Shown here piece after piece: positions 1 to 64,000 of a stretch of 64,000 nucleotides of DNA. Within the stretch, counting starts at the first letter, position 1; every line of letters starts with the position of its first letter. This stretch comes from Patescibacteria group bacterium. Lineage in GTDB: Bacteria; Patescibacteriota; Minisyncoccia; UBA6257; UBA9933. Under the pieces are notes generated by a model. It was not told the DNA's origin. It did not search any database and saw nothing but the letters and a program-made list of their open reading frames with translations. Both the position numbers and the translations under genes were made by a program. The stretch spans positions 92,061-156,060 of the forward strand of contig JBBTPY010000001.1 of the NCBI GenBank assembly GCA_038065955.1. The letters are read 5' to 3'.

Positions 1-1691
1 TCGCCCGTAATCATTATCACACGCATATCCGCCGCTCTTACTCTTTGCATTGCTTCTTTAACTTCACTACGAAGCGCGTCATTCATACCAAAAAAACCAA
101 CAAAAGTGAGCGGCGGTATTGTGTCTCCATCAATGCTCCGCCCGGTATCTGGATTGGTGGCATAGGCAACCACCCTAAACCCTGCTTGCGCAAGATTGTG
201 GAAAACCGATTCTAATTCTTTTTTCTTTTTTTCATTTAAATTTTCGGCTCCATCTTTGTGCCAGATATGCCTGCAAAGCTCAAGCACTTTTTCTGGCGCG
301 CCGACGACAGTAAGAAAATTTTTGCCGTCAACCGCTCGAATTGTGGCGTGATATTTTTTTTGATAATTAAACGGCAATTCAAAAATTTTTAATGCCTCAT
401 GTTCCAACACCTCATGCCTAAATCCGATTTTTTCGGAAAACACCAACATCGCCGCTTCTGTCGGGTCGCCGGCAATCTTCCATAGTTTGGTTTCTTCCGA
501 AAAAGACAATCGCGCGTTGGCGCAGAATGCCGCAATTCTTCCACTAAAAAGCAGTTCTGGATAATTTAAGGGGTCAGTGGTTTTACCATCAAAAATTGCT
601 TCACCTTTTGGCTCGTATCCGTCGCCTGTGATATTAAAAATTTTGCCGTCCACATACACGCGCTGAATAACCATCTCATTTCTCGTGAGCGTTCCGGTTT
701 TGTCCACCGCAATGACTTTTGTTTGCCCCAATGCTTCCACCGCCTGCAATCGCTTCACCAGCACATTGCGCTTTGACATTCTGTGAACACCGGTTGCCAG
801 AACAAGAGTTATTACAACCGGCAGACCCTCCGGAATGATAGAGACCGAAAGCGCCACCGCCACGGTAAACATTTCTTTGAGGGATTTACCAGAAAAAACG
901 CCAAGAATAATTAAGGAGACACTGATGATGGTTGTGGTAATAACAATAATCCGAGAGAGATAGCGGATATTGGTTTTTAACGGAATCTCGGTATCAAGAG
1001 TAGTAATCCTTTGAGCAATTTTTCCAATCTCTGTTGCGAGTCCTGTCGCCACAACAACTGCGGTGCCGTTTCCGCTTAAAATGTGCGTACCCTTAAATAC
1101 CATATTTTTCTGATCCGCCACCGGCAGATTGTCGGACGGCAATACTGTATCGGTTTTGGTCACTGGTTCTGATTCTCCGGTAAGACTTGCCTCATCAACT
1201 TTCAGGATATTGGAGAAAATAATCCGCGCATCAGCTGGCGTTTTTTCTCCTTCTTGCAATACAATAATGTCCCCAGGCATTATCTCGGCATCTGGGATGA
1301 TAAGTTCTTTCCCGTCTCGCAGCACAGTTGCCGAAGTTTCGGCGAACCTTTTTAAGGCAAGAAGTGTGTTTTGCGCTTTACCTTCTTGGACCATTCCCAG
1401 AATCGCATTAAAAAGAAGCACCGCAAAAATAATCAAAGCGTCAATAGTTGATCCCATGGCAAAAACAATACCGGCTGCGGCAAAGAGAATATAAATCAGC
1501 GGATTTTGAAATTGACGCAGAAAAATAACGGGAAGACTGTCCACCTTCCCTTCGGGAAGTTTATTGAGTCCGTATTTTTGAAAACGCCCGATCGCTTCTT
1601 CTTTTGTTAGCCCATGTTCACGCGAACCAAGCACACCAAAAACCTCAGGAACTGTTTTTGTATGCCATGAAATTTGTTGCGTTATTGCCAT
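1..1691 (-). CDS. P-type cation-transporting ATPase (P2-type, Ca2+/Mg2+-like), N-terminal ~560 aa; C-terminus lies beyond window start
   Basis: Minus-strand translation from ATG at 1691 gives MAITQQISWHTKTVPEVF...; contains the phosphorylation motif DKTGTLT and TGES, typical P-type ATPase layout; ORF runs off position 1. Confidence 0.85.
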   Translation of the reverse strand, partial: MAITQQISWHTKTVPEVFGVLGSREHGLTKEEAIGRFQKYGLNKLPEGKVDSLPVIFLRQFQNPLIYILFAAAGIVFAMGSTIDALIIFAVLLFNAILGMVQEGKAQNTLLALKRFAETSATVLRDGKELIIPDAEIMPGDIIVLQEGEKTPADARIIFSNILKVDEASLTGESEPVTKTDTVLPSDNLPVADQKNMVFKGTHILSGNGTAVVVATGLATEIGKIAQRITTLDTEIPLKTNIRYLSRIIVITTTIISVSLIILGVFSGKSLKEMFTVAVALSVSIIPEGLPVVITLVLATGVHRMSKRNVLVKRLQAVEALGQTKVIAVDKTGTLTRNEMVIQRVYVDGKIFNITGDGYEPKGEAIFDGKTTDPLNYPELLFSGRIAAFCANARLSFSEETKLWKIAGDPTEAAMLVFSEKIGFRHEVLEHEALKIFELPFNYQKKYHATIRAVDGKNFLTVVGAPEKVLELCRHIWHKDGAENLNEKKKKELESVFHNLAQAGFRVVAYATNPDTGRSIDGDTIPPLTFVGFFGMNDALRSEVKEAMQRVRAADMRVIMITG

Positions 1692-1695
1692 AAGA

Positions 1696-1899
1696 TTATT
1701 TGATCAATTCCTCAATTGCGACATTGAGGGCCTTCGCGATTTTGCTCACTACAAAAACGGACGGCTTCTTGATGACACCAGTTTCAATCTTTGTAAGTGT
1801 CGTATAAGCGACATCTGCTTTGCGAGCAAAATCGTCTTGGGAAAGCCCCAGTTTTAATCGCAATTTCCTTATTTTTAGTCCTAGCTGATTACTTTCCAT
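1696..1899 (-). CDS. XRE-family helix-turn-helix transcriptional regulator (67 aa)
   Basis: LGLKIRKLRLKLGLSQDDFARKADVAYTTLTKIETG is a classic Cro/C1 HTH signature. Confidence 0.8.
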   Translation of the reverse strand: MESNQLGLKIRKLRLKLGLSQDDFARKADVAYTTLTKIETGVIKKPSVFVVSKIAKALNVAIEELIK

Positions 1900-1934
1900 A
1901 TATTGATAACATTTAACTGTTGCTTATTTTCGGA

Positions 1935-2525
1935 CACAGTATTATACTAACAGATATGAAGACTTTTTTCAATTTTATCGTTGCAAATAAGCCCGCTCGA
2001 ACTTCGCCAAAAGAAATCAGCGGAGCAAGCGGAGGATTCCTCCCCAAACCCCTCCTCCTCCGCTTGCGACATCCGAATTCAAAAAAGATTAGCCGAGTGT
2101 TTTGCGAAATCCTTTCCCCAAAAAATAGTTTTCGCAAAACCGAGTCCGCATTAGTCCCGCCACCTGCCCGAATACTTGGAGGGCAGAACACCAAAGAAAA
2201 ATGTCCTTTCCTTTTTAGAAGAAATTGGTCGCGCGCAAATCCGAAAAGCAAGGAACATTTTTCTTTGGTGTCCGCCGAGGCTCTGCGAGGCGGTGGCGGG
2301 GCTGATTCATTCGTTCAGTTTCCGCTCGAAAAAAGTTCGCGCAAAGTGTATAATTACAGCACCAGTAGTAACTTGTTCGGAATTAAGAATATGGAGCGAT
2401 TTTGCAGAAGCCAAAATCGCGCTTTGATTTTCGCCAAAACCCTTTCCGCCGTAGGCGGACGCGGGGGTCAGTGCGCGGATTTTGCTTTGCAAAATCCGCT
2501 CCTCTTTCCTAATCCTGAAAATGTC
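1935..2525. ncRNA. GC-rich (~48% vs ~36% background) structured non-coding region; candidate large ncRNA of unresolved identity
   Basis: No credible ORF (frames are low-complexity and overlap a tRNA); >=4 perfect 9-12 bp hairpins (gcggattttgc/gcaaaatccgc; gcgattttg/caaaatcgc; gttttgcgaaa/tttcgcaaaac; gcaagcggagga/tcctccgcttgc). Minus strand has RNase P CR-V-like CGGGCUUA and GGGCAGG; plus strand has GGGGCUGAUUC identical to the E. coli tmRNA 5' end but no tRNA-like 3' domain follows. Confidence 0.3.
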
Positions 2526-2530
2526 TCTGC

Positions 2531-2615
2531 TGGTGCGCGGGAGAGGACTCGAACCTCCAAGCCTTGCGGCGCTACCACCTCAAGGTAGTGCGTTTGCCAA
2601 TTTCGCCACCCGCGC
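2531..2615 (-). tRNA. tRNA-Leu (anticodon GAG inferred), type II with long variable arm
   Basis: Reverse complement GCGCGGGTGGCGAAATTGGCAAACGCACTACCTTGAGGTGGTAGCGCCGCAAGGCTTGGAGGTTCGAGTCCTCTCCCGCGCACCA; 7-bp acceptor, T-loop GGTTCGAGTCC, long variable arm, CCA encoded. Confidence 0.75.
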
Positions 2616-2618
2616 ATG

Positions 2619-2945
2619 TTACGCGGCTACGCCGATTTTCTGACGCGATTTTTTCTTGGAGACATTGCGCAAGTAATATAATTTTGAACGCCGGACTTTT
2701 TTCGGCTCGCTTAAAACTTCCACCTTGGAAATTATCGGCGAATTAATCGGATAAATTTTCTCAACGCCAAACTCGCCAAATGTCGCGCGCACGGTAAAAG
2801 TAGCGCCGGCTTCTTGACCGTGTTTTTTAGCAATCACAACACCTTTAAAATTGCTTATTCTTTCTTTATCACCTTCCTTAATTTTTTCGGAAACGCGAAT
2901 AACCGCTCCAGCCTTAATTTTATTTAAAATATCCTGTGAAATCAT
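2619..2945 (-). CDS. rplS: 50S ribosomal protein L19
   Basis: 108 aa; ...VVIAKKHGQEAGATFTVR...RRSKLYYLR matches bL19. Confidence 0.9.
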   Translation of the reverse strand: MISQDILNKIKAGAVIRVSEKIKEGDKERISNFKGVVIAKKHGQEAGATFTVRATFGEFGVEKIYPINSPIISKVEVLSEPKKVRRSKLYYLRNVSKKKSRQKIGVAA

Positions 2946-2948
2946 GAT

Positions 2949-3728
2949 TTATATACTACTATCGATACTTTCATCTGTCAATCGCAAAATCAATTTATTT
3001 AATTCCTCCGATAATTCAACTTCAATTTTAATATGACCGCCTTCCATCAAATTAAATTCCAAAGATTCAGCGTGAAGAAACTGGCGCTTAAGACCGAAAG
3101 GATTTTGTTTTCGGCTATAAAGCAAATCTCCGACAATCGGATGGCCGATAGAACTCAAATGGACTCTGATTTGATGAGTGCGGCCGGTTTTCGGAAATAC
3201 TTTAACTAATGAAAAAAATGGAAAAAACTTTATAACTTTATATTCCGTAATCGCTTCTTTGAGCATTTTGCCTTTTCCTATTGTCCTTTTAACGGTTTTA
3301 GTAATGCCAATTGGTTTGTCAATTATGCCGCTTCTTGGTTCAACTTTGCCCCAAACCAACGCCAAATAAGTTTTTTTTATTTCATTTTTTTCAAAAAGAC
3401 TTTTCAAATAATCAAAATATTTTTGATTTTTAGCGATTAAAACCACGCCCGAAGTGTCTTTGTCTAAACGATGAACAATGCCCGGCCGAATATTTTCAGT
3501 CGCCTGCCCGCCGGCCATGCCTACCGGCAGGCAGGCCATGCCTACCGGCAGGCAGGCAGGCAAGTCGCCGACGCTTTTAACTTCCGGATAATTTTTTAAA
3601 AGCCAATCAACTAAAGTTTCTTCCGAATCCTTAAACTTTGAGCTTTTAACTTTATGAATTAAAACACCGACGGGCTTATTAACCGCCAGAAAATTTTCAT
3701 CTTCGTAAATAATTTCCGGAGAAAGCAT
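2949..3728 (-). CDS. RluA-family pseudouridine synthase (RluD-like)
   Basis: HRLDKDTSGVVLIAKN catalytic motif; carries an in-frame duplicated insert ACLPVGMACLPVGMAGG encoded by a GC-rich tandem repeat at 3503-3565. Confidence 0.8.
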   Translation of the reverse strand: MLSPEIIYEDENFLAVNKPVGVLIHKVKSSKFKDSEETLVDWLLKNYPEVKSVGDLPACLPVGMACLPVGMAGGQATENIRPGIVHRLDKDTSGVVLIAKNQKYFDYLKSLFEKNEIKKTYLALVWGKVEPRSGIIDKPIGITKTVKRTIGKGKMLKEAITEYKVIKFFPFFSLVKVFPKTGRTHQIRVHLSSIGHPIVGDLLYSRKQNPFGLKRQFLHAESLEFNLMEGGHIKIEVELSEELNKLILRLTDESIDSSI

Positions 3729-3731
3729 TTA

Positions 3732-3806
3732 TGGTGCGCCCATGAAGGATCGAACTTCAGACCTTTCGCATGTCAAGCGAACGCTCTACCACTGAGCTAT
3801 GGGCGC
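3732..3806 (-). tRNA. tRNA-Val (GAC)
   Basis: Revcomp GCGCCCATAGCTCAGTGGTAGAGCGTTCGCTTGACATGCGAAAGGTCTGAAGTTCGATCCTTCATGGGCGCACCA; anticodon loop TTGACAT. Confidence 0.8.
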
Positions 3807-3822
3807 ATAAAAATCTAACGGC

Positions 3823-4182
3823 TTATCCTCTAACCACTTTTTTTACCTTCATTTTTTTCGCCCCCCAAAATTCTTTTAAATATTTTACAATCGTTTTATC
3901 GTCAAAATCTTTACAAGAATACAAGTCCATCGCCACATAACCTTCTTCCGGCCAAGTATGAAGAGAAATATGGCTTTCATAAAGCATAATAAAACCGGAA
4001 ATTCCCCAATTGGGATAAAAATCAGAAACGACTTTTTTTACCACTACCTGACTCAAAGGACGCATTTTAAATTCCGCCGGCAAAAATTTAAGAAGTTTTT
4101 TAATTCCTTTATCGTCTTTTAATTTTTTTTCATCTATTCCGTAAGCGTCTATGATAAGATGCTTACCCCAAGTTTTTTGCAT
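3823..4182 (-). CDS. speH: S-adenosylmethionine decarboxylase proenzyme (small bacterial/archaeal type)
   Basis: 119 aa; ESHISLHTWPE self-processing motif of AdoMetDC. Confidence 0.85.
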   Translation of the reverse strand: MQKTWGKHLIIDAYGIDEKKLKDDKGIKKLLKFLPAEFKMRPLSQVVVKKVVSDFYPNWGISGFIMLYESHISLHTWPEEGYVAMDLYSCKDFDDKTIVKYLKEFWGAKKMKVKKVVRG

Positions 4183-4231
4183 TTTTTATTATTGAAAATT
4201 TTTTAAAATTTCAAAAATTTTTATTTCTAAA

Positions 4232-4263
4232 ATTATAATAGAAATAAAAAAGAAACGCGTCAA
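4232..4263 (-). promoter_or_regulatory. Putative sigma70-like promoter for speH
   Basis: Minus strand TTGACG - 17 nt - TATTATAAT about 50 nt upstream of the speH ATG. Confidence 0.35.
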
Positions 4264-4289
4264 TGTGGATAACTTAATATAGAAAATGC

Positions 4290-4363
4290 GGCGCCCTCGA
4301 AGGGAATCGAACCCCTATCAAGACCTTAGAAGAGTCCTGCTTTATCCATTAAGCTACGAGGGC
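4290..4363 (-). tRNA. tRNA-Arg (TCT)
   Basis: Revcomp GCCCTCGTAGCTTAATGGATAAAGCAGGACTCTTCTAAGGTCTTGATAGGGGTTCGATTCCCTTCGAGGGCGCC; anticodon loop CTTCTAA. Confidence 0.75.
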
Positions 4364-4424
4364 TTTTTAAAATTTTATAATTTTTAATTGATAATTTCAA
4401 GATTTTTATTTATAATAATTTTAT

Positions 4425-4495
4425 CGGGATGGAGTATGACGGCAGTACGCCTGTTTTGGGAACAGGTAGACCGAGTTCGACTCTCGGCATCCCGA
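4425..4495 (+). tRNA. tRNA-Pro (TGG)
   Basis: CGGGATGGAGTATGACGGCAGTACGCCTGTTTTGGGAACAGGTAGACCGAGTTCGACTCTCGGCATCCCGA; anticodon stem CCTGT/ACAGG, loop TTTGGGA. Confidence 0.7.
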
Positions 4496-4506
4496 CAAAA
4501 AAATTA

Positions 4507-4545
4507 GGCGGTAATCATCATATATGATGATTACCGCCTTTTGTT
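4507..4545 (+). terminator. Rho-independent terminator downstream of tRNA-Pro
   Basis: Perfect hairpin ggcggtaatcatcatatatgatgattaccgcc followed by ttttgtt. Confidence 0.7.
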
Positions 4546-4841
4546 AAAAATAAAATTTTAAATTTTAAAAATTTTTTAAAGAACATATACCGAGCGCGGC
4601 AGTTTTTCAATATCTTTTTGCGATATTCTTATCGCAATATATTAATATTGAAGCTTTCCGTAGTTTCCGAAACTATATTGCCCAGTCGGTAAACACTCCT
4701 TTCTCCCACATAAGTTTTGGGGATTCATATAGATTCACTATATGAATAAACACCCTGGTCCTGCATCTTTCAATTTTTTACTCCATACATATACGCTTTT
4801 CTTTTTAACCCATCAGACATATGGCCGTCACCTCCTTTCTG

Positions 4842-5018
4842 TTAATACTTGTACTTGTCGTCCAAACTTGGGCTGTCGCCTTTTGCCGACCCTATCAGTT
4901 GTTTGCCTTCGTAAATTTTCCTTTTGTTTTCATCTACGCGATTCCTGTCTCCTCTTATCCACTTCTTCATATTCTCTCTTTTCTTTTTCTCAATATCCAC
5001 ATATCCTTCCTTAGACAT
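4842..5018 (-). CDS. Small basic hypothetical protein (58 aa), below the ORF-track size cut-off
   Basis: MSKEGYVDIEKKKRENMKKWIRGDRNRVDENKRKIYEGKQLIGSAKGDSPSLDDKYKY; strong SD GGAGAGGAGG 8 nt upstream of the ATG; the plus-strand ORFs overlapping here are low-complexity. Confidence 0.45.
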   Translation of the reverse strand: MSKEGYVDIEKKKRENMKKWIRGDRNRVDENKRKIYEGKQLIGSAKGDSPSLDDKYKY

Positions 5019-5103
5019 TTTTTTACCTCCTCTCCTTATTTTTTATTTTAATAAAATTAACTATGTCAAAAATCTATTATAAAGTATAATGTATTCATAA
5101 ATT

Positions 5104-6105
5104 ATGTCAATAACCGACAAAAAACCGAAAATTGTCGTCATTTTAGGCCCAACCGCTTCCGGTAAATCGGAATTGGCGGTAAAACTCGCTAAAAAGTTTG
5201 ACGGCGAGATTATTTCTGCCGATTCAAGACAAGTTTACAAAGGACTCAACATCGGCTCGGGAAAAATTACGAAAAAAGAAATGAGGGGTATTCCTCATTA
5301 TCTTCTTGATGTCGCCAGCCCGAAAAAAACTTTTACTGTCGTTCAATACCAAAAATTGGCCGAAAAAGCGCTCCGAAAAATCATAAAAAAAGACAAGCTG
5401 CCGATTATCTGCGGCGGAACGGGATTATATATTGACGCTTTAATTTACGATTATCATTTGCCCGAAGTTCCGCCTTTACCAAAATTAAGAAAAAAACTTG
5501 AAAGAAAAACAACTGATGAACTTTTTAGACAACTCCAAAAACTTGACGCCAGACGCGCGAAAAACATAGACAAACACAATCGGCGCCGTTTAATCCGCGC
5601 TTTGGAAATAATTATTTCCACCGGAAAACCAATACAACCTTTAAAATTCGCATGGGCACATTCGCATTTCGCGACTGCGAAGCGAGAGCGAGCGCTATTC
5701 GCATGCCTAAAAATCGGCGTCAAAAAAACTCCGGAAGAATTAAAAAAACTTATCGCTGGAAGATTAAAAAAACGGCTCAAAATCGGAATGATTAAAGAAG
5801 TAAAAAATCTTCACGAAAAACAAAATTTAAGCTGGAAAAGATTAGATAATTTAGGCCTTGAATACCGCTATGTTTCTCGCTTCCTTTGTCAGCGAGCGCG
5901 GACTTATGCGGACTCTACGCAGACAAACGCAGAAAAAAAACGAATTATTAAAAAATTAAAACAAGAAATGATTGATTTAATTGAAAAAAAATCGCTACGC
6001 TATGCCAAACGCCAGATGACCTGGTTCAAAAAAGATAAAAATATTATTTGGATAGATAATCCAAAAAAATCTTTCGCAATATATCAGGACTGGTTTGCCC
6101 CTTAA
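5104..6105 (+). CDS. miaA: tRNA dimethylallyltransferase
   Basis: GPTASGKS P-loop, ISADSRQVYKGLNIGSGK; contains GC-rich in-frame inserts (5646-5703, 5872-5930); the 3' end overlaps convergent gatB by 62 bp, so the C-terminus may be over-extended. Confidence 0.85.
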   Translation: MSITDKKPKIVVILGPTASGKSELAVKLAKKFDGEIISADSRQVYKGLNIGSGKITKKEMRGIPHYLLDVASPKKTFTVVQYQKLAEKALRKIIKKDKLPIICGGTGLYIDALIYDYHLPEVPPLPKLRKKLERKTTDELFRQLQKLDARRAKNIDKHNRRRLIRALEIIISTGKPIQPLKFAWAHSHFATAKRERALFACLKIGVKKTPEELKKLIAGRLKKRLKIGMIKEVKNLHEKQNLSWKRLDNLGLEYRYVSRFLCQRARTYADSTQTNAEKKRIIKKLKQEMIDLIEKKSLRYAKRQMTWFKKDKNIIWIDNPKKSFAIYQDWFAP

Positions 6106-7537
6106 GTTCCGCCATTGCCTGACCGATTAAAAATTGCAAAGAATTTTCTTTGCCTTTTTTGTAATCAATGACCGCTTTTGGATTTTTCGCGATAATTTCC
6201 ATAACGGCTTTTTTAATCGTTTCTTCATCAGAAATTTGAATCAAACCTTTTTCCACTATAATCCGACGCGGGTCTAAACCGCTTGCCGCCATTTCCCTTA
6301 AAATTTCTTTGGCTAAACGGCTGGAAATTTCACCTTTAATTATTAAAACAATTAAATCGGCAAAATTTTCCGGAATGATTTTTATATCATCAATACTTAA
6401 ACTGATTTCATTCATTAGTCCCTTAAAATCGCTTGTTAAATAATTAAAAAGAAGTTTAACGTGTTTGTTTTTATCGCCGTTTTCCGAGATTTCCGAAAAA
6501 AGTTCGGAAACGGATTTTTCAAAATATTCCGCCAACCGCGGCTCGTTTATTAAAATTTCCGCCTGCTCCGGCATTAAACCGAATTCTTTTAAAAATCTTT
6601 CCCGTTTTTGCAATGGCAATTCCGGGATTTCCGCTTTCAATTTTCCTAAATCAAAATCCGTCAAATCCAAAATTGGCAAATCAGGCTCTGGAAAATAACG
6701 ATAATCGTGCGCTTTTTCTTTAAGACGCTGACTAACCGTAATTTTTTTATTTTCGTCCCAACCGCGGGTTTCATGTTTTACTTCTTGCCCTTCGTCTAAA
6801 ATTTCCGATTGCCTTTTTATTTCATAATCAATCGCCTCTTTAACGGCTCGAAAAGAATTTAAATTTTTAACCTCCACTTTTGTTCCAAACTCGCTGTTTT
6901 TTGAAACGCTGATATTGGCCTCAATTCTCATCTGCCCTTTTTCCATATCAGCGTCTGAAATTTCTAAATAACGCAAAATCAATTGCAGTTCCCGGGCAAA
7001 TTCAACCGCTTCTTCACCGCTTTTAATATTCGGCTCGGTCACTAATTCCATCAAAGGAATGCCGGCGCGGTTAAAATCAACCAAACTATACGCCGTGTGG
7101 AGTAAGCGGGCGGTATCTTCTTCTAAATGAATTCTTGTTATTTTTACGTTATTAAGACTGCCGCCAATGACGAGCGGTTTGTCGTATTGCGATATCTGGT
7201 ATCCCTTTGGCAAATCGGGATAAAAATAATTTTTCCGGTCAAATTTTGAGGTTTCCGGAATTTCCGAATTCAAAGCCAGTCCGAGTTTCAAAACGGATTC
7301 AACGGCTTTTTTATTGATAGTCGGAAGCGTCCCCGGATAGCCGGTACAAATCGGACAGATATTAGTATTAGGCTTTATTTCTGATTTCCCGCGTAATTCC
7401 ACGTTAAGTCCGCGTAGTTCTGCGATTTCGCTCGACGAAATATTAAGGCAGCCGCAAAACATCTTTGTTTTGGTTTTTAATTGAACATGAATTTCAAGGC
7501 CGATGGTTGGTTTATACATTTTTTTATTATACGCCAT
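6044..7537 (-). CDS. gatB: Asp-tRNA(Asn)/Glu-tRNA(Gln) amidotransferase subunit B
   Basis: 497 aa, MAYNKKMYKPTIGLEIHVQLKTKTKMFCGC... typical GatB N-terminus and YqeY-like C-terminus. Confidence 0.9.
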   Translation of the reverse strand: MAYNKKMYKPTIGLEIHVQLKTKTKMFCGCLNISSSEIAELRGLNVELRGKSEIKPNTNICPICTGYPGTLPTINKKAVESVLKLGLALNSEIPETSKFDRKNYFYPDLPKGYQISQYDKPLVIGGSLNNVKITRIHLEEDTARLLHTAYSLVDFNRAGIPLMELVTEPNIKSGEEAVEFARELQLILRYLEISDADMEKGQMRIEANISVSKNSEFGTKVEVKNLNSFRAVKEAIDYEIKRQSEILDEGQEVKHETRGWDENKKITVSQRLKEKAHDYRYFPEPDLPILDLTDFDLGKLKAEIPELPLQKRERFLKEFGLMPEQAEILINEPRLAEYFEKSVSELFSEISENGDKNKHVKLLFNYLTSDFKGLMNEISLSIDDIKIIPENFADLIVLIIKGEISSRLAKEILREMAASGLDPRRIIVEKGLIQISDEETIKKAVMEIIAKNPKAVIDYKKGKENSLQFLIGQAMAELKGQTSPDILRKIFLDYLSK

Positions 7538-7549
7538 TGAATAAAAAAA

Positions 7550-7711
7550 TTAAGGGTGGCAATGGCCACCCTTAGGATTAGGTCCGCAATCCGGACAAAT
7601 TACTCGGCCTAAAATTTTATAATCGCTTTCTTCGGCGATTTTATTGCTCCATTCGCCATTAATCCGCAATCTTCTACAAATCGCGCAAACCGCTTCTTTA
7701 ATCCTTCCCAT
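7550..7711 (-). CDS. Small zinc-ribbon protein (53 aa), hypothetical
   Basis: MGRIKEAVCAICRRLRINGEWSNKIAEESDYKILGRVICPDCGPNPKGGHCHP; CxxC...CxxC; SD GGGGGAG upstream; a second 47-aa ORF (MMRIVICLCPSEILS..., SD AAGGAGGTG, 7700-7841) overlaps its start. Confidence 0.4.
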   Translation of the reverse strand: MGRIKEAVCAICRRLRINGEWSNKIAEESDYKILGRVICPDCGPNPKGGHCHP

Positions 7712-7874
7712 AATTCTCCCCCTTTTTTATTTTTTCTTTTATTTTATCCGTTAGCTTTTTTAATTTATTTTTTTTTATTAATAAAAGATTTTTTATGGAA
7801 AGTATCTCGCTCGGACACAAACAAATAACTATTCGCATCATTATTATCACCTCCTTTATTAAAATTTAAAATTG

Positions 7875-8300
7875 CTATTCTTCTATTTCAATCCCCATTG
7901 AACGGGCGGTTCCGGCAATAATTTTCATCGCCGCTTCAATATCATTGGCATTTAAATCTTCCATTTTCTTTTCCGCGATTTCGCGGAGCTGGACTTTTGT
8001 GATTTTGCCGGATTTTTTCTTAAGCGGGTCGCCGGAGCCTTTTTCAATACCGGCCGCTTTGCGAAGCATATCGGAAGCCGGCGGAGTTTTCAACTTAAAT
8101 TCAAAACTCCTATCTTCAAAAATCGTAAGTTCAACGGGAATAATGTTGCCCGCCATAGCTTTCGTGGCCTCATTGAATTGCTGGCAAAAACCGGCGATAT
8201 TAACGCCGTGCTGGCCGAGAGCCGGTCCTATCGGCGGAGCAGGATTGGCCGCCCCGGCCGAAATTTGAAGTTTTAAAATTGTTTTAATAAGTTTTGCCAT
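7875..8300 (-). CDS. rplK: 50S ribosomal protein L11
   Basis: [24 protein letters not shown]... canonical uL11. Confidence 0.95.
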
Positions 8301-8310
8301 AAATTATAAA

Positions 8311-8775
8311 TTATCGCTTCCTCCATTGTCTTCCCCGCCTTGCTTTTCTAAGGCCGTATTTTTTGCGTTCAACCATCCGGCTGTCCCGCGTTAAAAAACC
8401 GACGCGGCGCAAACGCTTTTTAAAATCAGCGTTAAATTTCACGAGCGCCCGAGAAATGCCATGCCGTATCGCTTCAGCTTGAGACGATAATCCGCCCCCG
8501 GCCACTTTAACGGTCGCTCCGAATTTATCGGTAGTTTTCATTTTTTCCAAAGCCGCCAAAACTTCATTTTGAAGACGCAAGGTTGGAAAATATTTATCGT
8601 AATTTTTATCATTAACAATAATGCCTTCCCGTTTTGTATAAAGCCGAACGCGGGCAATGGCCGTTTTTCTCCTGCCAACCGCCTCAAAATAACGCTCATC
8701 TTTAACGGACTCCTTCGCCGATTTTTTCGGTTTTACTTTTTCGTCTTTTTGAATTTTAGAAATTTTTTCCGTCAT
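8311..8775 (-). CDS. rpsI: 30S ribosomal protein S9
   Basis: GGGLSSQAEAIRHGISRAL...RKKYGLRKARR C-terminus. Confidence 0.95.
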   Translation of the reverse strand: MTEKISKIQKDEKVKPKKSAKESVKDERYFEAVGRRKTAIARVRLYTKREGIIVNDKNYDKYFPTLRLQNEVLAALEKMKTTDKFGATVKVAGGGLSSQAEAIRHGISRALVKFNADFKKRLRRVGFLTRDSRMVERKKYGLRKARRGRQWRKR

Positions 8776-8787
8776 CGCTAAATAAAA

Positions 8788-9133
8788 TTATTCTATTATT
8801 AATCTTTTAATTCTTCTGATTTGAAGTTTATTTTTCGGCAGCATTTTCATAACCGCCCGGCGCAAAACCTCGGCCGGTCCCTTTTTCTCCAAAAGCATTT
8901 GAAGAGTTCTCTCTTTTAAATGGCCTATTTGGGTGGTATGGCTGTAATATTTTTTCCCCGTCAGTTTTTTTGAATAAATATCCAATTTGCCGATATTTTT
9001 CACGGTTACGCTGTCGTCGCCTTCAAAGCGCGGTTCATAACTGGGATTTTTTTTTCCTTGTAAAATCAAAGATATCTCCGAAGCCAAACGGCCCATTTTT
9101 TTATTTGCGGCGTCAATAGTATATAACATAAAT

Positions 9134-9150
<17 letters not shown>
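8788..9150 (-). CDS. rplM: 50S ribosomal protein L13
   Basis: 120 aa uL13-like: [24 protein letters not shown]. Confidence 0.9.
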
Positions 9151-11275
<2,125 letters not shown>

Positions 11276-11277
11276 TT

Positions 11278-11742
11278 TTATCTCGCAAAGTGCGCGAACG
11301 CTCTGTTGGCCTCCGCCATTCTGTGAGTGTCAATTTTTTTCTTAATCGCCGCGCCTTCATTTTTAGCGGCCGCCATAAGCTCTTCCGCCAATTTTTCCGC
11401 CATTGGCTTTCCTTTTTTCGCCCGAGCCGCGTTAATAATCCAATGGCTTGACAGAAAAAACCGGCGTTCCGGCCGCACCTCGCGCGGCACTTGATAATTG
11501 GCGCCGCCGACGCGCTTGGAAATAACCTCTAAAACAGGCGAAGCATTCTCAATGGCCTTTTCAAAAACCGCCAACGGTTCTTTATTGGTTTTTTCAATAT
11601 TATTAAAACACTGATAAATTACTTTTTCAGCCACGGATTTTTTGCCTTTTTTCATTAAATAATTAATGAACCGGCCAAGCGCCATATTGTCGTATTTTAC
11701 GTCCGGTTTATAAAATTTTTTGAATATTCGTTTTTTACGCAT
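11278..11742 (-). CDS. rpsG: 30S ribosomal protein S7
   Basis: 154 aa uS7. Confidence 0.95.
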
Positions 11743-11744
11743 AT

Positions 11745-12155
11745 TTATTTAGGTCTTTTTGCTCCATATTTGCTTCTTTCCTGTTTTCTTCCTTCAACGC
11801 CGGTGGCGTCCAAAACGCCGCGGACAATGTGATACCTTACGCCCGGCAAATCTTTAACTCTTCCGCCCCTTATCATAACCACCGAATGTTCCTGAAGAGA
11901 ATGACCAACGCCCGGAATATAAGCCGTCACTTCCGAGCCGTTTGACAATCTTACCCGCGCCACTTTTCGCAAAGCGGAATTCGGTTTTTTCGGCGTAGTG
12001 GTAAAAACTTTCAAACACACGCCGCGCTTAAAAGGCGAAGTTGAATAAACCGGTTTATTTCTGACCGTATTAAAATAAAAACCCATTGCCGGCGACTTGG
12101 ATTTTTTCGCCGTTTTCTTTCTTCCTTTTTTAATTAGTTGGGTGATTGTGGGCAT
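11745..12155 (-). CDS. rpsL: 30S ribosomal protein S12
   Basis: ...[38 protein letters not shown]. Confidence 0.95.
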
Positions 12156-12184
12156 AAAAAAAACCTTATCGGTTTATGTCAAAG

Positions 12185-12212
12185 AATATCAAAATTATCC
12201 GCTATTTGTCAA
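12185..12212 (-). promoter_or_regulatory. Putative promoter of the rpsL-rpsG-fusA operon
   Basis: Minus strand TTGACA - 16 nt - GATATT upstream of rpsL. Confidence 0.35.
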
Positions 12213-12241
12213 TGACTTCGCCAAAAAATTATTAAAAAAAT

Positions 12242-14563
12242 TTATTTTATTAATATCTTAACTTTCCCGATATTTTCTGAACCATAATCTTCCATTGAAC
12301 GCCCGATTATGCCTGAATGCCATTTCTCGGCTTTTTTACCGATTCCGTTATCGTCCAATTCTATATAATCCCCATGATTTATTATTCCTTTTACTTTTAC
12401 CGGAACTTGGCCCATTAGAGCAACCAATGTCCATTTTTCCGGATGTTTCCATCTTTCTTCTTCAATATCACCGTTATTGCCCGTAATTCCGGCAAAAGTG
12501 GAAATCGCCCCGACAATAAAATCGTCCCCTTTTTCGGCAATTTTTATTTTTCCGTTTTCTAGCGCGACAATTGTTCCTTTTTCAATAACTTCCTCATTTA
12601 AATTTTCAAAATACTCGGCATAATCCGCTCCACCGCCACCAAAAGCTCCGTCAGCTTGGCCGGTGCCTGTATCATTAAAGAAAAATTCACGGTCGCTAAA
12701 ATTACCGCTATACAAACTCAAAATTGAAGCGCTGGTCCCGGCAACCGACATATAAACTCCTTCTTGCCCAACACCGGTATTAGTATTGGAAAATCTCGCC
12801 ACAGGAAAAACATTATTTACAACTTCCAGTTTTGCCCCCGGCCCCGTCGTCCCGATGCCGACGTTGCCGGTTGATAAATCGCCGTAAATCACTCCTCCGA
12901 TATATAACTGATTATTCGCCGTGGCGGACGGAGCGTCTAAATTGTATCCGATAATTATATTGTTTGAGCCCGAGGTCACGGCGTCTCCGGCGGAATAACC
13001 AAGTAAAATATTATTTGAACCAGTTGTTAATAATCTACCGGCGTAAGAACCTAAAATAGTATTATTTGAAAATGAATTGCCGGATACCCCCCCCCATCCA
13101 GCCTGAATACCAACAACCACATTATCATTCCCAGTAGTGTTATAACTAAGAGCATTATTTCCTAATACAGAATTACCGCTGCCTGTTTGATTATAATAAA
13201 GCGTAGATCTGCCGAATGCCGCGTTATTTGCTCCGGTAGTATTGGATATCAATGTATTTTGTCCAAACGCGGAATTTTGATAGCCGGTAGAATTATTATT
13301 AAGCGCTCTGGAGCCAAACGCTGAATTACTATAACCAGTATTAGCGTAGAGCGCGTAACTACCAAAAGCGCTATTATCAGAAGCTGTGGTATTGGCAAAA
13401 AGAGCTCCATAGCCAAACGCGTTATTTTGTCCGCCGGTGGTGTTTGAATAAAGAGAATTTACTCCAACTGCATTATTCCAACCACCAGTAGTATTAGAAT
13501 AAAGAGCCCTATATCCTATCGCATTATTATTTACGCCGGTTAAATTGTTCTGAAGAGCGCCCATTCCCATCGCGTTATTCATATTGCCAGTGGTGTTTAA
13601 TTGAAGGGCGTTTATTCCTATCGCGTTATTGGAATAGCCGGTTGTGTTTGAATAACCGGTATCCATACCGATAAAAACATTGTATCTTCCGCCTCCGCTA
13701 GCAGAATTAACTCTTCCGGCATTATTGCCGATAAAAAGATTAGAAATATCATCGGAATGAATTGATATTAAATTAGTTCCGTCGGATTTTAAAAGTTTTA
13801 TTAAAGGATTGGTATTTGATTGAGTTGAATTAGCTCTTACGATAAATTGCGTTGCGTCGGAATTTCCGCTTATTTCCATTTTTGCCGATGGCGCCGTCGT
13901 CCCGATGCCGATATTGCCAGTAACAATTAAATCTCCGGAAAAAGCCGCATTACGCCAGCGAGTATTAGGAGAATAACCAAGGTCGTAAGTATTATCAGAA
14001 CCGGGCAAAAGCGGAGAATCAAAAGTGGCGGCGGAAACTCGAGCGATAGCCGACTGAAGCGCGCGCGTTATCCGAGAATTAGGATTAGTAGAATTATATG
14101 TAAGTTGAATATCTATGGAAACAGTATCATGCCCGGGATATTGACTAAATTTAGTAAAAAGAAGTTTATCTGCGATAATTTTATTATCAGTTAAATCGCT
14201 TATTCTTTGATAAGTACCCGTTCCTTCGGACATTTTAATAAGTTTTGACGGCTCGTCCAACCAAATAACAATAGGGTCCCTGTTGGCAGAAAGCCCGGCA
14301 GAATCTTTCATTCTTAATTTTAAAGTGGAAGTGGCGGTTGAAGTCGCCATTTCAATATTGGAAGATTCCCTGACCAAGCGGCCGATTGTCTGCATTACGA
14401 AATTAAGCTGACTCGTGGCTTCGGCGGAAGCCGATTCTTTTTGATTGACTTTCAAAACCATCGTTAAAATTCCGGTCATCAATCCGGCAACAATGGAAAA
14501 AATCGCCACATATATAAGAAGCTCTATAAGAGAAAAAGCGTTTTGTTTTGATTTAAAATTCAT
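12242..14563 (-). CDS. Large type IV pilin/pseudopilin-like protein with tail-fibre-like NTxG repeats
   Basis: Start probably at internal MNFKSKQNAFSLIELLIYVAIFSIVAGL (prepilin N-methylation motif, Glu at +5). The central ~300 aa is ~25 imperfect repeats of xNTTGxxNxAxGxxAL, and the C-terminal ~130 aa is conserved. The ORF-track start at 14641 would overlap the upstream gene. Confidence 0.7.
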   Translation of the reverse strand: MNFKSKQNAFSLIELLIYVAIFSIVAGLMTGILTMVLKVNQKESASAEATSQLNFVMQTIGRLVRESSNIEMATSTATSTLKLRMKDSAGLSANRDPIVIWLDEPSKLIKMSEGTGTYQRISDLTDNKIIADKLLFTKFSQYPGHDTVSIDIQLTYNSTNPNSRITRALQSAIARVSAATFDSPLLPGSDNTYDLGYSPNTRWRNAAFSGDLIVTGNIGIGTTAPSAKMEISGNSDATQFIVRANSTQSNTNPLIKLLKSDGTNLISIHSDDISNLFIGNNAGRVNSASGGGRYNVFIGMDTGYSNTTGYSNNAIGINALQLNTTGNMNNAMGMGALQNNLTGVNNNAIGYRALYSNTTGGWNNAVGVNSLYSNTTGGQNNAFGYGALFANTTASDNSAFGSYALYANTGYSNSAFGSRALNNNSTGYQNSAFGQNTLISNTTGANNAAFGRSTLYYNQTGSGNSVLGNNALSYNTTGNDNVVVGIQAGWGGVSGNSFSNNTILGSYAGRLLTTGSNNILLGYSAGDAVTSGSNNIIIGYNLDAPSATANNQLYIGGVIYGDLSTGNVGIGTTGPGAKLEVVNNVFPVARFSNTNTGVGQEGVYMSVAGTSASILSLYSGNFSDREFFFNDTGTGQADGAFGGGGADYAEYFENLNEEVIEKGTIVALENGKIKIAEKGDDFIVGAISTFAGITGNNGDIEEERWKHPEKWTLVALMGQVPVKVKGIINHGDYIELDDNGIGKKAEKWHSGIIGRSMEDYGSENIGKVKILIK

Positions 14564-14603
14564 ATTTTCTTTACCAACTATATTAGAGTATACGATAATT
14601 TTA

Positions 14604-15224
14604 TTAAAAAAGAAAACTGCCGGCGATAATCCGAAAAACAAAATTGGCCAATGGCGGTAAAAAATAAAAAGCCAGAATCAAAGCGATAAAAATTCCGAAA
14701 AACCCCGCTCGCTCCACAAAATAACGACTGCGGGGAAATAAATCCATAATCACTTTTGAGCCATCCAATGGCGGCAAAGGAATAAGATTAAACAAGGCCA
14801 GAACAATATTAATATAAATAATCAGCGCCACTAACTCCAAAAAAACAGGCTGACCGGCAAAAATTGCCAAAGAGCCGGAAAATCTTAAAATCAAACCCAT
14901 GATCAAAGCGATAAATAAATTCGCCGCCGGCCCGGCAAGCCCGACTTTCAGCGAACCGTATTTTTGGTCTCTTAAATTGTAAGGATTATACGGCACCGGC
15001 TTCGCCCAGCCGATAAAAATGCCGGAGGTAAAAAGCAGAAAAAGCGGAATGGCGACCGTGCCCATTAAATCCAGATGCGCCAAAGGATTTAAAGTCAGAC
15101 GGCCGGCGTCTTTGGCCGTGGAGTCGCCCAAGCGATAAGCCATAAATCCGTGAGCGTATTCGTGAAAAACGGCGGAAAGAACGATAATTAAATATAAAAA
15201 AAGTTTTAATGAAATAACATCCAT
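14604..15224 (-). CDS. Site-2 protease family (M50) zinc metalloprotease
   Basis: HEYAHG (HExxH) and NLIPLPPLDGSKV motifs with multiple TM helices; start probably at MDVISLKL... Confidence 0.8.
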   Translation of the reverse strand: MDVISLKLFLYLIIVLSAVFHEYAHGFMAYRLGDSTAKDAGRLTLNPLAHLDLMGTVAIPLFLLFTSGIFIGWAKPVPYNPYNLRDQKYGSLKVGLAGPAANLFIALIMGLILRFSGSLAIFAGQPVFLELVALIIYINIVLALFNLIPLPPLDGSKVIMDLFPRSRYFVERAGFFGIFIALILAFYFLPPLANFVFRIIAGSFLF

Positions 15225-15247
15225 AAATTTAAATTTTATAAAAACTC

Positions 15248-15282
15248 TTGACACTAAACGCTAAATATTAAATACTAAATAC
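15248..15282 (+). promoter_or_regulatory. Putative promoter for rpmB
   Basis: TTGACA - 17 nt - AATACT immediately upstream of the rpmB start. Confidence 0.4.
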
Positions 15283-15288
15283 TAATTT

Positions 15289-15495
15289 ATGCGAAAATGC
15301 GAATCATGCGGCAAAGGGTCAATTCTTCGCGGCGGACGAAAGAAGCTCCGCGGTAAGTATAACCCAACGCCAAAAAAAAGAAAATATCCGAATCTTCAAA
15401 AAAGCCGCCTTCAAGACGGCGCGCGGGCTTTAATTTGCGTGAAATGCATCAGAAACATTTCAAGAACGCAGAGCATAAAAACCAGCGGCGCGTAG
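15289..15495 (+). CDS. rpmB: 50S ribosomal protein L28
   Basis: 68 aa; CxxC...; YNPTPKKRKYPNLQKSRL resembles the bL28 core (RRFNPNLQ). Confidence 0.7.
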   Translation: MRKCESCGKGSILRGGRKKLRGKYNPTPKKRKYPNLQKSRLQDGARALICVKCIRNISRTQSIKTSGA

Positions 15496-15547
15496 CTGCT
15501 GATTTTTATTTGGTTGGACTAACCGGTATTCGCCCAGCGCTTTTTTG

Positions 15548-15618
15548 TCGGGCCAGGGCGAATCGAACGCCCACTATACCCACCCCAAGGGTACGGACTA
15601 CCACTATCCGATGGCCCG
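15548..15618 (-). tRNA. tRNA-Pro (GGG)
   Basis: Revcomp CGGGCCATCGGATAGTGGTAGTCCGTACCCTTGGGGTGGGTATAGTGGGCGTTCGATTCGCCCTGGCCCGA; anticodon loop TTGGGGT. Confidence 0.7.
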
Positions 15619-15826
15619 CTCGCTAAAAAAGTCCGCTTAAGCGAACCTTTTTAGCGAGCCCCAGCTGTTGGATTAACCCCGGCTAATACCAAGTGGGAAA
15701 ACTCAATCACAACCCTAAAGCTGTGATACTTTTGTTCTTCCTTTTAAAAATATTTGATCCGGTAATCACAGCTAAGACTCAACTATATTATAACGCCATT
15801 AAAAAATAAATACAAGGCAAGATAAA

Positions 15827-17998
15827 TTATTCCAGATGAATTTCTTCTTTAAAACGCTCAAGGCGCGCTTTAATTAACGGATAATTTTTAAGCAGAGGGT
15901 CTTTTTCAAATATTGTTTCCGCGGCCCGGCGGCTGTCTTTGACCAAATCCGGATTTTGAACAGCTTTCATCGCCAAATCAGGAATGCCGGCCTGCGTTTC
16001 GCCCAAGAATTCTCCCGGTCCGCGAATCGCCAAATCTTTTTCGGCAAGCTCAAAACCGTTTTTCGCCTCCAATAAAGAACGCAGTCTTTTGCGGGTTGTT
16101 TGCGAAGAAGAATCCGTAAAAAGAAAACAAAATGATTGGTGTTCTCCCCTGCCAACGCGGCCGCGAAACTGATAAAGCTGAGCCAATCCGAATCTGTCAC
16201 TGCCTTCAATAAACATAATCGTCGCGTTCGGCACGTCAACGCCAACTTCCACCACTGAAGTTGAGACCAAAATATCAATTCCGCCGTCTTTGAATTTTTT
16301 CATTATTTCCGTTTTTTCTTTGGCCTTTATTTTACCGTGAAGCATCACGACTTTTAAATCTGGAAAGATTTTTTGCGATAGTTTTTCATATTCCTCTTTG
16401 ACCGCTTTGACTTCAAGCCACATTCGCCTGCGAAAATCAATCTGTAAAGTTTCATCATTTTCAACTCCGGTTTCATTTACCGGCGCGGATTCTATTCTTG
16501 GACAAATCACAAAAACTTGCCGTCCTTTTTTAATCTGGTCGCGAATAAATTCATACGCTTTATTTCTGTCCGTCGGCGCCACAATTTTCGTAATTATTTC
16601 TTTTCTATTTTTCGGCAATTCATCAATAATGGATAAATCCAAATCGCCAAAAATAGTCAAAGAAAGCGTGCGCGGAATCGGCGTCGCCGACATACTTAAA
16701 AAGTGCGGAATTAATTCATTATTTTTAAGCAATTCAGCCCGCTGACGAACGCCGAAGCGATGCTGTTCGTCAATCACCGCAAAAACTAAATTATTGAATT
16801 TTACGTATTTTTGAATAAGCGAATGAGTGCCGAATACGATTTTTATTTTGCCGCTTGATATTTCTCTGACAATTTCGCTTTTTTTAACGTCGCTTTCCAA
16901 ATCGTCGCCGTAAAAAACTTTTGCGACCGAAGAAGTGATGATACCGACGCCTCCGTTAAAATCGGAAAAGAAAATCTTGAAAGTATTATAATGCTGTTGC
17001 GCCAATATTTCGGTCGGCGCCATAAAAGCGACTTGCCCGCCGGTAGGCATGGTCCGCCCATTATTTTTAACCGCGGATAAAGCGGCGAGAATTGCCACAA
17101 TTGTTTTACCCGAACCGACGTCGCCCTGCAATAATCTGTTCATCGGATGAGACTTTTTCAAATCCTGAATAATTTCCCATAATGATTTTTTCTGGGAATG
17201 CGTCAATTCAAACGGAAGTTTTTTAAATAATTCTTTTATTTCTTCCAAATCAATTTCAACGGCATGCGCTTTTTCTTCCGCCAAACGCGCGCGCTGGCGA
17301 ATATTAACCAGCTGCAAGAAAAACAAACTTTCAAAAGAGAAGCGTTTTTTAGCGTTAACCGCCTCTGAAATATTCTCGGGAAAATGAATCGCCTGAAGGC
17401 TGGTTTTTAAATCGGTAAAATTAAATGATTTTAAAATTTCTTCGGGCAAAAAATCTTCCAAAAAACCAATCTCTTTCAAGAGCGGCTGAATCAAAAACCG
17501 AAACATTTTTGAAGTAAGGCCTTTTGTTTCCGGATACACCGGCACGATTCTGCCGGTATGTTTTAATTCACTTGTATCTTTTTTCAAAGATGTAATTATT
17601 TCATGAATCGGATGCGAAAGCGCCAAGCCATTTTGCGATTCAACTACCTTTCCGGCCAAATTAACGATTATCCCTTTTTTAATTACTGTTATTAAAAATC
17701 TCTGATTAAACCAAACCGCGCGAATAGAACCGCTGTCGTCTTTCACTAAGGCCTCAATAATAAACATTCTCTTTTTCCATGTTTTCCACATCTTCACCGA
17801 AACGATTTCGCCGCGAATTACGGCGCGCTGTCCGATTTTTAAATCGCCGATTTTAGAGATATTTGAAAAATCTTCATAGCGAAAAGGAAAATGCCAAAGC
17901 AAATCCTTGATGGTTTCTATTTTAATTTTTTTCAAACGCTCAAGAGTTTTCGCTCTGGCTCCTTTTAATTGAGAAAGAGGAGTTGATAATTCAATCAT
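15827..17998 (-). CDS. recG: ATP-dependent DNA helicase RecG
   Basis: Wedge domain plus SF2 helicase motifs (GDVGSGKT, DEQHRFG); start trimmed to MIELSTPL because the longer ORF would overlap the tRNA at 18006-18077. Confidence 0.9.
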   Translation of the reverse strand: MIELSTPLSQLKGARAKTLERLKKIKIETIKDLLWHFPFRYEDFSNISKIGDLKIGQRAVIRGEIVSVKMWKTWKKRMFIIEALVKDDSGSIRAVWFNQRFLITVIKKGIIVNLAGKVVESQNGLALSHPIHEIITSLKKDTSELKHTGRIVPVYPETKGLTSKMFRFLIQPLLKEIGFLEDFLPEEILKSFNFTDLKTSLQAIHFPENISEAVNAKKRFSFESLFFLQLVNIRQRARLAEEKAHAVEIDLEEIKELFKKLPFELTHSQKKSLWEIIQDLKKSHPMNRLLQGDVGSGKTIVAILAALSAVKNNGRTMPTGGQVAFMAPTEILAQQHYNTFKIFFSDFNGGVGIITSSVAKVFYGDDLESDVKKSEIVREISSGKIKIVFGTHSLIQKYVKFNNLVFAVIDEQHRFGVRQRAELLKNNELIPHFLSMSATPIPRTLSLTIFGDLDLSIIDELPKNRKEIITKIVAPTDRNKAYEFIRDQIKKGRQVFVICPRIESAPVNETGVENDETLQIDFRRRMWLEVKAVKEEYEKLSQKIFPDLKVVMLHGKIKAKEKTEIMKKFKDGGIDILVSTSVVEVGVDVPNATIMFIEGSDRFGLAQLYQFRGRVGRGEHQSFCFLFTDSSSQTTRKRLRSLLEAKNGFELAEKDLAIRGPGEFLGETQAGIPDLAMKAVQNPDLVKDSRRAAETIFEKDPLLKNYPLIKARLERFKEEIHLE

Positions 17999-18005
17999 TT
18001 TTATG

Positions 18006-18077
18006 CGTCCCCACAAGGAATCGAACCTTGATCTTGAGTTCCGCAAACTCACACTCTATCCATTGAGCTATGGGGAC
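18006..18077 (-). tRNA. tRNA-Arg (GCG inferred)
   Basis: Revcomp GTCCCCATAGCTCAATGGATAGAGTGTGAGTTTGCGGAACTCAAGATCAAGGTTCGATTCCTTGTGGGGACG; anticodon stem TGAGT/ACTCA, loop TTGCGGA. Confidence 0.65.
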
Positions 18078-18082
18078 ATTTT

Positions 18083-18601
18083 CTAAAATCTTATCAATTT
18101 TAACAAAACATCGCTCATTGAAATTTTAATCTCCTCTCGCGGCAAAAATTTCAAAAGCGATTCGCTGATTTTTAATTCATCTTCGGCGAAAATATTAATC
18201 TTTAAATACGGCGCAAATTTTGATTTAAGCCTTAAAACCAATTCTTTATATTCCTCGTTAACCGGATGAATGTCAAAACAGTCAATTTCTTTAAATGAAT
18301 AAAACTTTTCGTCCGCTTTCTTGCCGGCTTCCCCGTCGGGAAATTTAATTAATATGCCGTCACCGTCTATCTTAAATTCCCAAACAGCCGGAAAACGATT
18401 AGCGAAAGAAAATACCACCGCTTCGGCAATTACCACAAAAATCGCAAATAAAAAATTCTTCTGCCATAAAGCCAGTATCAATAAAATTGCGGCAATAATC
18501 AAGCTCAGCCAATACCAAGAAACATCCTTGACGGTATATTCAAATTCCGGCGCCCGCCAGACGAACGGCTCAACTTGTTTTTTAATATTTTTATTCGCCA
18601 T
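18083..18601 (-). CDS. Hypothetical membrane protein (172 aa)
   Basis: Two N-terminal TM helices; no recognisable motif; the start codon abuts the tRNA-Ser 3' end. Confidence 0.5.
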   Translation of the reverse strand: MANKNIKKQVEPFVWRAPEFEYTVKDVSWYWLSLIIAAILLILALWQKNFLFAIFVVIAEAVVFSFANRFPAVWEFKIDGDGILIKFPDGEAGKKADEKFYSFKEIDCFDIHPVNEEYKELVLRLKSKFAPYLKINIFAEDELKISESLLKFLPREEIKISMSDVLLKLIRF

Positions 18602-18602
18602 G

Positions 18603-18684
18603 CGGAGGGTAGAGGAGTCGAACCTCTAAGGGCTTGCGCCCGCCGCTTTTCAAGAGCGGTGCCATGCCATTAGGCGAACCCTCC
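18603..18684 (-). tRNA. tRNA-Ser (TGA), type II
   Basis: Revcomp GGAGGGTTCGCCTAATGGCATGGCACCGCTCTTGAAAAGCGGCGGGCGCAAGCCCTTAGAGGTTCGACTCCTCTACCCTCCG; long variable arm, anticodon loop CTTGAAA. Confidence 0.75.
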
Positions 18685-18721
18685 ATACTAATATTAATGT
18701 ATATTATATAATAATTTTTCG

Positions 18722-18766
18722 AAAATTGGCAAAAAAAATATGGGGAAGCAGATATCTGCTTCCCCA
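18722..18766 (-). terminator. Rho-independent terminator of the 75-aa Cys-rich peptide gene
   Basis: Perfect palindrome ggggaagcagatatctgcttcccc followed on the minus strand by atatttttttt. Confidence 0.7.
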
Positions 18767-18889
18767 TAGAGAGGAGGAATGAAGGAATGGATAACCTTCA
18801 TTACTTTGGGGGGCTCTCGAGCCCACAAGCGTAAATCTCGAGAAAGCTTTACTTACGCTTATGGGGGTTAGCCACCCCACAAAGATTCA

Positions 18890-19117
18890 TTATCGTAAAA
18901 GTTCATTTTTACAATTACGATTTGCCTTAAGGCATGAAAACTTAGGTTTTGATTTGCAATCCTTTCTTTCAAGACCGCACTCCCCAATTTTGTTTATGTT
19001 TTTGATTTTTTGCTGAATCATAGTTGCTGTCGCGGCTATAAAAACGAGCTCTTTTCCATCACAAAATCCACTACGAATTCCCTCATTTATAAAATTAGCC
19101 ATATTGTTAAAATCCAT
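18890..19117 (-). CDS. Small Cys-rich protein (75 aa), hypothetical
   Basis: MDFNNMANFINEGIRSGFCDGKELVFIAATATMIQQKIKNINKIGECGLERKDCKSKPKFSCLKANRNCKNELLR; SD AAAGGAG 7 nt upstream; own terminator; 5 Cys in the C-terminal 30 aa. Confidence 0.5.
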   Translation of the reverse strand: MDFNNMANFINEGIRSGFCDGKELVFIAATATMIQQKIKNINKIGECGLERKDCKSKPKFSCLKANRNCKNELLR

Positions 19118-19302
19118 AACAGTCTCCTTTCAGATACAAAAACAAAAAAGGTTATTAAAGAAAAAACTATTCCCTCCTCAATTTAGTTAAGCAAATCCAT
19201 TCATCCATTCATATTTATCACCGCCTCCTTCCTTTTAAAATTATTTAAATGACCTATTAATATATTAGGCAGATTTTCGAAAAAGTCAACCCCTATCAAT
19301 TT

Positions 19303-19374
19303 TGGACCCGAGCGGGATCGAACCGCTGATCTCCTCATTGCAAATGAGGCATTCTACCACTGAACTACGGGCCC
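19303..19374 (-). tRNA. tRNA-Ala (TGC)
   Basis: Revcomp GGGCCCGTAGTTCAGTGGTAGAATGCCTCATTTGCAATGAGGAGATCAGCGGTTCGATCCCGCTCGGGTCCA; G3.U70 Ala identity pair. Confidence 0.8.
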
Positions 19375-19463
19375 GATTATTTTGGACTCGGCGAGAACCC
19401 AGCACAACAGCAAAACTGTGTGTACGGGGCGCGTTGAACTCGTGTCTCCATCCATCACCATTC

Positions 19464-19537
19464 TGGTGGACCCACCGGGAATTGAACCCGAACCTCGGCA
19501 ATGCGAATGCCGCGTAATGCCGTTTTACTATGGGCCC
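19464..19537 (-). tRNA. tRNA-Ala (CGC)
   Basis: Revcomp GGGCCCATAGTAAAACGGCATTACGCGGCATTCGCATTGCCGAGGTTCGGGTTCAATTCCCGGTGGGTCCACCA; G3.U70, CCA encoded. Confidence 0.65.
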
Positions 19538-19551
19538 ACCGCAAAGGTGAA

Positions 19552-19590
19552 GGACGAATGCGACGTATTGCCAACTATACTACAAGCCCG
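19552..19590 (-). pseudogene. Truncated tRNA 5' half (acceptor plus D-arm only) between tRNA-Pro(CGG) and tRNA-Ala(CGC)
   Basis: Revcomp GGGCTTGTAGTATAGTTGGCAATACGTCGCATTCGTCC has a canonical acceptor/D-arm but no anticodon, T-arm or 3' acceptor partner before the next tRNA begins. Confidence 0.45.
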
Positions 19591-19602
19591 TTTATCGCTT
19601 TG

Positions 19603-19674
19603 TCGGGCCGCCGAGAATCGAACTCGGTCTCTACGCACCCGAAGCGCATGTACTACCGGTATACTACGGCCCGA
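19603..19674 (-). tRNA. tRNA-Pro (CGG)
   Basis: Revcomp CGGGCCGTAGTATACCGGTAGTACATGCGCTTCGGGTGCGTAGAGACCGAGTTCGATTCTCGGCGGCCCGA; flanked by inverted repeat aaagcgat that extends the acceptor helix by about 10 bp. Confidence 0.7.
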
Positions 19675-19713
19675 CAAAGCGATGAACCCCGAAGCGCTCA
19701 CACTACGCCCGAT

Positions 19714-21294
19714 TTACTTCACATAATACTTCTTTTTTATCTCTGCTTCAATCCCCCCTTCAAATTCTTCCTTCTTTTCACGGCTAATTCTTGCCGATTT
19801 TTCAAGTTCAGCGTCCGATAATTTCCCTAAACTTTTAATTCTAAATTCCAAATTCTCTTTCGTGTTTTTTTCGGGATTTTCAATAACTTCATCCAGTAAA
19901 ACGGACAAAATCCAACCGATACGCGGACCCGGCGCAATGCCTAAAATTTTCATCACGTCTTCGCCGTTGACTTTCAGCATTTTCGGCGAAATCGGGTCTT
20001 GTTTCACTTTTTCAATCATAAAAAGCAGATGTCTTAATTTATAAGGCACGGCTTTCGGCACGCCGGAACCGATTCTATCCGCTTCGCGAATCTTGATTAA
20101 ATCGTTAACGTTTTCCGGGCCCACGCGGGCCAAAAATCTACGAACTCCGGCTTCCGTCACTTCGCCGACATTGTAATAAAAAAGGTGGCAACGGACCAAA
20201 TGAACGACTTTCTCCGCAATTTCTTTCGAAAAACGCAATCTATCCATCGCGGCCGCCGTTATTTTCGCGCCGACAACCTCGTGATTGTAAAAAGTGCAAT
20301 CAGGTCCTTCGCCGGCTTTAGTCCGAGGCTTACCGATATCGTGGAACAAAGCGGCTAAGCGAATCTCCAAAGAATAATTTTTCTTGACGGCGTAATCCAA
20401 AGCGCGCAAATTATGCTCCCAAATCGTGTAAATATGGTGCTTATTCTGGCCATTGCCTATTCCCTCGCGCAAATCCGGCATAATGTATTTCAACAAACCC
20501 GCCTCTTCAAGCAATTCAACTCCATTTTTCGCCGACGGCGTCATTATTATTTTTATAAACTCATCGCAAATCCTTTCTTTGGCTATCATTTCAAGCAACC
20601 CGGCTTCTTTTTTAATCGCTTCCATCGTTTTTTCTTCAATCGCAAAATTAAGCTGAACCGCGAATCTCACCCCCCGCATCAGCCGCAAAGCGTCCTCGTT
20701 AAAACGCTTTTCGGAATTCCCGACGGTGCGAATTATTCTATTTTTTAAATCTTCCTGTCCATTATAAGTATCAATAATTTTGAATTTTGAATTGTAATTT
20801 TGATTTTTGATTTTTGATTTTTGAATTTCTATTGCCATGGCATTTATAGTAAAATCCCGCCTGCTTAAATCTTCTTCAATAGTCTTGGCGAATTTAATCT
20901 CATCCGGATGCCTTTTATCCGTATATTTGCCCTCTAATCTGAATGTTGTTATTTCAACGACATTCAGCGCAGAACTACGCTGACTTGACGCTGAATTACG
21001 CTGAATTTCTTCTGCGTCTTTCTGCTTACCATCTGTGAGAGTCTGCGGTTTTAGTTTCACTAAAACAGTACCGAATTTATTTTCATAAACGGTGTCGGCA
21101 AAAATTTTCTGGATTTCTTCCGGTTTTGCGTTTGTGGCGACATCCCAATCTTTTGGTTCGCGATTCATTAAAATATCCCTTACGCACCCCCCGACAAGAT
21201 ATGCCTGAAAATTCGCTTTTTGTAATTTTTCAGATATATTTATAACTTCTTCGGGGATACTCGTCCTGAATTTTATTGAAGGATTGAAACTCAT
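19714..21294 (-). CDS. cca: CCA-adding tRNA nucleotidyltransferase / poly(A) polymerase family with HD domain
   Basis: LVGGCVRDILMNREPKDWDVATNAKPEEIQ nucleotidyltransferase head, HD domain HDIGK; contains in-frame repeat-derived inserts (20778-20828, 20964-21008). Confidence 0.85.
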   Translation of the reverse strand: MSFNPSIKFRTSIPEEVINISEKLQKANFQAYLVGGCVRDILMNREPKDWDVATNAKPEEIQKIFADTVYENKFGTVLVKLKPQTLTDGKQKDAEEIQRNSASSQRSSALNVVEITTFRLEGKYTDKRHPDEIKFAKTIEEDLSRRDFTINAMAIEIQKSKIKNQNYNSKFKIIDTYNGQEDLKNRIIRTVGNSEKRFNEDALRLMRGVRFAVQLNFAIEEKTMEAIKKEAGLLEMIAKERICDEFIKIIMTPSAKNGVELLEEAGLLKYIMPDLREGIGNGQNKHHIYTIWEHNLRALDYAVKKNYSLEIRLAALFHDIGKPRTKAGEGPDCTFYNHEVVGAKITAAAMDRLRFSKEIAEKVVHLVRCHLFYYNVGEVTEAGVRRFLARVGPENVNDLIKIREADRIGSGVPKAVPYKLRHLLFMIEKVKQDPISPKMLKVNGEDVMKILGIAPGPRIGWILSVLLDEVIENPEKNTKENLEFRIKSLGKLSDAELEKSARISREKKEEFEGGIEAEIKKKYYVK

Positions 21295-21368
21295 TAAAAT
21301 CTATTATAAACTAAAAACTAAACAACTGAAAATTTAATTGACTAAATTTACGCTCACCCCTTTCTTTT

Positions 21369-21440
21369 GCCCTTGTAGTGAAATGGATATCACGACAGGC
21401 TTCGAACCTGTTATTGGGGGTTCGAATCCCTCCAAGGGCA
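21369..21440 (+). tRNA. tRNA-Arg (TCG inferred)
   Basis: GCCCTTGTAGTGAAATGGATATCACGACAGGCTTCGAACCTGTTATTGGGGGTTCGAATCCCTCCAAGGGCA; anticodon loop CTTCGAA. Confidence 0.65.
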
Positions 21441-21449
21441 CATAAAAAG

Positions 21450-21522
21450 GCATCCCTAGCTCAATTGGCAGAGCAAATCCCTCTTAAGGATGAGGTTCTG
21501 GGTTCGACTCCCAGGGGATGCA
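21450..21522 (+). tRNA. tRNA-Lys (CTT)
   Basis: GCATCCCTAGCTCAATTGGCAGAGCAAATCCCTCTTAAGGATGAGGTTCTGGGTTCGACTCCCAGGGGATGCA. Confidence 0.75.
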
Positions 21523-21533
21523 CATAAAATTTT

Positions 21534-21608
21534 GCGGGTATCGTATAGTGGCCATTATGCGACCTTGCCAAGGTCGAGATAGGGGTTCGATTCCCCTTAC
21601 CCGCTCCA
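21534..21608 (+). tRNA. tRNA-Gly (GCC), CCA encoded
   Basis: GCGGGTATCGTATAGTGGCCATTATGCGACCTTGCCAAGGTCGAGATAGGGGTTCGATTCCCCTTACCCGCTCCA. Confidence 0.8.
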
Positions 21609-21612
21609 GAAA

Positions 21613-21650
21613 CAAAAAACCCGCTTCGATTTATATGAAGCGGGTTTTTT
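21613..21650. terminator. Bidirectional rho-independent terminator
   Basis: aaaaaacccgcttcgatttatatgaagcgggttttttg: 10-bp stem flanked by A and T runs. Confidence 0.7.
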
Positions 21651-21681
21651 GCGGAAATATCGCCTTCCACACGGCAATATC

Positions 21682-22194
21682 TTAATTATTCTCAAGCAAA
21701 TTTTTTATTTCAATAAGAGCGTCCTGGCCTGCTTTTATTTTTTCCAACGTTTCCTTTAATTTATCGTTGTCGCCGCTTAAATCCCGCGCCGCTTCCAATT
21801 CTTGAGCGGCTTTTTCCAGTTGTTCACCGACATCGCCGGCCGAGGAAGACGATATTTGCGACTGATTTTCAAGGTAATATTTAATCCCGTCTAATTCTAT
21901 TTGAATTGAAGCGTTAATTTCATTGGCCTCGGCCACTAAATTATTTTTATTTCCCGGCAGATAAGAAACTATTAAATAAATCGCTGAAACGAAAATCGCG
22001 ACGGCAACCACCAACTCAGACAAAAGCAAATAATGAATATAAAAATAATGATAAATTTTATAAGCGGTTGTCAGTTTTATTTCATCTTTTTTAACCGCCG
22101 AAGACAAAATCAAAAACCGCGAATACTTACTGTATTCCGCATCCGGTTCAATTTTCCGCAATTTTCTTAAAATTTTAATAAAATCTTTTTCCAT
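21682..22194 (-). CDS. Putative membrane-anchored anti-sigma factor (170 aa)
   Basis: Immediately downstream of and co-oriented with an ECF sigma factor; single TM helix HYLLLSELVVAVAIFVSAIYLIV. Confidence 0.45.
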   Translation of the reverse strand: MEKDFIKILRKLRKIEPDAEYSKYSRFLILSSAVKKDEIKLTTAYKIYHYFYIHYLLLSELVVAVAIFVSAIYLIVSYLPGNKNNLVAEANEINASIQIELDGIKYYLENQSQISSSSAGDVGEQLEKAAQELEAARDLSGDNDKLKETLEKIKAGQDALIEIKNLLENN

Positions 22195-22202
22195 AAAATG
22201 TT

Positions 22203-22748
22203 TTATGAATTTTCGCCTAATTCCATAATGGCCCGCAAATTTTTAACGGCTCTATGTTGAATCACTCTTACCGATATCTCGCTTCTATTTAAAACTTTTG
22301 CCGTTTCTTTCGGCGAGAGTTCTTCAATAAATCTCATAACAACAACATCTTGTTCTATTGGACTGAGTTTTAAAATTGCCCGTCGCGCTTTTTCCATTTC
22401 CATTGCCGCGTCCATAATATCTTCTCTGGAATCTTTTAATTCAGGAATCTGAACTGTTTCAATATCAACGGCGTTCTTTCTTGTGCGGTAATGGTCAATT
22501 ACTTTATTTCTGGCAATTGAATAAACCCAACCGGAAAATGAAGCCGATGTTTTTATTTTAAAACCGGAAATTTTTTCAAAAGCACTTAAAAACACCTGAT
22601 GCGTCAAATCTTCGGCTTCTTCCCGATGGCTTACTTTCAAATAAATAAATCTGTAAATTCTCGGTTGATAATGGTCGTAAAGCAAGCCAAAAGCCTCATT
22701 TTCTCCCGCAATCGCCGCCATTATTAATTTTTCTTCTTCATCTAACAT
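22203..22748 (-). CDS. ECF-type RNA polymerase sigma-70 family factor
   Basis: Region 2 (YRFIYLKV...EAEDLTHQVFLSAFEK) and region 4 HTH (LSPIEQDVVVMRFIEELSPKETAKVLNRSEISVRVIQHRAVKNLR). Confidence 0.85.
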   Translation of the reverse strand: MLDEEEKLIMAAIAGENEAFGLLYDHYQPRIYRFIYLKVSHREEAEDLTHQVFLSAFEKISGFKIKTSASFSGWVYSIARNKVIDHYRTRKNAVDIETVQIPELKDSREDIMDAAMEMEKARRAILKLSPIEQDVVVMRFIEELSPKETAKVLNRSEISVRVIQHRAVKNLRAIMELGENS

Positions 22749-22866
22749 AGATAACGAATAAAGGTCCGTTTAGTTTCTTAAATAATGCCATTTTTCGACC
22801 AAAAAATCAAAAACTCGCCCCTTATAAAATGGACGAGTCTTTGAAATAATTTATAAATATCGCGTT

Positions 22867-23142
22867 TTATTTTACCGCGTCTTTTAATGCTTTGGCGGCG
22901 CGAAATTTAGGTTTAATGGAAGCCGCTATTTGAATTTTTTCTCCGGTTTTCGGATTAACACCCATTCTAGCCGCTCTTAAAGCCACTTTAAAAGCGCCAA
23001 AACCGGCAATCGCCACTTCTTCTTTTTTGCTTAAAGCCTTAGTAATAGTGTCAAAAACCGCCTCAACGGCTTCTGTGGCTTGTTTTTTCACCTCAATACC
23101 GGCGGCCTGCATTACTGCATCAATAAGTTCTGCTTTGTTCAT
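22867..23142 (-). CDS. hup: DNA-binding protein HU
   Basis: MNKAELIDAVMQAAGI...GFGAFKVALRAARMGVNPKTGEKIQIAA. Confidence 0.9.
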   Translation of the reverse strand: MNKAELIDAVMQAAGIEVKKQATEAVEAVFDTITKALSKKEEVAIAGFGAFKVALRAARMGVNPKTGEKIQIAASIKPKFRAAKALKDAVK

Positions 23143-23221
23143 AAGTCGTTAGTTGTTAATTATAATATATTCGACCTTTGATAATTGATTGAATTATACA
23201 ATATAATTGGATATTTTACCA

Positions 23222-24715
23222 TTACTTGGCGTATTCCACCGCTCTTACTTCCCTGATTATATTAATTTTAATCTCTCCCGGATATTTTAACTCGGATTCG
23301 ATTTTAGAAGCAATATCTTTCGCAAGTTGCCAAGCGCCGAAATCGTCAATCTCTTCCGGAACAACAAATACTCTTAATTCCCGACCGGCTGAAACCGCGT
23401 AAGCATTTTTAATTCCTTTAAATTCCAAGGCGATTTTTTCAAGATTTTCCAATCTTTTAAGATAATTTTCAAGAGTGTCGCGCCGGGCGCCGGGCCGCGA
23501 TGCCGATAAAGCGTCCGCGGCGGCCACTAAATATGATTCCGGCGTTGAAAAAGGATATTCCTCGTGATGAGCTTCCATCGCTTTAATCACCTCTTCTTTG
23601 ATGCCAAATTTCTTTAATATCCTTTGGCCGAGTTCAACATGCTTGCCGCCGACTTCATGGTCAACGGCTTTACCGATATCATGAAGAAGGGCGCCAAGTT
23701 TGGCAACTTCAACATTAATACCCAATTCGGCCGCTATCATCGCCGCCAAATGAGCGGTTTCAACGGAATGCGCCAAAACATTCTGGCCATAACTGGTTCT
23801 AAAATAAAGCCTTCCTAAAAGCTGAATTATTTCTTTCGGCAAATTATACACCCCGACTTCGTAAGCCGCTTCTTCGCCTTTTTTAATCATTACTCTGGAA
23901 AGTTCATTTTTCGCTTCTTCGGCTTTTTCTTCAATCTTTACCGGTTGGATCCGGCCGTCTTTGATAAGTTTTTCCAAAGTCAATCGGGCGACTTCGCGCC
24001 GAAACGGGTCAAAAGACGAAATAACCACCGCGCCGGGCGCCTCATCAATGATAAATTCCGCGCCCGTGGCCCGTTCCAAAGCCTTAATATTTCTCCCCTC
24101 CCGGCCGATAATTTTCCCCTTCAAATCATCGTCATTCAGATTAAAAACCGTCGTAGTTGCTTCACTAACATAAGAACGCGCCAATCGCTGCATCGCTTCA
24201 GTCATAATTTCAACGGCTTTTTTTTCAAGTTCTTCGTTTCTTTCTTTGGCTAATTTACCGATAGTTACGACTAAATCTTCCTTATATTTATCTTTTATTT
24301 GTTCTAAAAGTTTTTCCTTAGCCTCCGCTTCGGTAAATTTGGCGATTTTTTCAAATTCCAAAGCAAGTTTTTCTTTTAATTCATCCGCTTTAATCTTGGA
24401 AATTTTTATTTTTTCAATATCATCAATTATTTGTTTTTCGCGAGAACGCAAATCAATCCTTTCTTTTTCCAAGGATTCTTCTTTAGTTAAAAGCCGCTCT
24501 TCTAAACGACCGAGTTGAATTTGAATATTGGCAGATTTATCTTGAGCTTCTGATATTATTTTCTTCGCCCTGGAATCCGCCTCTTCAAGTTGACGGCTGA
24601 TTTTTCGCTCAATTGAGTTTGCTTGCCGAGATGCCGTTAATTGGCGGATAAAATACCCTGCCACGAGCCCCGCCAACACTAAAATTCCCCAAAAAATCGG
24701 ATTTTGATAAATCAT
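23222..24715 (-). CDS. rny: Ribonuclease Y
   Basis: N-terminal TM, coiled-coil, KH domain (GKIIGREGRNIKALE) and HD domain (LLHDIGKAVDHEVGGKHVELG). Confidence 0.9.
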   Translation of the reverse strand: MIYQNPIFWGILVLAGLVAGYFIRQLTASRQANSIERKISRQLEEADSRAKKIISEAQDKSANIQIQLGRLEERLLTKEESLEKERIDLRSREKQIIDDIEKIKISKIKADELKEKLALEFEKIAKFTEAEAKEKLLEQIKDKYKEDLVVTIGKLAKERNEELEKKAVEIMTEAMQRLARSYVSEATTTVFNLNDDDLKGKIIGREGRNIKALERATGAEFIIDEAPGAVVISSFDPFRREVARLTLEKLIKDGRIQPVKIEEKAEEAKNELSRVMIKKGEEAAYEVGVYNLPKEIIQLLGRLYFRTSYGQNVLAHSVETAHLAAMIAAELGINVEVAKLGALLHDIGKAVDHEVGGKHVELGQRILKKFGIKEEVIKAMEAHHEEYPFSTPESYLVAAADALSASRPGARRDTLENYLKRLENLEKIALEFKGIKNAYAVSAGRELRVFVVPEEIDDFGAWQLAKDIASKIESELKYPGEIKINIIREVRAVEYAK

Positions 24716-24777
24716 ATTTATAATTTTTAATTAAAATAATCATTGCGACAAATTAAGTATAAGGTTAAAATGAATAA

Positions 24778-26325
24778 ATGTCAAAACGAACCGTTGTTTT
24801 AATAATCTTGGACGGCTGGGGAATCGGAAGAAACGACCAGAGCAATCCGATTTTCACGGCTGGCCTTAAAAATATTAATTTTATAAAAACTAATTTTCCG
24901 TCCGCCGCTCTTCAGGCTTCGGGCATTGCCGTCGGTCTGCCATGGGGAGAAGAAGGCAACAGCGAAGTCGGCCACTTAAATATCGGCGGCGGTAAAATAA
25001 TTTATCAAAATTATCCAAAAATTACTTTGGCAATTCGCGACGGCAGTTTTTTTAAAAATGAAACTTTTAAAAAAGCCGTTGAACGCGCCAAAAAAAATAA
25101 TTCCGCGATTAATTTGATAGGATTATTAACTGACGGCAATGTCCACGCCTCTTTGGAACATTTGCTCGCCTTGATTAAATTCGCCGAAAAAGAACAAACG
25201 CCGAAAATTAATCTTCATTTAATCACCGACGGCCGCGACAGTTCGCCAAATTCGGCTATTGAACTGCTAAAACAAATTCCTTTATCTAAAAATATAATTT
25301 TATCCACAATCGGCGGCCGCTATTACGCGATGGACAGAGATAAACACTGGGACCGTACTCAAAAATATTACCAAATACTGGTCGGAGAAGGCGCGATTGC
25401 CGATAATTGTGAAATTCCAATTAAAAACGCCTACCAAAAAAATCTCAATGATGAATATGTTTTCCCAACCTTGCTCGAACCCGAAAAGCGCGCCATCAAC
25501 GACGGCGATTCAATAATATTTTTCAATTTTCGCGAAGACCGAATGCGCCAAATCATTGAACCGTTCATCAATAAAAATTTTGATAAATTTCCGGTTAAAA
25601 ATTTCTCCGATATTTACGTCGCCGCAATGATTGATTACGACGACCGATTTAAAATTCCCGTCGCCTTCCCAAAAGAACGGATTGAAAATCCTTTAAGTAA
25701 AATTTTATCCGATAATGATAAAATTCAAATTAGAATCGCGGAAACGGAAAAATACGCCCATATCACCTATTTTTTCAACGGAGAAATTGAACCGCCTTTT
25801 AAAAATGAATATCGAGTATTGATACCGTCAAAAGGCGATATTCATTATAACGAACATCCGGCAATGATGGCTTCTGAAATTACCAATCGCCTGATTGAAT
25901 CTATTGAAGAACAAAGCTACGATTTTATTTTAATCAATTATGCCAATTCCGACGTAATCGCCCATACCGGCGATTATCAAGCCACGCTTGAAGCCGTTAA
26001 AATAATTGACGAAGAAATCGGAAAAATTGTGAAAGTGATTTTAGAACGAAACGGTATTTTAATTATCACCTCTGATCACGGCAACGCCGAAAGATTGTTT
26101 GACCCGAAAACCGGCGAACCGGAAACCCGGCACGACCCGAACCCCGTGCCGATTTATTTAATTGCTAAAGAGTTCGCGCGACAAAAAAATGAAGAAGAAA
26201 TTCGCGAAATTGAAAAAATACCGATTGGCGTTTTAGCGGATGTCGCGCCGACAATTTTAGAACTGATGAAAATTCCGCAACCGAAAGAAATGACAGGGCA
26301 AAGCCTGCTAAAATTTTTGCTATAG
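24778..26325 (+). CDS. gpmI: 2,3-bisphosphoglycerate-independent phosphoglycerate mutase
   Basis: 515 aa; VVLIILDGWGI N-terminus and TSDHGNAE metal-binding motif. Confidence 0.9.
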   Translation: MSKRTVVLIILDGWGIGRNDQSNPIFTAGLKNINFIKTNFPSAALQASGIAVGLPWGEEGNSEVGHLNIGGGKIIYQNYPKITLAIRDGSFFKNETFKKAVERAKKNNSAINLIGLLTDGNVHASLEHLLALIKFAEKEQTPKINLHLITDGRDSSPNSAIELLKQIPLSKNIILSTIGGRYYAMDRDKHWDRTQKYYQILVGEGAIADNCEIPIKNAYQKNLNDEYVFPTLLEPEKRAINDGDSIIFFNFREDRMRQIIEPFINKNFDKFPVKNFSDIYVAAMIDYDDRFKIPVAFPKERIENPLSKILSDNDKIQIRIAETEKYAHITYFFNGEIEPPFKNEYRVLIPSKGDIHYNEHPAMMASEITNRLIESIEEQSYDFILINYANSDVIAHTGDYQATLEAVKIIDEEIGKIVKVILERNGILIITSDHGNAERLFDPKTGEPETRHDPNPVPIYLIAKEFARQKNEEEIREIEKIPIGVLADVAPTILELMKIPQPKEMTGQSLLKFLL

Positions 26326-26335
26326 TAAAAATTTT

Positions 26336-26400
26336 AAATGTAAAAATAAAATTAGTCATTTACTCGCATATGCGAGTAAATGACTAAAAATTTTACATTT
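26336..26400. terminator. Bidirectional terminator between convergent gpmI and eno
   Basis: Long perfect palindrome ...ttagtcatttactcgcatatgcgagtaaatgactaa... flanked by A/T runs. Confidence 0.65.
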
Positions 26401-27715
26401 TGATATTTGCATTTTGAATTGTTAATACCCTTTCATATTTCGCCAATCTTTCCGGTTTGGCCGGCGCGCCGGCTTTTATTCCCCAAGCGCCGACGCCAAT
26501 TGCCAAATCAGCTATAAAATCATCAAGCGTCTCCCCGCTTCGATGACTGACAATCGCCTGCCAATTATTTTCATAAGCGAATTTTATCACTTTTAATGTT
26601 TCAGTTAAGGTTCCTATTTGGTTAGGTTTTATTAAAATCGCATTACCGGATTTTTTATTTATGGCGATTTTTAATCGTTCAATATTGGTTGTCGTTAAAT
26701 CATCGGCAATCACTAATTTTCCGCATTGTTCCGCGTTAGTTCCGTATAATTCCGTAGTGAGTAAAGCAAATGAACTAAAATCTTCTTCATTAAACGGGTC
26801 TTCAATTGATAAAATATTATAAGTTTCAATAAGTTTTAAATAATAATTTTTTAATTCTTCCGCTGAGTATTTTTTACCGTCAACAATATAAAAACCGTCT
26901 CTATAGAATTGCGCGGCGGCAATATCCAGTCCAATCTTTAATGGATATTTATATTTTTCAATAATTTCAGCGAGACATTCGATTGCTTCTTCGTTGTTTT
27001 TAAACGGCGCGGAATAACCGGCTTCATCGCCTAAAAAAACATTTTCACTCCCAAATTTATCCTTCAAATAATTTCCCAGTTTTCTGTAAAAAATCTTGCC
27101 CAAACTGAAAGCTATGTTAAAATCGTCAACTTCGGGAATGACTTGGAATTCTTGAATTTCTAATTTTGATTCCCGATGCGTCGCGTGCGCGCCGCCATTG
27201 ATAACATTAAAAATTGGCCGAAGCAAATTTTTTGACTTACGACCAACAACCAACGACTGATGACTTATATAATTAAATAGTTCTAATCTTTCGTTTTTTG
27301 CCTTCAGCCGCGCAAATGCCAAAGATAAAGATAAAATCAAATTCCCACCGAGATTGCTTTTAGCTTGCCCTGAGCTTGTCGAAGGGGCTTGCCCTGAGCT
27401 TGTCGAAGGGGCTTGCCCTGAGCTTGTCGAAGGGGCTTGCCCTGAGCTTGTCGAAGGAGTCCCGTCCAATTCAATTAAAAAATTGTCGAAATTTTCCTGT
27501 GATTCAAATTCATTTGATAATATTTTTGTCTTAATCTCTTCAAATTTTTTAAGCGCTAATTTTGGCTCCAAAACAAACGCCTCGTGCGTTCCAATGCTTT
27601 TGCCGGCCGGTGCGCTGGCTTTGGCTGAAAAATCTTCGCTTTTTAACTCCGCTTCCAAGGTATCTTTACCGCGAGAATCTGAAATGATTTTTATATTAAT
27701 GTCGCTGATTTTCAT
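26393..27715 (-). CDS. eno: Enolase
   Basis: Conserved enolase core; contains four in-frame tandem copies of STSSGQAP encoded by a 24-bp GC-rich repeat (27362-27456), inserted in the loop between LDGTP and the N-KS-LGAN segment. Confidence 0.9.
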
Positions 27716-27730
27716 TTAAAGCGCGAATTA

Positions 27731-27988
27731 TTAATTCTTATATTTAAATATTCCTATTAAAACAAATAAAGACGAAATATTACCTAAGGCGTAAGAATAT
27801 AAAATCGGGAAATTTCCGATATTTATGCCATAAATAACCCAAATTATTCCTCCAATAAAAAATAGCGTGTAAGTAATTAATGAAACATCTCGCGCGCTTT
27901 TTGTTTTAAAAATTTTATACGCTTGAGGGAAACTAGCCAAACTCATCGCAATGCCGGATATTAAAACTAAATACTCTAAAATTTTCAT
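27731..27988 (-). CDS. SemiSWEET / PQ-loop family small sugar transporter (85 aa, 3 TM)
   Basis: FPQAYKIFKTKSARDVSL PQ-loop motif with three predicted TM helices. Confidence 0.6.
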   Translation of the reverse strand: MKILEYLVLISGIAMSLASFPQAYKIFKTKSARDVSLITYTLFFIGGIIWVIYGINIGNFPILYSYALGNISSLFVLIGIFKYKN

Positions 27989-30417
27989 TTTTTTTCTTTT
28001 TGATAAACTTTCTGCGTTGTTTTAATAATCGTATCCGAATTCAAAGAAATGCTGTTAATCCCCTGTCCCACCAAAAATTCGGCGAATCCTTCTATATCCG
28101 ACGGCGCTTGACCGCAAATTCCGATGTATTTGCCTTTTTCTTTGCATTTTTTGATAACTTCGGAAATCAATTTTTTTACTGATTCGTCGTTTTCATTAGT
28201 AATGCCGCGAATCATTTCATTGCCGTCACGGTCAATGCCGACAGTTAACTGCGTCAAATCGTTTGAACCAATAGACATTCCGTCAAAAATTTCCAAAAAT
28301 TCATCGGCTAAAATGACATTTGAAGGAATTTCACACATGACATATACTTTGACTTTTGACATTTGACTTTTGACATTTGACTCTAAAAACAAACCGTTTT
28401 TTTTCATAATTTCCAAAACTTTTTTGCCTTCTTCCGGCGTCCGGCAAAACGGCACCATTACTTCCACATTATCCAAGCCCATCTCCTCGCGGACTTTTTT
28501 AACGGCTTTAAGTTCCAAAATAAACGCCGCCGCGAAATTCGGATGATAATATCTTGAAGCGCCGCGCCAGCCGATCATCGGATTTTCCTCCGACGGCTCG
28601 TACAATTCCCCGCCGATAAGCGTTCTGTATTCATTTGTTTTAAAATCAGAAAATCTTAAAATTACCGGTTTCGGATAAAAAGCCGCGCCAATTTTCGCGA
28701 TACCGTAAGCGAGCTTATCAACATAAAATTGAGTTTTGTCTTTGTAGCCAATAATTTTTTTATCAATCGCGTTTTTAATTTTCGCCGGCATTTTTTTATA
28801 ATTTATCAAAGCATTTGGGTGAATCCCGATATCTCCGGCGATAATAAATTCTTCTCTCGCCAATCCCACGCCGTCATTCGGCAAAAAAGATTTTTCAAAA
28901 GCGGTTTCCGGCGTGGCAATATTAAGCATTATTTTAGTTTTCGGCCGCGACAATTTTTTAATATCGTGTTCAATTATTTTGAATTTTAAAGCGCCATCAT
29001 AAACAAAACCATCGCTGCCGGTCGTATCAACCGTAATCATTTGGCCAGTTTTTATTTTTCGAGTGGCGCTTTCCGAACCGACAATACAAGGAATGCCAAG
29101 TTCGCGGCTTACTATTGCCGCATGAGATGTTCGTCCTCCTTTGTCCGTTACAATCGCCGAAGCGATTTTCATAATCGGTTCCCAATCCGGGTCTGTCATA
29201 TCAGTAATCAAAATTTCACCGACCTTAAATTGTCCGATATTTTTAGCGCCTAAAATTACACGCGCCTTACCCGTTGCGATTTTACTTCCAACCGATGCCC
29301 CTTTGACTAAAACATTTAACCTTTGACCTTTAACATCTGACAAAATATATTCTTTTATTTTGGAGAAATCGCGGCTGGCATGTATAGTTTCCGGTCTTGC
29401 CTGGACAATATATAACTCACCCGTTTTCCCATCCTTTGCCCACTCCATATCCATTGGCGTCCATTTGCCGTTTTTTGTCGAATAATGCTCTTCTATTAAA
29501 ATCCCCCATTTTGCCAGTTTTAAAATTTCGTCATCGCTTAAAACAAAACTTTCTTTTTCTTTTTGAGAAGTATTAATTATTTTCGTATTTTTAACGGAAA
29601 CGCCTTTGCCTTCCGAATAAATCATTTTTTGATTTTTAACGCCGAGTTTTTTATCAATAATCGCATTAGTTTTTTTGAAAACTAAAAATTCATCCGGCGT
29701 CACTTCTCCTTGAACAATCATTTCGCCAAGTCCCCATGAACCGTTTATCAAAACCGAATCCTTAAAACCGGATTCCGTGTCCAAAGTAAACATTACGCCG
29801 GAACAGCTCAAATCCGAGCGAATCATTTTTTGAACGCCGACCGATAAAGCGACTTTAAAATGGTCAAATCCTTTATCGACGCGATAAGAAACGGCGCGGT
29901 CGGTAAAAAGCGAAGCCATCGCCGATTTTACCGCTTTCAAAACTTCTTTGTCTCCGCGGATATTCAAATAAGTTTCATGCTCGCCGGCAAAAGAAGCGCC
30001 GGGCAAATCCTCGGCCGTGGCGCTTGAACGTACGGCAACATCAACGTTTTTGCCGTATTCTTTCTCTGTTTGCCGATACGCCTTAACAATTTCTTGTTTT
30101 AAATCATCCGGAAATTCCGCTTTTTTTATCGTTTCGCGGATAAGTTTTCCACGCCTTGATAAATCTTTTAAATTTTTTGTGTTTAAACCGCTAAGCGCCT
30201 CTTTTATAAATTTTTTCAATCTCATTTCTTCTAAAAAATAGCGATAAGCTTCCGCAGTAACAACAAACCCGCCCGGAATCTTTACTCCCTGCCTGCCGGC
30301 AGGCAGGCTTTTCGGCGTTAAATTTTGAATCATTTCGCCGAGAGAGGCGTTCTTTCCGCCCACCTCGGCAATGTCTTTTATGCCGACTTCGTTTAATTTT
30401 TTGATGAAAATTTTCAT
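27985..30417 (-). CDS. ppsA: Phosphoenolpyruvate synthase (pyruvate, water dikinase)
   Basis: GGKNASLGEM ATP-grasp N-terminus, central phosphohistidine domain, C-terminal PEP-utilising domain; start at MKIFIKKLNEVG; in-frame inserts VKSQMSKVKVYVM (octamer repeats 28336-28384) and a 22-bp perfect palindrome (30287-30308). Confidence 0.9.
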   Translation of the reverse strand: MKIFIKKLNEVGIKDIAEVGGKNASLGEMIQNLTPKSLPAGRQGVKIPGGFVVTAEAYRYFLEEMRLKKFIKEALSGLNTKNLKDLSRRGKLIRETIKKAEFPDDLKQEIVKAYRQTEKEYGKNVDVAVRSSATAEDLPGASFAGEHETYLNIRGDKEVLKAVKSAMASLFTDRAVSYRVDKGFDHFKVALSVGVQKMIRSDLSCSGVMFTLDTESGFKDSVLINGSWGLGEMIVQGEVTPDEFLVFKKTNAIIDKKLGVKNQKMIYSEGKGVSVKNTKIINTSQKEKESFVLSDDEILKLAKWGILIEEHYSTKNGKWTPMDMEWAKDGKTGELYIVQARPETIHASRDFSKIKEYILSDVKGQRLNVLVKGASVGSKIATGKARVILGAKNIGQFKVGEILITDMTDPDWEPIMKIASAIVTDKGGRTSHAAIVSRELGIPCIVGSESATRKIKTGQMITVDTTGSDGFVYDGALKFKIIEHDIKKLSRPKTKIMLNIATPETAFEKSFLPNDGVGLAREEFIIAGDIGIHPNALINYKKMPAKIKNAIDKKIIGYKDKTQFYVDKLAYGIAKIGAAFYPKPVILRFSDFKTNEYRTLIGGELYEPSEENPMIGWRGASRYYHPNFAAAFILELKAVKKVREEMGLDNVEVMVPFCRTPEEGKKVLEIMKKNGLFLESNVKSQMSKVKVYVMCEIPSNVILADEFLEIFDGMSIGSNDLTQLTVGIDRDGNEMIRGITNENDESVKKLISEVIKKCKEKGKYIGICGQAPSDIEGFAEFLVGQGINSISLNSDTIIKTTQKVYQKEKK

Positions 30418-30471
30418 ATTTAAAAAATAATTTTTAATAAAGCGATAAAAGCTATTAACGACCAAATAAAA

Positions 30472-30660
30472 TTAAGCGCTGCTGGTTGGTATGTTTTTTT
30501 TCAATAAAGAAATAGCAATAATTCCGATTGCTCCGCTAAAATTTAAAATTTGATATGTTGCGCTTTCCGCGCCGATTATTCCAAAACTAATAAAAAGATA
30601 AGCTATTAAAATTGCTAATACGCCATACCAACCGATAATTTCAATAAATAATTTATTCAT
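30472..30660 (-). CDS. Small hypothetical membrane protein (62 aa)
   Basis: Two hydrophobic helices; no motif. Confidence 0.35.
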   Translation of the reverse strand: MNKLFIEIIGWYGVLAILIAYLFISFGIIGAESATYQILNFSGAIGIIAISLLKKNIPTSSA

Positions 30661-30695
30661 TTGTTTTTATTATACATCATTAAAACAAAAAAAAT

Positions 30696-30719
30696 AATCC
30701 CCAGAATTTTCTGGGGATT
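30696..30719. terminator. Bidirectional rho-independent terminator
   Basis: aatccccagaattttctggggatt hairpin flanked by A and T runs. Confidence 0.65.
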
Positions 30720-30722
30720 ATT

Positions 30723-31286
30723 TTATATCTTCCCGACTAAATCCAACCCGGGTTTTAAAGTTTTTCCGCCGGGCTTCCAGCTCGCCGGGCAAACCAGGCC
30801 TTTGTTGTCCCTGACGAATTTTGCCGCCTGAAGTTTTCTTAAAATCTCGGCCGCGCTTCTGCCGATACTGTTGTCGTGAATCTCGCAGGCTTTTAAAACC
30901 CCGTCCGGGTCAATAATAAAACTCCCCCGCAACGACAATCCCTCTTCTTCAATATAAGTACCGAATTCTCTACAAAGTTTTCCGGTCGGGTCGGCCGCCA
31001 TCGGATATTTGATTTTCTTGATGGCCGGCGAAGTGTCATGCCACGCCTTATGAGCAAAAACCGTATCCGTGCTTACGCTCATTATTTCCGCGCCGCTTTT
31101 TTTAAATTCTTCGTAATGTTCCGCCGCTTCTTCCAATTCCGTCGGACAAATAAAAGTGAAATCCGCCGGATAAAACAGCAATACAAGCCATTTGCCGCGG
31201 TAATTTGATAGTTTTACTTTTTTGATTTCCTCGTTTTGAAAAGTTTCCAATTCAAAATCTGAAATCGTTTGGCCAATTTTAACCAT
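30723..31286 (-). CDS. Peroxiredoxin (Prx/AhpC-like)
   Basis: 187 aa; FTFICPTEL peroxidatic Cys motif. Confidence 0.85.
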   Translation of the reverse strand: MVKIGQTISDFELETFQNEEIKKVKLSNYRGKWLVLLFYPADFTFICPTELEEAAEHYEEFKKSGAEIMSVSTDTVFAHKAWHDTSPAIKKIKYPMAADPTGKLCREFGTYIEEEGLSLRGSFIIDPDGVLKACEIHDNSIGRSAAEILRKLQAAKFVRDNKGLVCPASWKPGGKTLKPGLDLVGKI

Positions 31287-31323
31287 TTTTATTTTACATT
31301 TATAAATTTATGCGACTTTTCTA

Positions 31324-32913
31324 TTATTTTTTATTTTTCTTTTTCAGTTTCGGTTTTGACTTTGATTTCGGTTTCTTTTTATTGGACATAATTATTTTAT
31401 AATTTTTAAAACGACCTTTTATTAGTTCATTATTTGATATTTTTAATATTACCATCAAATCCGCCACATTGAAACATTTTTGCTCGGCATATATCAAGTC
31501 GCCGGTTTTTTTGAAGAAATTGAAAGAGTCGTGGTTTTTTAAAAATTCTTCCGGTTTTAATTTTAATTTTTTCGCTTTTTCCAAAGTCAAAGAATCGCCG
31601 ATAGCTCCGGCGGCCTCGGTATTGTCGCGAGCGTCTGAAGTAAAAGAAATAAAAACTGAATCCTGATACAAAGCATTTAACATTTGACATTTGACTAGCG
31701 CACCGAGCACTGCTTCCTGATTGCGCCCGCCTTTGCCCTGAACCGCGCCGAAGGGCTTGCCCTGAACCGCGCCGAAGGGCTTGCCCTGAACCGCGCCGAA
31801 GGGCTTGCCCTGAACCGCGCCGAAGGGCTTGCCCAATTCATAATTCATAATTCCTGCCTGCCCCGTAGCGAACTTGTTCTGCTTCGGGGATTCGTGATTC
31901 AAATTTACAGTCGTTTCTCCGGCAGCGATTAAAACTTCATTTGTCTTAATTTTCGCTATCATTGATGATAGCGCCGCGCTTGCTTCTCCTTCCAGCGCTA
32001 AGGAGTGAATTTTTGATTTAAAACCCAATTCTTCGGCTTTATTCATCATTGCCATAACCGCGTCCTGATTGCAGACAAATAAAATATTGTCAACTTTCTT
32101 AAAATATTTTTGCTCTTTAGGCGTTTCGCTTAAATGAAATTTTCCCGCGTCAATTCCGTATTTTTTCAAAATATTTTCGGCATCAATCTTAGTCGTTTTA
32201 TCAAAGACCGTCGGGCCGGAAGCAACCATTGATAAATCATTGCCGCAAACATCGGAAACAATCAAAGAAACGACTTTTGCCGGATAAGCTTCCATAGTCA
32301 GCCCGCCGCCCTTAAATCTCGCTCCTGACAAATGCTTGCGAACGGCATTAAGCTCTGAAATGGCGGCTCCTGATTTGGTTAATTCTTTAATCGCCGAAAT
32401 TGATTCATTAAGCTCGGATTCGGAAGCGCAAGCCAAAGCCGAACCGCCGCCGCAAATAAAAGTAATGAGTAAATCGTCTTTATTCAAACTTTTCGCCAGT
32501 TTAATGATTTCTTGAGTGGCAATAATATTTTGTTCAGAGGGGAAAGGATGAGTTCCCTTAAAACATCTGACATTTGACTTCTGACCTTTGACAATAAAAA
32601 TATCCAGCGCGATGCCGCGAACCAATTTTTCACCTAAAATTTCAGCCAAATTTGAAACCGCCAAAGCGGAACCCTTCCCGACACCGACAATGAAAATCCG
32701 CTTAAAATCGTTTAAATTAATTTTAAGCGAATTTTTGGCGCTACCGCTCGCGCCAACATATTCAATAATTTCTAAAACGCCGTTTTTTATCTTAATCCGG
32801 TTTTTAATGATTTTTTCAATCTCAATCGCCTCATAACCAGCCTCTGCGATTTGAAGCGTCTTTTTTCTTAAATCATTTTTCGCCAGATTTTTTAAATTAG
32901 TGATTATTGACAT
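31324..32913 (-). CDS. Glycerate 2-kinase, MOFRL family (GckA/TtuD-like)
   Basis: GVGKGSALAV, GGGSAL, GETTV and GGRNQE motifs; four in-frame tandem copies of GKPFGAVQ from a 24-bp GC-rich repeat (31733-31833); Lys-rich C-terminal tail. Confidence 0.75.
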   Translation of the reverse strand: MSIITNLKNLAKNDLRKKTLQIAEAGYEAIEIEKIIKNRIKIKNGVLEIIEYVGASGSAKNSLKINLNDFKRIFIVGVGKGSALAVSNLAEILGEKLVRGIALDIFIVKGQKSNVRCFKGTHPFPSEQNIIATQEIIKLAKSLNKDDLLITFICGGGSALACASESELNESISAIKELTKSGAAISELNAVRKHLSGARFKGGGLTMEAYPAKVVSLIVSDVCGNDLSMVASGPTVFDKTTKIDAENILKKYGIDAGKFHLSETPKEQKYFKKVDNILFVCNQDAVMAMMNKAEELGFKSKIHSLALEGEASAALSSMIAKIKTNEVLIAAGETTVNLNHESPKQNKFATGQAGIMNYELGKPFGAVQGKPFGAVQGKPFGAVQGKPFGAVQGKGGRNQEAVLGALVKCQMLNALYQDSVFISFTSDARDNTEAAGAIGDSLTLEKAKKLKLKPEEFLKNHDSFNFFKKTGDLIYAEQKCFNVADLMVILKISNNELIKGRFKNYKIIMSNKKKPKSKSKPKLKKKNKK

Positions 32914-32933
32914 TGATTTAATTTAATTTTATC

Positions 32934-33089
32934 TTAGTTTTTCCCCCACAATTTTTTCTCGGATTCTTTTGCCAATCTTTCGGCATTTTCTTTTTCCCAT
33001 TCGCTCCAATCATTTATATTGCCGCCTTCAACCTGATGAGCCGAAGTTGCCGCTCCCCAATAAAAATTCTTCGGAAATTGAAAATTCAT
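32934..33089 (-). pseudogene. Remnant of a glycoside hydrolase family 1 (beta-glucosidase) gene, N-terminal 51 codons only
   Basis: MNFQFPKNFYWGAATSAHQVEGGNINDWSEWEK... matches the GH1 N-terminal signature FP..F.WG.AT.A.Q.EG, then stops. Confidence 0.5.
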
Positions 33090-33093
33090 AAAT

Positions 33094-33417
33094 TTATCCA
33101 GTTTCTTCTAAAAATATCTTTTTTTCAAAGCCGCCGCGCTCTTGTTTTCTTTCTTCTTTTGTTTTCAAAATTTGATTTTTATTCAAATCAAAAGCTTTTT
33201 CCATGGCTTCAATCACTTCTAAAATATCGCCGATTTCTTTTAATAAATCATTGTTATTTCCCGTTAAAACCACCTCCTGAACTTCTTCAACTAATTTCTT
33301 TTTTAATTCTTTTTTATATTCTTCGTTGTCCAGTATCCTTATTTTCGGCTTTTCGCCATCATTTTCAATAATTTCTGGAATTTTATCTCTTACTAATTTA
33401 TTGTAAATTTTCACCAT
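33094..33417 (-). CDS. MazG-like nucleotide pyrophosphohydrolase (small all-alpha NTP-PPase)
   Basis: 107 aa; KLVRDKIPEII ... EEVQEV...EIGDILEVIEAM pattern of MazG/PRA-PH-like house-cleaning enzymes. Confidence 0.6.
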   Translation of the reverse strand: MVKIYNKLVRDKIPEIIENDGEKPKIRILDNEEYKKELKKKLVEEVQEVVLTGNNNDLLKEIGDILEVIEAMEKAFDLNKNQILKTKEERKQERGGFEKKIFLEETG

Positions 33418-33475
33418 AAAATTTTATATTTTTATTCCAAAATTCTTGAGAATATTGGAATAAACTATTATTTTG

Positions 33476-36400
33476 TTAAATCTTCTTTATGCCGAGCCAA
33501 ATTTCTGAATCGTCAATTTTCGTTTCCGATTCAACGGTAAATTTATCTGTTTTCGCGAATTCAATTTTTTTGGCGCCCACTTCGGTTTTAAGATTCTCCA
33601 TATTCTTGCTTATCAATTTTTGAAAATAATCGTCGGCGTGAATATTTAAAATAATCACGTCTTTTGGAATAAAATCGGCTTCTTTGCGCAAATCTTGAAT
33701 GACGCGCGTCAATTCGCGCAATTGTCCTTCAGCTTTTAATTCCGGCGTAATATTTATGTCTAATTCAACATCGCTCGCGATATTTTTGTCAAAAATAATT
33801 TCTTTGACATTCACCTCATCTTTAATCAATTCCAATAATTCTTTATTATTCTTGATACCTAATACTTGATACTTGATACTTATTTTTGCGAGCGGCTGCC
33901 GGACTTTTATGCCCGATTTCTGCCGCGCGTCTAAGCCAAGCGAACAAATTTTCCGCGTTTCCGCCATCATCTCAATCAATTTTTTATCAATTTTCGGTTT
34001 ACCCGCCGAAGTTTTAACGAAGGCGGGCCATTTTTCTAAATGAACTGATTCTATATTTCTAACACCTGACACCTGACACTTGACACTTTGATACAACGTT
34101 TCGCTGATAAACGGCGCAAAAGGCGCGCTCGCTTTTGAAAATTCAGATAAAACAAATCGAGTTGTCGCAATGGCATTTTGCTTATCTCTGCCTTCTGTTT
34201 TAAATCTTTCACGCGAGCGCCTGATATACCAAGTGGATAAATCGTCAATAAATTCTCCAAGCGGCCGGCTGGCTTTATCAAGTTCGTAATTATCCATCGC
34301 CTCGGACACTTCTTTAATTAGTTGTTTAAGCCGCGTCAAAATCCAAATATCCAAAATATTTTTACCTGACACCTGACGCTTGACACTTAACACCTTCTTA
34401 TCCGCGTATAAATCGTAAAATTGATAAACATTCCAAAGACGCATAATTATTTTTTTATAAACCTCATCAACGCCTTTTTCGGAAAAATTCAAATCTTCTC
34501 CGCGCACCGCCGGCGATGACAAAAGATAAAGCCGCAATGCGTCGGCGCCGTATTTTCCAACAATCTCCATCGGGTCCGGATAATTTTTTAGACGCTTGCT
34601 CATCTTTTGGCCGTCTTCGGCAAGAATAATGCCGTTAACAATCACATTTTTATAAGCCGGCTTATTAAACAGCCCCGTTGAAAGAACTAAAAGCGTATAA
34701 AACCAGCCGCGCGTCTGGTCAATGCCCTCGGCGATAAATTCAGCTGGAAATCCGAATTTTTGATTATTCTCAAACGGATAATGCGCCTGTCCGTAAGGCA
34801 TTGAACCGGATTCAAACCAACAGTCAAAAACTTCCGGGACTCGACGCATTTCTCCGCCGCAGGAACAAGTAAATTTCATTTCATCAATATACGGCCGATG
34901 CAAATCAAGCTCATAATTTTGATTATGAGGAAGCGGAATAAAATCCAATTTTTTTACTTCTCCGGTTTTTATAAAATCATCTGATTTATTTATTCGTGTG
35001 TGCCCATTCGTTAAGGCTTTCGCATACTTAATTTCCACGGCTTTTTTCGCATCGGCGCCGACAGTGGCGGCAAAAAACAACCAAATCGGATACTCGTGAG
35101 AAACGATTAAAATATTTTTATTTTGATATTTATTTTCAATTTCATACAAAAATTCCGCGACCCGATTTTTTAATTCCGTAAGATTTTCGCCCTCCGGCGG
35201 CGTTTTATAAAATTTCTCTTCAAGCGGCGCGAAATTCCGGTATTCTTCAATTTTTTTCCCGTCAATAATTCCAGTATTGACCTCTCTTAACCGTTTGTCA
35301 AAAATTATTTTCCCTTCCCAACCGATTGCCTTTACGGCAAGCTCGGCGGTTTCTTTGGCGCGGCGAAAATCAGAGACGAAAATAAAATCAATTTTTTCTT
35401 TTTTTATTTTTTTTGCCACCGCTAAAACCTGTTTTTTCCCTTTTTCCGTAAGAGAAAATTTATCTTTATTTTTAACGCTTGTATTAACGACGCCTAACGT
35501 GTTATTTTCTCCTTCGCCGTGGCGCATCATAAAATATCTGTTGCCGGACTTTTCCGTTTTTCTTTTTATATCATCTAAAGAGCCGATTATTTCCAAATTA
35601 TCACATCTCTCGCATTTCCAAGCCGGCAAAGGCGCTCCCCAAAATCTTGAACGCGAAATCGCCCAATCGCGCGCCCCTTCCAGCCATTTGCCGAAACGGC
35701 CGTCCCTGATGTGTTTTGGTATCCAGTTTATTTTTTTATTATTGGCAATCAGTTTATTTTTTATCTCTTCAACTTTAACGAACCAAGAACTTGCCGCGTA
35801 ATTTAAAAGCGGCGTGTCGCAACGCCAACAATGCGGATAAGAATGGATAATTTTTTCTTTTTTGAAAAGTTTGTTTTCCTTGGCGAGCCATTTAATTATT
35901 TCAATGTCAGTCGCTTGCGAATTTTCTTTCGGTTTTACGGACAATCCGACGAAATCTTTTACTTCCGACTTAAATTTTCCGTCTATCCCAACGTGCTGAA
36001 TAAACGGCAAATTTTCTTTTTTCGCCAAATTCATATCGTCTTCGCCAAAAGCCGGCGCAATATGAACTATACCGGTGCCCTCATTAGTTGTTACAAAATC
36101 ATCGGCGTAAATTTTCCAGCCGTTTTCACAATTTTTTAAATTTTTATCTTCTGCGTAATAATTAAAAAGCGGTTTGTATTTTTTACCGATTAAATCTTTA
36201 CCTTTAATAGGCAATCCAATAAGAGTAGTTTCTCCTTCAAATGGAAATGTTTTTACTAAAAGATTTTCGGCAACAATAAAAAATTCGTTTTTTATTTTTA
36301 CTTTTCCATATTTAATATCCGGATTTACCGCAAGCGCCACGTTCCCCGGTAGCGTCCAAGGAGTTGTCGTCCAAGCTAAAACAAAAGTGTTTGGTTCATC

Positions 36401-37045
36401 TTCTAATTCAAATTTAGCGACAACCGAAATATCGGTTATATCTTTATATCCCTGCGTCACTTCAAAATTCGCCAAAGTTGTTTCGCATCGCGGGCAAAGA
36501 TGCATCGGCTTATATCCCTCATAAATAAGCCCTTTATTAAAAAGCGACTTAAAAACCCACCAGACGGATTCCGTATAAGTCCAATCCATCGTTTTATAAT
36601 CGTTTTCCATGTCAATCCAGCGGCCGACTCGGGGAATTATTTTTTTCCATTCGTCCCTGTATTCCAAAACCGCGCCTTCGGCGGCTTCGTTGAATTTTTC
36701 AATGCCGATTCGCTCTATGTCTTTTTTCGTTTTCAATCCGAGTTTTTTCTCTATTTCATTTTCAATCGGCAAGCCGTGGCAATCCCAGCCCCAACGGCGA
36801 GGAACTTTTTTACCTTTCATCGCCTGATATCTCGGCACCGCGTCTTTTATGATTGACGCTAAAATATGGCCGTAATGCGGCAAGCCGGTGGCAAAAGGCG
36901 GCCCGTCATAAAAAACAAAACCGCCTTTCGGTTTTTTACCGGCGGGCTTTTCAATGGATTTTTCGAAAATCTTATTTTTTTGCCAAAATTTTAAAATTTC
37001 TTCTTCTAATTTATTGATATTAAATTTTTCCCTATTTTCGGACAT
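33476..37045 (-). CDS. ileS: Isoleucyl-tRNA synthetase with an embedded histidine-phosphatase (PGM-like) domain
   Basis: HIGH-class motifs (PPFATGLPHYGH, KMSKRLKNYPDP) and CWRCDTP/CERCD zinc knuckles; about 230 extra residues between CERCDNLEIIGS and DLHRPYIDE include RYFMMRHGEGENN (RHGE catalytic signature) and LIVSHEYPI; also carries octamer-repeat inserts. Confidence 0.9.
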   Translation of the reverse strand: MSENREKFNINKLEEEILKFWQKNKIFEKSIEKPAGKKPKGGFVFYDGPPFATGLPHYGHILASIIKDAVPRYQAMKGKKVPRRWGWDCHGLPIENEIEKKLGLKTKKDIERIGIEKFNEAAEGAVLEYRDEWKKIIPRVGRWIDMENDYKTMDWTYTESVWWVFKSLFNKGLIYEGYKPMHLCPRCETTLANFEVTQGYKDITDISVVAKFELEDEPNTFVLAWTTTPWTLPGNVALAVNPDIKYGKVKIKNEFFIVAENLLVKTFPFEGETTLIGLPIKGKDLIGKKYKPLFNYYAEDKNLKNCENGWKIYADDFVTTNEGTGIVHIAPAFGEDDMNLAKKENLPFIQHVGIDGKFKSEVKDFVGLSVKPKENSQATDIEIIKWLAKENKLFKKEKIIHSYPHCWRCDTPLLNYAASSWFVKVEEIKNKLIANNKKINWIPKHIRDGRFGKWLEGARDWAISRSRFWGAPLPAWKCERCDNLEIIGSLDDIKRKTEKSGNRYFMMRHGEGENNTLGVVNTSVKNKDKFSLTEKGKKQVLAVAKKIKKEKIDFIFVSDFRRAKETAELAVKAIGWEGKIIFDKRLREVNTGIIDGKKIEEYRNFAPLEEKFYKTPPEGENLTELKNRVAEFLYEIENKYQNKNILIVSHEYPIWLFFAATVGADAKKAVEIKYAKALTNGHTRINKSDDFIKTGEVKKLDFIPLPHNQNYELDLHRPYIDEMKFTCSCGGEMRRVPEVFDCWFESGSMPYGQAHYPFENNQKFGFPAEFIAEGIDQTRGWFYTLLVLSTGLFNKPAYKNVIVNGIILAEDGQKMSKRLKNYPDPMEIVGKYGADALRLYLLSSPAVRGEDLNFSEKGVDEVYKKIIMRLWNVYQFYDLYADKKVLSVKRQVSGKNILDIWILTRLKQLIKEVSEAMDNYELDKASRPLGEFIDDLSTWYIRRSRERFKTEGRDKQNAIATTRFVLSEFSKASAPFAPFISETLYQSVKCQVSGVRNIESVHLEKWPAFVKTSAGKPKIDKKLIEMMAETRKICSLGLDARQKSGIKVRQPLAKISIKYQVLGIKNNKELLELIKDEVNVKEIIFDKNIASDVELDINITPELKAEGQLRELTRVIQDLRKEADFIPKDVIILNIHADDYFQKLISKNMENLKTEVGAKKIEFAKTDKFTVESETKIDDSEIWLGIKKI

Positions 37046-37150
37046 TTTGATATTCTAACATAAAAATTTTTAATAAAAAATGTCTTAATTTATAAAATTT
37101 TCAAAAAAAGAGGGCGAGATTGAATTCTCGCCCATAGTTAAATAACTACC

Positions 37151-38227
37151 TCAGTAATAATATCTGCCGTTCGGCTTACCTGAAGACAAATGGATTAGTA
37201 TTGTTTCCTCGTATTTTTTCACAATATCGGAAAATTCGGAGAAGTCCGTCGTTTCGAAATGCGCCAGCGCTTCATCTATATCGCCGGTTATAATATCCGG
37301 CTCTCCTGTAAAAATTGTATTTTTACAATCTTGACTTCGTCCCATTTGAGGAAAAACAAAAGAAATATCATTAAATCCCGGAATATCATAAGTACGATAT
37401 CGAACGACATTGCACGAACCATTTCCTTTAAATTTCGTCTTTTCCGCGTTAAACCGCGAAATAAAATCCAAATAATTATTGGAAAAATAGAAAGGCGGAC
37501 TTGCGCTTGTCGTGTATGTCCCCTGCATATACGGCTTGCCGTCGTTATCTTTTGCCAACGCAAGCAAATAAACTTCTTCTTTACACCCGACATATACAAA
37601 CGCGCCATGGTCAAGCTCTTTTACGACTTTTTCGTATTTTTCTAACAACTTCCAACGATTTGTTTTAAAAAACCATCTGTTTTTCCACCGAGGAACTTGA
37701 TACGCGGTCGGCCAACTGTCTAAAAACGGAGATATAACGCTGTCAAAATATTTCGGACGCGTTATTTCTCTAAGGCGCGCAGAAATAATCTGATCGCCCG
37801 CAATAATCTCAATAGACTGCATCGGCGTAACTTTGCCGTCAACGCTTTCCGTGGCAAGCGTTATAAAAACGTCTCTTCTCGACGAAGATGGAAGATAAAT
37901 TCCGAATTCTTCGTCCATTTCAAAATCAAGACAATGCGTGCCGTATATGTTGCCCTGATATCTTTTCCATTCGCGATTTTGCCTTTCTTCTATTTTCCGC
38001 CTTTCTTCTTTTGTGCGCGCAAGAAACCAGTTAAATGTCGAAACATATGAATTTCTATTTACTCTGTGACTATTACAATCTAAAACCTCGAAATCGTGGC
38101 CTTCATACTTCAAAAGACAAAATTTATTGCCATTTTGAAGAAGAATATTGCGTCTTTGAGAGCGCTCTACCTGACTTTTAACATAATTGTCAAAATTTTG
38201 AAAAACATCTTTCTGATAATTTTTCAT
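37151..38227 (-). CDS. Hypothetical protein (358 aa), no recognisable domain
   Basis: Clean ORF, co-oriented with and 12 bp downstream of an 86-aa ORF; lies between ileS and argS. Confidence 0.5.
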   Translation of the reverse strand: MKNYQKDVFQNFDNYVKSQVERSQRRNILLQNGNKFCLLKYEGHDFEVLDCNSHRVNRNSYVSTFNWFLARTKEERRKIEERQNREWKRYQGNIYGTHCLDFEMDEEFGIYLPSSSRRDVFITLATESVDGKVTPMQSIEIIAGDQIISARLREITRPKYFDSVISPFLDSWPTAYQVPRWKNRWFFKTNRWKLLEKYEKVVKELDHGAFVYVGCKEEVYLLALAKDNDGKPYMQGTYTTSASPPFYFSNNYLDFISRFNAEKTKFKGNGSCNVVRYRTYDIPGFNDISFVFPQMGRSQDCKNTIFTGEPDIITGDIDEALAHFETTDFSEFSDIVKKYEETILIHLSSGKPNGRYYY

Positions 38228-38239
38228 CTTCTCCTCCTT

Positions 38240-38500
38240 TCACGCCAAATCCGGCCTTGTAGAATTCAAAAGTATTCTCCGACCGTCTGTATAAATTGTT
38301 ATCGTTCTGTCGCAAAATGGACAATTCTTTTTGAAACTTTTTATTTTTTTCTTCCCTGCCGCTCCGGCCGCCACTTCTCTTAAATAATCTGTTGCCATTT
38401 TTTCAACATCGCCTCCGCTAATAGAAATCAATGCGTCATACTCTTTTTCCGTAATCTCAATTGGAAACTTTACGATTTTATTGTCTGTTTTTTCAATCAT
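38240..38500 (-). CDS. Hypothetical small protein (86 aa) with CPFC motif
   Basis: SD AAGGAGGG upstream; first gene of a 2-gene cassette preceded by a 38-bp palindrome. Confidence 0.5.
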   Translation of the reverse strand: MIEKTDNKIVKFPIEITEKEYDALISISGGDVEKMATDYLREVAAGAAGKKKIKSFKKNCPFCDRTITIYTDGRRILLNSTRPDLA

Positions 38501-38628
38501 TACACCCTCCTTTTTTAATTGGTTTTTATATTTATCCTTATTTGAAAATTTTCAAAAAACTAAAGATTATTAAAACAGAAAATGAAAATTTTTACAAGAG
38601 AATCAACAATGTGTTGAGTTTTGACAAT

Positions 38629-38666
38629 GTCCTCAATTTAACCACATATGTGGGTAAATTGAGGAC
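38629..38666. promoter_or_regulatory. 38-bp near-perfect palindrome (operator-like) upstream of the 86-aa/358-aa cassette, overlapping a TTGACA -35-like hexamer
   Basis: gtcctcaatttaacc-acatatgt-gggtaaattgaggac; 15-bp arms with 1 mismatch, central acatatgt also palindromic. Confidence 0.45.
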
Positions 38667-38691
38667 ATAATATTTTAATTCGCGCAATAAA

Positions 38692-39105
38692 TTAAAATCT
38701 GGATTTCACCAACTCTACCACCAAATCAACTTCTTCCGGCGAAGTTTTAATAATCAATCCCGCCTCGTCTTCCGACGGCAAAAAATCTCGACCGACAATC
38801 TCGCCGCTTTTCATCCAAATAAGCTCTAAATCCAAATGCGTGTTTTTATTCCAAAAAATCAGCTTTTGAACCGGTTCAAAATAAAAAATCATTCCATCGG
38901 CGCCTTTCAATTCCGTAATTCCCGAAAGCCCGCGCGTTTTTTCAAGCGCGGTTTTTGCCATAAACAAAACATAATCGCGTCCATCTATGTTTAAAACAAC
39001 TTTTTCGGAATTATCCGTTAAATTTGCCTTGCCGATAAATAAAAAAATAATTCCGGCAAAAATGCCTAAAATCATCAATATAATTTTTTTGAAATTTAAC
39101 TTCAT
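38692..39105 (-). CDS. DUF192 family protein (COG1430)
   Basis: 137 aa; N-terminal TM plus L..TA....RG.......AD.GMIF... pattern of DUF192. Confidence 0.6.
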   Translation of the reverse strand: MKLNFKKIILMILGIFAGIIFLFIGKANLTDNSEKVVLNIDGRDYVLFMAKTALEKTRGLSGITELKGADGMIFYFEPVQKLIFWNKNTHLDLELIWMKSGEIVGRDFLPSEDEAGLIIKTSPEEVDLVVELVKSRF

Positions 39106-40754
39106 TACATTTTTTTCGGCATACTTACGCCGAGCAGCCCGAATAAATTTTTAAAAATAACTTGCGTCGCTTTTATTAATTCTAAACGCGCCGCCATTAA
39201 ATTCTCTTCTGCGCCCATAATTCTTTCTTTTTCGTAAAAATTATGAAAAGTTTTCGCTAAATCCAAAGAATATCGCGCCAAAATCTGCGGATTATAATTA
39301 TTCGCCGCCTCTTTTATCACTTCCGAAAACCGCGCCAACTGTCTTATTAAATTTAAGTCCTCGTTAGTGCTTAATAAATCAAATTTAATCCTTGACTTTT
39401 GATATTTGACATTTGACTTCCGTAAAATACCACCGCATCTGACCGCCGCATATTGGACATAATAAACCGGATTTTTCATTGAACGCTCTTTCGCTAAAGA
39501 TAAATCAAAATTCATATGCGTATCCGATGAACTCATTAAAAAGAAAAACCTGGTCGCGTCCAAGCCGACTTCCTTGATTAAATCATCAAGCGTAATAAAC
39601 TCACCATTTCTCTTTGACATCTTCACTTCTTTGCCCTCTTTAATTAAGCGAATTAATTGAGTAATAATTACTTTAAATTTTCCGTCACCGTTTTCAAAAA
39701 TACTGAGCGCTTTTAACCCGGCGCGAAGCCGCGGCTCATAGCCGTGATGGTCCGCTCCCCAAATATCAATAACTTGAGTAAATTTCCGAGTTTTAAATTT
39801 ATTTAAATGATAAGCCATGTCCGGCAGAAAATAAGTCGGCTCGCCGCTCGCCCGCACCAACACTCTATCCTCGTTGTCGCCGAAATCTTTAGTCTTCATC
39901 CATAAAGCGCCGCCTTTTTCATAAACCAAATTTTTGCGCTTCAATTCGTCAAGTAATTTTTCAACCGCGCCGTTCTTATACAAACTCTCCTCGCTGAACC
40001 ATTTGTCAAAATTTATTTTCAAACCTTTTTCAATAAATTTTTTGTTGTCTTTTTGAATTTCCCGCGCCAATAAATTACCCGCTTTACCGTAATCCGTAAT
40101 ATTTTTAAGTTTTTCGCCTAAATTCTTAATTATTAATTCTAAATTTTTTGTTTTATAAATATTGCCTTCGCCAAGCGCTGTTTTGCCGAGTTCTTTTATT
40201 TGCGTGCTCGCTTTGGCATCATTGACATAATATTCTTTTACTACTTTATAACCGGCGAATTTCAAAATGTTCGCCAAAACATCGCCGAAAAATCCTCCCC
40301 GGCCATTGCCGATTGTTAACTGCCCGGTGGGATTGGCGGAAATAAACTCTATCTGAACTTTTGACATCTGACCTCTGACAGCTGACTTGCCGTAATTTTG
40401 TTTTTTCTTCAAAATCTCTTTTAATTCGTCTTGTAAAACTTTTTCCGAAATCCAAAAATTGATAAATCCCGGTGTCGCCACTTCAATTTTTTCAAAAAAA
40501 TCCCTTGCTATCATTGATGATAGCGCGGTTTTTATTTCTTCGGCTATTTGCATGGGATTCTTTCCGCGCAATTCCGCGTTTAAATCCGCGTTCTTCCGCG
40601 CTAATGTGGCGAGTTTTAACGCCACATTAGAAGAATAATGCCCAAATTGCTCATTCTCCGGAACGAAAACTTCTATTTCTATTTTTTCTTTAATAACTTT
40701 TTTAAGATAATCGAAAATTTTTGACTTAATCATTGTTTTCATTATAATTAACAT
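39105..40754 (-). CDS. argS: Arginyl-tRNA synthetase
   Basis: 549 aa; class I HIGH region and C-terminal DALR anticodon-binding domain; octamer-repeat inserts at 39392-39420 and 40359-40390. Confidence 0.9.
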   Translation of the reverse strand: MLIIMKTMIKSKIFDYLKKVIKEKIEIEVFVPENEQFGHYSSNVALKLATLARKNADLNAELRGKNPMQIAEEIKTALSSMIARDFFEKIEVATPGFINFWISEKVLQDELKEILKKKQNYGKSAVRGQMSKVQIEFISANPTGQLTIGNGRGGFFGDVLANILKFAGYKVVKEYYVNDAKASTQIKELGKTALGEGNIYKTKNLELIIKNLGEKLKNITDYGKAGNLLAREIQKDNKKFIEKGLKINFDKWFSEESLYKNGAVEKLLDELKRKNLVYEKGGALWMKTKDFGDNEDRVLVRASGEPTYFLPDMAYHLNKFKTRKFTQVIDIWGADHHGYEPRLRAGLKALSIFENGDGKFKVIITQLIRLIKEGKEVKMSKRNGEFITLDDLIKEVGLDATRFFFLMSSSDTHMNFDLSLAKERSMKNPVYYVQYAAVRCGGILRKSNVKYQKSRIKFDLLSTNEDLNLIRQLARFSEVIKEAANNYNPQILARYSLDLAKTFHNFYEKERIMGAEENLMAARLELIKATQVIFKNLFGLLGVSMPKKM

Positions 40755-40786
40755 AGCAATTAAATCAAATTAAATAAGGAGGTTAT

Positions 40787-41059
40787 ATGATAGAAGAATC
40801 AGTAAACCCCCACACCTTACAAGGTGCGGGGATAAATCTGCTTTTTTTAATGCGCCATGGCAATATGTTCGCTTATAAAGAAATGAGAGAATGGCTTATT
40901 AAGAAAAATCTTCTTTCTGAAAACAAGAAAGACGATTTGAAATTTAAAATCATTATTTCTCAACTGAAAAAAGAAGGATTGATAGACAAACGCAATGTTG
41001 ACGGAAGATATTACATAACGCCGAAAGGAAAAATTCTTTTGGAAAAATTAAGAGGGTAA
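40787..41059 (+). CDS. PadR-like winged-helix transcriptional regulator (90 aa)
   Basis: LFLMRHGNMFAYKEMREWL...LKKEGLIDKRNVDGRYYITPKGKILL matches the PadR wHTH pattern; followed by terminator hairpin gagggtaaaattcataaaacttgccctc plus T-run. Confidence 0.6.
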   Translation: MIEESVNPHTLQGAGINLLFLMRHGNMFAYKEMREWLIKKNLLSENKKDDLKFKIIISQLKKEGLIDKRNVDGRYYITPKGKILLEKLRG

Positions 41060-41144
41060 AATTCATAAAACTTGCCCTCTTTTTTATTTCAGAAACTTTA
41101 AACTATTGACAAAACATTATTATTTTTATTTAATACAATCAGAA

Positions 41145-41545
41145 CAAAAAAGTTTATTAAAGAAACAATCCTTTGTCCTGGGAATGCTAGTGGTAGGCCT
41201 GCAAAGAAATTTTTACCAAGGACAGCATATTATCGCTTGCTAGGTAATATGTCCTCCTTAAAAAAAGGTAAAAGTAGGTGGGGTTCGACTCCTCCCATTC
41301 TTGTCTGATTGGCAAGAACACTGTGTAGGATAGGCGGGAGACTATGAAGTTTAAGCGTCCAGCAAGGGACCACGCGCCAGCGGTAAACTGAGTCGCCGTT
41401 GAAATACCGCCCTTTGTTCAGGAGAAAAACCCGGCAGGCAATTAGTCTAAAGTTAAGACTATGCTGGCCGGAACTAATCAGACTCGGGACAAAATTTTCT
41501 CATGGCCGAAAAGTAATTTATTTACTGAGTAGGCCTTTTTTTATT
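41145..41545 (+). ncRNA. rnpB: Candidate structured ncRNA (~400 nt), possibly RNase P RNA (type A-like)
   Basis: No ORF; promoter-like TTGACA-17-TATTTAAT at about 41107-41140 and terminator aggccttttttt at the end. GCGG-UAAAC...GUUG-AAAUA-CCGC resembles the P15 internal loop (GGUAAAC/AAAUA) that binds the tRNA CCA; GUCCUGGG (5') can pair with CUCGGGAC (3') like a P4 helix; the length matches. No clear AGGAAAGUCC CR-I. Confidence 0.35.
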
Positions 41546-41597
41546 TCTAATTTTAAATTTTAACCTTTAAAATAAAAATAATTTGAATAAAAACTCA

Positions 41598-41636
41598 ATT
41601 TCGGTTATTTCAACGATAGTTGAAATAACCGAAATT
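41598..41636. repeat. 40-bp palindromic repeat element, copy 1 (variant centre)
   Basis: aatttcggttatttcaacgatagttgaaataaccgaaatt; near-identical copies at 42408-42446 and 54400-54439. Confidence 0.85.
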
Positions 41637-41771
41637 GTAGAATACAAAAACTATCTGAATAACTATCTAAATACAAAACTATTTTTCATCGACAATATAT
41701 ATAAATTTATATAAAAATGTGAATATTCCACTTAAAAATAAATGCTTCCCGCTTTAAAAATTTCACTAATT

Positions 41772-42365
41772 TTATTTAATTCCGAATTTATTTTTCAAAT
41801 CTAAATCAATGTCTGTCTTTTTAGCAAGTATTATTCTGACATACGGCTTTAAATTAAAAATTTCCACGATAAAATCTATTTCATTTTGGCATTCGTAAGG
41901 ATAAATAAAAACGCTTTTTTGGAGCGGGTAAAACCCTAATTGTTTCAATTTAACCGCCAGCGCGTTTCTTCCCTGTTTAAGATGTTCAGGGATATCGAAA
42001 ATAACCATTCTCCATAATCCATCCCATTGCGACGGTTTTTTTATTTCTATTTTATCTAAATTGTATGTAAGCGCCCGCTTTTTTCCCTCGCTATTTAAAA
42101 CCAAAGTAATTGTATCATTATCATTTTCTTTATAATCAATTAATTTTGACCTGTATAGATTTTTAATCGCTTCGTGGAGGGTGCGTCTATTAATATCTTT
42201 CCATTCTTTTTTCATCCCATCAACAATTCTAAAATACGCATCCGGTCTTTGCGTTAAAGATAAAACCAAGCCGCCCTCCAATAGAAGAAGAATTTTTTGA
42301 GCCACTGGTCCTAATTGTAATCTTTTCCCCTTGTTTCTTTTTATAAAATTTTCATTTCTTTTCAT
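41772..42365 (-). CDS. PaaX-like regulator (winged-helix N-terminus plus Cas2-fold PaaX_C-like C-terminus)
   Basis: WDGLWRMVIFDIPEHLKQGRNALAVKLKQLGFYPLQKSVFIYP matches the PaaX C-terminal (Cas2-like) pattern; flanked on both sides by the 40-bp palindrome. Confidence 0.55.
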   Translation of the reverse strand: MKRNENFIKRNKGKRLQLGPVAQKILLLLEGGLVLSLTQRPDAYFRIVDGMKKEWKDINRRTLHEAIKNLYRSKLIDYKENDNDTITLVLNSEGKKRALTYNLDKIEIKKPSQWDGLWRMVIFDIPEHLKQGRNALAVKLKQLGFYPLQKSVFIYPYECQNEIDFIVEIFNLKPYVRIILAKKTDIDLDLKNKFGIK

Positions 42366-42407
42366 AAAAATCTTTTCATAAAAAATTATAAGAATTATAT
42401 CACATCA

Positions 42408-42446
42408 ATTTCGGTTATTTCAACGATCGTTGAAATAACCGAAATT
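42408..42446. repeat. 40-bp palindromic repeat element, copy 2
   Basis: aatttcggttatttcaacgatcgttgaaataaccgaaatt perfect palindrome, with shared flanks attatatcayatc... and ...gRctgaaacattaaa. Confidence 0.85.
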
Positions 42447-42447
42447 G

Positions 42448-42590
42448 ACTGAAACATTAAATATTCTCCTGTAAACCCCGTTAGAAGCTCACGCGAGACA
42501 TTAAACCCCGTGTTCGCTAAAACAACAGAGAGCATTCATCCCCGCGGCAAGCCACGGGACATTCTGCTTCTAACGGGGTAAAATTAATAA
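42448..42590 (+). promoter_or_regulatory. Highly structured ~120-nt leader upstream of smpB (candidate cis-regulatory RNA/sRNA)
   Basis: 13-bp outer stem ccccgttagaagc...gcttctaacgggg enclosing an inner cccgtg/cacggg stem; ends at the smpB ATG. Confidence 0.35.
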
Positions 42591-43022
42591 ATGATTATCG
42601 CCGCCAATAAACGAGCGTATTTTGACTACCAAATTCTTGAAACTTTTGAGGCCGGGATTGAATTAAAAGGATTTGAAGTTAAATCAATAAAAAACGGCAG
42701 GATAAACCTCGCCGGTTCTTACGCCGTCATCCGCGATAATCAAGCGTGGCTTCTTAACGCCGATATTCCGGCTTACCAACCGAAGAACGCGCCGAAAAAT
42801 TACGATTCCAAAAGAACGCGGCGGCTTTTACTGAAAAAATTGGAAATAAAAAACTTAATCGGCCGCATTCATGAAAAAGGCTTGACTTTGACTCCTTTAA
42901 AAGTTTATACTAAAAATCACAGAATAAAGATGGAAATCGGGTTAGGGAAAAGCAGAAAAAAAGCGGACAAAAGAGAATTAATAAAGAAAAGGGATGTTAA
43001 ACGAGAAATCAGACGGGAATGA
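42591..43022 (+). CDS. smpB: SsrA-binding protein
   Basis: 143 aa; N-terminal NKRAYFDY...E.GIEL.G.EVKS and basic C-terminal tail. Confidence 0.9.
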   Translation: MIIAANKRAYFDYQILETFEAGIELKGFEVKSIKNGRINLAGSYAVIRDNQAWLLNADIPAYQPKNAPKNYDSKRTRRLLLKKLEIKNLIGRIHEKGLTLTPLKVYTKNHRIKMEIGLGKSRKKADKRELIKKRDVKREIRRE

Positions 43023-43029
43023 CAGGAAT

Positions 43030-43390
43030 CGATGACAGCACTTTTATAAAATCGCAAGCCGAGGACGATTCGTCACCTCGTCAATCATCGAATCAAAATC
43101 ATATCTGCCAAAAACAGATTAGCCAATTATTTGGCTCCCGCTTTCGCTTTCGCCTAAGCGGCATCCGCTTTTAATCGCTTGAATTAAAAGACCGGGTGTA
43201 ATATTTTAAGCTATGGTTGATGTTCCGCCGAAAACATCTGCTGAAAATTATCGGCAAAGAGTTTTGAAGATTTCGTTAAGTTTTAACTTCTAAATTCTAT
43301 ATCCTAACTTGACTAAGCTCGTAGAAATTTTATAAATTTATTGTCAGACGGGGCTTCAATGCCCCCATTTCCACACAAATTTAAAAATTA
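43030..43390 (+). ncRNA. ssrA: Candidate tmRNA (ssrA) region immediately downstream of smpB; speculative
   Basis: No protein ORF. A short frame GCC AAU UAU UUG GCU CCC GCU UUC GCU UUC GCC UAA (43122-43157) = ANYLAPAFAFA*, tag-like and preceded by an A-rich tract with UAG as in known tmRNAs. Stable hairpins after the stop; 3' GGGGCUUCAAUGCCCC T-arm-like hairpin. The 5'/3' acceptor pairing could not be confirmed. Confidence 0.3.
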
Positions 43391-43897
43391 ATTATTATTA
43401 ATTATCGCATCAACAATCAAATAAAGGCGATTGAGCTTAGAGTCGTTGACGAAACCGGACAGAATTTGGGAATTATGCCGCTTGAGGCGGCATTAAAATT
43501 GGCGACCGAAAAAGGAATAGACTTGATTGAAATCGCGCCGACGGCCAAGCCGCCGGTCGCCAAAATAATCAGCTACGATAAATTTCGCTACCAGAAAGAA
43601 AAAGAGCTGAAAAAACAAAAGGCCGCCCAAAAAACCAGCGAACTGAAACAAATAAGAATCAGCGCCAAGGCCGCCAAAAACGATTTAGAAATTAAAGCCA
43701 AAAAAGCCGTGGAATTTATTAATGAAGGCCATAAAGTCGGGATTATTTTAATATTAAAAGGCCGAGAGAAATATATGAAAGACTGGGCGAGACAAAAATT
43801 AAACGAATTTTTATCAATAATCAACTCTGAATATAAAATCACGATGGAGCCGAAGTTCGGAGGAAGAGGATTAATGACGCAAATAATTAAAAAATGA
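43391..43897 (+). CDS. infC: Translation initiation factor IF-3, likely with a non-AUG (AUU) start
   Basis: ORF-track start (TTG at 43466) lies inside the gene. In-frame upstream codons give ...NYRINNQIKAIELRVVDETGQNLGI, matching the IF3 N-domain (RINGEIRA.EVRL.DE.GEQLG). AUU/AUA codons at 43391/43421 are candidate autoregulated starts, as in other bacteria. Confidence 0.75.
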   Translation: MIINYRINNQIKAIELRVVDETGQNLGIMPLEAALKLATEKGIDLIEIAPTAKPPVAKIISYDKFRYQKEKELKKQKAAQKTSELKQIRISAKAAKNDLEIKAKKAVEFINEGHKVGIILILKGREKYMKDWARQKLNEFLSIINSEYKITMEPKFGGRGLMTQIIKK

Positions 43898-44049
43898 AAA
43901 AGTCAATTTCCAATAGAATAAAAATTACAAAAACGGGTAAAGTTTTAAGACGAACAATGGGCATCGGCCATTGCCGCGCCAAAAAAAGAAGCGCTCAAAT
44001 TCAAAGAAAAAAATGTTTCAGGGGAATTAATGTCGGGAAAATAATATGA
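43894..44049 (+). CDS. rpmI: 50S ribosomal protein L35
   Basis: 51 aa MKKSISNRIKITKTGKVLRRTMGIGHCRAKKRSAQIQRKK...; overlaps the infC stop and the rplT start (ATGA), the classic infC-rpmI-rplT operon. Confidence 0.75.
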   Translation: MKKSISNRIKITKTGKVLRRTMGIGHCRAKKRSAQIQRKKCFRGINVGKII

Positions 44050-44390
44050 CCAGAGTAAAACGAGGGAAAACAGCGCATAAAAAACGCGAAAAAATATTAA
44101 AATACACTAAGGGATTCAAGTGGGGGCGCAAATCAAAAGAACGCGCCGCCAAAGAAGCTCTATTACACGCATGGACGCACGCTTTCCGCGGCCGAAAAGA
44201 AAAGAAAAGAAATTACCGCCAATTATGGAATGTTCAAATTAACGCCGGCGCGCGCGCAATCGGTTTAAATTACAACAAACTAATCGCCGGATTAAAAAAA
44301 CAAAATATCCTGTTAGACAGAAAAATTTTGGCCGACTTGGCTAAAACCGAACCGAAAGTGTTTGAAAAAATTGTGGAAAAAATAAAATAA
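44046..44390 (+). CDS. rplT: 50S ribosomal protein L20
   Basis: MTRVKRGKTAHKKREKILKYTKGFKWGRKSK... canonical bL20. Confidence 0.95.
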   Translation: MTRVKRGKTAHKKREKILKYTKGFKWGRKSKERAAKEALLHAWTHAFRGRKEKKRNYRQLWNVQINAGARAIGLNYNKLIAGLKKQNILLDRKILADLAKTEPKVFEKIVEKIK

Positions 44391-44419
44391 AAGGTATTCT
44401 TCTAACGACTTTTGAAACT

Positions 44420-44869
44420 TTATTTAAGAAGAAAGTCGTGCGCTTGCGTCAAAACTTTCTGGCTATCTTTGTGTTTTAACAATATTTTAATCGCTTCTTT
44501 ATAAGTGAACCAGGCAAATCCTTCATGTGGCTGGCCTTCTTTTTTATTGGAAATCAAAACGATTTTTTTGTCCGTCTGCGCCAGATAAAAAATGACTATT
44601 TTAAAAACCCTGACATTTTTTTCGTTTATGCGACGCCAAAAAGAAAATTTTTCGCTTACTTTAAAATTATTGACGAATTTCAAATCATTGCGATTAAGAC
44701 CGGTTTCTTCTTTGGTTTCCCGCACCGCGGCCTGAAAACTTTTTTCCTCGCTTTCAATTTTGCCTTTCGGAAAATTCCAATAGCCGCGACCGTGATAAAG
44801 AAGCAAAAATTTAGGCCCATCTTCTGTTTTACGATAAATAATTATTCCGGCGGAAATCTCTCTTAACAT
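44420..44869 (-). CDS. NUDIX hydrolase
   Basis: Nudix box GKIESEEKSFQAAVRETKEETGL. Confidence 0.8.
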   Translation of the reverse strand: MLREISAGIIIYRKTEDGPKFLLLYHGRGYWNFPKGKIESEEKSFQAAVRETKEETGLNRNDLKFVNNFKVSEKFSFWRRINEKNVRVFKIVIFYLAQTDKKIVLISNKKEGQPHEGFAWFTYKEAIKILLKHKDSQKVLTQAHDFLLK

Positions 44870-44872
44870 ATT

Positions 44873-46621
44873 TTATTTTAACATAGAAAGCATTTTCTCG
44901 GCAGACCAACAATTAATAATGTCATTTTTTGCCGCCCAACCGCGGCGAGCCTGAAAAATGCCATATTCCATAAAATTCATTTGTTCTTTTTGATGGGCAT
45001 CCGTATTAATAATCATTTTAACGCCAATTTCTTTTGCCTTTCTAATGTTTTTATCATTTAAATCAAGCCTGTAAGGATTGGCGTTGATTTCCAAAATCGT
45101 GCCGGTTTCTTTGGCGACTTTTAAAATTTTAGCGAAATCAATCTCGTATTCGTCTCTTTGTTTCAAAATCCGGCCGGTTGGGTGGGAAATTATGTCAACA
45201 TTCGGATTTTCCATCGCCTTAATAATCCTTTCGGTCATTTTTTCTTTCGTCATTTTCATCTGCGAATGAACGCCGGCGATGACATAATCAAGTTTTGCCA
45301 GCGCTTCGTCGGAAATATCAATTGAGCCGTCGGATAAAATATTAGCTTCACAGCCGTGTAATACACGACATTTGACACCTGACATTTGACATTTGACATT
45401 AATTTTATCAATTTCTTTTCGTTGCTCCGCTAATTGTTTTTCGTCCAAGCCATGTTCAATCGCCAAAAACTTCGTATGGTCGGAAATGCCGACATATTCA
45501 TAACCCATCGCCATTGCCGTTTCAATAATTTTTTCAATCATCTCCGGTCCTTTGCCGCTCCCCCAATGCGAATGGCAGTGAAGGTCGCCTTTTATATCTT
45601 TCGGCCTAATAAGTTTCGGAAGACCGTTGGACTTGCCCTGAGCTTGCCGAAGGGCCGCCTCAATCTCGCCCTGATTTTCCCGGAGTTCCGGCGAAATCCA
45701 TCTAAGCCCCAGTTTTTCGTAAATTTCTTCTTCGTTTTCTCCGGCAATCATTTTCGCTCCGCGAAACAGGCCGTATTCCGAAAGTTTCAAACCTTTTTCA
45801 ATCGCGATTTTCCGCAAAACTATATTGTGCTCTTTGGAGCCGGTGAAATACTGAAGCGCGGAGCCGTAAGATTTTTCCGGAACCACGCGAATATCCATAT
45901 CATACCCATCTTCAAACCGAACCGAAGTTTTAGTTTTTCCTTTGCCCCAAATTTTGACGATGCCGGGAAGCGAAACGAAAAAAATCATCACTTTTTCCGG
46001 ATTATCGGAAACCACCAAAAAATCAACATCGCCTATCGTTTCTTTCCGCCGGCGAATTGAACCGCAAGCAACCGCTTTTTTCACTTCTTTGATTCCATTT
46101 AATTTTTTCTCTATTTCACCGACAAGCGGCAAAATTTCGCCGAGTAAAAACCTGCCTTTGTCTCTTTTTAAAAACTCTATTCCTTCCAGAATGTTTTTCT
46201 CCGTTTTTTCTCCGAATCCGAAGAGCGACGCGATTTTATGGGATTTGGCGGCTTTCTCCAAATCTTTCAGATTTTTAATTCCCAATTTTTCGTAAAGAAT
46301 TTTGGCTTTTTTCACGCCCATTCCTTCGACTTTAACGATATTGTCCAAATCAATCGGAATTTTCTTTTTAAATTTTTCATATTCTTTGATTTTTCCGGTT
46401 TTCAGATATTCTTCAATTTTCTTGGCGATTCCTTCGCCGACGCCCGGAATTTCTTTAAGCGCGTTTACGCCGCCTCTTTGATAAATATCTTTCACGCTTT
46501 CTTTTAGAGATTCAACCGCTATCGCCGCTTTTTGATAAGCGTACGGCTTAAAAGCCACGCCTTCCATCTCCAGATAATCGGCGAGTTCGTAGAATATTTT
46601 TGCGAGGTCTCGATTTATCAC
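44873..46621 (-). CDS. Family X DNA polymerase with C-terminal PHP domain (PolX)
   Basis: HhH motifs (GVGEGIAKKIEEYL), Pol-beta-like nucleotidyltransferase core (GSIRRRKETIGDVDFLV), PHP domain HCHSHWGSG...; repeat-derived inserts at 45366-45400 and 45631-45658. Confidence 0.85.
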   Translation of the reverse strand: MINRDLAKIFYELADYLEMEGVAFKPYAYQKAAIAVESLKESVKDIYQRGGVNALKEIPGVGEGIAKKIEEYLKTGKIKEYEKFKKKIPIDLDNIVKVEGMGVKKAKILYEKLGIKNLKDLEKAAKSHKIASLFGFGEKTEKNILEGIEFLKRDKGRFLLGEILPLVGEIEKKLNGIKEVKKAVACGSIRRRKETIGDVDFLVVSDNPEKVMIFFVSLPGIVKIWGKGKTKTSVRFEDGYDMDIRVVPEKSYGSALQYFTGSKEHNIVLRKIAIEKGLKLSEYGLFRGAKMIAGENEEEIYEKLGLRWISPELRENQGEIEAALRQAQGKSNGLPKLIRPKDIKGDLHCHSHWGSGKGPEMIEKIIETAMAMGYEYVGISDHTKFLAIEHGLDEKQLAEQRKEIDKINVKCQMSGVKCRVLHGCEANILSDGSIDISDEALAKLDYVIAGVHSQMKMTKEKMTERIIKAMENPNVDIISHPTGRILKQRDEYEIDFAKILKVAKETGTILEINANPYRLDLNDKNIRKAKEIGVKMIINTDAHQKEQMNFMEYGIFQARRGWAAKNDIINCWSAEKMLSMLK

Positions 46622-49161
46622 GATACAAATTTTATTTCTCCGTTTTCCAAAATCGCTTTAACGCCGCTACCTTTGATAATTTCCTCTCTTAAAATTTTTT
46701 CCGCCAAAACAGAACGAATTTTTTCGGAAATAACGCCGCGCAAAGACCTTGCGCCAAAAACCGGGTCGTAGCCAAGTTCAGCGATACGTTTAATAATTGT
46801 TTCATCAAAATCCAAACTAATGCCATGAGTTTCTTCTAAAGTTTTTGCCAAAGACTTTAATTGAAGTCCGGTAATGGCTTCAATATCATTTGTTGAAAGA
46901 TTTTTAAAAAACACGATTTGGGAAAAACGGTTCAAAAGCTCCGGCTTGAAATATTCGGTCAATTTTTTCTTTAATTCTTCACCTATTTGTTCCATTAATT
47001 TTTTGGCCTCAATTGATTCTTTAATGAAATTAGAATGGGCATTGGAAGTGGCAATAATAATGACATTCGTAAAATCAACAATTCTTCCTAAACTATCGGT
47101 AAGCCGTCCATCATCAAAAACCTGCAAAAATAAATTTAAAATATCTGAATGGGCTTTTTCAAACTCGTCCAGTAAAATCAGACTGTAGGGTTTTTGAATA
47201 ACGGCTTCGGTAAGAGCGCCGGCGATTTTGCCATCCGCCGAACCGATAAACCGACTGATGCTTTCTTTGTTTTGATATTCGCTCATATCAAAACGAATCA
47301 TCATTTTTTCTTCTCCGAATTGAATTTTCGTCAAAATTTTAGATAATTCGGTTTTACCCACACCAGTCGGACCCACGAATAAAAACGAAGCAATCGGCCC
47401 GCCTTGGCGCGACAAACCGCTGCGGTATTCCCTGAGCGCCCGCGAAACCGCGGAAACGGCCGGTTCCTGGTCAACTAAAAACTCATGAATAATTTTTTCG
47501 AGATTCAATAATTTCTCCGCTTCGTCTTTGCCAGCTTTGTGAATCGGCACGTTGATTTTCCGCTCGGCCACCGCGCTCACATCGTCCGCCTGAAGCAATT
47601 TATCGCCGCGCTGGGAAACATAACTTAAAGATTCTTTTAATAAATCTTCGGCGCTGGAAGGAAGTAATTTATTCCGAAAATATTTATGAGCCAAAATAAC
47701 GGCTTGTTTAATGGCGCCGAAACTGATTGTAATTTTATGCTGCCTTTCCAGAATTACCGCCTCATAAATTAAAAGACGTTCCGCGTCATCCTCGGAAATT
47801 TCTTCAACCCGAATTACTTCAAAAGCGTCGATAAAATCGCTTTTTGGCTCAATCAATTGTTTATATTCCCGCGGGTAAGTGGCGCCAATAAGCGGGAAAG
47901 CGTCGTTATTAATAATAGGTAAAAAAATATCTGAAGGAGAAACCTGACCTTCACCGAAAGTCTTCGCCAGATTATGAATGTCCGGAATATATAAAATCAC
48001 GTTGCCGGCCGAAACAATTTCATCGGCTATCTTGTTAAACCGCGCCGAAATTTCGCCGGCCGCGGCGCCGGAAACTAAACGGCCGATTTCCAAAGACACC
48101 AGCCGCTTATCAAAAATCGCTTCCGGCACTTCATCTTTAATAATGCCAAAAGCTAAAGCCGCCACAACAGTCTCCTTTCCGCTGCCCGGCTCGCCTACAA
48201 TAAGCGCATTCGGTTTTATCGTTCGAGATAAAATATCAACCAGTCTGTCATATTCTTGCTTGTGGCCGATTAAAAATCCAATACTGCCTTCCCGCGCCAA
48301 ATCGGTAAAATCAACGCCATATTTATCTAATGTCGGCGTCGGTCTGGCGGTCCAAGCCCTGTTCATCGGTCGATGGCGAAGTTTAAACGGATGGCGCGCA
48401 AAAGCGCCGAGCAATTTCGGCAAACGGTTGAAACGATTGAAACGGCTGAAAATCACCGCTTTTTCCAAATCCGCCGGATTGATTTCAAATAAATTAAAAA
48501 GACGATTGATATTTTTATTATTTGCCCCAGACAGCGCCGCGAATAAATCGCGAGGGTCAATAAAACTATTTTTGGCGTTAATCGCCTGAATAAAAGCCAA
48601 TTTTACTAAATTCCCCGCTTTTAAAAATAAATCTTCCGCCGAATTTTTTATTTTTTTATTTTCTTCAAGCTCAATAAATTCTTCTATTTTCGCCGCAAAT
48701 TCATTAATATCCGCATCCATCCGCGAAAGCCCTTTTTTTATCTCCGGTAATCTGATTAAAAATCTGATTAAATACAGATAAAAATCGCCGCCGACAATCA
48801 GCGCCTTATCGGATGATTTTTCTAATATTGAAAAGCTGGCCGGTGAAAGATAATAAGCCGCGTTAAACATCGGCGATTGAACGACGCCTAAATTTTCTTT
48901 TCGCCGGCTAAGACGAGGAAGATACCTCAAAAAACTCACCGTTGATCTTTCGGCCTGCCCAAAATGAATCAGGCGGTCTCCCAGAAATAATAAAATCAAA
49001 ACCCCAAGCCAAAATAAACGCTTCACGTCGGATAAAATAAAAGTTGCGGCCGCCGCCGTTAAGACCGCGTAAATTAAATAAATAATCAAACGGACAAAAA
49101 ACCGGCCGGCAAAATTCATCTTCAGCCGCGGCTCGAAAAAATATAAATTATTAAAATCCAT
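46618..49161 (-). CDS. Clp/Hsp100-family double AAA+ ATPase (ClpC/ClpB-like) with N-terminal TM segments
   Basis: Clp_N repeat, Walker A GEPGSGKE (AAA-1) and GPTGVGKTE (AAA-2), sensor/ClpB_D2-small region; two hydrophobic helices at the N-terminus; no obvious long M-domain. Confidence 0.8.
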   Translation of the reverse strand: MDFNNLYFFEPRLKMNFAGRFFVRLIIYLIYAVLTAAAATFILSDVKRLFWLGVLILLFLGDRLIHFGQAERSTVSFLRYLPRLSRRKENLGVVQSPMFNAAYYLSPASFSILEKSSDKALIVGGDFYLYLIRFLIRLPEIKKGLSRMDADINEFAAKIEEFIELEENKKIKNSAEDLFLKAGNLVKLAFIQAINAKNSFIDPRDLFAALSGANNKNINRLFNLFEINPADLEKAVIFSRFNRFNRLPKLLGAFARHPFKLRHRPMNRAWTARPTPTLDKYGVDFTDLAREGSIGFLIGHKQEYDRLVDILSRTIKPNALIVGEPGSGKETVVAALAFGIIKDEVPEAIFDKRLVSLEIGRLVSGAAAGEISARFNKIADEIVSAGNVILYIPDIHNLAKTFGEGQVSPSDIFLPIINNDAFPLIGATYPREYKQLIEPKSDFIDAFEVIRVEEISEDDAERLLIYEAVILERQHKITISFGAIKQAVILAHKYFRNKLLPSSAEDLLKESLSYVSQRGDKLLQADDVSAVAERKINVPIHKAGKDEAEKLLNLEKIIHEFLVDQEPAVSAVSRALREYRSGLSRQGGPIASFLFVGPTGVGKTELSKILTKIQFGEEKMMIRFDMSEYQNKESISRFIGSADGKIAGALTEAVIQKPYSLILLDEFEKAHSDILNLFLQVFDDGRLTDSLGRIVDFTNVIIIATSNAHSNFIKESIEAKKLMEQIGEELKKKLTEYFKPELLNRFSQIVFFKNLSTNDIEAITGLQLKSLAKTLEETHGISLDFDETIIKRIAELGYDPVFGARSLRGVISEKIRSVLAEKILREEIIKGSGVKAILENGEIKFVS

Positions 49162-49168
49162 AATTTTT

Positions 49169-49507
49169 CTATTTAAAAATTATCCGATAAACGATATAAA
49201 AAGGAATCGCCAGCCAGACCGCATAAATAAAAACGGCTAAAATAATAAGAATTAAATAAATTAATCCGCTAATTATTAACCTTCCCAATCGGAAAATAAA
49301 CCCCAAAATGTATCCTAAAACGCTGTAATCGCCGTATAGCGGTTTGAATAAATGGCGAAGAGTTATTTTAAAAGCGAAAACTCTGTCAATTTTTTCCAGC
49401 AAAGAAACGACGAAATGAGAATAAATAAAAAAACTCTTGATATACCAATGGCGAAAAAATTCTTTGGTGCGAAATGCCAAACGATTAAAAAGATAAACAA
49501 ATAACAT
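49169..49507 (-). CDS. Hypothetical membrane protein (112 aa)
   Basis: Three predicted TM helices; no motif. Confidence 0.4.
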   Translation of the reverse strand: MLFVYLFNRLAFRTKEFFRHWYIKSFFIYSHFVVSLLEKIDRVFAFKITLRHLFKPLYGDYSVLGYILGFIFRLGRLIISGLIYLILIILAVFIYAVWLAIPFYIVYRIIFK

Positions 49508-49519
49508 AATCGACAGCCG

Positions 49520-50563
49520 CTAGGATTTAGCCACCAGCGGAATTTGATATTTCGTCTCGCCCGCCTCAATAAAAGATTTTATATTCTCAATATCCGCGTC
49601 CAGAATCCTTTGAATTGCCTCTTTGGTGTTGAAAGCGTTATGCGGAGTAACGATGACATTCGGCATTTCCATTAAAACATGGTCTGCCAAAACCGCTTTT
49701 AAATTATGCCCCTCCGGATGGCCGTATAAAAGAAACGCCCGCTCGTCCTTGATAATTCCTTCTTCCTTTAAAACATCCGTGCAATATCCTCCTAAAATTC
49801 CGTCAGTTAAAGCTCTGACTATGTCCTCAATTTTAACCAAGCCGCCGCGGGCGGTATTAATTAATATAGCCCCTTTTTTCATTTTATTTATTTTTTCTAA
49901 ATCAATAAAATTGTGACTGGTTTCCGTATATGGAATATGAAGACTGATTACATCCGAATTCGCCAATAAATCATCGAGTGAAACATAAGAAAACCCAATT
50001 TCTTTTGACAAAATTTCATTGGGATAAGCGTCATAAGCCAAAACATTCATCCCAAAACCTTTGGCAATTTTTACCATAAATTTCCCGATTCTGCCGACGC
50101 CGACAATACCGATTGTTTTCCCGTTCAAATCAAAACCCTGTAAACCGTCAAAAGAAAAATTTTCATCTTCTTTAACGCGGCGAACAGCCTCAAAAATTTT
50201 CCGTGAAAAACTTAATAATAAGGCGAAGGCGAATTCCGCCACCGTATTATCGCCGTAACCGGGCACATAACCGGTTTTAATGCCGCGCGCCTTGACTATC
50301 TCCAAATCAATATGATCAAAACCAGTGGAACGAGTGGCAATAAGTTGAAGATTCGGAAAAGCGTCAATAACTTCTTTTTTTACTTCAGAACCGACAAAAA
50401 CCGAAACAGCGTCAAAATCCGCTTGTCCTGAGCTTTGCCGAAGGATTTCCGGCAAATTATCTTTATTTAATTTTGCCTCGCTGAAAGACAATTCAATGTT
50501 TGGCAAACGCTGTTTTACATATTCCGCTTCCCAAGGTTCTATTTCAAAAAAAGCTATTTTCAT
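49520..50563 (-). CDS. D-isomer-specific 2-hydroxyacid dehydrogenase (D-lactate/glycerate DH-like)
   Basis: NAD-binding GIVGVGRIGKFMVKIAKGFGMNVLAYD, catalytic R/E/H region; 24-bp GC-rich insert at 50421-50446 encoding RQSSGQAD. Confidence 0.85.
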   Translation of the reverse strand: MKIAFFEIEPWEAEYVKQRLPNIELSFSEAKLNKDNLPEILRQSSGQADFDAVSVFVGSEVKKEVIDAFPNLQLIATRSTGFDHIDLEIVKARGIKTGYVPGYGDNTVAEFAFALLLSFSRKIFEAVRRVKEDENFSFDGLQGFDLNGKTIGIVGVGRIGKFMVKIAKGFGMNVLAYDAYPNEILSKEIGFSYVSLDDLLANSDVISLHIPYTETSHNFIDLEKINKMKKGAILINTARGGLVKIEDIVRALTDGILGGYCTDVLKEEGIIKDERAFLLYGHPEGHNLKAVLADHVLMEMPNVIVTPHNAFNTKEAIQRILDADIENIKSFIEAGETKYQIPLVAKS

Positions 50564-50583
50564 AAAATAAATGACATTATTTA

Positions 50584-51171
50584 TTATTTATTCTTTGTTT
50601 TTATCACTTCATCTATTAAACCATATTCTTTCGCTTCAGCCGCGCTGAGATAAAAATCACGGTCAGTGTCTTTTTCAATGCGCGAAAGCGGTTGACCGGT
50701 ATGCTTTGATAAAATCTGGTTAATCTTGTCTTTAATTTTTAAAATATGACGCGCGTTAATTTCAATGTCCGCGGCCTGACCTTCAACGCCACCCATTACT
50801 TGATGAAGCATTACTTCAGAATTGGACAAAGAAAATCTCTTGCCTTTTTTACCGGCCGCTAAAAGCACCGCGCCCATTGAAGCCGCTATACCGACGCAAA
50901 TAGTTGAAACATCTGGTTTAATATGCTGAATAGTGTCGTAAATGGCCATACCGGCAGTAACGACTCCGCCCGGAGTATTAAGATAAATCGTAATGTCTTT
51001 TTTAGGGTCTTCGTGTTCCAAAAATAAAAGCTGGGCGATAACCGCATTGGCCGCTTGGTCGCTAATTGGCCCGCCCAAAAAAATTATCCGGTCTTTTAAA
51101 AGACGGGAATAAATGTCATAAGCCCGCTCGCCCATATGATTTTTTTCAATTACTGTTGGAATTAAATTCAT
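50584..51171 (-). CDS. clpP: ATP-dependent Clp protease proteolytic subunit
   Basis: 195 aa; [13 protein letters not shown] catalytic Ser region, MLHQVMGG. Confidence 0.9.
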
Positions 51172-51698
51172 ACGCTTTTTTTATAATTTTCACGCGCTTT
51201 TTTAATTTCTTCTTTGGCTTTTTTCGCTCCTTCCCAACCTAAAATTTTTGTTTTTTTGCCTTCCAATTCTTTATAGGCTTGAAAAAAATGAGCGATTTCT
51301 TTTAATGAATGCTCGTGGGAAATTTTTAAATCTTTAATATCGAAAATATTGTCAAAACGCGGATTATCAGCCTGAACGCTTAAGATTTTATAATCCTCAT
51401 CGCCATTGTCAATCATTTTTAACATTCCAACCGGCCTGACCGAAACGATACAACCCGGAAAAAGCGGGTCGCTTCCCAAAACCATTACATCCAAGTTATC
51501 ACCGTCCGGCGAACTGGTTTCCGGAATAAATCCGTAATCGGCCGGATAATGCATCGGCGAATACAAAACTCTATCAAGTTTAATAATGCCGCTTTCTTTA
51601 TCTAATTCATATTTGTTCTGACTGTTTTTTGGAATTTCAATAACGGCGTTAATTATTTCCGGCGATTTTTTACCAATTGCGATTTTTAATAAATCCAT
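51168..51698 (-). CDS. ppa: Inorganic pyrophosphatase (family I)
   Basis: 176 aa; [25 protein letters not shown] signature. Confidence 0.9.
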
Positions 51699-51716
51699 TT
51701 AATAATTTTACTCTTT

Positions 51717-52898
51717 TTATTCATCTTTAACAACCTCGGACGGCGCGATTTCTCCTTCAGGAGCGCTTTCGGCAATCCCTTCGGCTATCGCCTCATCCGG
51801 CCGCGCCAATGAACGGACGTCAATTTTCCAGCCGGTAAGCTTTGCCGCCAGCCGGACATTTTGACCGTTTTTTCCGATAGCCAAACTCAACTGGTCATCG
51901 GGTACGAAAACCTTGGCCTCCCGCCGTTGAAGAATTTGAACCGCTTTTACTTTTGCGGGCGAAAGGCTGGCGGACACAAATTTTTCCGGATTTTCCGACC
52001 ATTCAATAATATCAATCTTTTCATTGCCTAATTCGCCGGTTACCGCCATTACTCTGGTTCCTCGCTGGCCGATGCAAGCGCCTATCGGGTCAACTCCTTC
52101 AATTTTTGAAGCGACGGCGATTTTTGTCCGGTTGCCGGACTCTCTCGCAATCGCTTTTATTTCAACCGCGCCTTCGGCAATTTCCGGCACTTCCATTTCA
52201 AATAATTTAGAAACGAATTTCGGATGAGCTCTTGAAAGAACAATACCCGGAAGTCTGGCTTCTTCCTGAATCGCCAAAATATAAAACCGCAACCGATTGC
52301 CGACGCGATAATATTCGCCGGGAATAGTTTCATTAAAAAACATCACTCCCGTCGCCCGTCCAAGGTCAATAAAAACATTGCCGCGTTCCATTCGCTGAAC
52401 GACGCCTGAAATAATTTCTCCTTCTTTCCCTTGAAATTCTTTTTTAATGGATTCTCTTTCGGCTTCCCTGATTTTCTGTAAAATCACCTGTTTAGCGGTC
52501 TGAGCCGCAATGCGACCGAAATCTTCATGCGCTTCAAGCGACATCTCCAATTCATCTCCAATCTGAATGTCTGAATTAATTTGCCTTGCTTCTTCAATAA
52601 AAATATGGCGGTCAGAATTATAAATCGGAATAACCGACTCGGGTTCAACGGCAATCTCCTCGTCTTTGTTTTTTACAATAACCGTATTCTTATCAACTAC
52701 GGTTTTTACTTTCCAAAATTTAAGCCCGCCGGTTTTTAAATCCAGTTTGGTTTTAATGTTTTCCCCTCTTTTAGCGTATTCTTTTTTATAAGCCGCGGCA
52801 ACGGAATACTCAATGGCTTCCAAAACCGCCAACGGTTTAATATTTTTTTCCGCAGCGATTTGTTCAATCGCGCGATTTAAATTTTTTATATCAATCAT
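51717..52898 (-). CDS. nusA: Transcription termination/antitermination factor NusA
   Basis: NTD, S1 domain, two KH domains (ACIGQRGTRV..., AIGKNGQNVRLAAKLTGWKIDV). Confidence 0.9.
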   Translation of the reverse strand: MIDIKNLNRAIEQIAAEKNIKPLAVLEAIEYSVAAAYKKEYAKRGENIKTKLDLKTGGLKFWKVKTVVDKNTVIVKNKDEEIAVEPESVIPIYNSDRHIFIEEARQINSDIQIGDELEMSLEAHEDFGRIAAQTAKQVILQKIREAERESIKKEFQGKEGEIISGVVQRMERGNVFIDLGRATGVMFFNETIPGEYYRVGNRLRFYILAIQEEARLPGIVLSRAHPKFVSKLFEMEVPEIAEGAVEIKAIARESGNRTKIAVASKIEGVDPIGACIGQRGTRVMAVTGELGNEKIDIIEWSENPEKFVSASLSPAKVKAVQILQRREAKVFVPDDQLSLAIGKNGQNVRLAAKLTGWKIDVRSLARPDEAIAEGIAESAPEGEIAPSEVVKDE

Positions 52899-52994
52899 AA
52901 TTATTTAGTTAAAATACAAGGCCGCTTTCGGCGACCTTTATATTATTTATAATAAACGATGAAAAACAAAAAGTCAAGAAAAGCATTTGACGAT

Positions 52995-53669
52995 TTAAAC
53001 GCAGCGCCACTCTTTAATTTTTTTATGGTCGCCGGATAAAAGAATTTTTGGAACCGCGTATTTTTTTCCTTTATAAATAAAAACTTCCGGCCGAGTGTAA
53101 ACCGGCGCGCCAACGCCGCATCGTCCTTCTTCAATTGATTCTTGTTTGCCTAAAACTCCCGGAATCTGCCGCGAGACCGCATCTATTAAAATCATCGCCG
53201 GCAATTCTCCTCCCGTTAAAACAAATGGCCCTACAGATATTTCTTCAATTTTAAATCCTAAATCTTTAATTGCTTTCTTAACTCTTTCATCAATCCCTTC
53301 ATAGCGGCCGCAGATTAAAATCAGATTGTCATAATTTCCCGCCAATTGCCTCGCGATTTTATTGTCAAATTGTTTTCCGGTCGGAGTGAATAATATGACT
53401 TTTGATTTTTGCCGCCTTTGACGAGTCTCGCCCTTGGCGGGATACTTAATATTTGATACCGCCTTAATAATGGGTTCAATTTTCATTACCATCCCCGGTC
53501 CGCCACCGAACGGTCTGTCATCAACTTTTTTATGTTTATCCGTTGAAAAATCGCGCAAATTGCTGATTTTAACTTTAATCAATTTTTTTTCCTGTGCGCG
53601 CTTCAAAATTGACTCATTTAAATAACTGTTAAACATCTGAGGAAAAATTGTAATAATATTAAAACGCAT
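52995..53669 (-). CDS. trmD: tRNA (guanine37-N1)-methyltransferase
   Basis: MRFNIITIFPQMF..., SPOUT trefoil-knot motifs (ICGRYEGIDERV, DKHKKVDDRPFGGGPGMVM). Confidence 0.9.
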   Translation of the reverse strand: MRFNIITIFPQMFNSYLNESILKRAQEKKLIKVKISNLRDFSTDKHKKVDDRPFGGGPGMVMKIEPIIKAVSNIKYPAKGETRQRRQKSKVILFTPTGKQFDNKIARQLAGNYDNLILICGRYEGIDERVKKAIKDLGFKIEEISVGPFVLTGGELPAMILIDAVSRQIPGVLGKQESIEEGRCGVGAPVYTRPEVFIYKGKKYAVPKILLSGDHKKIKEWRCV

Positions 53670-53716
53670 TTTATGTATTATATCAAAAACCGCGCCAAAA
53701 GGCGCGGTTTTTTTGA

Positions 53717-53986
53717 TTATCTTTGTTCTCTTGTTGACCCTTCCGGTTCAAAAATTTTCAAATTGACACGAGCGTGATTTTTTATTCCGACAATTCTCAA
53801 TAATGACCGAATCGCCTGGGCGGTTAAGCCCCCGCGGCCAATCACCTGAGCCATATCTGTCGGATGAACTTTTAAAGTCAAAAGCACTCCCATTTCGTCA
53901 ACTTTTCTCTCAACTTTAACTTCTTCCGGGTGTTCAACGATTGATTTAATAAGAAATTCAAGAAATTCTTTGTCTTTATCTGGCAT
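53717..53986 (-). CDS. KH-domain RNA-binding protein (YlqC/UPF0109 family)
   Basis: 89 aa; VIGRGGLTAQAIRSL GXXG KH motif; conserved between rpsP and trmD. Confidence 0.8.
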   Translation of the reverse strand: MPDKDKEFLEFLIKSIVEHPEEVKVERKVDEMGVLLTLKVHPTDMAQVIGRGGLTAQAIRSLLRIVGIKNHARVNLKIFEPEGSTREQR

Positions 53987-54036
53987 ATCAATTACAACCT
54001 ATCATTTATTTATGTTTATTCGACCTTTTTATAAAA

Positions 54037-54324
54037 TCAGACTTTTTCTTCCTGTTTTTTTGACTTTTTATGAACCGGCTTTTTCTTCCCTTTAACGGCT
54101 CCCGATTTTACCAATAAATTATAAACCGTGTCCGTCGGCTGAGCGCCGACTTTTAACCAATGTTCCGCTCTTTCATTATTTATTTTAAACTCGTCGCTTC
54201 GGGGATTAGCCCAGCCCAAATCTTCAACATAACGGCCGCCCAATTTTGACCGCTTTTCCGCCACAATAATTCTGAAACTGGCCTGTCCTTTTTTGCCTAT
54301 TCTTTTGAATTTGATTGCCAACAT
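54037..54324 (-). CDS. rpsP: 30S ribosomal protein S16
   Basis: MLAIKFKRIGKKGQASFRIIVAEKRSKLGGRYVEDLGWANP canonical bS16. Confidence 0.95.
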   Translation of the reverse strand: MLAIKFKRIGKKGQASFRIIVAEKRSKLGGRYVEDLGWANPRSDEFKINNERAEHWLKVGAQPTDTVYNLLVKSGAVKGKKKPVHKKSKKQEEKV

Positions 54325-54399
54325 ATATTTTTATTATGAATAATAATATTAATAAATAAAAAATTGAAAGTCAAGATTATATCATAATTATATCATATC

Positions 54400-54439
54400 A
54401 ATTTCGGTTATTTCAACGATCGTTGAAATAACCGAAATT
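54400..54439. repeat. 40-bp palindromic repeat element, copy 3
   Basis: Identical to copy 2, including flanks tatatcatatc... and ...ggctgaaacattaaa; intergenic between rpsP and smc. Confidence 0.85.
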
Positions 54440-54543
54440 GGCTGAAACATTAAAAACATTAAATGTTCTTCTGTAAAATTATCTGTAAAATTATCTGTAA
54501 AATTAATAAATGATTATATCTTTATGTATTAAAAGTGTTTCTT

Positions 54544-56736
54544 TTATAATTTGATGGATAATAACTTTGACGTGCCGTCTTCGTTCATCGTTACGCCGTA
54601 CAGAACATTGGCGGCTTCCATTACCGTCCGGTTATGAGTAACGATAATAAACTGCGTCTGATTGGAAAAATCTTTTATTAAATTGGAAAAACGCCGAGAA
54701 TTTTTTTCGTCCAAAGCGGCGTCAATTTCATCTAAAACCAGAAACGGCGGTGGACTGACGGCAATCAAAGCAAAAAGCGCGGCAATGGAAATCAAACTTT
54801 TTTCGCCGCCAGAAAGCGCCTCTAAATCGATTATTTTCTTTTTCGGCAGATTAACTTCAATCTCAATGCCGGATTTTTCTTCCGTTTTTTCTTCTTGTTC
54901 TTTAATTTCGAATTTATTATTATTTTCCACAATTTCTTCGTTGTCGTCGGTTGTCGGTCGTCGGTCGTAAGTTTTTAATTTTAGTTTCGCGCCGCCGCCT
55001 TCAAACATCAACCGGAAGAAATAATTAAACTTTTCATTGATTAAATGAAGGGCGTTTTTGAATTCCAAATGAATTTTTTCCTTGAGCTCGCGAATTATAA
55101 TTTTAAGGTCTTGAACCGCTTTTCCTAAATCTTCAACCTGTAAAGATAAAAAATTATAATGATTTTCCGTTTCCTTAGCTTCTTTAATCAAGGCGCCGTC
55201 AATCTCGCCGATGCTTGCCAATTCTCCGCGAAGTTTCAGCATCCGCCTTTCGGTCTCGTCCATTTTTAAAGCGCCGAAATCCGCCGAAGATTGAAAGCCG
55301 CCCGCCTGCTGACGAGGCAAAGAAGAAAATTCTTTCAAATTTCTGCTCGCTTGGAGCAATTGGCCTTCCAAATCATGAAGCCTTAAATCTATTCTTTCTT
55401 TCGCGAATAAAAGTTTCTGTTTTAAATTTTCCAAACCGGAAATTTCGTCTTTTTTCTTTTCCAGCTCTTCAAAGGCTTTTTGAAAAGAACTGTTAAATTC
55501 TTCCAATTCTACCGTAATTCGCGATTCTTCATCGCCTAATTCTTGAAGCTCCGCCTCAATAACGCTAATTTCCTTAATCAAAGTGTTTTTTGATTTTTCC
55601 AATTCATTTATTTCCAACGACTTTTTATTAAGCGGCTGATTAAAAAAATCGCCGATTTTTAACATTAATTCCTTAATTATGGCGGCCGCTTTGTTAAAAT
55701 CGGCGGACGCCAGACATTTTTCAAGACCGTCTTTGACGCCCCTAAGAATAACAAGCGCTTCCCTATTTTCAAAAGCGTCATCGGAAATCGCCACGGCGCT
55801 TAAAATTTCCAATTTCGCCTCAAACCGGCTCAATTCTTTCTGAATTTTCAACTGCTTAGCCAATAAATCATTTTTAAGATTCCTGATTTCGTTAAGATTA
55901 TGGCGTTTTGAACCGCTTTCTATTTTTTTAACTTCGTTTTCCAGAATTTTAAGCTCGTCGGCGGCGATAATAATTTTCTTTTCCAATTCTTCAAATTGAG
56001 GAGCAGTTGTTTTTCTTTCATCTAAAATTTCGCCGACTTTAAAAGAAAAATATCCGTCTTCCAATTCTTTTAATTCTTTTTCCACTTCAGCCCGCTTTTC
56101 AAATTTGGCGGTTTGGCGTTTTAATAATCTAAGCCGGGGAAGAACTTCCTCAGTCATCGCTTTAACTTTTTCCAAATTAACCAGAGTGTTTTCCAATTTT
56201 CGCTCGGCTTCCGATTTTTTCAACTGAAATTCCCTTAACCCCAGAATCTCCTCAATCATCGCCTTTCTTTCTTCGGCCGAAGCCCTTACAAATAAATCGC
56301 TGGAACCCTGATTGATAATCGTCAAACCCTTGGTGCCTAATCGGGCGCGGGCGAAAAAATCAACAATATCTTTCAGCCTTACTTCCGATTTATTTAAAAA
56401 ATATTGAGAAACGCCATCGCGCGCCAGCCGGCGCGAAATAACAACTTCTTTAAACTCAACAGGGAAAAATCCCGAAGAATTGTCAAAAGTAAGCCCGACC
56501 GAAGCCATTCCAAGACGCGATTTTTTCGGTGTGCCGGCGAAAATAAGATTTTCGCTTTTAGATCCTCTTAAATTTTTAGATTCCCGCTCCCCTAAAAGCC
56601 AGCGAATTCCGTCAATAATATTTGATTTCCCGCTTCCATTCGGGCCGACAATGGCGGTAATGCCATCGGGAAATTCCAAAATCGTTTTTGAAGCGAAAGA
56701 TTTGAAACCGTTAAGTTCAAGGGATTTTAAAAACAT
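54544..56736 (-). CDS. smc: SMC-family chromosome segregation ATPase (reduced, ~730 aa)
   Basis: N-terminal Walker A FPDGITAIVGPNGSGKSNI, long coiled-coil, C-terminal LSGGEKSLISIAALFAL signature and Walker B LVLDEIDAALD; start probably MFLKSLELNGFKSF; in-frame gtcggtcg repeat insert at 54938-54968. Confidence 0.8.
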   Translation of the reverse strand: MFLKSLELNGFKSFASKTILEFPDGITAIVGPNGSGKSNIIDGIRWLLGERESKNLRGSKSENLIFAGTPKKSRLGMASVGLTFDNSSGFFPVEFKEVVISRRLARDGVSQYFLNKSEVRLKDIVDFFARARLGTKGLTIINQGSSDLFVRASAEERKAMIEEILGLREFQLKKSEAERKLENTLVNLEKVKAMTEEVLPRLRLLKRQTAKFEKRAEVEKELKELEDGYFSFKVGEILDERKTTAPQFEELEKKIIIAADELKILENEVKKIESGSKRHNLNEIRNLKNDLLAKQLKIQKELSRFEAKLEILSAVAISDDAFENREALVILRGVKDGLEKCLASADFNKAAAIIKELMLKIGDFFNQPLNKKSLEINELEKSKNTLIKEISVIEAELQELGDEESRITVELEEFNSSFQKAFEELEKKKDEISGLENLKQKLLFAKERIDLRLHDLEGQLLQASRNLKEFSSLPRQQAGGFQSSADFGALKMDETERRMLKLRGELASIGEIDGALIKEAKETENHYNFLSLQVEDLGKAVQDLKIIIRELKEKIHLEFKNALHLINEKFNYFFRLMFEGGGAKLKLKTYDRRPTTDDNEEIVENNNKFEIKEQEEKTEEKSGIEIEVNLPKKKIIDLEALSGGEKSLISIAALFALIAVSPPPFLVLDEIDAALDEKNSRRFSNLIKDFSNQTQFIIVTHNRTVMEAANVLYGVTMNEDGTSKLLSIKL

Positions 56737-57406
56737 ATAGCGCTTTTTTCGCCGCTTCAACTTCGGCTTCTTGTTTGGAAAGGCCTTCGCCTTCGGCGGC
56801 TAAATTTCCGTTAAAATAAACGCCGACTTTAAATATCTTGGCATGGTCGGGACCGCGCTCGGAAAGCACTGAATAAGTCGGCGTACATTTAAATTTTTCC
56901 TGAATAATTTCCTGAAGAAGGCTTTTTGGGTCTCTATAAAGTTTTTTCTCCATCACCTCATCCGTCCGCGCCATCACAAAACGAACTATGAAATTTTTAG
57001 CGGCTTCATAACCGGAGTCGAGATAAATAGCGCCGAACAAAGCTTCAAAAGCGTTGGCGGAAATCACTTCTCTGGCCTTGCCGGTATCTTTTGACTCTCC
57101 CCGAGAAAGTAAAATATATTCGTTTAAATTAACGTCTTTTGAAACTTCCGCCAGCATTTGATAATTTACCAAAGCCGCCCGAATACCGGTGAGCTCTCCT
57201 TCGCTTAAATCCGGAAAACGGCTGAAAAGATTTTCTGTCGCCGCCAATTCCAAAACCGCGTCGCCCAAAAATTCCAGCCGTTCATTATGAGGAACACCCC
57301 ATGAAGGATTTTCATTAAGATAAGAACGATGAGTTAAAGCTTCTTTAAGAAGATTCTTATTTTTAAATTCAACGCCGAGTTTTTTTTCCAATAAAGATAA
57401 ATCCAC
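56717..57406 (-). CDS. rnc: Ribonuclease III
   Basis: ERLEFLGDAVLEL RNase III signature plus C-terminal dsRBD. Confidence 0.9.
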   Translation of the reverse strand: MDLSLLEKKLGVEFKNKNLLKEALTHRSYLNENPSWGVPHNERLEFLGDAVLELAATENLFSRFPDLSEGELTGIRAALVNYQMLAEVSKDVNLNEYILLSRGESKDTGKAREVISANAFEALFGAIYLDSGYEAAKNFIVRFVMARTDEVMEKKLYRDPKSLLQEIIQEKFKCTPTYSVLSERGPDHAKIFKVGVYFNGNLAAEGEGLSKQEAEVEAAKKALYVFKIP

Positions 57407-57490
57407 TAAATTTAGGATTTAGGATTTAGGATTTAGGATTTAGGACAATTTAAATCACCCTAAATTCTAAATTCTATATTCTAAATTTTA
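57401..57490. repeat. Inverted arrays of a 7-bp repeat (ggattta x4 / taaattc x4) forming a long imperfect palindrome between rnc and nusB
   Basis: aaatttaggatttaggatttaggatttaggatttaggacaatttaaatcaccctaaattctaaattctatattctaaatttta. Confidence 0.7.
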
Positions 57491-57910
57491 TTTATTTTCC
57501 ATTTCCTTATACACCGTTCCCAAAACGCCGTTGATAAATTTTCGGGAATTGGCGCCGCCGAAATTTTTCGCCAATTCAATAGCTTCGTTAATAGCCACTT
57601 TTTCCGGCACTTCATTTTTATCGGCGTATAATAATTCATAAATCCCTATTCGCAACACATTTCTGTCAACGATTGAAATCTGGCTAAGCGGCCACTGGGG
57701 GGCGGCCTGCGTTATAATTTTATCCAAAGAATCAAGATTCTCCGTTACTCCCTTAACAATCCGCCAGACAAATTCCGGCTCATTGATGCCGGCGCCAAAT
57801 TCTTCTATGTTGCGCTCAACAATCTCGGTCAAATCAGGTTTTTTATTGTAAAAGTCCCATTCGTAAAGAGATTGAAGAACGATTGAACGAGCTAAATGCC
57901 GTGTAGCCAT
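57488..57910 (-). CDS. nusB: Transcription antitermination factor NusB
   Basis: 140 aa; [17 protein letters not shown] ... all-helical NusB fold pattern. Confidence 0.85.
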
Positions 57911-57911
57911 T

Positions 57912-58106
57912 TTATTTCTTCACTCTCAATTTCGGTTCTTTAACTATCCTTCCTTTATAATTTCCGCACTGACCGCACATTTTATGCGGCAAAACCGGCG
58001 ACTGACAATTCGCGCAAGCGAAAATACCTGACGGTTTCAACGCCAAATGAGACCTTCTGCGGCCGACTTTTGATTTAGTATGATGTTTTACCGGTACGCC
58101 TCCCAT
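57912..58106 (-). CDS. rpmF: 50S ribosomal protein L32 (zinc-ribbon type)
   Basis: 64 aa; [14 protein letters not shown] ... CANCQSP...CGQCG, bL32-like with four Cys. Confidence 0.7.
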
Positions 58107-58173
58107 TGTTTAGTGATTAGTAAATAGTGATTAGTAATTAGTATTTAGGATTTTTGGAAAAAAGTCAATAAAT

Positions 58174-58761
58174 TTATTTTTTCCAATCTCCGGAATTAAA
58201 TCTATTATTCCCTTGCCTATGCCATTCGTGCGGGTCAGAATCAAGCAATTCTTTCCATAATTTTTTGGCGGATTCCGTATAAAGCTTGCTGTTTCCGACA
58301 TGTTCCCTAATTTCCTTAAATGTACTGCCGATAGTATTACCTTTGGAAAACTGCTCTTTTAATTCAAAATCAACGTCCAAATTATCCGCGTCCTTGATTA
58401 TTTTCGCCTCCAGCGTTTCTTTCTTATCGCATTCTTTCCATAATTCAATAAATTCTTTTTCTATCGCCGTATTTTTTAAAATATCGCCGATGGCATTTGA
58501 CTCTTTTCTTTCGGTATATTGTCTTGACAGATAATTTACGTCTCCGGTCCGGCTTTCTGCGATATCATGGACTAAAGCCATTTTTAACAATTTCCCGATA
58601 TCTTTCACACCTTCGCGTTCCGCTAAAATTATGGCTATCCAAGCGACCCTTAAAGTATGTTCAGAAACATTCGCGAAATCGGCATTCAAAAAATGCCTCC
58701 ATGTTCTTGGTATAAATCGCAAACAACCAATTTCATAAAGAAAATTTATATCTTTTTTCAT
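58174..58761 (-). CDS. HD-domain phosphohydrolase (YfbR-like 5'-deoxynucleotidase family)
   Basis: HTLRVAWIAIILAE...LVHDIAESRTGD metal-binding H..HD..D motifs. Confidence 0.75.
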   Translation of the reverse strand: MKKDINFLYEIGCLRFIPRTWRHFLNADFANVSEHTLRVAWIAIILAEREGVKDIGKLLKMALVHDIAESRTGDVNYLSRQYTERKESNAIGDILKNTAIEKEFIELWKECDKKETLEAKIIKDADNLDVDFELKEQFSKGNTIGSTFKEIREHVGNSKLYTESAKKLWKELLDSDPHEWHRQGNNRFNSGDWKK

Positions 58762-58845
58762 ATTATCATTATAATATATAATATAAAATTCATAAAATAA
58801 AAAGGCGCCGCGGGATTTCTCCTTTGGCGCCGAGTTTTTTGTTTT

Positions 58846-59673
58846 TTATCTGTTTAAAAGAATTTCTTCGTTTTTCTTTAATTGATTTAAAACAATATGC
58901 CAGCCGTGTTCATACACGTGAACGTCTTTGCCCGAAACAATCATCGGCCCGTCTTCCAGCCCCAAAACGTCTTTCATATATTCTTTGAGCAATTGGAATC
59001 CGCCGACATTCTCCGGAAAGCCGTCCCTGAGATCCCATGAACGGAAATATATCCAAAAGTGCAATTTACCGTTTTCTACCCAACAGTCAATACTGCGAAG
59101 ACATTGAGAACTCACTTGGACTTGCTCATTTTTATTCCATACATTCGTTATATATCTTGACCATAAAGGCTTCCCCGTATTGCGATCCGTAACCAAAATC
59201 ATTTCATGAAGATCAACTTCCCTATTGTAATGGAATAAAGATTCCGGCCGCCCGACAATCATATGACCGCATGCCGATCCAAAACCATGTTTTTTAAAAT
59301 AAGCTATTACTTCTTCCACTTGCCACCAAAGGTCCTGTCCGTAAGTATAATGCTGGTCAGGCGCGACATCTGGAGTTATTAATGATTCAAAATATTTATA
59401 AATCTTTTCTTCCGTGGTCGGCGGCGGAATCCCCGAACCCTCTGGAATATAAACAGCTAAATCTCTGATCCATGGTTTATGAATTTCAATTACCAAAGGC
59501 AATGTTAACCGATGCTGCCCTTCAAAACTTCCGGCTTCAACTTTATATTTTCTTCCATCCGTTATCACTTTGTCGAGAGCCACGTACCAGCAATAACTGA
59601 TACTGGAACCAACAATATGATGAACCATCGGCGTAAAACCCGGTTCAATCAATAAACGATTATTTTCTTTCAT
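58846..59673 (-). CDS. Thymidylate synthase family protein (ThyA / dNMP hydroxymethylase-like), divergent
   Basis: C-terminal half aligns with the ThyA core: RYITNVWN (cf. RRIIVSAWN), SSQCLRSIDCWVENGKLHFWIYFRSWDLRDGFPENVGGFQLL (cf. [42 protein letters not shown]) with catalytic Cys, and GKDVHVYEH (cf. GDTHLYSNH); N-terminal half divergent. Confidence 0.5.
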   Translation of the reverse strand: MKENNRLLIEPGFTPMVHHIVGSSISYCWYVALDKVITDGRKYKVEAGSFEGQHRLTLPLVIEIHKPWIRDLAVYIPEGSGIPPPTTEEKIYKYFESLITPDVAPDQHYTYGQDLWWQVEEVIAYFKKHGFGSACGHMIVGRPESLFHYNREVDLHEMILVTDRNTGKPLWSRYITNVWNKNEQVQVSSQCLRSIDCWVENGKLHFWIYFRSWDLRDGFPENVGGFQLLKEYMKDVLGLEDGPMIVSGKDVHVYEHGWHIVLNQLKKNEEILLNR

Positions 59674-59784
59674 AATTCACCTCCTATTTAATTTTAAATT
59701 TAATTCTATAAATTAGAATAGAATAAAACAAAATTTTGTCAATCATTGAAAAATATAAATAAATTTACGATACTTAAAATTAAT

Positions 59785-60231
59785 ATGAATAAAAATCGGA
59801 AAATATTCGTTAATCCCCGATTTGCCAGAAAAGGAGAATACAAGAAAGTAATTCAAAGTATCGTCGCCGACGGGAAATGTCCTTTTTGCCCGGAAAATTT
59901 TAAATACCACAAAAATCCGATTATTAAAAAAACTAAAAATTGGTTTATAACCAAATCAAGTTGGCCGTATAAAAACACAAAATATCACTTTTTGATAATC
60001 GGCAAAAAACACAAAGAAAAATTCAAAGATTTAACTTTAAAAGACTTCAAAGAAATAAAAAATCTTGCCGGCTGGACGATTAAAAAATTCAAAATAAAAG
60101 GCGGCGGTTTAACTCTCCGTTTTGGCGATACTAATCATACTGGGTCAACGGTAAATCATCTTCATTTTCATCTTATTATTCCAAAGTTAAAATCAAGAAA
60201 ATCTTTGCCGGTAAATTTTCCAATCGGATAA
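59785..60231 (+). CDS. HIT-family (histidine triad) nucleotide hydrolase/transferase with zinc-binding CPFC
   Basis: HLHFHLIIP histidine triad (HxHxHxx) and CPFCPENF; alternative longer start at 59746. Confidence 0.65.
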   Translation: MNKNRKIFVNPRFARKGEYKKVIQSIVADGKCPFCPENFKYHKNPIIKKTKNWFITKSSWPYKNTKYHFLIIGKKHKEKFKDLTLKDFKEIKNLAGWTIKKFKIKGGGLTLRFGDTNHTGSTVNHLHFHLIIPKLKSRKSLPVNFPIG

Positions 60232-60259
60232 GTTCATTAAAAAAAGCCCGGACACTTTT

Positions 60260-61117
60260 TCAAGCGCCGGGCAAATCTATCGGACAATAGATTATTTCCA
60301 CTTTCTTTGCTTTTAATATCTCTTCTCCATCTAAAGAGGCATGGCCAGAAGAAAAGAATAACCGTTTTATCCCCGCATTAGCCACCATATTGCTGCAAAT
60401 TGGGCAAGGAAAAACAGTTACATACAAATCTGTCCCTTTTAGCGATATTCCATCGCGAGCGGCGCCGGAAATTATGGCTTGTTCCGCATGAATAGCCGAA
60501 GAAAATTCGCTCATTTTTCCGGCCTCTATCACGTCTCGCGGGTCGCCATTAAAATAAGGAGCGTGTTCCGTTGGAAGATGCCTATTATACGCCAGAATAA
60601 CTTTTCCGTCTTTCACAAGCGCGGCTCCCACTTGCCTCCACCAATCGGAAGTTTTCTTAATCTCTCCCGCCGTTAAAGACATAAATTTCTTTGATATTGC
60701 GTCTTCAGCTTTACGATGATAATTAACGTCTTTTCTGGAAAATACCGATTTGGAGTCCCATCTTAAAAACGCGGTGTCAAAAGATATTTTTTCGCCCGGC
60801 AAATATTTTTCGGCGAATTTTCGGACAATTTCATCATTTACCAGAATTATTTCTTGTCTTTTTATCTTTTTTATTTCTGATAATGATTGCCGCGTCAAAA
60901 TCCTGTAAACGCGCCTTGCCCATCTCATTGGAACCAATACTTTCATCGCCTCAATTACATCGCAAGGCCGCAGTGCGCGAATATCGCGGATGTCGGAAAA
61001 TTCATTAACAAATTCTTCGCTTAAAATATACACCATATCAACTGTTTCCGCGTATTTCTTAAATACCGCCAAATAACCGGAATGAATAACCGGAATATGA
61101 GATATTAAAATTTTCAT
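60260..61117 (-). CDS. dCMP/cytidine deaminase domain protein with ~150-aa N-terminal extension
   Basis: C-terminal zinc-binding SAIHAEQAIISGAARDG...VTVFPCPICSNMVANAGIKRL (H-A-E ... PCxxC CDA-fold); N-terminal domain unassigned. Confidence 0.7.
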   Translation of the reverse strand: MKILISHIPVIHSGYLAVFKKYAETVDMVYILSEEFVNEFSDIRDIRALRPCDVIEAMKVLVPMRWARRVYRILTRQSLSEIKKIKRQEIILVNDEIVRKFAEKYLPGEKISFDTAFLRWDSKSVFSRKDVNYHRKAEDAISKKFMSLTAGEIKKTSDWWRQVGAALVKDGKVILAYNRHLPTEHAPYFNGDPRDVIEAGKMSEFSSAIHAEQAIISGAARDGISLKGTDLYVTVFPCPICSNMVANAGIKRLFFSSGHASLDGEEILKAKKVEIIYCPIDLPGA

Positions 61118-61677
61118 TTTAAATCCTCCGCCTTAAGCAATCCCAAATCTTTAAGTTGCTTAACCATCGGATTCAAAAATTCCCTCATAAACCGCCTAAT
61201 CATATTGGAAGTACTTGTTTCCGCTTGGCGCGGCAATATTTGCACCTCGTTGACGAATTTCTTAATATCTTCTATCTGTTCCGCTGAATAAGAATCTTCT
61301 ACCGTGACAAAAACATCGGGTTTTATAATTTTAAGCAACTCATACTGCCATTTTCCCTTATCGTCAACATCGTCAACCAATGTAACGATATCAACAAACG
61401 TAAAATAGCTAAGCATCTCCATTCTTTCTCTTTCTGGCACCATTGGCCTAAGCGGATCTTTGTATAATTTAATCGCTCTGTCACTATCCGTCCCCGCAAC
61501 TAATATATCCCCAAACTCTTTCGCTTTGCGCAAATAACGGCCGTGGCCGATATGCACCATATCCCATGAACCAATAGTGGCAACGATGCGCGCGCCCGCG
61601 AGTCTAAAACCCTCGGTTATTTTAGATAGAGCTTCCTGTCCAAGAATAACTTTCTTATTATGATCCCTAATAAACAT
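61114..61677 (-). CDS. Cytidylyltransferase-like nucleotidyltransferase (HxGH motif)
   Basis: VATIGSWDMVHIGHGRYL HIGH-type nucleotidyltransferase signature; overlaps the downstream deaminase gene by 4 bp (operon). Confidence 0.6.
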   Translation of the reverse strand: MFIRDHNKKVILGQEALSKITEGFRLAGARIVATIGSWDMVHIGHGRYLRKAKEFGDILVAGTDSDRAIKLYKDPLRPMVPERERMEMLSYFTFVDIVTLVDDVDDKGKWQYELLKIIKPDVFVTVEDSYSAEQIEDIKKFVNEVQILPRQAETSTSNMIRRFMREFLNPMVKQLKDLGLLKAEDLK

Positions 61678-61689
61678 AATCCCTCCTTT

Positions 61690-62067
61690 TTACTTTTCAC
61701 CCGTTATTTCGCAGATGACATTTTTGAATTCTTCCAAATTGAACGGCTTCAGAATAATTCTTTTTATGCCGATATTCCTTGTTTCTTCGTTTTCTTCCAT
61801 ATAATGGTTGGCCGTCATAAGAATAACGGGGATGTTCGGATAATTTTCTTTCACGAACTTAGCCACTTCAAAACCGTTTTTTCCGGGAGACATGTTATAA
61901 TCGGTAATCACAAGGTCTATTGCCCCGTTTTCATTTAAAATCAATTTCGTTCCTTCTCTGCCTTCCGACGCTTCAAATACCTCCAAATCTTGAAACCCCA
62001 TATCCTTGATTATTCTTTTAACAATAAGTCTGACATTTTCTTCATCATCAATCACTAAAATTTTCAT
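61690..62067 (-). CDS. Stand-alone response-regulator receiver (CheY-like) domain protein
   Basis: KILVIDDEENVRLIV...DLVITDYNMSPGKNGFEV...PVILMTAN: receiver Asp and T/K signature; no output domain. Confidence 0.8.
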   Translation of the reverse strand: MKILVIDDEENVRLIVKRIIKDMGFQDLEVFEASEGREGTKLILNENGAIDLVITDYNMSPGKNGFEVAKFVKENYPNIPVILMTANHYMEENEETRNIGIKRIILKPFNLEEFKNVICEITGEK

Positions 62068-62165
62068 ATCTTTTCCTCCTTTCATTCAAAATTTCTTATA
62101 AAATTGTTAATTTTAAGACTCTTTGCGAGTCTTTCCTGCTCAAACAAATAACACGGATTTTTATA

Positions 62166-62777
62166 TTAGGCAAGAGGGGTTTTAAAACTTCTTCTGTGAA
62201 TGGGCGAAGGGCCGTATTTTTTGAGCGCTATGGCGTGTTTTTTCACGCCATAGCCAACATTATGAATAAAATCGTATCGCGGATATTTTTTATGAAGTTT
62301 TTTCATCAACTTGTCGCGATGGACTTTGGCGACAATAGAAGAGAGAGAAATCGCCGGAATTTTTTCGTCGCCTCGTATTACACATCTAACATCTGACATT
62401 TGACATTTGACATTAAAACGCAAACCGCCGTCTAAAAATATTTTTACCTTAGTGGCTAAACCCAGGTGGCTATTGGCTAATTTTTTAAACGCGCGGCCGG
62501 CCGCTAAATTGGCGGCTTGAGAGATATTGATTTTATCAATGATTTTCGGCGAAACCGACGCGATTGCGTAAGGAATTTTTTGTTTTTTAATAAAATCAAA
62601 CCAAGCTTCGCGCTGTTTCGGCGAAAGCTTTTTTGAATCCCTTAATTTTAGTTTGGAGTTTGGAGTTTTGAGTTTAGAATTTGCCTGAATAGCCGCGGCG
62701 GCAACGGTTACCGGTCCGGCAAGCGCTCCCCGCCCAACTTCATCAATACCAATAATAAAACCCGCCCTACTCTTCAT
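62166..62777 (-). CDS. rnhB: Ribonuclease HII
   Basis: GIDEVGRGALAGPV catalytic motif; repeat-derived inserts ANSKLKTPNSKLKL (62648-62685) and octamers at 62387-62415. Confidence 0.85.
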   Translation of the reverse strand: MKSRAGFIIGIDEVGRGALAGPVTVAAAAIQANSKLKTPNSKLKLRDSKKLSPKQREAWFDFIKKQKIPYAIASVSPKIIDKINISQAANLAAGRAFKKLANSHLGLATKVKIFLDGGLRFNVKCQMSDVRCVIRGDEKIPAISLSSIVAKVHRDKLMKKLHKKYPRYDFIHNVGYGVKKHAIALKKYGPSPIHRRSFKTPLA

Positions 62778-63162
62778 TTATAATCTCCTGAACCTTTTTA
62801 ACCGTTATTTCCAAGTCTTCAAATTTTTTAAGATAACCGCTGGCGCCGAGATTTTTGGCAAAATGTTCATCAATACCCGCGCCGGCCATTGTCCCTCCTA
62901 AATTGGTCAAAAATACGGTTTTCGGTAATTTCCGGCCAAAACCTTTTTTAAGGCGCTCAAAAACTTCCAGTCCGTCAATTCCGGGCATTGAAATATCCAA
63001 AAGGATTAAATCCGGTTTTTCTTTAAAAACCTGTTTCAGAGATTCTTCGGGGTCAAAAAAACCTTTCACCTCAAAACCGGCATTTTTGAGCGCTGTTTCA
63101 AAAATACTCAAAAAGGAAGTTTCATCGTCAATAATTACTATTTTCTTTTTTTGATTATTCAT
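62767..63162 (-). CDS. Stand-alone response-regulator receiver (CheY-like) domain protein
   Basis: KIVIIDDETSFLSIF...DLILLDISMPGIDGLEVFERL; start probably MNNQKKK (the ORF-track start at 63225 would overlap fba). Confidence 0.8.
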   Translation of the reverse strand: MNNQKKKIVIIDDETSFLSIFETALKNAGFEVKGFFDPEESLKQVFKEKPDLILLDISMPGIDGLEVFERLKKGFGRKLPKTVFLTNLGGTMAGAGIDEHFAKNLGASGYLKKFEDLEITVKKVQEIINEE

Positions 63163-63187
63163 AAAATATAATCTATTATCAATATTT

Positions 63188-64000
63188 TCATATTTTATTA
63201 AACAATCGTAATCGAGAACCGGCAACTTTTTTTATTTCTTCAATAACCGTAAGGAGTAATTTATACGGCACAATTTCTTCGGGTTTTTCAGTTAAGGCTT
63301 TTTCAATGCCTTTTCGCCAGGCCAAACGAAGTTCGGTATTGATATGAATAATTGAAATTCCGGCGGCAATCGCTTTTTTGAAATCATCATCCGAAATACC
63401 GGAGCCGCCGTGAAGCACGAGGGGAACGCCGGCCGCTTTCCTTAATTCTCTGATTCTTTCAATATCAAGATTCGGCTGGGGAGCGTTTTTAAGCATACCG
63501 TGTAAATTGCCCACCGCCGGCGCCAATAAATCAATTCCGGTTTCTTTAATAAATTGCGCCGCTTCTTCCGGTTTCGTCAAATCTTCATTTTTTATCGTGG
63601 CCTCTTTCGGAATCTCTTTTAAAATAACGGAGCTGGAACCAAGATAACCGAGTTCAGCCTCTACTAAAATTTCCGGATTGACGGATTTAACATATTCAAC
63701 CACTTCCTTTGTTTTTTTAATATTTTCTTCAATGAGCAATTTTCCGCCGTCAAAAAGCACGGCGTCAAAACCGGCTTCAACCGCCTCTTTTATTTTTTCG
63801 AAAGAATGAGTGTGGTCGGCGTTCAAAAAAATCGGATAATTAAATTCTTCTCTTATACTTTTAACGGCGTCTGCTATTCGTTTTGTCCCGATAAATTCGC
63901 GTTCTCCTTCGGAAACGCCGATAATTATCGGCAATTTTAACTCTTGAGCCGCCTGAAAAATTCCTTTCAGCGCCGCGCACTCGGAAACATTAAAATGGCC
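63188..64000 (-). CDS. fba: Class II fructose-bisphosphate aldolase, C-terminal ~270 aa; N-terminus beyond window end
   Basis: ...LHGGSGISDDDFKKAIAAGISIIHINTELR and HFNVSECAALKG upstream of the listed ORF; the reading frame continues to position 64000. Confidence 0.85.
   Translation of the reverse strand, partial: GHFNVSECAALKGIFQAAQELKLPIIIGVSEGEREFIGTKRIADAVKSIREEFNYPIFLNADHTHSFEKIKEAVEAGFDAVLFDGGKLLIEENIKKTKEVVEYVKSVNPEILVEAELGYLGSSSVILKEIPKEATIKNEDLTKPEEAAQFIKETGIDLLAPAVGNLHGMLKNAPQPNLDIERIRELRKAAGVPLVLHGGSGISDDDFKKAIAAGISIIHINTELRLAWRKGIEKALTEKPEEIVPYKLLLTVIEEIKKVAGSRLRLFNKI

Follow-up and report, generated by a model that had tools for sequence, protein, structure and literature searches.

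A predicted complete one-piece tmRNA gene adjoining smpB in an uncultured Patescibacteria bacterium

The spacer that follows smpB in this Patescibacteria genome raises the question of whether it encodes the RNA partner of SmpB, as an earlier note on the sequence had suspected from a short tag-like reading frame, and whether such a gene would be complete and arranged in the standard order. Judged from its sequence, the spacer is a complete, normal one-piece tmRNA (ssrA) gene that occupies 43015..43373 on the + strand of the window (the whole 64-kb stretch of DNA that was analysed) and comprises 359 nt from the mature 5' end to the discriminator A. The presence of smpB directly upstream is confirmed: the gene (42591..43022, + strand) encodes a protein of 143 aa that matches Pfam PF01668 with 170 bits and the NCBIfam SmpB equivalogs with 174 and 162 bits, above their cut-offs.

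A scan of the whole window at the Rfam gathering threshold placed the tmRNA family RF00023 at 43015..43376 (+) with 111.2 bits and an E value of 1.3e-42 (the gathering score of the family is 47 bits), covering model positions 1-374 of 374 without truncation, and this was the sole non-tRNA Rfam match in the window at that threshold. Other families of the clan do not outcompete RF00023 at the locus, and when both strands of 42900-43500 were scanned permissively, the tmRNA was the only match, without any leader family. When the Rfam consensus pairs were mapped on the window sequence, 75 of 94 were canonical, 12 were non-canonical and 7 were lost to deletions. ARAGORN, which had been proposed as a check together with the Rfam models, reported at its defaults 13 tRNAs but no tmRNA in the whole window, and no tmRNA in the sub-region either. 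With its thresholds lowered to 95% (-ps), the same program agrees with Rfam and calls a standard, non-permuted tmRNA at 43015..43374 with the tag AKNRLANYLAPAFAFA*, under the label 'tmRNAp' (low-scoring); since this setting recovers the gene, the default miss reflects a marginal score and not absence. A short open frame alone is within chance; the significance of the locus comes from the covariance-model score together with the covariation in relatives and the coding signature of the tag.

The tRNA-like domain was the part of the molecule that the earlier note could not see, since neither acceptor pairing nor a CCA end was evident to it. The acceptor stem is in fact present, with a 5' strand (GGGAAUG, 43015..43021, +) that pairs 7/7 with the 3' strand (CAUUUCC, 43366-43372, +); it had been missed because its 5' strand lies 15 nt to the left of the interval considered, inside the end of smpB. 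The helix contains the G3:U70 wobble (U70 at 43368), which confers alanine identity and which is also found in both tRNA-Ala genes of the window. Among 25 relatives the acceptor helix is 100% paired, with a compensatory change between G4:C and A4:U, and G3:U is invariant in the 25-sequence alignment and conserved as G:U in 69 of 70 clade tmRNAs. The CCA, on the other hand, is indeed unencoded: the discriminator A (43373, +) is followed by CAC, so that the 3' end reads ACAC. This appears to be normal here because nine of the 13 tRNA genes of the window also lack an encoded CCA (it is encoded in 4/13) and a CCA-adding tRNA nucleotidyltransferase is encoded in the window at 19714..21294 on the - strand. 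The product of this gene carries the Pfam PolyA_pol head, RNA-binding, HD and tRNA_NucTran2_2 domains, and among the NCBIfam models it is closest to CCA tRNA nucleotidyltransferases, with scores under the equivalog cut-offs. Of 70 tmRNAs from relatives, just 10 carry the CCA in the DNA, and in the window tmRNA it would be added after transcription.

The hairpin GGGGC-UUCAAU-GCCCC, previously suggested to be a degenerate T-arm, is present at 43350..43365 (+) and is a real one, in which a stem of 5 bp closes a loop of 6 nt with the tRNA-like T-loop pattern UUC-purine-A. The loop is one nucleotide under the canonical 7, which appears as one deletion with respect to the RF00023 model; all 13 tRNA genes of the window have 7-nt T-loops. 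A 16-nt T-arm of this type (5-bp stem, 6-nt loop) is common to 35 of the 70 clade tmRNAs, window included, and its closing pair varies across the clade (G:C, U:A, C:G or U:G). The short loop was considered as the sole cause of the ARAGORN miss and rejected, because a relative's tmRNA with the same T-arm (L014) is found by the program; default misses are enriched in the short-T-arm class (14/35 vs 5/34) and are not confined to it.

The tag reading frame extends over 43107..43157 (+), from the resume codon GCC at 43107-09 to the stop UAA at 43155-57, and encodes AKNRLANYLAPAFAFA, a peptide of 16 residues with the hydrophobic C-terminus AFAFA. The resume codon at 43107 was placed identically by the Rfam alignment and by ARAGORN -ps. 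It is independently confirmed by the tmRNA of a related genome (L005, JBBUCW010000009.1), which ARAGORN calls at its defaults with an identical tag; the two tag DNAs present a single difference, the synonymous CCC/CCT. The frame GCC AAU UAU UUG GCU CCC GCU UUC GCU UUC GCC UAA, recognised at the outset, lies exactly at 43122-43157 and belongs to the real tag frame, but the 11-codon tag derived from it (ANYLAPAFAFA*) starts too late. Likewise, the UAG described as preceding its first GCC is out of frame: the text reads UUAGCC, where the G that closes UAG (43120-22) is also the first letter of GCC, and what is read in frame is UUA (Leu).

Across the 70 tmRNAs the tag peptide follows the motif P-A-[LFY]-A-[FY]-A, with a UAA stop in 70/70 and a GCN resume codon in 64/70, and the tags end in AFA (33/70) or AYA (15/70) and never in LAA (0/70). 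In the last six tag codons of these tmRNAs the entropy reaches 1.0-1.8 bits at the third position vs 0-1.25 at positions 1-2, and this third-position variation indicates that the frame has been selected as a coding sequence. Tags of 16 residues occur in five tmRNAs, those of the window, L005, L006, L010 and L012, being near-identical in the last three, whereas the majority of relatives harbor a 12-residue tag of the ANKNLAPAFAFA type, without a 4-codon LANx insertion. The insertion that gives 16 rather than 12 residues coincides with a small hairpin inside the tag frame (AGCCAA-UUAU-UUGGCU, 43121..43136, +), whose stem is identical and whose loop is variable in the five 16-residue tags, a set of few sequences for covariation.

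The long connector helix H2 is formed by 43033..43059 and 43317..43346 (both +), which were recognised in the Rfam structure mapping and as an inverted repeat; helices 2-4 are 85-98% paired in relatives, with compensatory changes. It is followed by PK1 (43060..43094, +), comprising CGAGG 43060-64 with CCUCG 43076-80 and the hairpin GAUUCG 43067-72 with CGAAUC 43089-94. The strong hairpins reported earlier after the stop codon are real and correspond to helix 5 and then PK2. Helix 5 (43138..43161, +; CCGCUU 43138-43 with AAGCGG 43156-61) encloses the tag end and the stop codon; it was read from the sequence and is partly in the Rfam mapping, and in the alignment of relatives its CCGC/GCGG pairing changes to CUGC/GCAG and to CGGC/GCCG. 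Three further pseudoknots follow on the + strand: PK2 (43162..43211; hairpin 43162-43198, second stem 43177-81/43207-11), PK3 (43215..43255; hairpin 43215-43242, second stem GCCGA 43227-31/UCGGC 43251-55) and PK4 (43259..43310; hairpin 43259-43297, second stem AAGUU 43278-82/AACUU 43306-10). The hairpins were taken from the Rfam mapping, whereas the second stems lie beyond what a nested model can represent and were identified manually.

Covariation was assessed in the 25-sequence alignment with the structure derived from the window, using as controls the same partners slid by 1-3 columns. Paired cells amounted to 87.6% vs 37-54% in the slid controls, compensatory changes were found in 60 of 80 pairs, and none of 500 shuffles reached the observed covariation values. 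The four second stems of the pseudoknots considered together were 85.9% paired vs 26-46% in the slid controls, with compensatory changes in 18 of 20 pairs. Individually, the second stem of PK1 is 100% paired with compensatory change in 5/5 pairs, that of PK2 89% (5/5), that of PK4 91% (4/5) and that of PK3, the weakest and located in a noisy part of the alignment, 64% (4/5).

The relatives were collected by searching species-representative genomes with SmpB as the query, which gave 80 loci of 56-86% SmpB identity, all of them from Patescibacteria MAGs (Wolfebacteria, Paceibacterota, Nealsonbacteria, Jorgensenbacteria and others). Of the 20 loci closest to that of the window, 19 contain a full-length Rfam tmRNA directly downstream of smpB, and in the twentieth the contig ends too early; the scores of these close relatives range from 97 to 157 bits, with the 111 of the window at the low end. 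ARAGORN reports a tmRNA in 50/80 relatives at its defaults and in 69/80 with -ps, which gives 70 loci including the window, 19 of them under the default threshold. The related tmRNAs (Wolfebacteria, Paceibacterota and Nealsonbacteria MAGs, L005 among them) share the position and architecture of that of the window, and in 65 of 69 relatives the order is smpB-ssrA-infC with infC on the same strand, its start usually 40-136 nt past the tmRNA. In the window, infC (IF3; 43430..43897, +), an ORF assigned from its translation and synteny with AUU at 43430 as its probable start, begins 56 nt past the tmRNA, and rpmI and rplT come after it in the same orientation.

Compared with the standard one-piece tmRNA represented by E. 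coli ssrA, the window gene shares a tRNA-like domain that bears G3:U70 and the discriminator A, an alanine resume codon preceded by H2 and PK1, helix 5, PK2-PK4, a short tag with a hydrophobic/Ala end and a UAA stop, and the adjacency to smpB. On the other hand, its tag ends in AFAFA and has 16 residues, unlike the ALAA ending and 10-11 residues of the standard E. coli-type tag, and the molecule differs in its 6-nt T-loop, its unencoded CCA and a 5' end that overlaps the smpB stop. As sequence oddities of this kind are common to many relatives, they are read as features of the clade rather than as decay.

Decay would nevertheless be the way to read the locus if it were a non-functional tmRNA pseudogene with a working copy elsewhere in the genome. 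Such a reading could draw on the ARAGORN call, obtained only under the default threshold and marked 'p', on an Rfam score at the low end of those of close relatives and on the 19 of 94 consensus pairs that are non-canonical or deleted. However, the parts that a functional tmRNA requires are all intact (the 7/7 acceptor stem with G3:U70, the discriminator A, the T-arm, PK1-PK4 and an open tag frame with its UAA), the tag has diverged from that of L005 only by the synonymous change, the low ARAGORN score is shared by 19 of the 70 clade tmRNAs and the 6-nt T-loop by half of them, and the gene keeps the conserved smpB-ssrA-infC position behind a putative promoter under constraint. A pseudogene is thus very improbable. 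A permuted tmRNA, the two-piece possibility raised in the earlier note, is more improbable still and can practically be set aside. Its only argument was the acceptor pairing that the note had not seen, whereas the acceptor strands stand in standard order at both ends of one 359-nt gene, the one-piece RF00023 model matches it end to end, and in the ARAGORN output the tRNA domain follows the usual arrangement, its 5' part occupying gene positions 1-26 and its 3' part 325-360. The remaining reading, equally negligible, is that of a structured smpB 3' UTR, an infC-rpmI-rplT leader or a small protein gene in which the tag-like frame is incidental; the location between smpB and the infC operon, the lack of a predicted terminator and a mechanical 51-codon ORF at 43019..43174 would be compatible with it, but no leader family appears in the permissive Rfam scan, the covariation follows the helices and pseudoknots of a tmRNA, and the ORF, rejected as a gene, differs in frame from the conserved tag and crosses paired tmRNA helices. 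The spacer, once described as ORF-free, accordingly holds no real gene for a protein, although it is not free of this mechanical frame. Taken together, the locus at 43015..43373 is almost certainly a functional, standard one-piece Patescibacteria (CPR) tmRNA that would work with the SmpB encoded immediately upstream.

The junction of both genes is tighter than simple adjacency. The smpB stop TGA (43020-43022) corresponds to nucleotides 6-8 of the tmRNA, an overlap of 8 nt. Of 70 loci, 28 have the smpB stop within the tmRNA (18 at -8 exactly, 4 at -10) and another 22 present a gap of 0-20 nt, the distance from smpB to the tmRNA varying between -35 and +415 nt across relatives; a description of this overlap was not found in the literature searched. 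Because the stop lies inside the tmRNA, every smpB mRNA must extend into it, and cleavage by RNase P at tmRNA +1 would strip the stop and leave a non-stop smpB mRNA. It is conceivable, and rather unlikely, that smpB and ssrA are fused in this clade into a single unit of expression, the production of either product being harmful to the other. If so, the non-stop smpB message would itself be a substrate for tagging by tmRNA-SmpB, a built-in negative feedback on SmpB, and the bulk of the tmRNA would be produced separately from a promoter embedded in smpB.

A promoter-like site is found inside smpB at 42882..42911 (+), with a -35 element TTGACT (42882-87), an 18-nt spacer and a -10 element TATACT (42906-11); in a consensus scan it has 10/12 consensus matches, and 103 nt separate the end of the -10 element from the tmRNA 5' end. 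Of the 70 loci, 54 have this motif with at least 10/12 matches, and it mostly precedes the tmRNA by 102-129 nt. The codons that carry the elements show synonymous constraint: Leu98 is TTG in 75/81 vs a 25% background, Tyr106 is TAT in 79/80 and Thr107 is ACT in 64/65 vs a 42% background, while neighbouring Leu, Val and Pro codons vary freely. This constraint at 42882-42911 speaks for an ssrA promoter that has been conserved within the smpB frame, and the putative site is likely to be that promoter. In E. coli, ssrA is a separate gene downstream of smpB, in contrast to the likely location of the ssrA promoter inside smpB here.

Around these genes, the search for terminator-like sites in the window gave none on the + strand downstream of the tmRNA, and a permissive Rfam scan of the ORF-poor region 41000-42650 gave chance-level matches only. 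A hairpin element upstream of smpB showed no sequence conservation by blastn against the 80 relatives. The 64-kb window contains one ClpA/B/C-like AAA+ gene (46618..49161), and its assignment to ClpB, ClpA or ClpC was rejected since all matches are under the equivalog cut-offs.

The succession of events that would operate at this locus is taken from established tmRNA biology and applied to an architecture that is visible in the DNA. The precursor would probably be transcribed from the smpB-embedded promoter (-10 at 42906-11), perhaps with an additional contribution of read-through from smpB, and RNase P would cleave it at G43015. The 3' end would be trimmed to A43373 and provided with CCA by the enzyme encoded at 19714..21294, after which AlaRS would charge the molecule with alanine via G3:U70. 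Ala-tmRNA, SmpB and EF-Tu would then enter the vacant A site of a ribosome that has stalled on a stop-less mRNA, the charged tmRNA would supply the first Ala of the appended tag, and translation would resume at GCC 43107 and end at the UAA at 43155, so that AKNRLANYLAPAFAFA would be appended and the ribosome released. The hydrophobic AFAFA end would mark the product for an ATP-dependent protease.

With regard to that protease, the tag ends of the clade have a counterpart in Mycoplasma, where the tmRNA tag ends in AFA rather than LAA (PMC3985003) and has approximately 27 residues, the M. pneumoniae tag being degraded mainly by Lon (PMC8403727). The Mycoplasma tags (…FAFA or …YAFA) thus carry, as that of the window does, an AFA C-terminus instead of ALAA, whereas the 16 residues of the window tag and the 12 of most relatives contrast with the 27 or so of Mycoplasma. 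Because the clade tags are so much shorter, the resemblance of their AFA/AYA ends to those of Mycoplasma is treated only as a lead towards a possible shared mechanism. Searching the literature for Patescibacteria tmRNA and for the proteases of CPR yielded nothing usable.

The main result is one of annotation: a universal ribosome-rescue RNA has been placed where it was expected. A tmRNA gene that the standard model recognises is an already known object, and the gene that adjoins smpB represents ordinary housekeeping biology in an uncultured Patescibacteria bacterium. On the other hand, the fact that ARAGORN at its defaults misses the window tmRNA and about a quarter of those of the clade (19/70) implies that surveys relying on this program would under-count trans-translation in CPR. 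Leads of modest novelty are the smpB stop inside the tmRNA, the putative smpB-embedded promoter, the 6-nt T-loop and the AFA/AYA tags. They bear on the organisation and regulation of ribosome rescue in extremely compact genomes and on the protease that reads the tag.

The smpB gene (window 42591-43022, + strand) does not end before the tmRNA gene (ssrA; 43015-43373, + strand) begins: its UGA stop codon lies inside the 5' acceptor strand of the tmRNA (43015-43022), as tmRNA nucleotides 6-8. Spacing counts over 70 Patescibacteria loci (69 relatives and the window) revealed a smpB/tmRNA overlap in 28, including L009, L019, L020, L025, L029, L033, L036 and others besides the window, with exactly 8 nt of overlap in 18; a gap of 0-20 nt separates the two genes in a further 22. 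A literature search found no description of a smpB stop codon inside tmRNA.

The tag peptide (reading frame at window 43107-43157) ends in AFA in 33 of the 70 loci and in AYA in 15, and LAA was found in none; these ends resemble the Mycoplasma exception, which is associated with ClpXP loss and a change of protease to Lon (PMC3985003, PMC8403727). In the window the tag is extended from 12 to 16 residues by a four-codon insertion (43121-43136) that folds within the tag frame into a hairpin with a 6-bp stem (AGCCAA-nnnn-UUGGCU), and an alignment of the five 16-residue tags showed this hairpin with an identical stem and a variable loop. The T-arm (43350-43365) carries a UUCAAU loop of 6 nt compared to the canonical 7 nt. 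The shorter loop is a clade-wide variant common to 35/70 related tmRNAs, and the closing pair of the T-arm covaries. This class is enriched among the tmRNAs missed by ARAGORN at default settings. The T-loops of all 13 tRNAs in the window have 7 nt; the 3' CCA is present in only 4 of these 13 genes (2531-21608), amid which lies a gene for a CCA-adding enzyme (19714-21294).

Directly 5' of the smpB start, a structured element of about 105 nt (42475-42579) with a 14-bp closing stem has a predicted MFE of -41.6 kcal/mol, with z-scores of -5.3 for the + strand and -4.05 for the - strand, and its 3' arm covers the GGGG just before the start codon. Rfam gave no family match for it, and blastn against the 80 relatives did not recover it. 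Further upstream, a PaaX_M/Cas2-like-domain gene (41772-42365) is flanked by two copies (41595-41637 and 42405-42448) of a 44-nt perfect palindrome with halves TCAATTTCGGTTATTTCAACGA and TCGTTGAAATAACCGAAATTGA; a third copy lies at 54397-54445 and another in relative L004 (2172-2216). The palindrome could serve as an operator, or it could belong to a family of dispersed palindromic repeats. Elsewhere, the isoleucyl-tRNA synthetase (1189 aa; 33476-37045, - strand) harbors a histidine-phosphatase domain (His_Phos_1, residues 505-674) with one half of the synthetase core on either side of it.

Regarding expression, a promoter-like site, TTGACT-18-TATACT, is located inside smpB (42882-42911, + strand) and a motif scan found it kept in 54/70 relatives, about 100-130 nt 5' of the tmRNA. 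Synonymous-site constraint coincides exactly with the hexamer codons (Leu98 TTG in 75/81, Tyr106 TAT in 79/80 and Thr107 ACT in 64/65), and the site is probably a promoter for ssrA that lies within the smpB coding frame. The order smpB-ssrA-infC(-rpmI-rplT) is tightly packed on one strand in 65 of the 69 relatives. Since a scan of the window sequence 3' of the tmRNA (43377-43430) found no terminator-like site, the tmRNA may be cut out of a polycistronic RNA. If RNase P processed a read-through transcript, the smpB message would lose its stop codon.

Follow-up and report, generated by a model that had tools for sequence, protein, structure and literature searches.

A putative thymidylate synthesis module with a short-type ThyA and an extended dCMP deaminase in a groundwater Patescibacterium

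Hydride transfer from tetrahydrofolate (THF) in canonical thymidylate synthase (ThyA) requires W80, the closure of the C-terminus and L143. The short-type relatives of this enzyme are, to our knowledge, the only thymidylate synthase present in methanogens. The biochemistry of archaeal-type ThyA is scarce in the literature (PMC9931769, PMC9012536). ThyA and FolA have been described as a coupled unit, and the loss of folA is a known signature of genomes relying on ThyX (PMC9931769). In phage enzymes, acidic or polar residues at the L143 position have been found to correlate with hydroxymethyl products (PMC13326640).

The window investigated here is a stretch of 64,000 nucleotides from a Patescibacteria group bacterium. 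All five open reading frames of the cluster at 58174-61677 were confirmed, in the families named by the initial annotation (Table 1). The HIT and ThyA-like genes are transcribed away from each other, and the HIT and deaminase genes run towards one another. The nucleotidyltransferase-like gene (NT) is intact and shares 4 nt (ATGA) with the deaminase gene, where the former ends and the latter starts; the two are co-translated. The flanks consist of housekeeping genes (L32, NusB, RNase III, SMC, RNase HII), and no defence-system match was found for the module. Consensus matches upstream of the ThyA-like gene, which do not by themselves indicate function, comprise a promoter-like site on the minus strand (TTGACA-16-TATTCT, 59742->59715) and a ribosome-binding site (AGGAGG, 59680-59685). 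The terminator-like hairpin at 60251-60268 is weak evidence, since the consensus scan found two such sites in the region against 4.0 expected.

Table 1. Position and supporting matches of the features of the cluster (window coordinates)
Feature	Position	Strand	Size and evidence
HD/YfbR-like	58174-58761	-	195 aa; PF13023 90 bits, PF12917 43.7 bits
ThyA-like	58846-59673	-	275 aa; PF00303 45.5 bits, residues 168-269 only
Beta-hairpin insertion of ThyA-like protein	59119-59235	-	~38 residues (~aa 147-185), before catalytic Cys
ThyA-like/HIT divergent intergenic region	59674-59784	.	Consensus scan and direct sequence reading
HIT	ORF 59746-60231 (TTG start); likely gene 59785-60231	+	PF01230 33.3 bits, PF11969 30.4 bits
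Terminator-like hairpin and T-run, end of NT-deaminase transcription unit	60251-60268	-	Consensus scan
dCMP deaminase, whole ORF	60260-61117	-	285 aa; PF00383 on residues 143-256
dCMP deaminase, CDA-fold catalytic domain	60260-60691	-	Predicted zinc/catalytic motifs H210-A-E212, P237-C238-x-x-C241
Deaminase N-terminal domain (aa 1 to ~135)	60713-61117	-	Degenerate HIGH motif and FLRWD
Cytidylyltransferase-like NT	61114-61677	-	187 aa; PF01467 56 bits; HIGH (HxGH) and TSTS motifs

No thymidylate synthase equivalog model gives the ThyA-like protein a score that reaches its curated cutoff; for TIGR03284 the score is 37.5 bits (cutoff 108). The best-matching model, and the sole one spanning the whole protein (residues 20-259), is TIGR03283 (thy_syn_methano); as the score of 73.3 bits lies below its cutoff of 174.55, the protein is not a member of that equivalog. 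In the tree, a Patescibacteria-specific subclade (88% bootstrap) and the short methanogen-like ThyA clade are monophyletic and split from canonical ThyA with 100% bootstrap, so that the divergence from canonical ThyA proposed initially is borne out. The protein is also placed apart from T4 dCMP hydroxymethylase, RB69 5-hydroxy-dCMP synthase and SPO1 dUMP hydroxymethylase. The phylogenetic placement called for by the initial annotation thus lies outside canonical ThyA and both hydroxymethylase groups, yet the protein's own clade is annotated as thymidylate synthase wherever any source gives a name, and most of the neighbours are thymidylate-pathway genes. The short clade, which spans at least 8000 clusters, has a wide distribution in Dehalococcoidia and Thermodesulfobacteriota; searches found no member of the ThyA-like clade in viral contigs and none of the short clade among solved structures. 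The protein is neither a canonical ThyA nor a phage hydroxymethylase or hydroxylase, but a member of a Patescibacteria branch nested in the short ThyA clade.

The catalytic Cys had been recognized correctly; the conserved core reads YFRSWD...GFPEN, not the YQRS-D/GxPxN first noted. C191 is the predicted nucleophile, R211/S212, D214, N222 and H252/Y254 are conserved, and C146, Y94, R166, S167, D169, G173, N177, H207 and Y209 (E. coli numbering) are kept across the Patescibacteria and short clades. The dUMP-binding residues are thus retained, with Asn (N222) at the position specifying uracil. The suggested check of folate-binding residues returned a different picture: the canonical closure elements (the W80/W83 segment, R126/R127 and ~40 C-terminal residues) are absent, while the equivalent of D169 is kept as Asp214 in the window, being Asn in two and Glu in one of 27 family sequences. 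This absence of the canonical folate-binding and hydride-transfer determinants counts against a folate-dependent thymidylate synthase. The L143 position is occupied by Ser188 instead of a bulky hydrophobic residue, and by Asp in the majority of short-clade proteins. In the MAFFT alignment the insertion occurs only in the nine Patescibacteria sequences and is therefore specific to their subclade; the AF2 model renders it as strands 156-162 and 169-176 (block pLDDT 68-91).

The deaminase was initially credited with an unassigned N-domain of 150 aa. The extra domain is real, but measures ~135-140 aa and can now be assigned: although residues 1-142 match no Pfam family, it is a cytidylyltransferase (CT) alpha/beta fold with a conserved, non-canonical nucleotide-site signature, HxGY...FLRWD (P9, H12-x-G14-Y15 as a degenerate HIGH motif, and F117-D121). 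The 285-aa reading frame, which is the long form of the deaminase found in Patescibacteria, is uninterrupted here as well as in two independent assemblies, and is split at an A-run in one long-read assembly. In the literature searched, no description was found of such an N-terminal CT fold joined to a deaminase and accompanied by NT and HIT genes. The solved sequences nearest to NT are the cytidylyltransferases ECT (the best), HldC, TagD and CCT; its score against TIGR02199 is 92.8 bits (cutoff 181.5), and H42, G44, H45 and T154-S157 are invariant in an 11-sequence family alignment (A6). The profile-profile similarity between NT and the deaminase N-domain is not significant (hhalign probability 6%).

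For the HIT gene the most probable start is the ATG at 59785 (148 aa), the equivalent of M14, as in orthologues and other assemblies. Its product carries a CPFC motif and an HLHFH triad, the latter varying in the family as HxHx[H/Q/N] and the CxxC being kept in 58 of 68 sequences, and its matches to Hint and Fhit structures are weak. The HD protein (NF003009, 30.9 bits, cutoff 122) is an HD-domain phosphohydrolase of the YfbR-like/HD_3 type, putatively a 5'-deoxynucleotidase, and an accessory member of the module: its gene adjoins the ThyA-like gene only in the window and in loci L005 and L015, and occurs at three of the 30 short-type loci and two of the 36 canonical ones.

The functional link between the genes, as first suggested, holds. 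Eight distinct short-ThyA loci, which differ in their flanks and show two gene orders, contain these four or five genes, and a set of 60 non-redundant loci repeats the deaminase/NT/HIT triad, a co-location far above chance expectation. In these 60 loci NT lies at most 100 bp from the long deaminase in 51, a CxxC-HIT gene is present in 57, and 54 have a thymidylate synthase (44 canonical, 10 short-type). In almost every Patescibacteria locus a dCMP deaminase directly adjoins the ThyA-like gene, and operons of type II further contain DCD, SHMT and FolD (L007, L021, L022, L026, L034) or ThyX and Tmk (L001). The canonical loci (n=36) contain DHFR (34), SHMT (14), dUTPase/DCD (16) and Tmk (8). Since the triad stands beside canonical ThyA and DHFR, often with SHMT, dUTPase and Tmk, in most relatives, the window represents an in-situ replacement: it holds a version of a conserved Patescibacterial thymidylate supercluster that has a short-type synthase in place of ThyA and DHFR. 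In locus L001 the ThyX beside the ThyA-like gene is intact, and in L025 the gene adjoins a second short-type paralogue, arrangements not easily explained as plain redundancy given how small these genomes are.

We propose, with a probability of about 0.65, that the five-gene cluster is a thymidylate (dTMP) synthesis module of a small groundwater Patescibacterium, which agrees with the deoxypyrimidine route considered initially. The analysis shows the families and folds, the conserved residues, the position in the tree and the neighbourhood statistics; all enzymatic activities and the folate donor of this route are inferred. The C-terminal CDA domain of the deaminase would convert dCMP into dUMP, which the ThyA-family enzyme would methylate at C5 to dTMP with methylene-tetrahydrofolate as one-carbon donor. 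In this reaction Cys191 may act as nucleophile, Asn222 may read the uracil, and His252/Tyr254 and Arg211/Ser212 may bind deoxyribose and phosphate, respectively. The HD protein may trim dNMP pools as a YfbR-like 5'-deoxynucleotidase. More speculatively, NT, the N-domain and HIT might act on a cytidine nucleotide by binding or converting it, for instance dCTP to dCMP via a nucleotidyl-X intermediate, thereby feeding or regulating the deaminase.

The distribution of DHFR counts against a classical reaction. Of 36 loci with canonical ThyA, 34 have a FolA-type DHFR next to it, and of 30 short-type loci none has (Fisher p = 9e-17), in a comparison that covers ~8 kb on each side of the gene, so that a DHFR could sit elsewhere or be of a non-homologous type, and that uses differently sampled, phylogenetically clustered locus sets. 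This is unexpected because the classical ThyA reaction releases dihydrofolate. It is possible, though unlikely, that the short-type enzyme makes dTMP without THF as reductant, with a ThyX-like stoichiometry in a ThyA fold and a hydride supplied by a flavin bound to the enzyme, by a partner protein or by some other donor; no dihydrofolate would then be released and no DHFR needed. SHMT and FolD, which recharge THF, do accompany the short-type genes, the features by which canonical ThyA transfers a hydride from THF (W80, C-terminal closure, L143) are missing, and additional coupled modules occur in other lineages of the short type, either a small Cys-rich ORF or an MtrA-like plus a PterinBD domain fused to the synthase core. 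The ThyA/FolA coupling and the folA loss in ThyX genomes (PMC9931769) point the same way. However, the pterin-contacting D169 is kept, and the module in the window has no flavin-binding motif, reductase or partner. Methanogens, which rely on the short-type enzyme, moreover have dedicated dihydromethanopterin reductases.

The lack of DHFR at all short-type loci would also suit a dUMP C5-hydroxymethylase or other C5 modifier making a non-canonical pyrimidine nucleotide, as hydroxymethylases regenerate THF. Such an activity, which the initial annotation had considered as a pyrimidine-modification pathway, would also agree with the small, polar Ser188 (Asp in most short-clade members), the missing C-terminal closure, MilA and a dCMP hydroxylase as fold neighbours, and the genuine ThyX of L001, which suggests a non-redundant function. 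We nevertheless consider it quite improbable: the protein has Asn at the specificity position and does not cluster with the T4, SPO1 and RB69 enzymes, the large short clade is called thymidylate synthase wherever a source gives it a name, no copy was found on viral contigs, and the ThyA-like gene fills the exact slot that canonical ThyA holds, with DHFR, SHMT, dUTPase and Tmk, in most relatives. The transferase and kinase genes typical of base hypermodification and dTTP-exclusion genes were not found in the neighbourhood, and we know of no cellular bacterium that synthesizes hmU nucleotides by such a route. A flavin- and O2-dependent pyrimidine-nucleotide 5-hydroxylase, like phage AfhB or RB69 gp48, is hardly credible. 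Its diagnostic substitutions are absent (Asp214 at the D169 position, where 5-hydroxy-dCMP synthases have Asn, and Asn instead of Asp at the N177 position), identity to AfhB/RB69-type hydroxylases is 11-13% with the protein outside their branch, and SHMT and FolD as neighbours indicate a folate one-carbon donor; the hosts, groundwater Patescibacteria, are generally fermentative anaerobes.

If the cluster is a dTMP synthesis module, the pathway itself is ordinary and its parts are unusual, namely the short-type synthase and the long deaminase with its NT and HIT partners. Compared with the small unregulated dCMP deaminases (cyanophage S-TIM5, 4p9c; T4 Cd; S. mutans ComEB-type), the window deaminase has an extra N-terminal CT-fold domain of ~135 aa and is accompanied by separate NT and HIT genes. 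Two-domain ECT likewise pairs an active with a degenerate CT unit, as the module does with its canonical HxGH and degenerate HxGY, but here the two units are separate polypeptides encoded by overlapping genes, the degenerate one being fused to a deaminase.

With T4 gp42, SPO1 gp29, RB69 gp48/HY126 AfhB and the CMP hydroxymethylase MilA, the ThyA-like protein shares a minimal TS fold lacking the C-terminal closure and a non-hydrophobic L143 position, and AfhB (9iqc, 9iqu) and MilA are its best structural matches. It differs from them in its separate clade, cellular housekeeping context and lack of viral-contig copies, in having Asn at N177, unlike the Asp of T4, RB69 and MilA, and in having Asp at D169, unlike the Asn of RB69/AfhB. 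The methanogen-type TIGR03283 and short ThyA proteins of Dehalococcoidia and Thermodesulfobacteriota share with it the motifs CLR..D, YFRSWD, GFP.N and KxxHxY, and likewise lack the W80/W83 segment, R126/R127 and the last 35-45 residues at the C-terminus. Relative to both, the window protein is ~60 aa longer, has the hairpin insertion, carries S-S/T-Q-C instead of D-P-P-C before the Cys, and has the VGRPE arginine (R142); its host is a bacterium presumably using folate and not methanopterin. Finally, the similarity to canonical ThyA (EC 2.1.1.45; E. coli, L. casei) is limited to the C-terminal ~100 residues, with Ser at L143, Leu at H147 and Phe at Q165 and no adjoining DHFR at short-type genes, while the catalytic Cys, R166/S167, D169, N177, H207/Y209 and Y94, as well as the genomic slot in related genomes, are held in common.

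The five open reading frames (ORFs) between 58174 and 61677 were borne out as the initial annotation had described them, in both coordinates and families, and are most economically read as a module converting dCMP into dUMP and then into dTMP, a reading to which we assign a probability of about 0.65. The cluster is flanked by housekeeping genes, with SMC, RNase III, NusB and L32 on one side and a response regulator, RNase HII and a class-II aldolase on the other. According to BLAST and phmmer, no ThyX, canonical (E. coli-type) ThyA, DHFR, SHMT, FolD, Tmk or dCTP deaminase family (DCD) gene is present within the 64-kb window, and an Rfam E-value scan of 57000-63000 returned only sub-threshold noise, with no riboswitch or other RNA element. 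A defence-system reading was discarded, the PADLOC output being limited to a partial match of the CDA motif with a dCTP deaminase model. The source genome recurs in Hainich groundwater metagenomes, and an identical ThyA-like protein was found on 23 contigs, one of which is 695 kb long.

Coordinates of the cluster genes in the window and of the synthase fusion proteins in related loci (L-numbers denote loci with their own coordinates)
Feature	Location	Strand	Remarks
HD-domain protein, HD_3 / YfbR-like	58174-58761	-	
ThyA-family (ThyA-like) protein	58846-59673	-	275 aa
HIT protein	59746-60231 (ORF)	opposite	start most likely ATG at 59785, giving 148 aa
Long deaminase	60260-61117	-	285 aa; dCMP/cytidine deaminase domain at residues 143-256
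Cytidylyltransferase-like protein (NT)	61114-61677	-	187 aa; 4-nt overlap with the deaminase start
Fusion protein	L081:9854-11308		NT-HIT-long-deaminase neighbourhood
Fusion protein	L083:7248-8699		NT-HIT-long-deaminase neighbourhood
Fusion protein	L085:12334-13869		NT-HIT-long-deaminase neighbourhood
Fusion protein	L047:10688-12145		further locus
Fusion protein	L048:9433-10884		further locus
Fusion protein	L050:10770-12263		further locus

The HD protein passed PF13023 (90 bits) and PF12917 (43.7 bits) and scored only 30.9 against a cutoff of 122 for the equivalog NF003009; it fits as a putative YfbR-like 5'-deoxynucleotidase and is only an occasional member of the module. Elsewhere in the window, the SMC homologue (54544-56760, minus strand) comprises only 738 aa, with the SMC_N model covering residues 10-731. 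Bacterial SMC proteins are typically ~1200 aa long, which by implication leaves this homologue with a far shorter coiled-coil arm than usual. Ordinary features are SmpB, directly followed by the tmRNA gene (43015-43376, 111 bits; the pair spans 42591-43376), and the grouping of nine of the thirteen tRNA genes at 18005-21608.

In Pfam and PDB sequence searches only the C-terminal ~100 residues of the ThyA-like protein match canonical ThyA. PF00303 is the sole curated ThyA model that it passes (45.5 against 24.3 bits), over residues 168-269 only, and its scores lie below the canonical whole-protein cutoffs (TIGR03284, 37.5 against 108.35; NF002497, 46 against 327 bits). One model, the methanogen-type thymidylate synthase TIGR03283, a family defined on methanogenic archaea, spans the whole protein; the score of 73.3 bits against a cutoff of 174.55 makes the protein a relative and not a member. 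Bacterial relatives in the methanogen-like, or short-type, ThyA clade score 77-103 bits, every sampled member falling under the cutoff. Some 27 close homologues with 49-80% identity come from Patescibacteria, and further, more distant relatives are 214-269 aa long.

A bootstrapped neighbour-joining tree was built on 220 aligned columns, with T4 gp42, RB69 gp48 and SPO1 gp29 from annotated phage genomes as references. The Patescibacteria sequences formed one clade (88% bootstrap) nested within the short clade (100% bootstrap), which was separate from all three phage C5-modifying enzymes and from canonical ThyA, in agreement with the divergence initially suspected. The short clade is very large, with 8000 or more clusters (90% identity) in addition to the methanogens, and includes Dehalococcoidia and cultured Desulfacinum species. 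Compared with the rest of this clade, the Patescibacteria branch has a VGRPE arginine, S-S/T-Q-C in place of the D-P-P-C motif, and a ~38-residue β-hairpin (~aa 147-185) inserted immediately ahead of the catalytic Cys. Among the 120 matches listed from a short-clade profile search, all were 74-100% identical to the 215-aa query group, the one organism-named entry was from Dehalococcoidia, and there was no authentic methanogen ThyA. In the Dehalococcoidia loci L055 (3693-5648) and L057 (3677-5648), a 215-aa short ThyA is the last gene of a conserved trio, preceded by two uncharacterised proteins, first DUF6657 (196-197 aa) and then one of 233-235 aa, the gene of the latter running 4 nt into the start of ThyA in L055. 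The biochemistry of the archaeal or short-type clade is lacking or barely characterised in the literature searched (PMC9931769, PMC9012536).

Diagnostic positions were taken from PMC13326640 and applied to the alignment. Across 24 close homologues, C191, R211/S212, N222, H252/Y254, Y111, R142 and S188 (numbering of the ThyA-like protein) are invariant. The catalytic Cys recognised in the initial annotation is C191, which aligns to C146 of E. coli ThyA, and R211 and S212 align to the phosphate clamp residues R166 and S167. N222, H252 and Y254 occupy the positions of the uracil-specifying Asn177 and of His207/Tyr209, the pair at the deoxyribose 3'-OH, the N177 position being an Asn that specifies uracil rather than cytosine. 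The D169 position is Asp in the window protein; across the family (n = 27) it is Asp in 24 sequences, Asn in two and Glu in one, so that the Asn characteristic of 5-hydroxy-dCMP synthases is the exception. For the folate site, sequence alignment alone indicates that the W80/W83 segment and the last ~40 residues are absent, that L143 aligns to S188 and F176 to E221, and that R126/R127 of the partner subunit align to A134/C135. The whole short clade is devoid of the W80/W83 segment, of R126/R127 and of the last 35-45 residues, which in canonical ThyA close the folate site. By alignment, therefore, the machinery of covalent catalysis and the site for dUMP are intact, but the canonical equipment for folate and hydride transfer is not.

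Around 140 related loci were gathered by looking up exact proteins, by scanning species-representative genomes and by scanning metagenomes with the NT alignment as query; they were annotated locally by phmmer and BLAST against a reference set drawn from the loci themselves. The Patescibacteria ThyA-like gene nearly always adjoins a dCMP deaminase, in two arrangements. Type I, the window's own, consists of NT, the long deaminase, HIT and the ThyA-like gene, with or without HD, and was found in eight distinct loci with two gene orders and unrelated flanks. Type II consists of a short deaminase, the ThyA-like gene, a small Cys-rich ORF, DCD, SHMT and FolD, with variants in which the ThyA-like gene is followed by ThyX and Tmk or by a second short-type paralogue. 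The triad of NT, long deaminase and HIT has a far wider distribution than the ThyA-like gene. Of 60 non-redundant long-deaminase loci, 51 have NT at most 100 bp from the deaminase, 57 have HIT, and 54 have a thymidylate synthase, which is canonical in 44 and short-type in ten. DHFR also accompanies the canonical versions, in 34 of the 36 loci that span 6 kb or more, and SHMT, FolD, dUTPase/DCD and Tmk often do so too. This recurrent neighbourhood of triad and synthase defines a conserved Patescibacterial thymidylate supercluster, and the window is a variant of it with a short-type synthase in place of ThyA and DHFR, showing that the short type can replace both in situ in a minimal genome. The slot in the supercluster, the constant pairing with dUMP-producing enzymes, the intact site for uracil and deoxyribose-phosphate, and the SHMT and FolD genes that adjoin it in sister operons all point to the ThyA-like protein as the organism's putative thymidylate synthase.

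Several related loci have further peculiarities. One Patescibacterium carries an operon (L001:7518-10307) of short deaminase, ThyA-like gene, intact ThyX (with the RHRxxS motif) and Tmk, and in L025 (8001-9742) two short-type paralogues lie in tandem, one of 257 aa with SSQC and one of 293 aa with DPPC, a pattern of apparent redundancy in tiny genomes. The Cys-rich ORF of type II operons (84-108 aa; L003:8786-9097, L007:6797-7072, and also in L021, L022, L024, L026 and L034) starts a few bases from the ThyA-like stop codon, ahead of DCD, SHMT and FolD. It carries the motif CLxC...RLFFKPL.DETFT.C...RTGVSPAIK.H, belongs to no Pfam family and may serve the short-type synthase as a partner or a redox protein. 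A fusion protein of ~484-511 aa combines an MtrA-like domain (PF04208), a methanogen-type synthase core and PterinBD-DUF4346 (PF14251). Its core scores 144-148 bits with TIGR03283, just below the cutoff (148 in L081). SHMT and FolD lie alongside the L081 fusion, and no DHFR was found in L081, L083 or L085. In Thermodesulfobacteriota the fusion sits ~2 kb from a plain short ThyA.

The C-terminal half of the long deaminase is a standard small dCMP deaminase (PF00383), with invariant H-A-E and P-C-x-x-C zinc/catalytic motifs and a fold match to dCMP deaminases. Its N-terminal ~135 residues match no Pfam family. A word-indexed homology search with this N-domain reached only split copies of the same contig, and an exhaustive HMMER search was needed to recover 282 cluster representatives, mostly of 275-300 aa and with the same two-domain layout. 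The split copies trace to an A-run (window ~60865-60875) in one public long-read assembly (ERZ1286166 contig_106), where a frameshift gives products of 84 aa and 220 aa (P0092, P0093); the 285-aa ORF is intact in the window and in two short-read assemblies, and an orthologue in L005 is 73% identical along its entire length. The N-domain family conserves P9, H12-x-G14-Y15, R47 and F117-L-R-W-D121, and looks like a maintained, putative ligand site with a degenerate HIGH motif. A recent paralogous origin from the neighbouring NT was rejected (hhalign probability 6%, profile-profile similarity not significant), and the likeness of the two is at the fold level only. No description of a deaminase-cytidylyltransferase fusion was found in the literature searched.

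NT passes PF01467 (56 bits, cutoff 21), and its HxGH (H42-I-G44-H45) and TSTS (T154-S-T-S157) motifs are invariant in 11 orthologues. It falls below all equivalog cutoffs (for RfaE domain II, 92.8 against 181.5), and its nearest solved relatives are cytidylyltransferases (CT). The HIT protein has an HLHFHLII triad and a conserved CPFC motif; it passes PF01230 (33.3 against 21.5 bits) and reaches no NCBIfam model at cutoff. Across ~68 loci the HIT orthologues keep the first two His and the CxxC, and the third triad position is His, Gln or Asn (HxHxH, HxHxQ, HxHxN), showing no correlation with the type of thymidylate synthase. HxHxQ together with CxxC is what we take to be the signature of GalT-like transferases and phosphorylases. 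NT and HIT are probably part of the pathway, because both are conserved beside the deaminase in very small genomes. NT, forming NMP-X and PPi from an NTP, and HIT, releasing NMP from NMP-X, might together transform or detect a cytidine nucleotide on behalf of the deaminase, and the degenerate CT-fold N-domain might dock to NT in the manner of the paired CT domains in ECT.

Patescibacteria are thought to rely on salvaged nucleotides. These ultra-small bacteria keep few genes, yet they conserve NT, HIT and the extra deaminase domain beside a thymidylate synthase, which marks a probably important step in pyrimidine deoxynucleotide balance. The pathway itself is ordinary; its parts are a distinctive branch of a barely studied synthase clade, an undescribed deaminase architecture and two conserved partners. 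If the plain dCMP-to-dTMP reading holds, what is gained is re-annotation, useful but no discovery.

The making of thymidylate is an essential process and a classic drug target, and textbooks list only two enzyme solutions, ThyA and ThyX. A bolder and, in our view, unlikely proposal is that short-type ThyA represents a third, folate-non-oxidising and DHFR-free solution, to which the triad adds an unrecognised enzymatic or regulatory step delivering a deoxycytidine nucleotide for dUMP synthesis across Patescibacteria. FolA-type DHFR lies beside canonical ThyA in the 34 of 36 loci mentioned, versus 0 of 30 for the short type (Fisher p = 9e-17, on loci of 6 kb or more, uncorrected for relatedness and differing sampling routes and covering only ~8 kb to either side); both synthase types occur with SHMT and FolD. 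DHFR linkage, a genomic proxy for the canonical reaction (dUMP + CH2-THF -> dTMP + DHF), is thus negative for the short type. ThyA and FolA have been treated as coupled partners, and folA loss is known to mark genomes with ThyX (PMC9931769). That short-type ThyA follows this pattern, taken together with the missing hydride-transfer elements, leads to the suggestion that the clade may not release dihydrofolate; such DHFR-independent chemistry has, we estimate, a low probability. The clean anticorrelation nevertheless makes cofactor chemistry a concrete and testable question. The extra coupled modules of other short-clade lineages, namely the translationally coupled Cys-rich ORF and the MtrA/synthase/PterinBD-DUF4346 fusion of three supercluster loci, are hints that the bare synthase core needs help with its pterin cofactor.

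The module leading from dCMP to dTMP was also weighed against the pyrimidine-modification pathway that the initial annotation had offered as an alternative; the observations of that annotation stand, and its interpretation was right in part, the modification half not being supported. Modification is formally possible in view of the intact ThyX adjoining in L001, the scarce biochemistry of the clade, an open C-terminal end and the Ser that aligns with L143. Ser188 is neither bulky and hydrophobic, as in methyl-forming enzymes, nor acidic, as in hydroxymethylases, and leaves the product specificity of the enzyme formally open. The Asn at the N177 position is wrong for cytosine, the tree places the protein apart from the phage modifiers, no copy of the clade was found on IMG/VR viral contigs, and neither a defence-system match nor modification genes nearby were detected. 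A phage origin or modification cassette was likewise rejected, as tblastn against phages gave only distant matches (<60% identity, <70% of the query covered), mostly annotated as thymidylate synthase. The rank of AfhB (9iqc, 9iqu) and MilA as fold matches, at 11-16% identity, probably reflects a shared minimal architecture and not chemistry. Compared with the dCMP/dUMP hydroxymethylases (T4 gp42, SPO1 gp29), the ThyA-like protein is without the acidic residue at the L143 position and without the Asp that the dCMP enzymes have at N177, and lies outside the phage branch. The 5-hydroxy-dCMP synthases (RB69 gp48 / AfhB) are set apart from it by their diagnostic D169N and N177D substitutions (PMC13326640), both absent from the ThyA-like protein, which has Asp and Asn at these positions.
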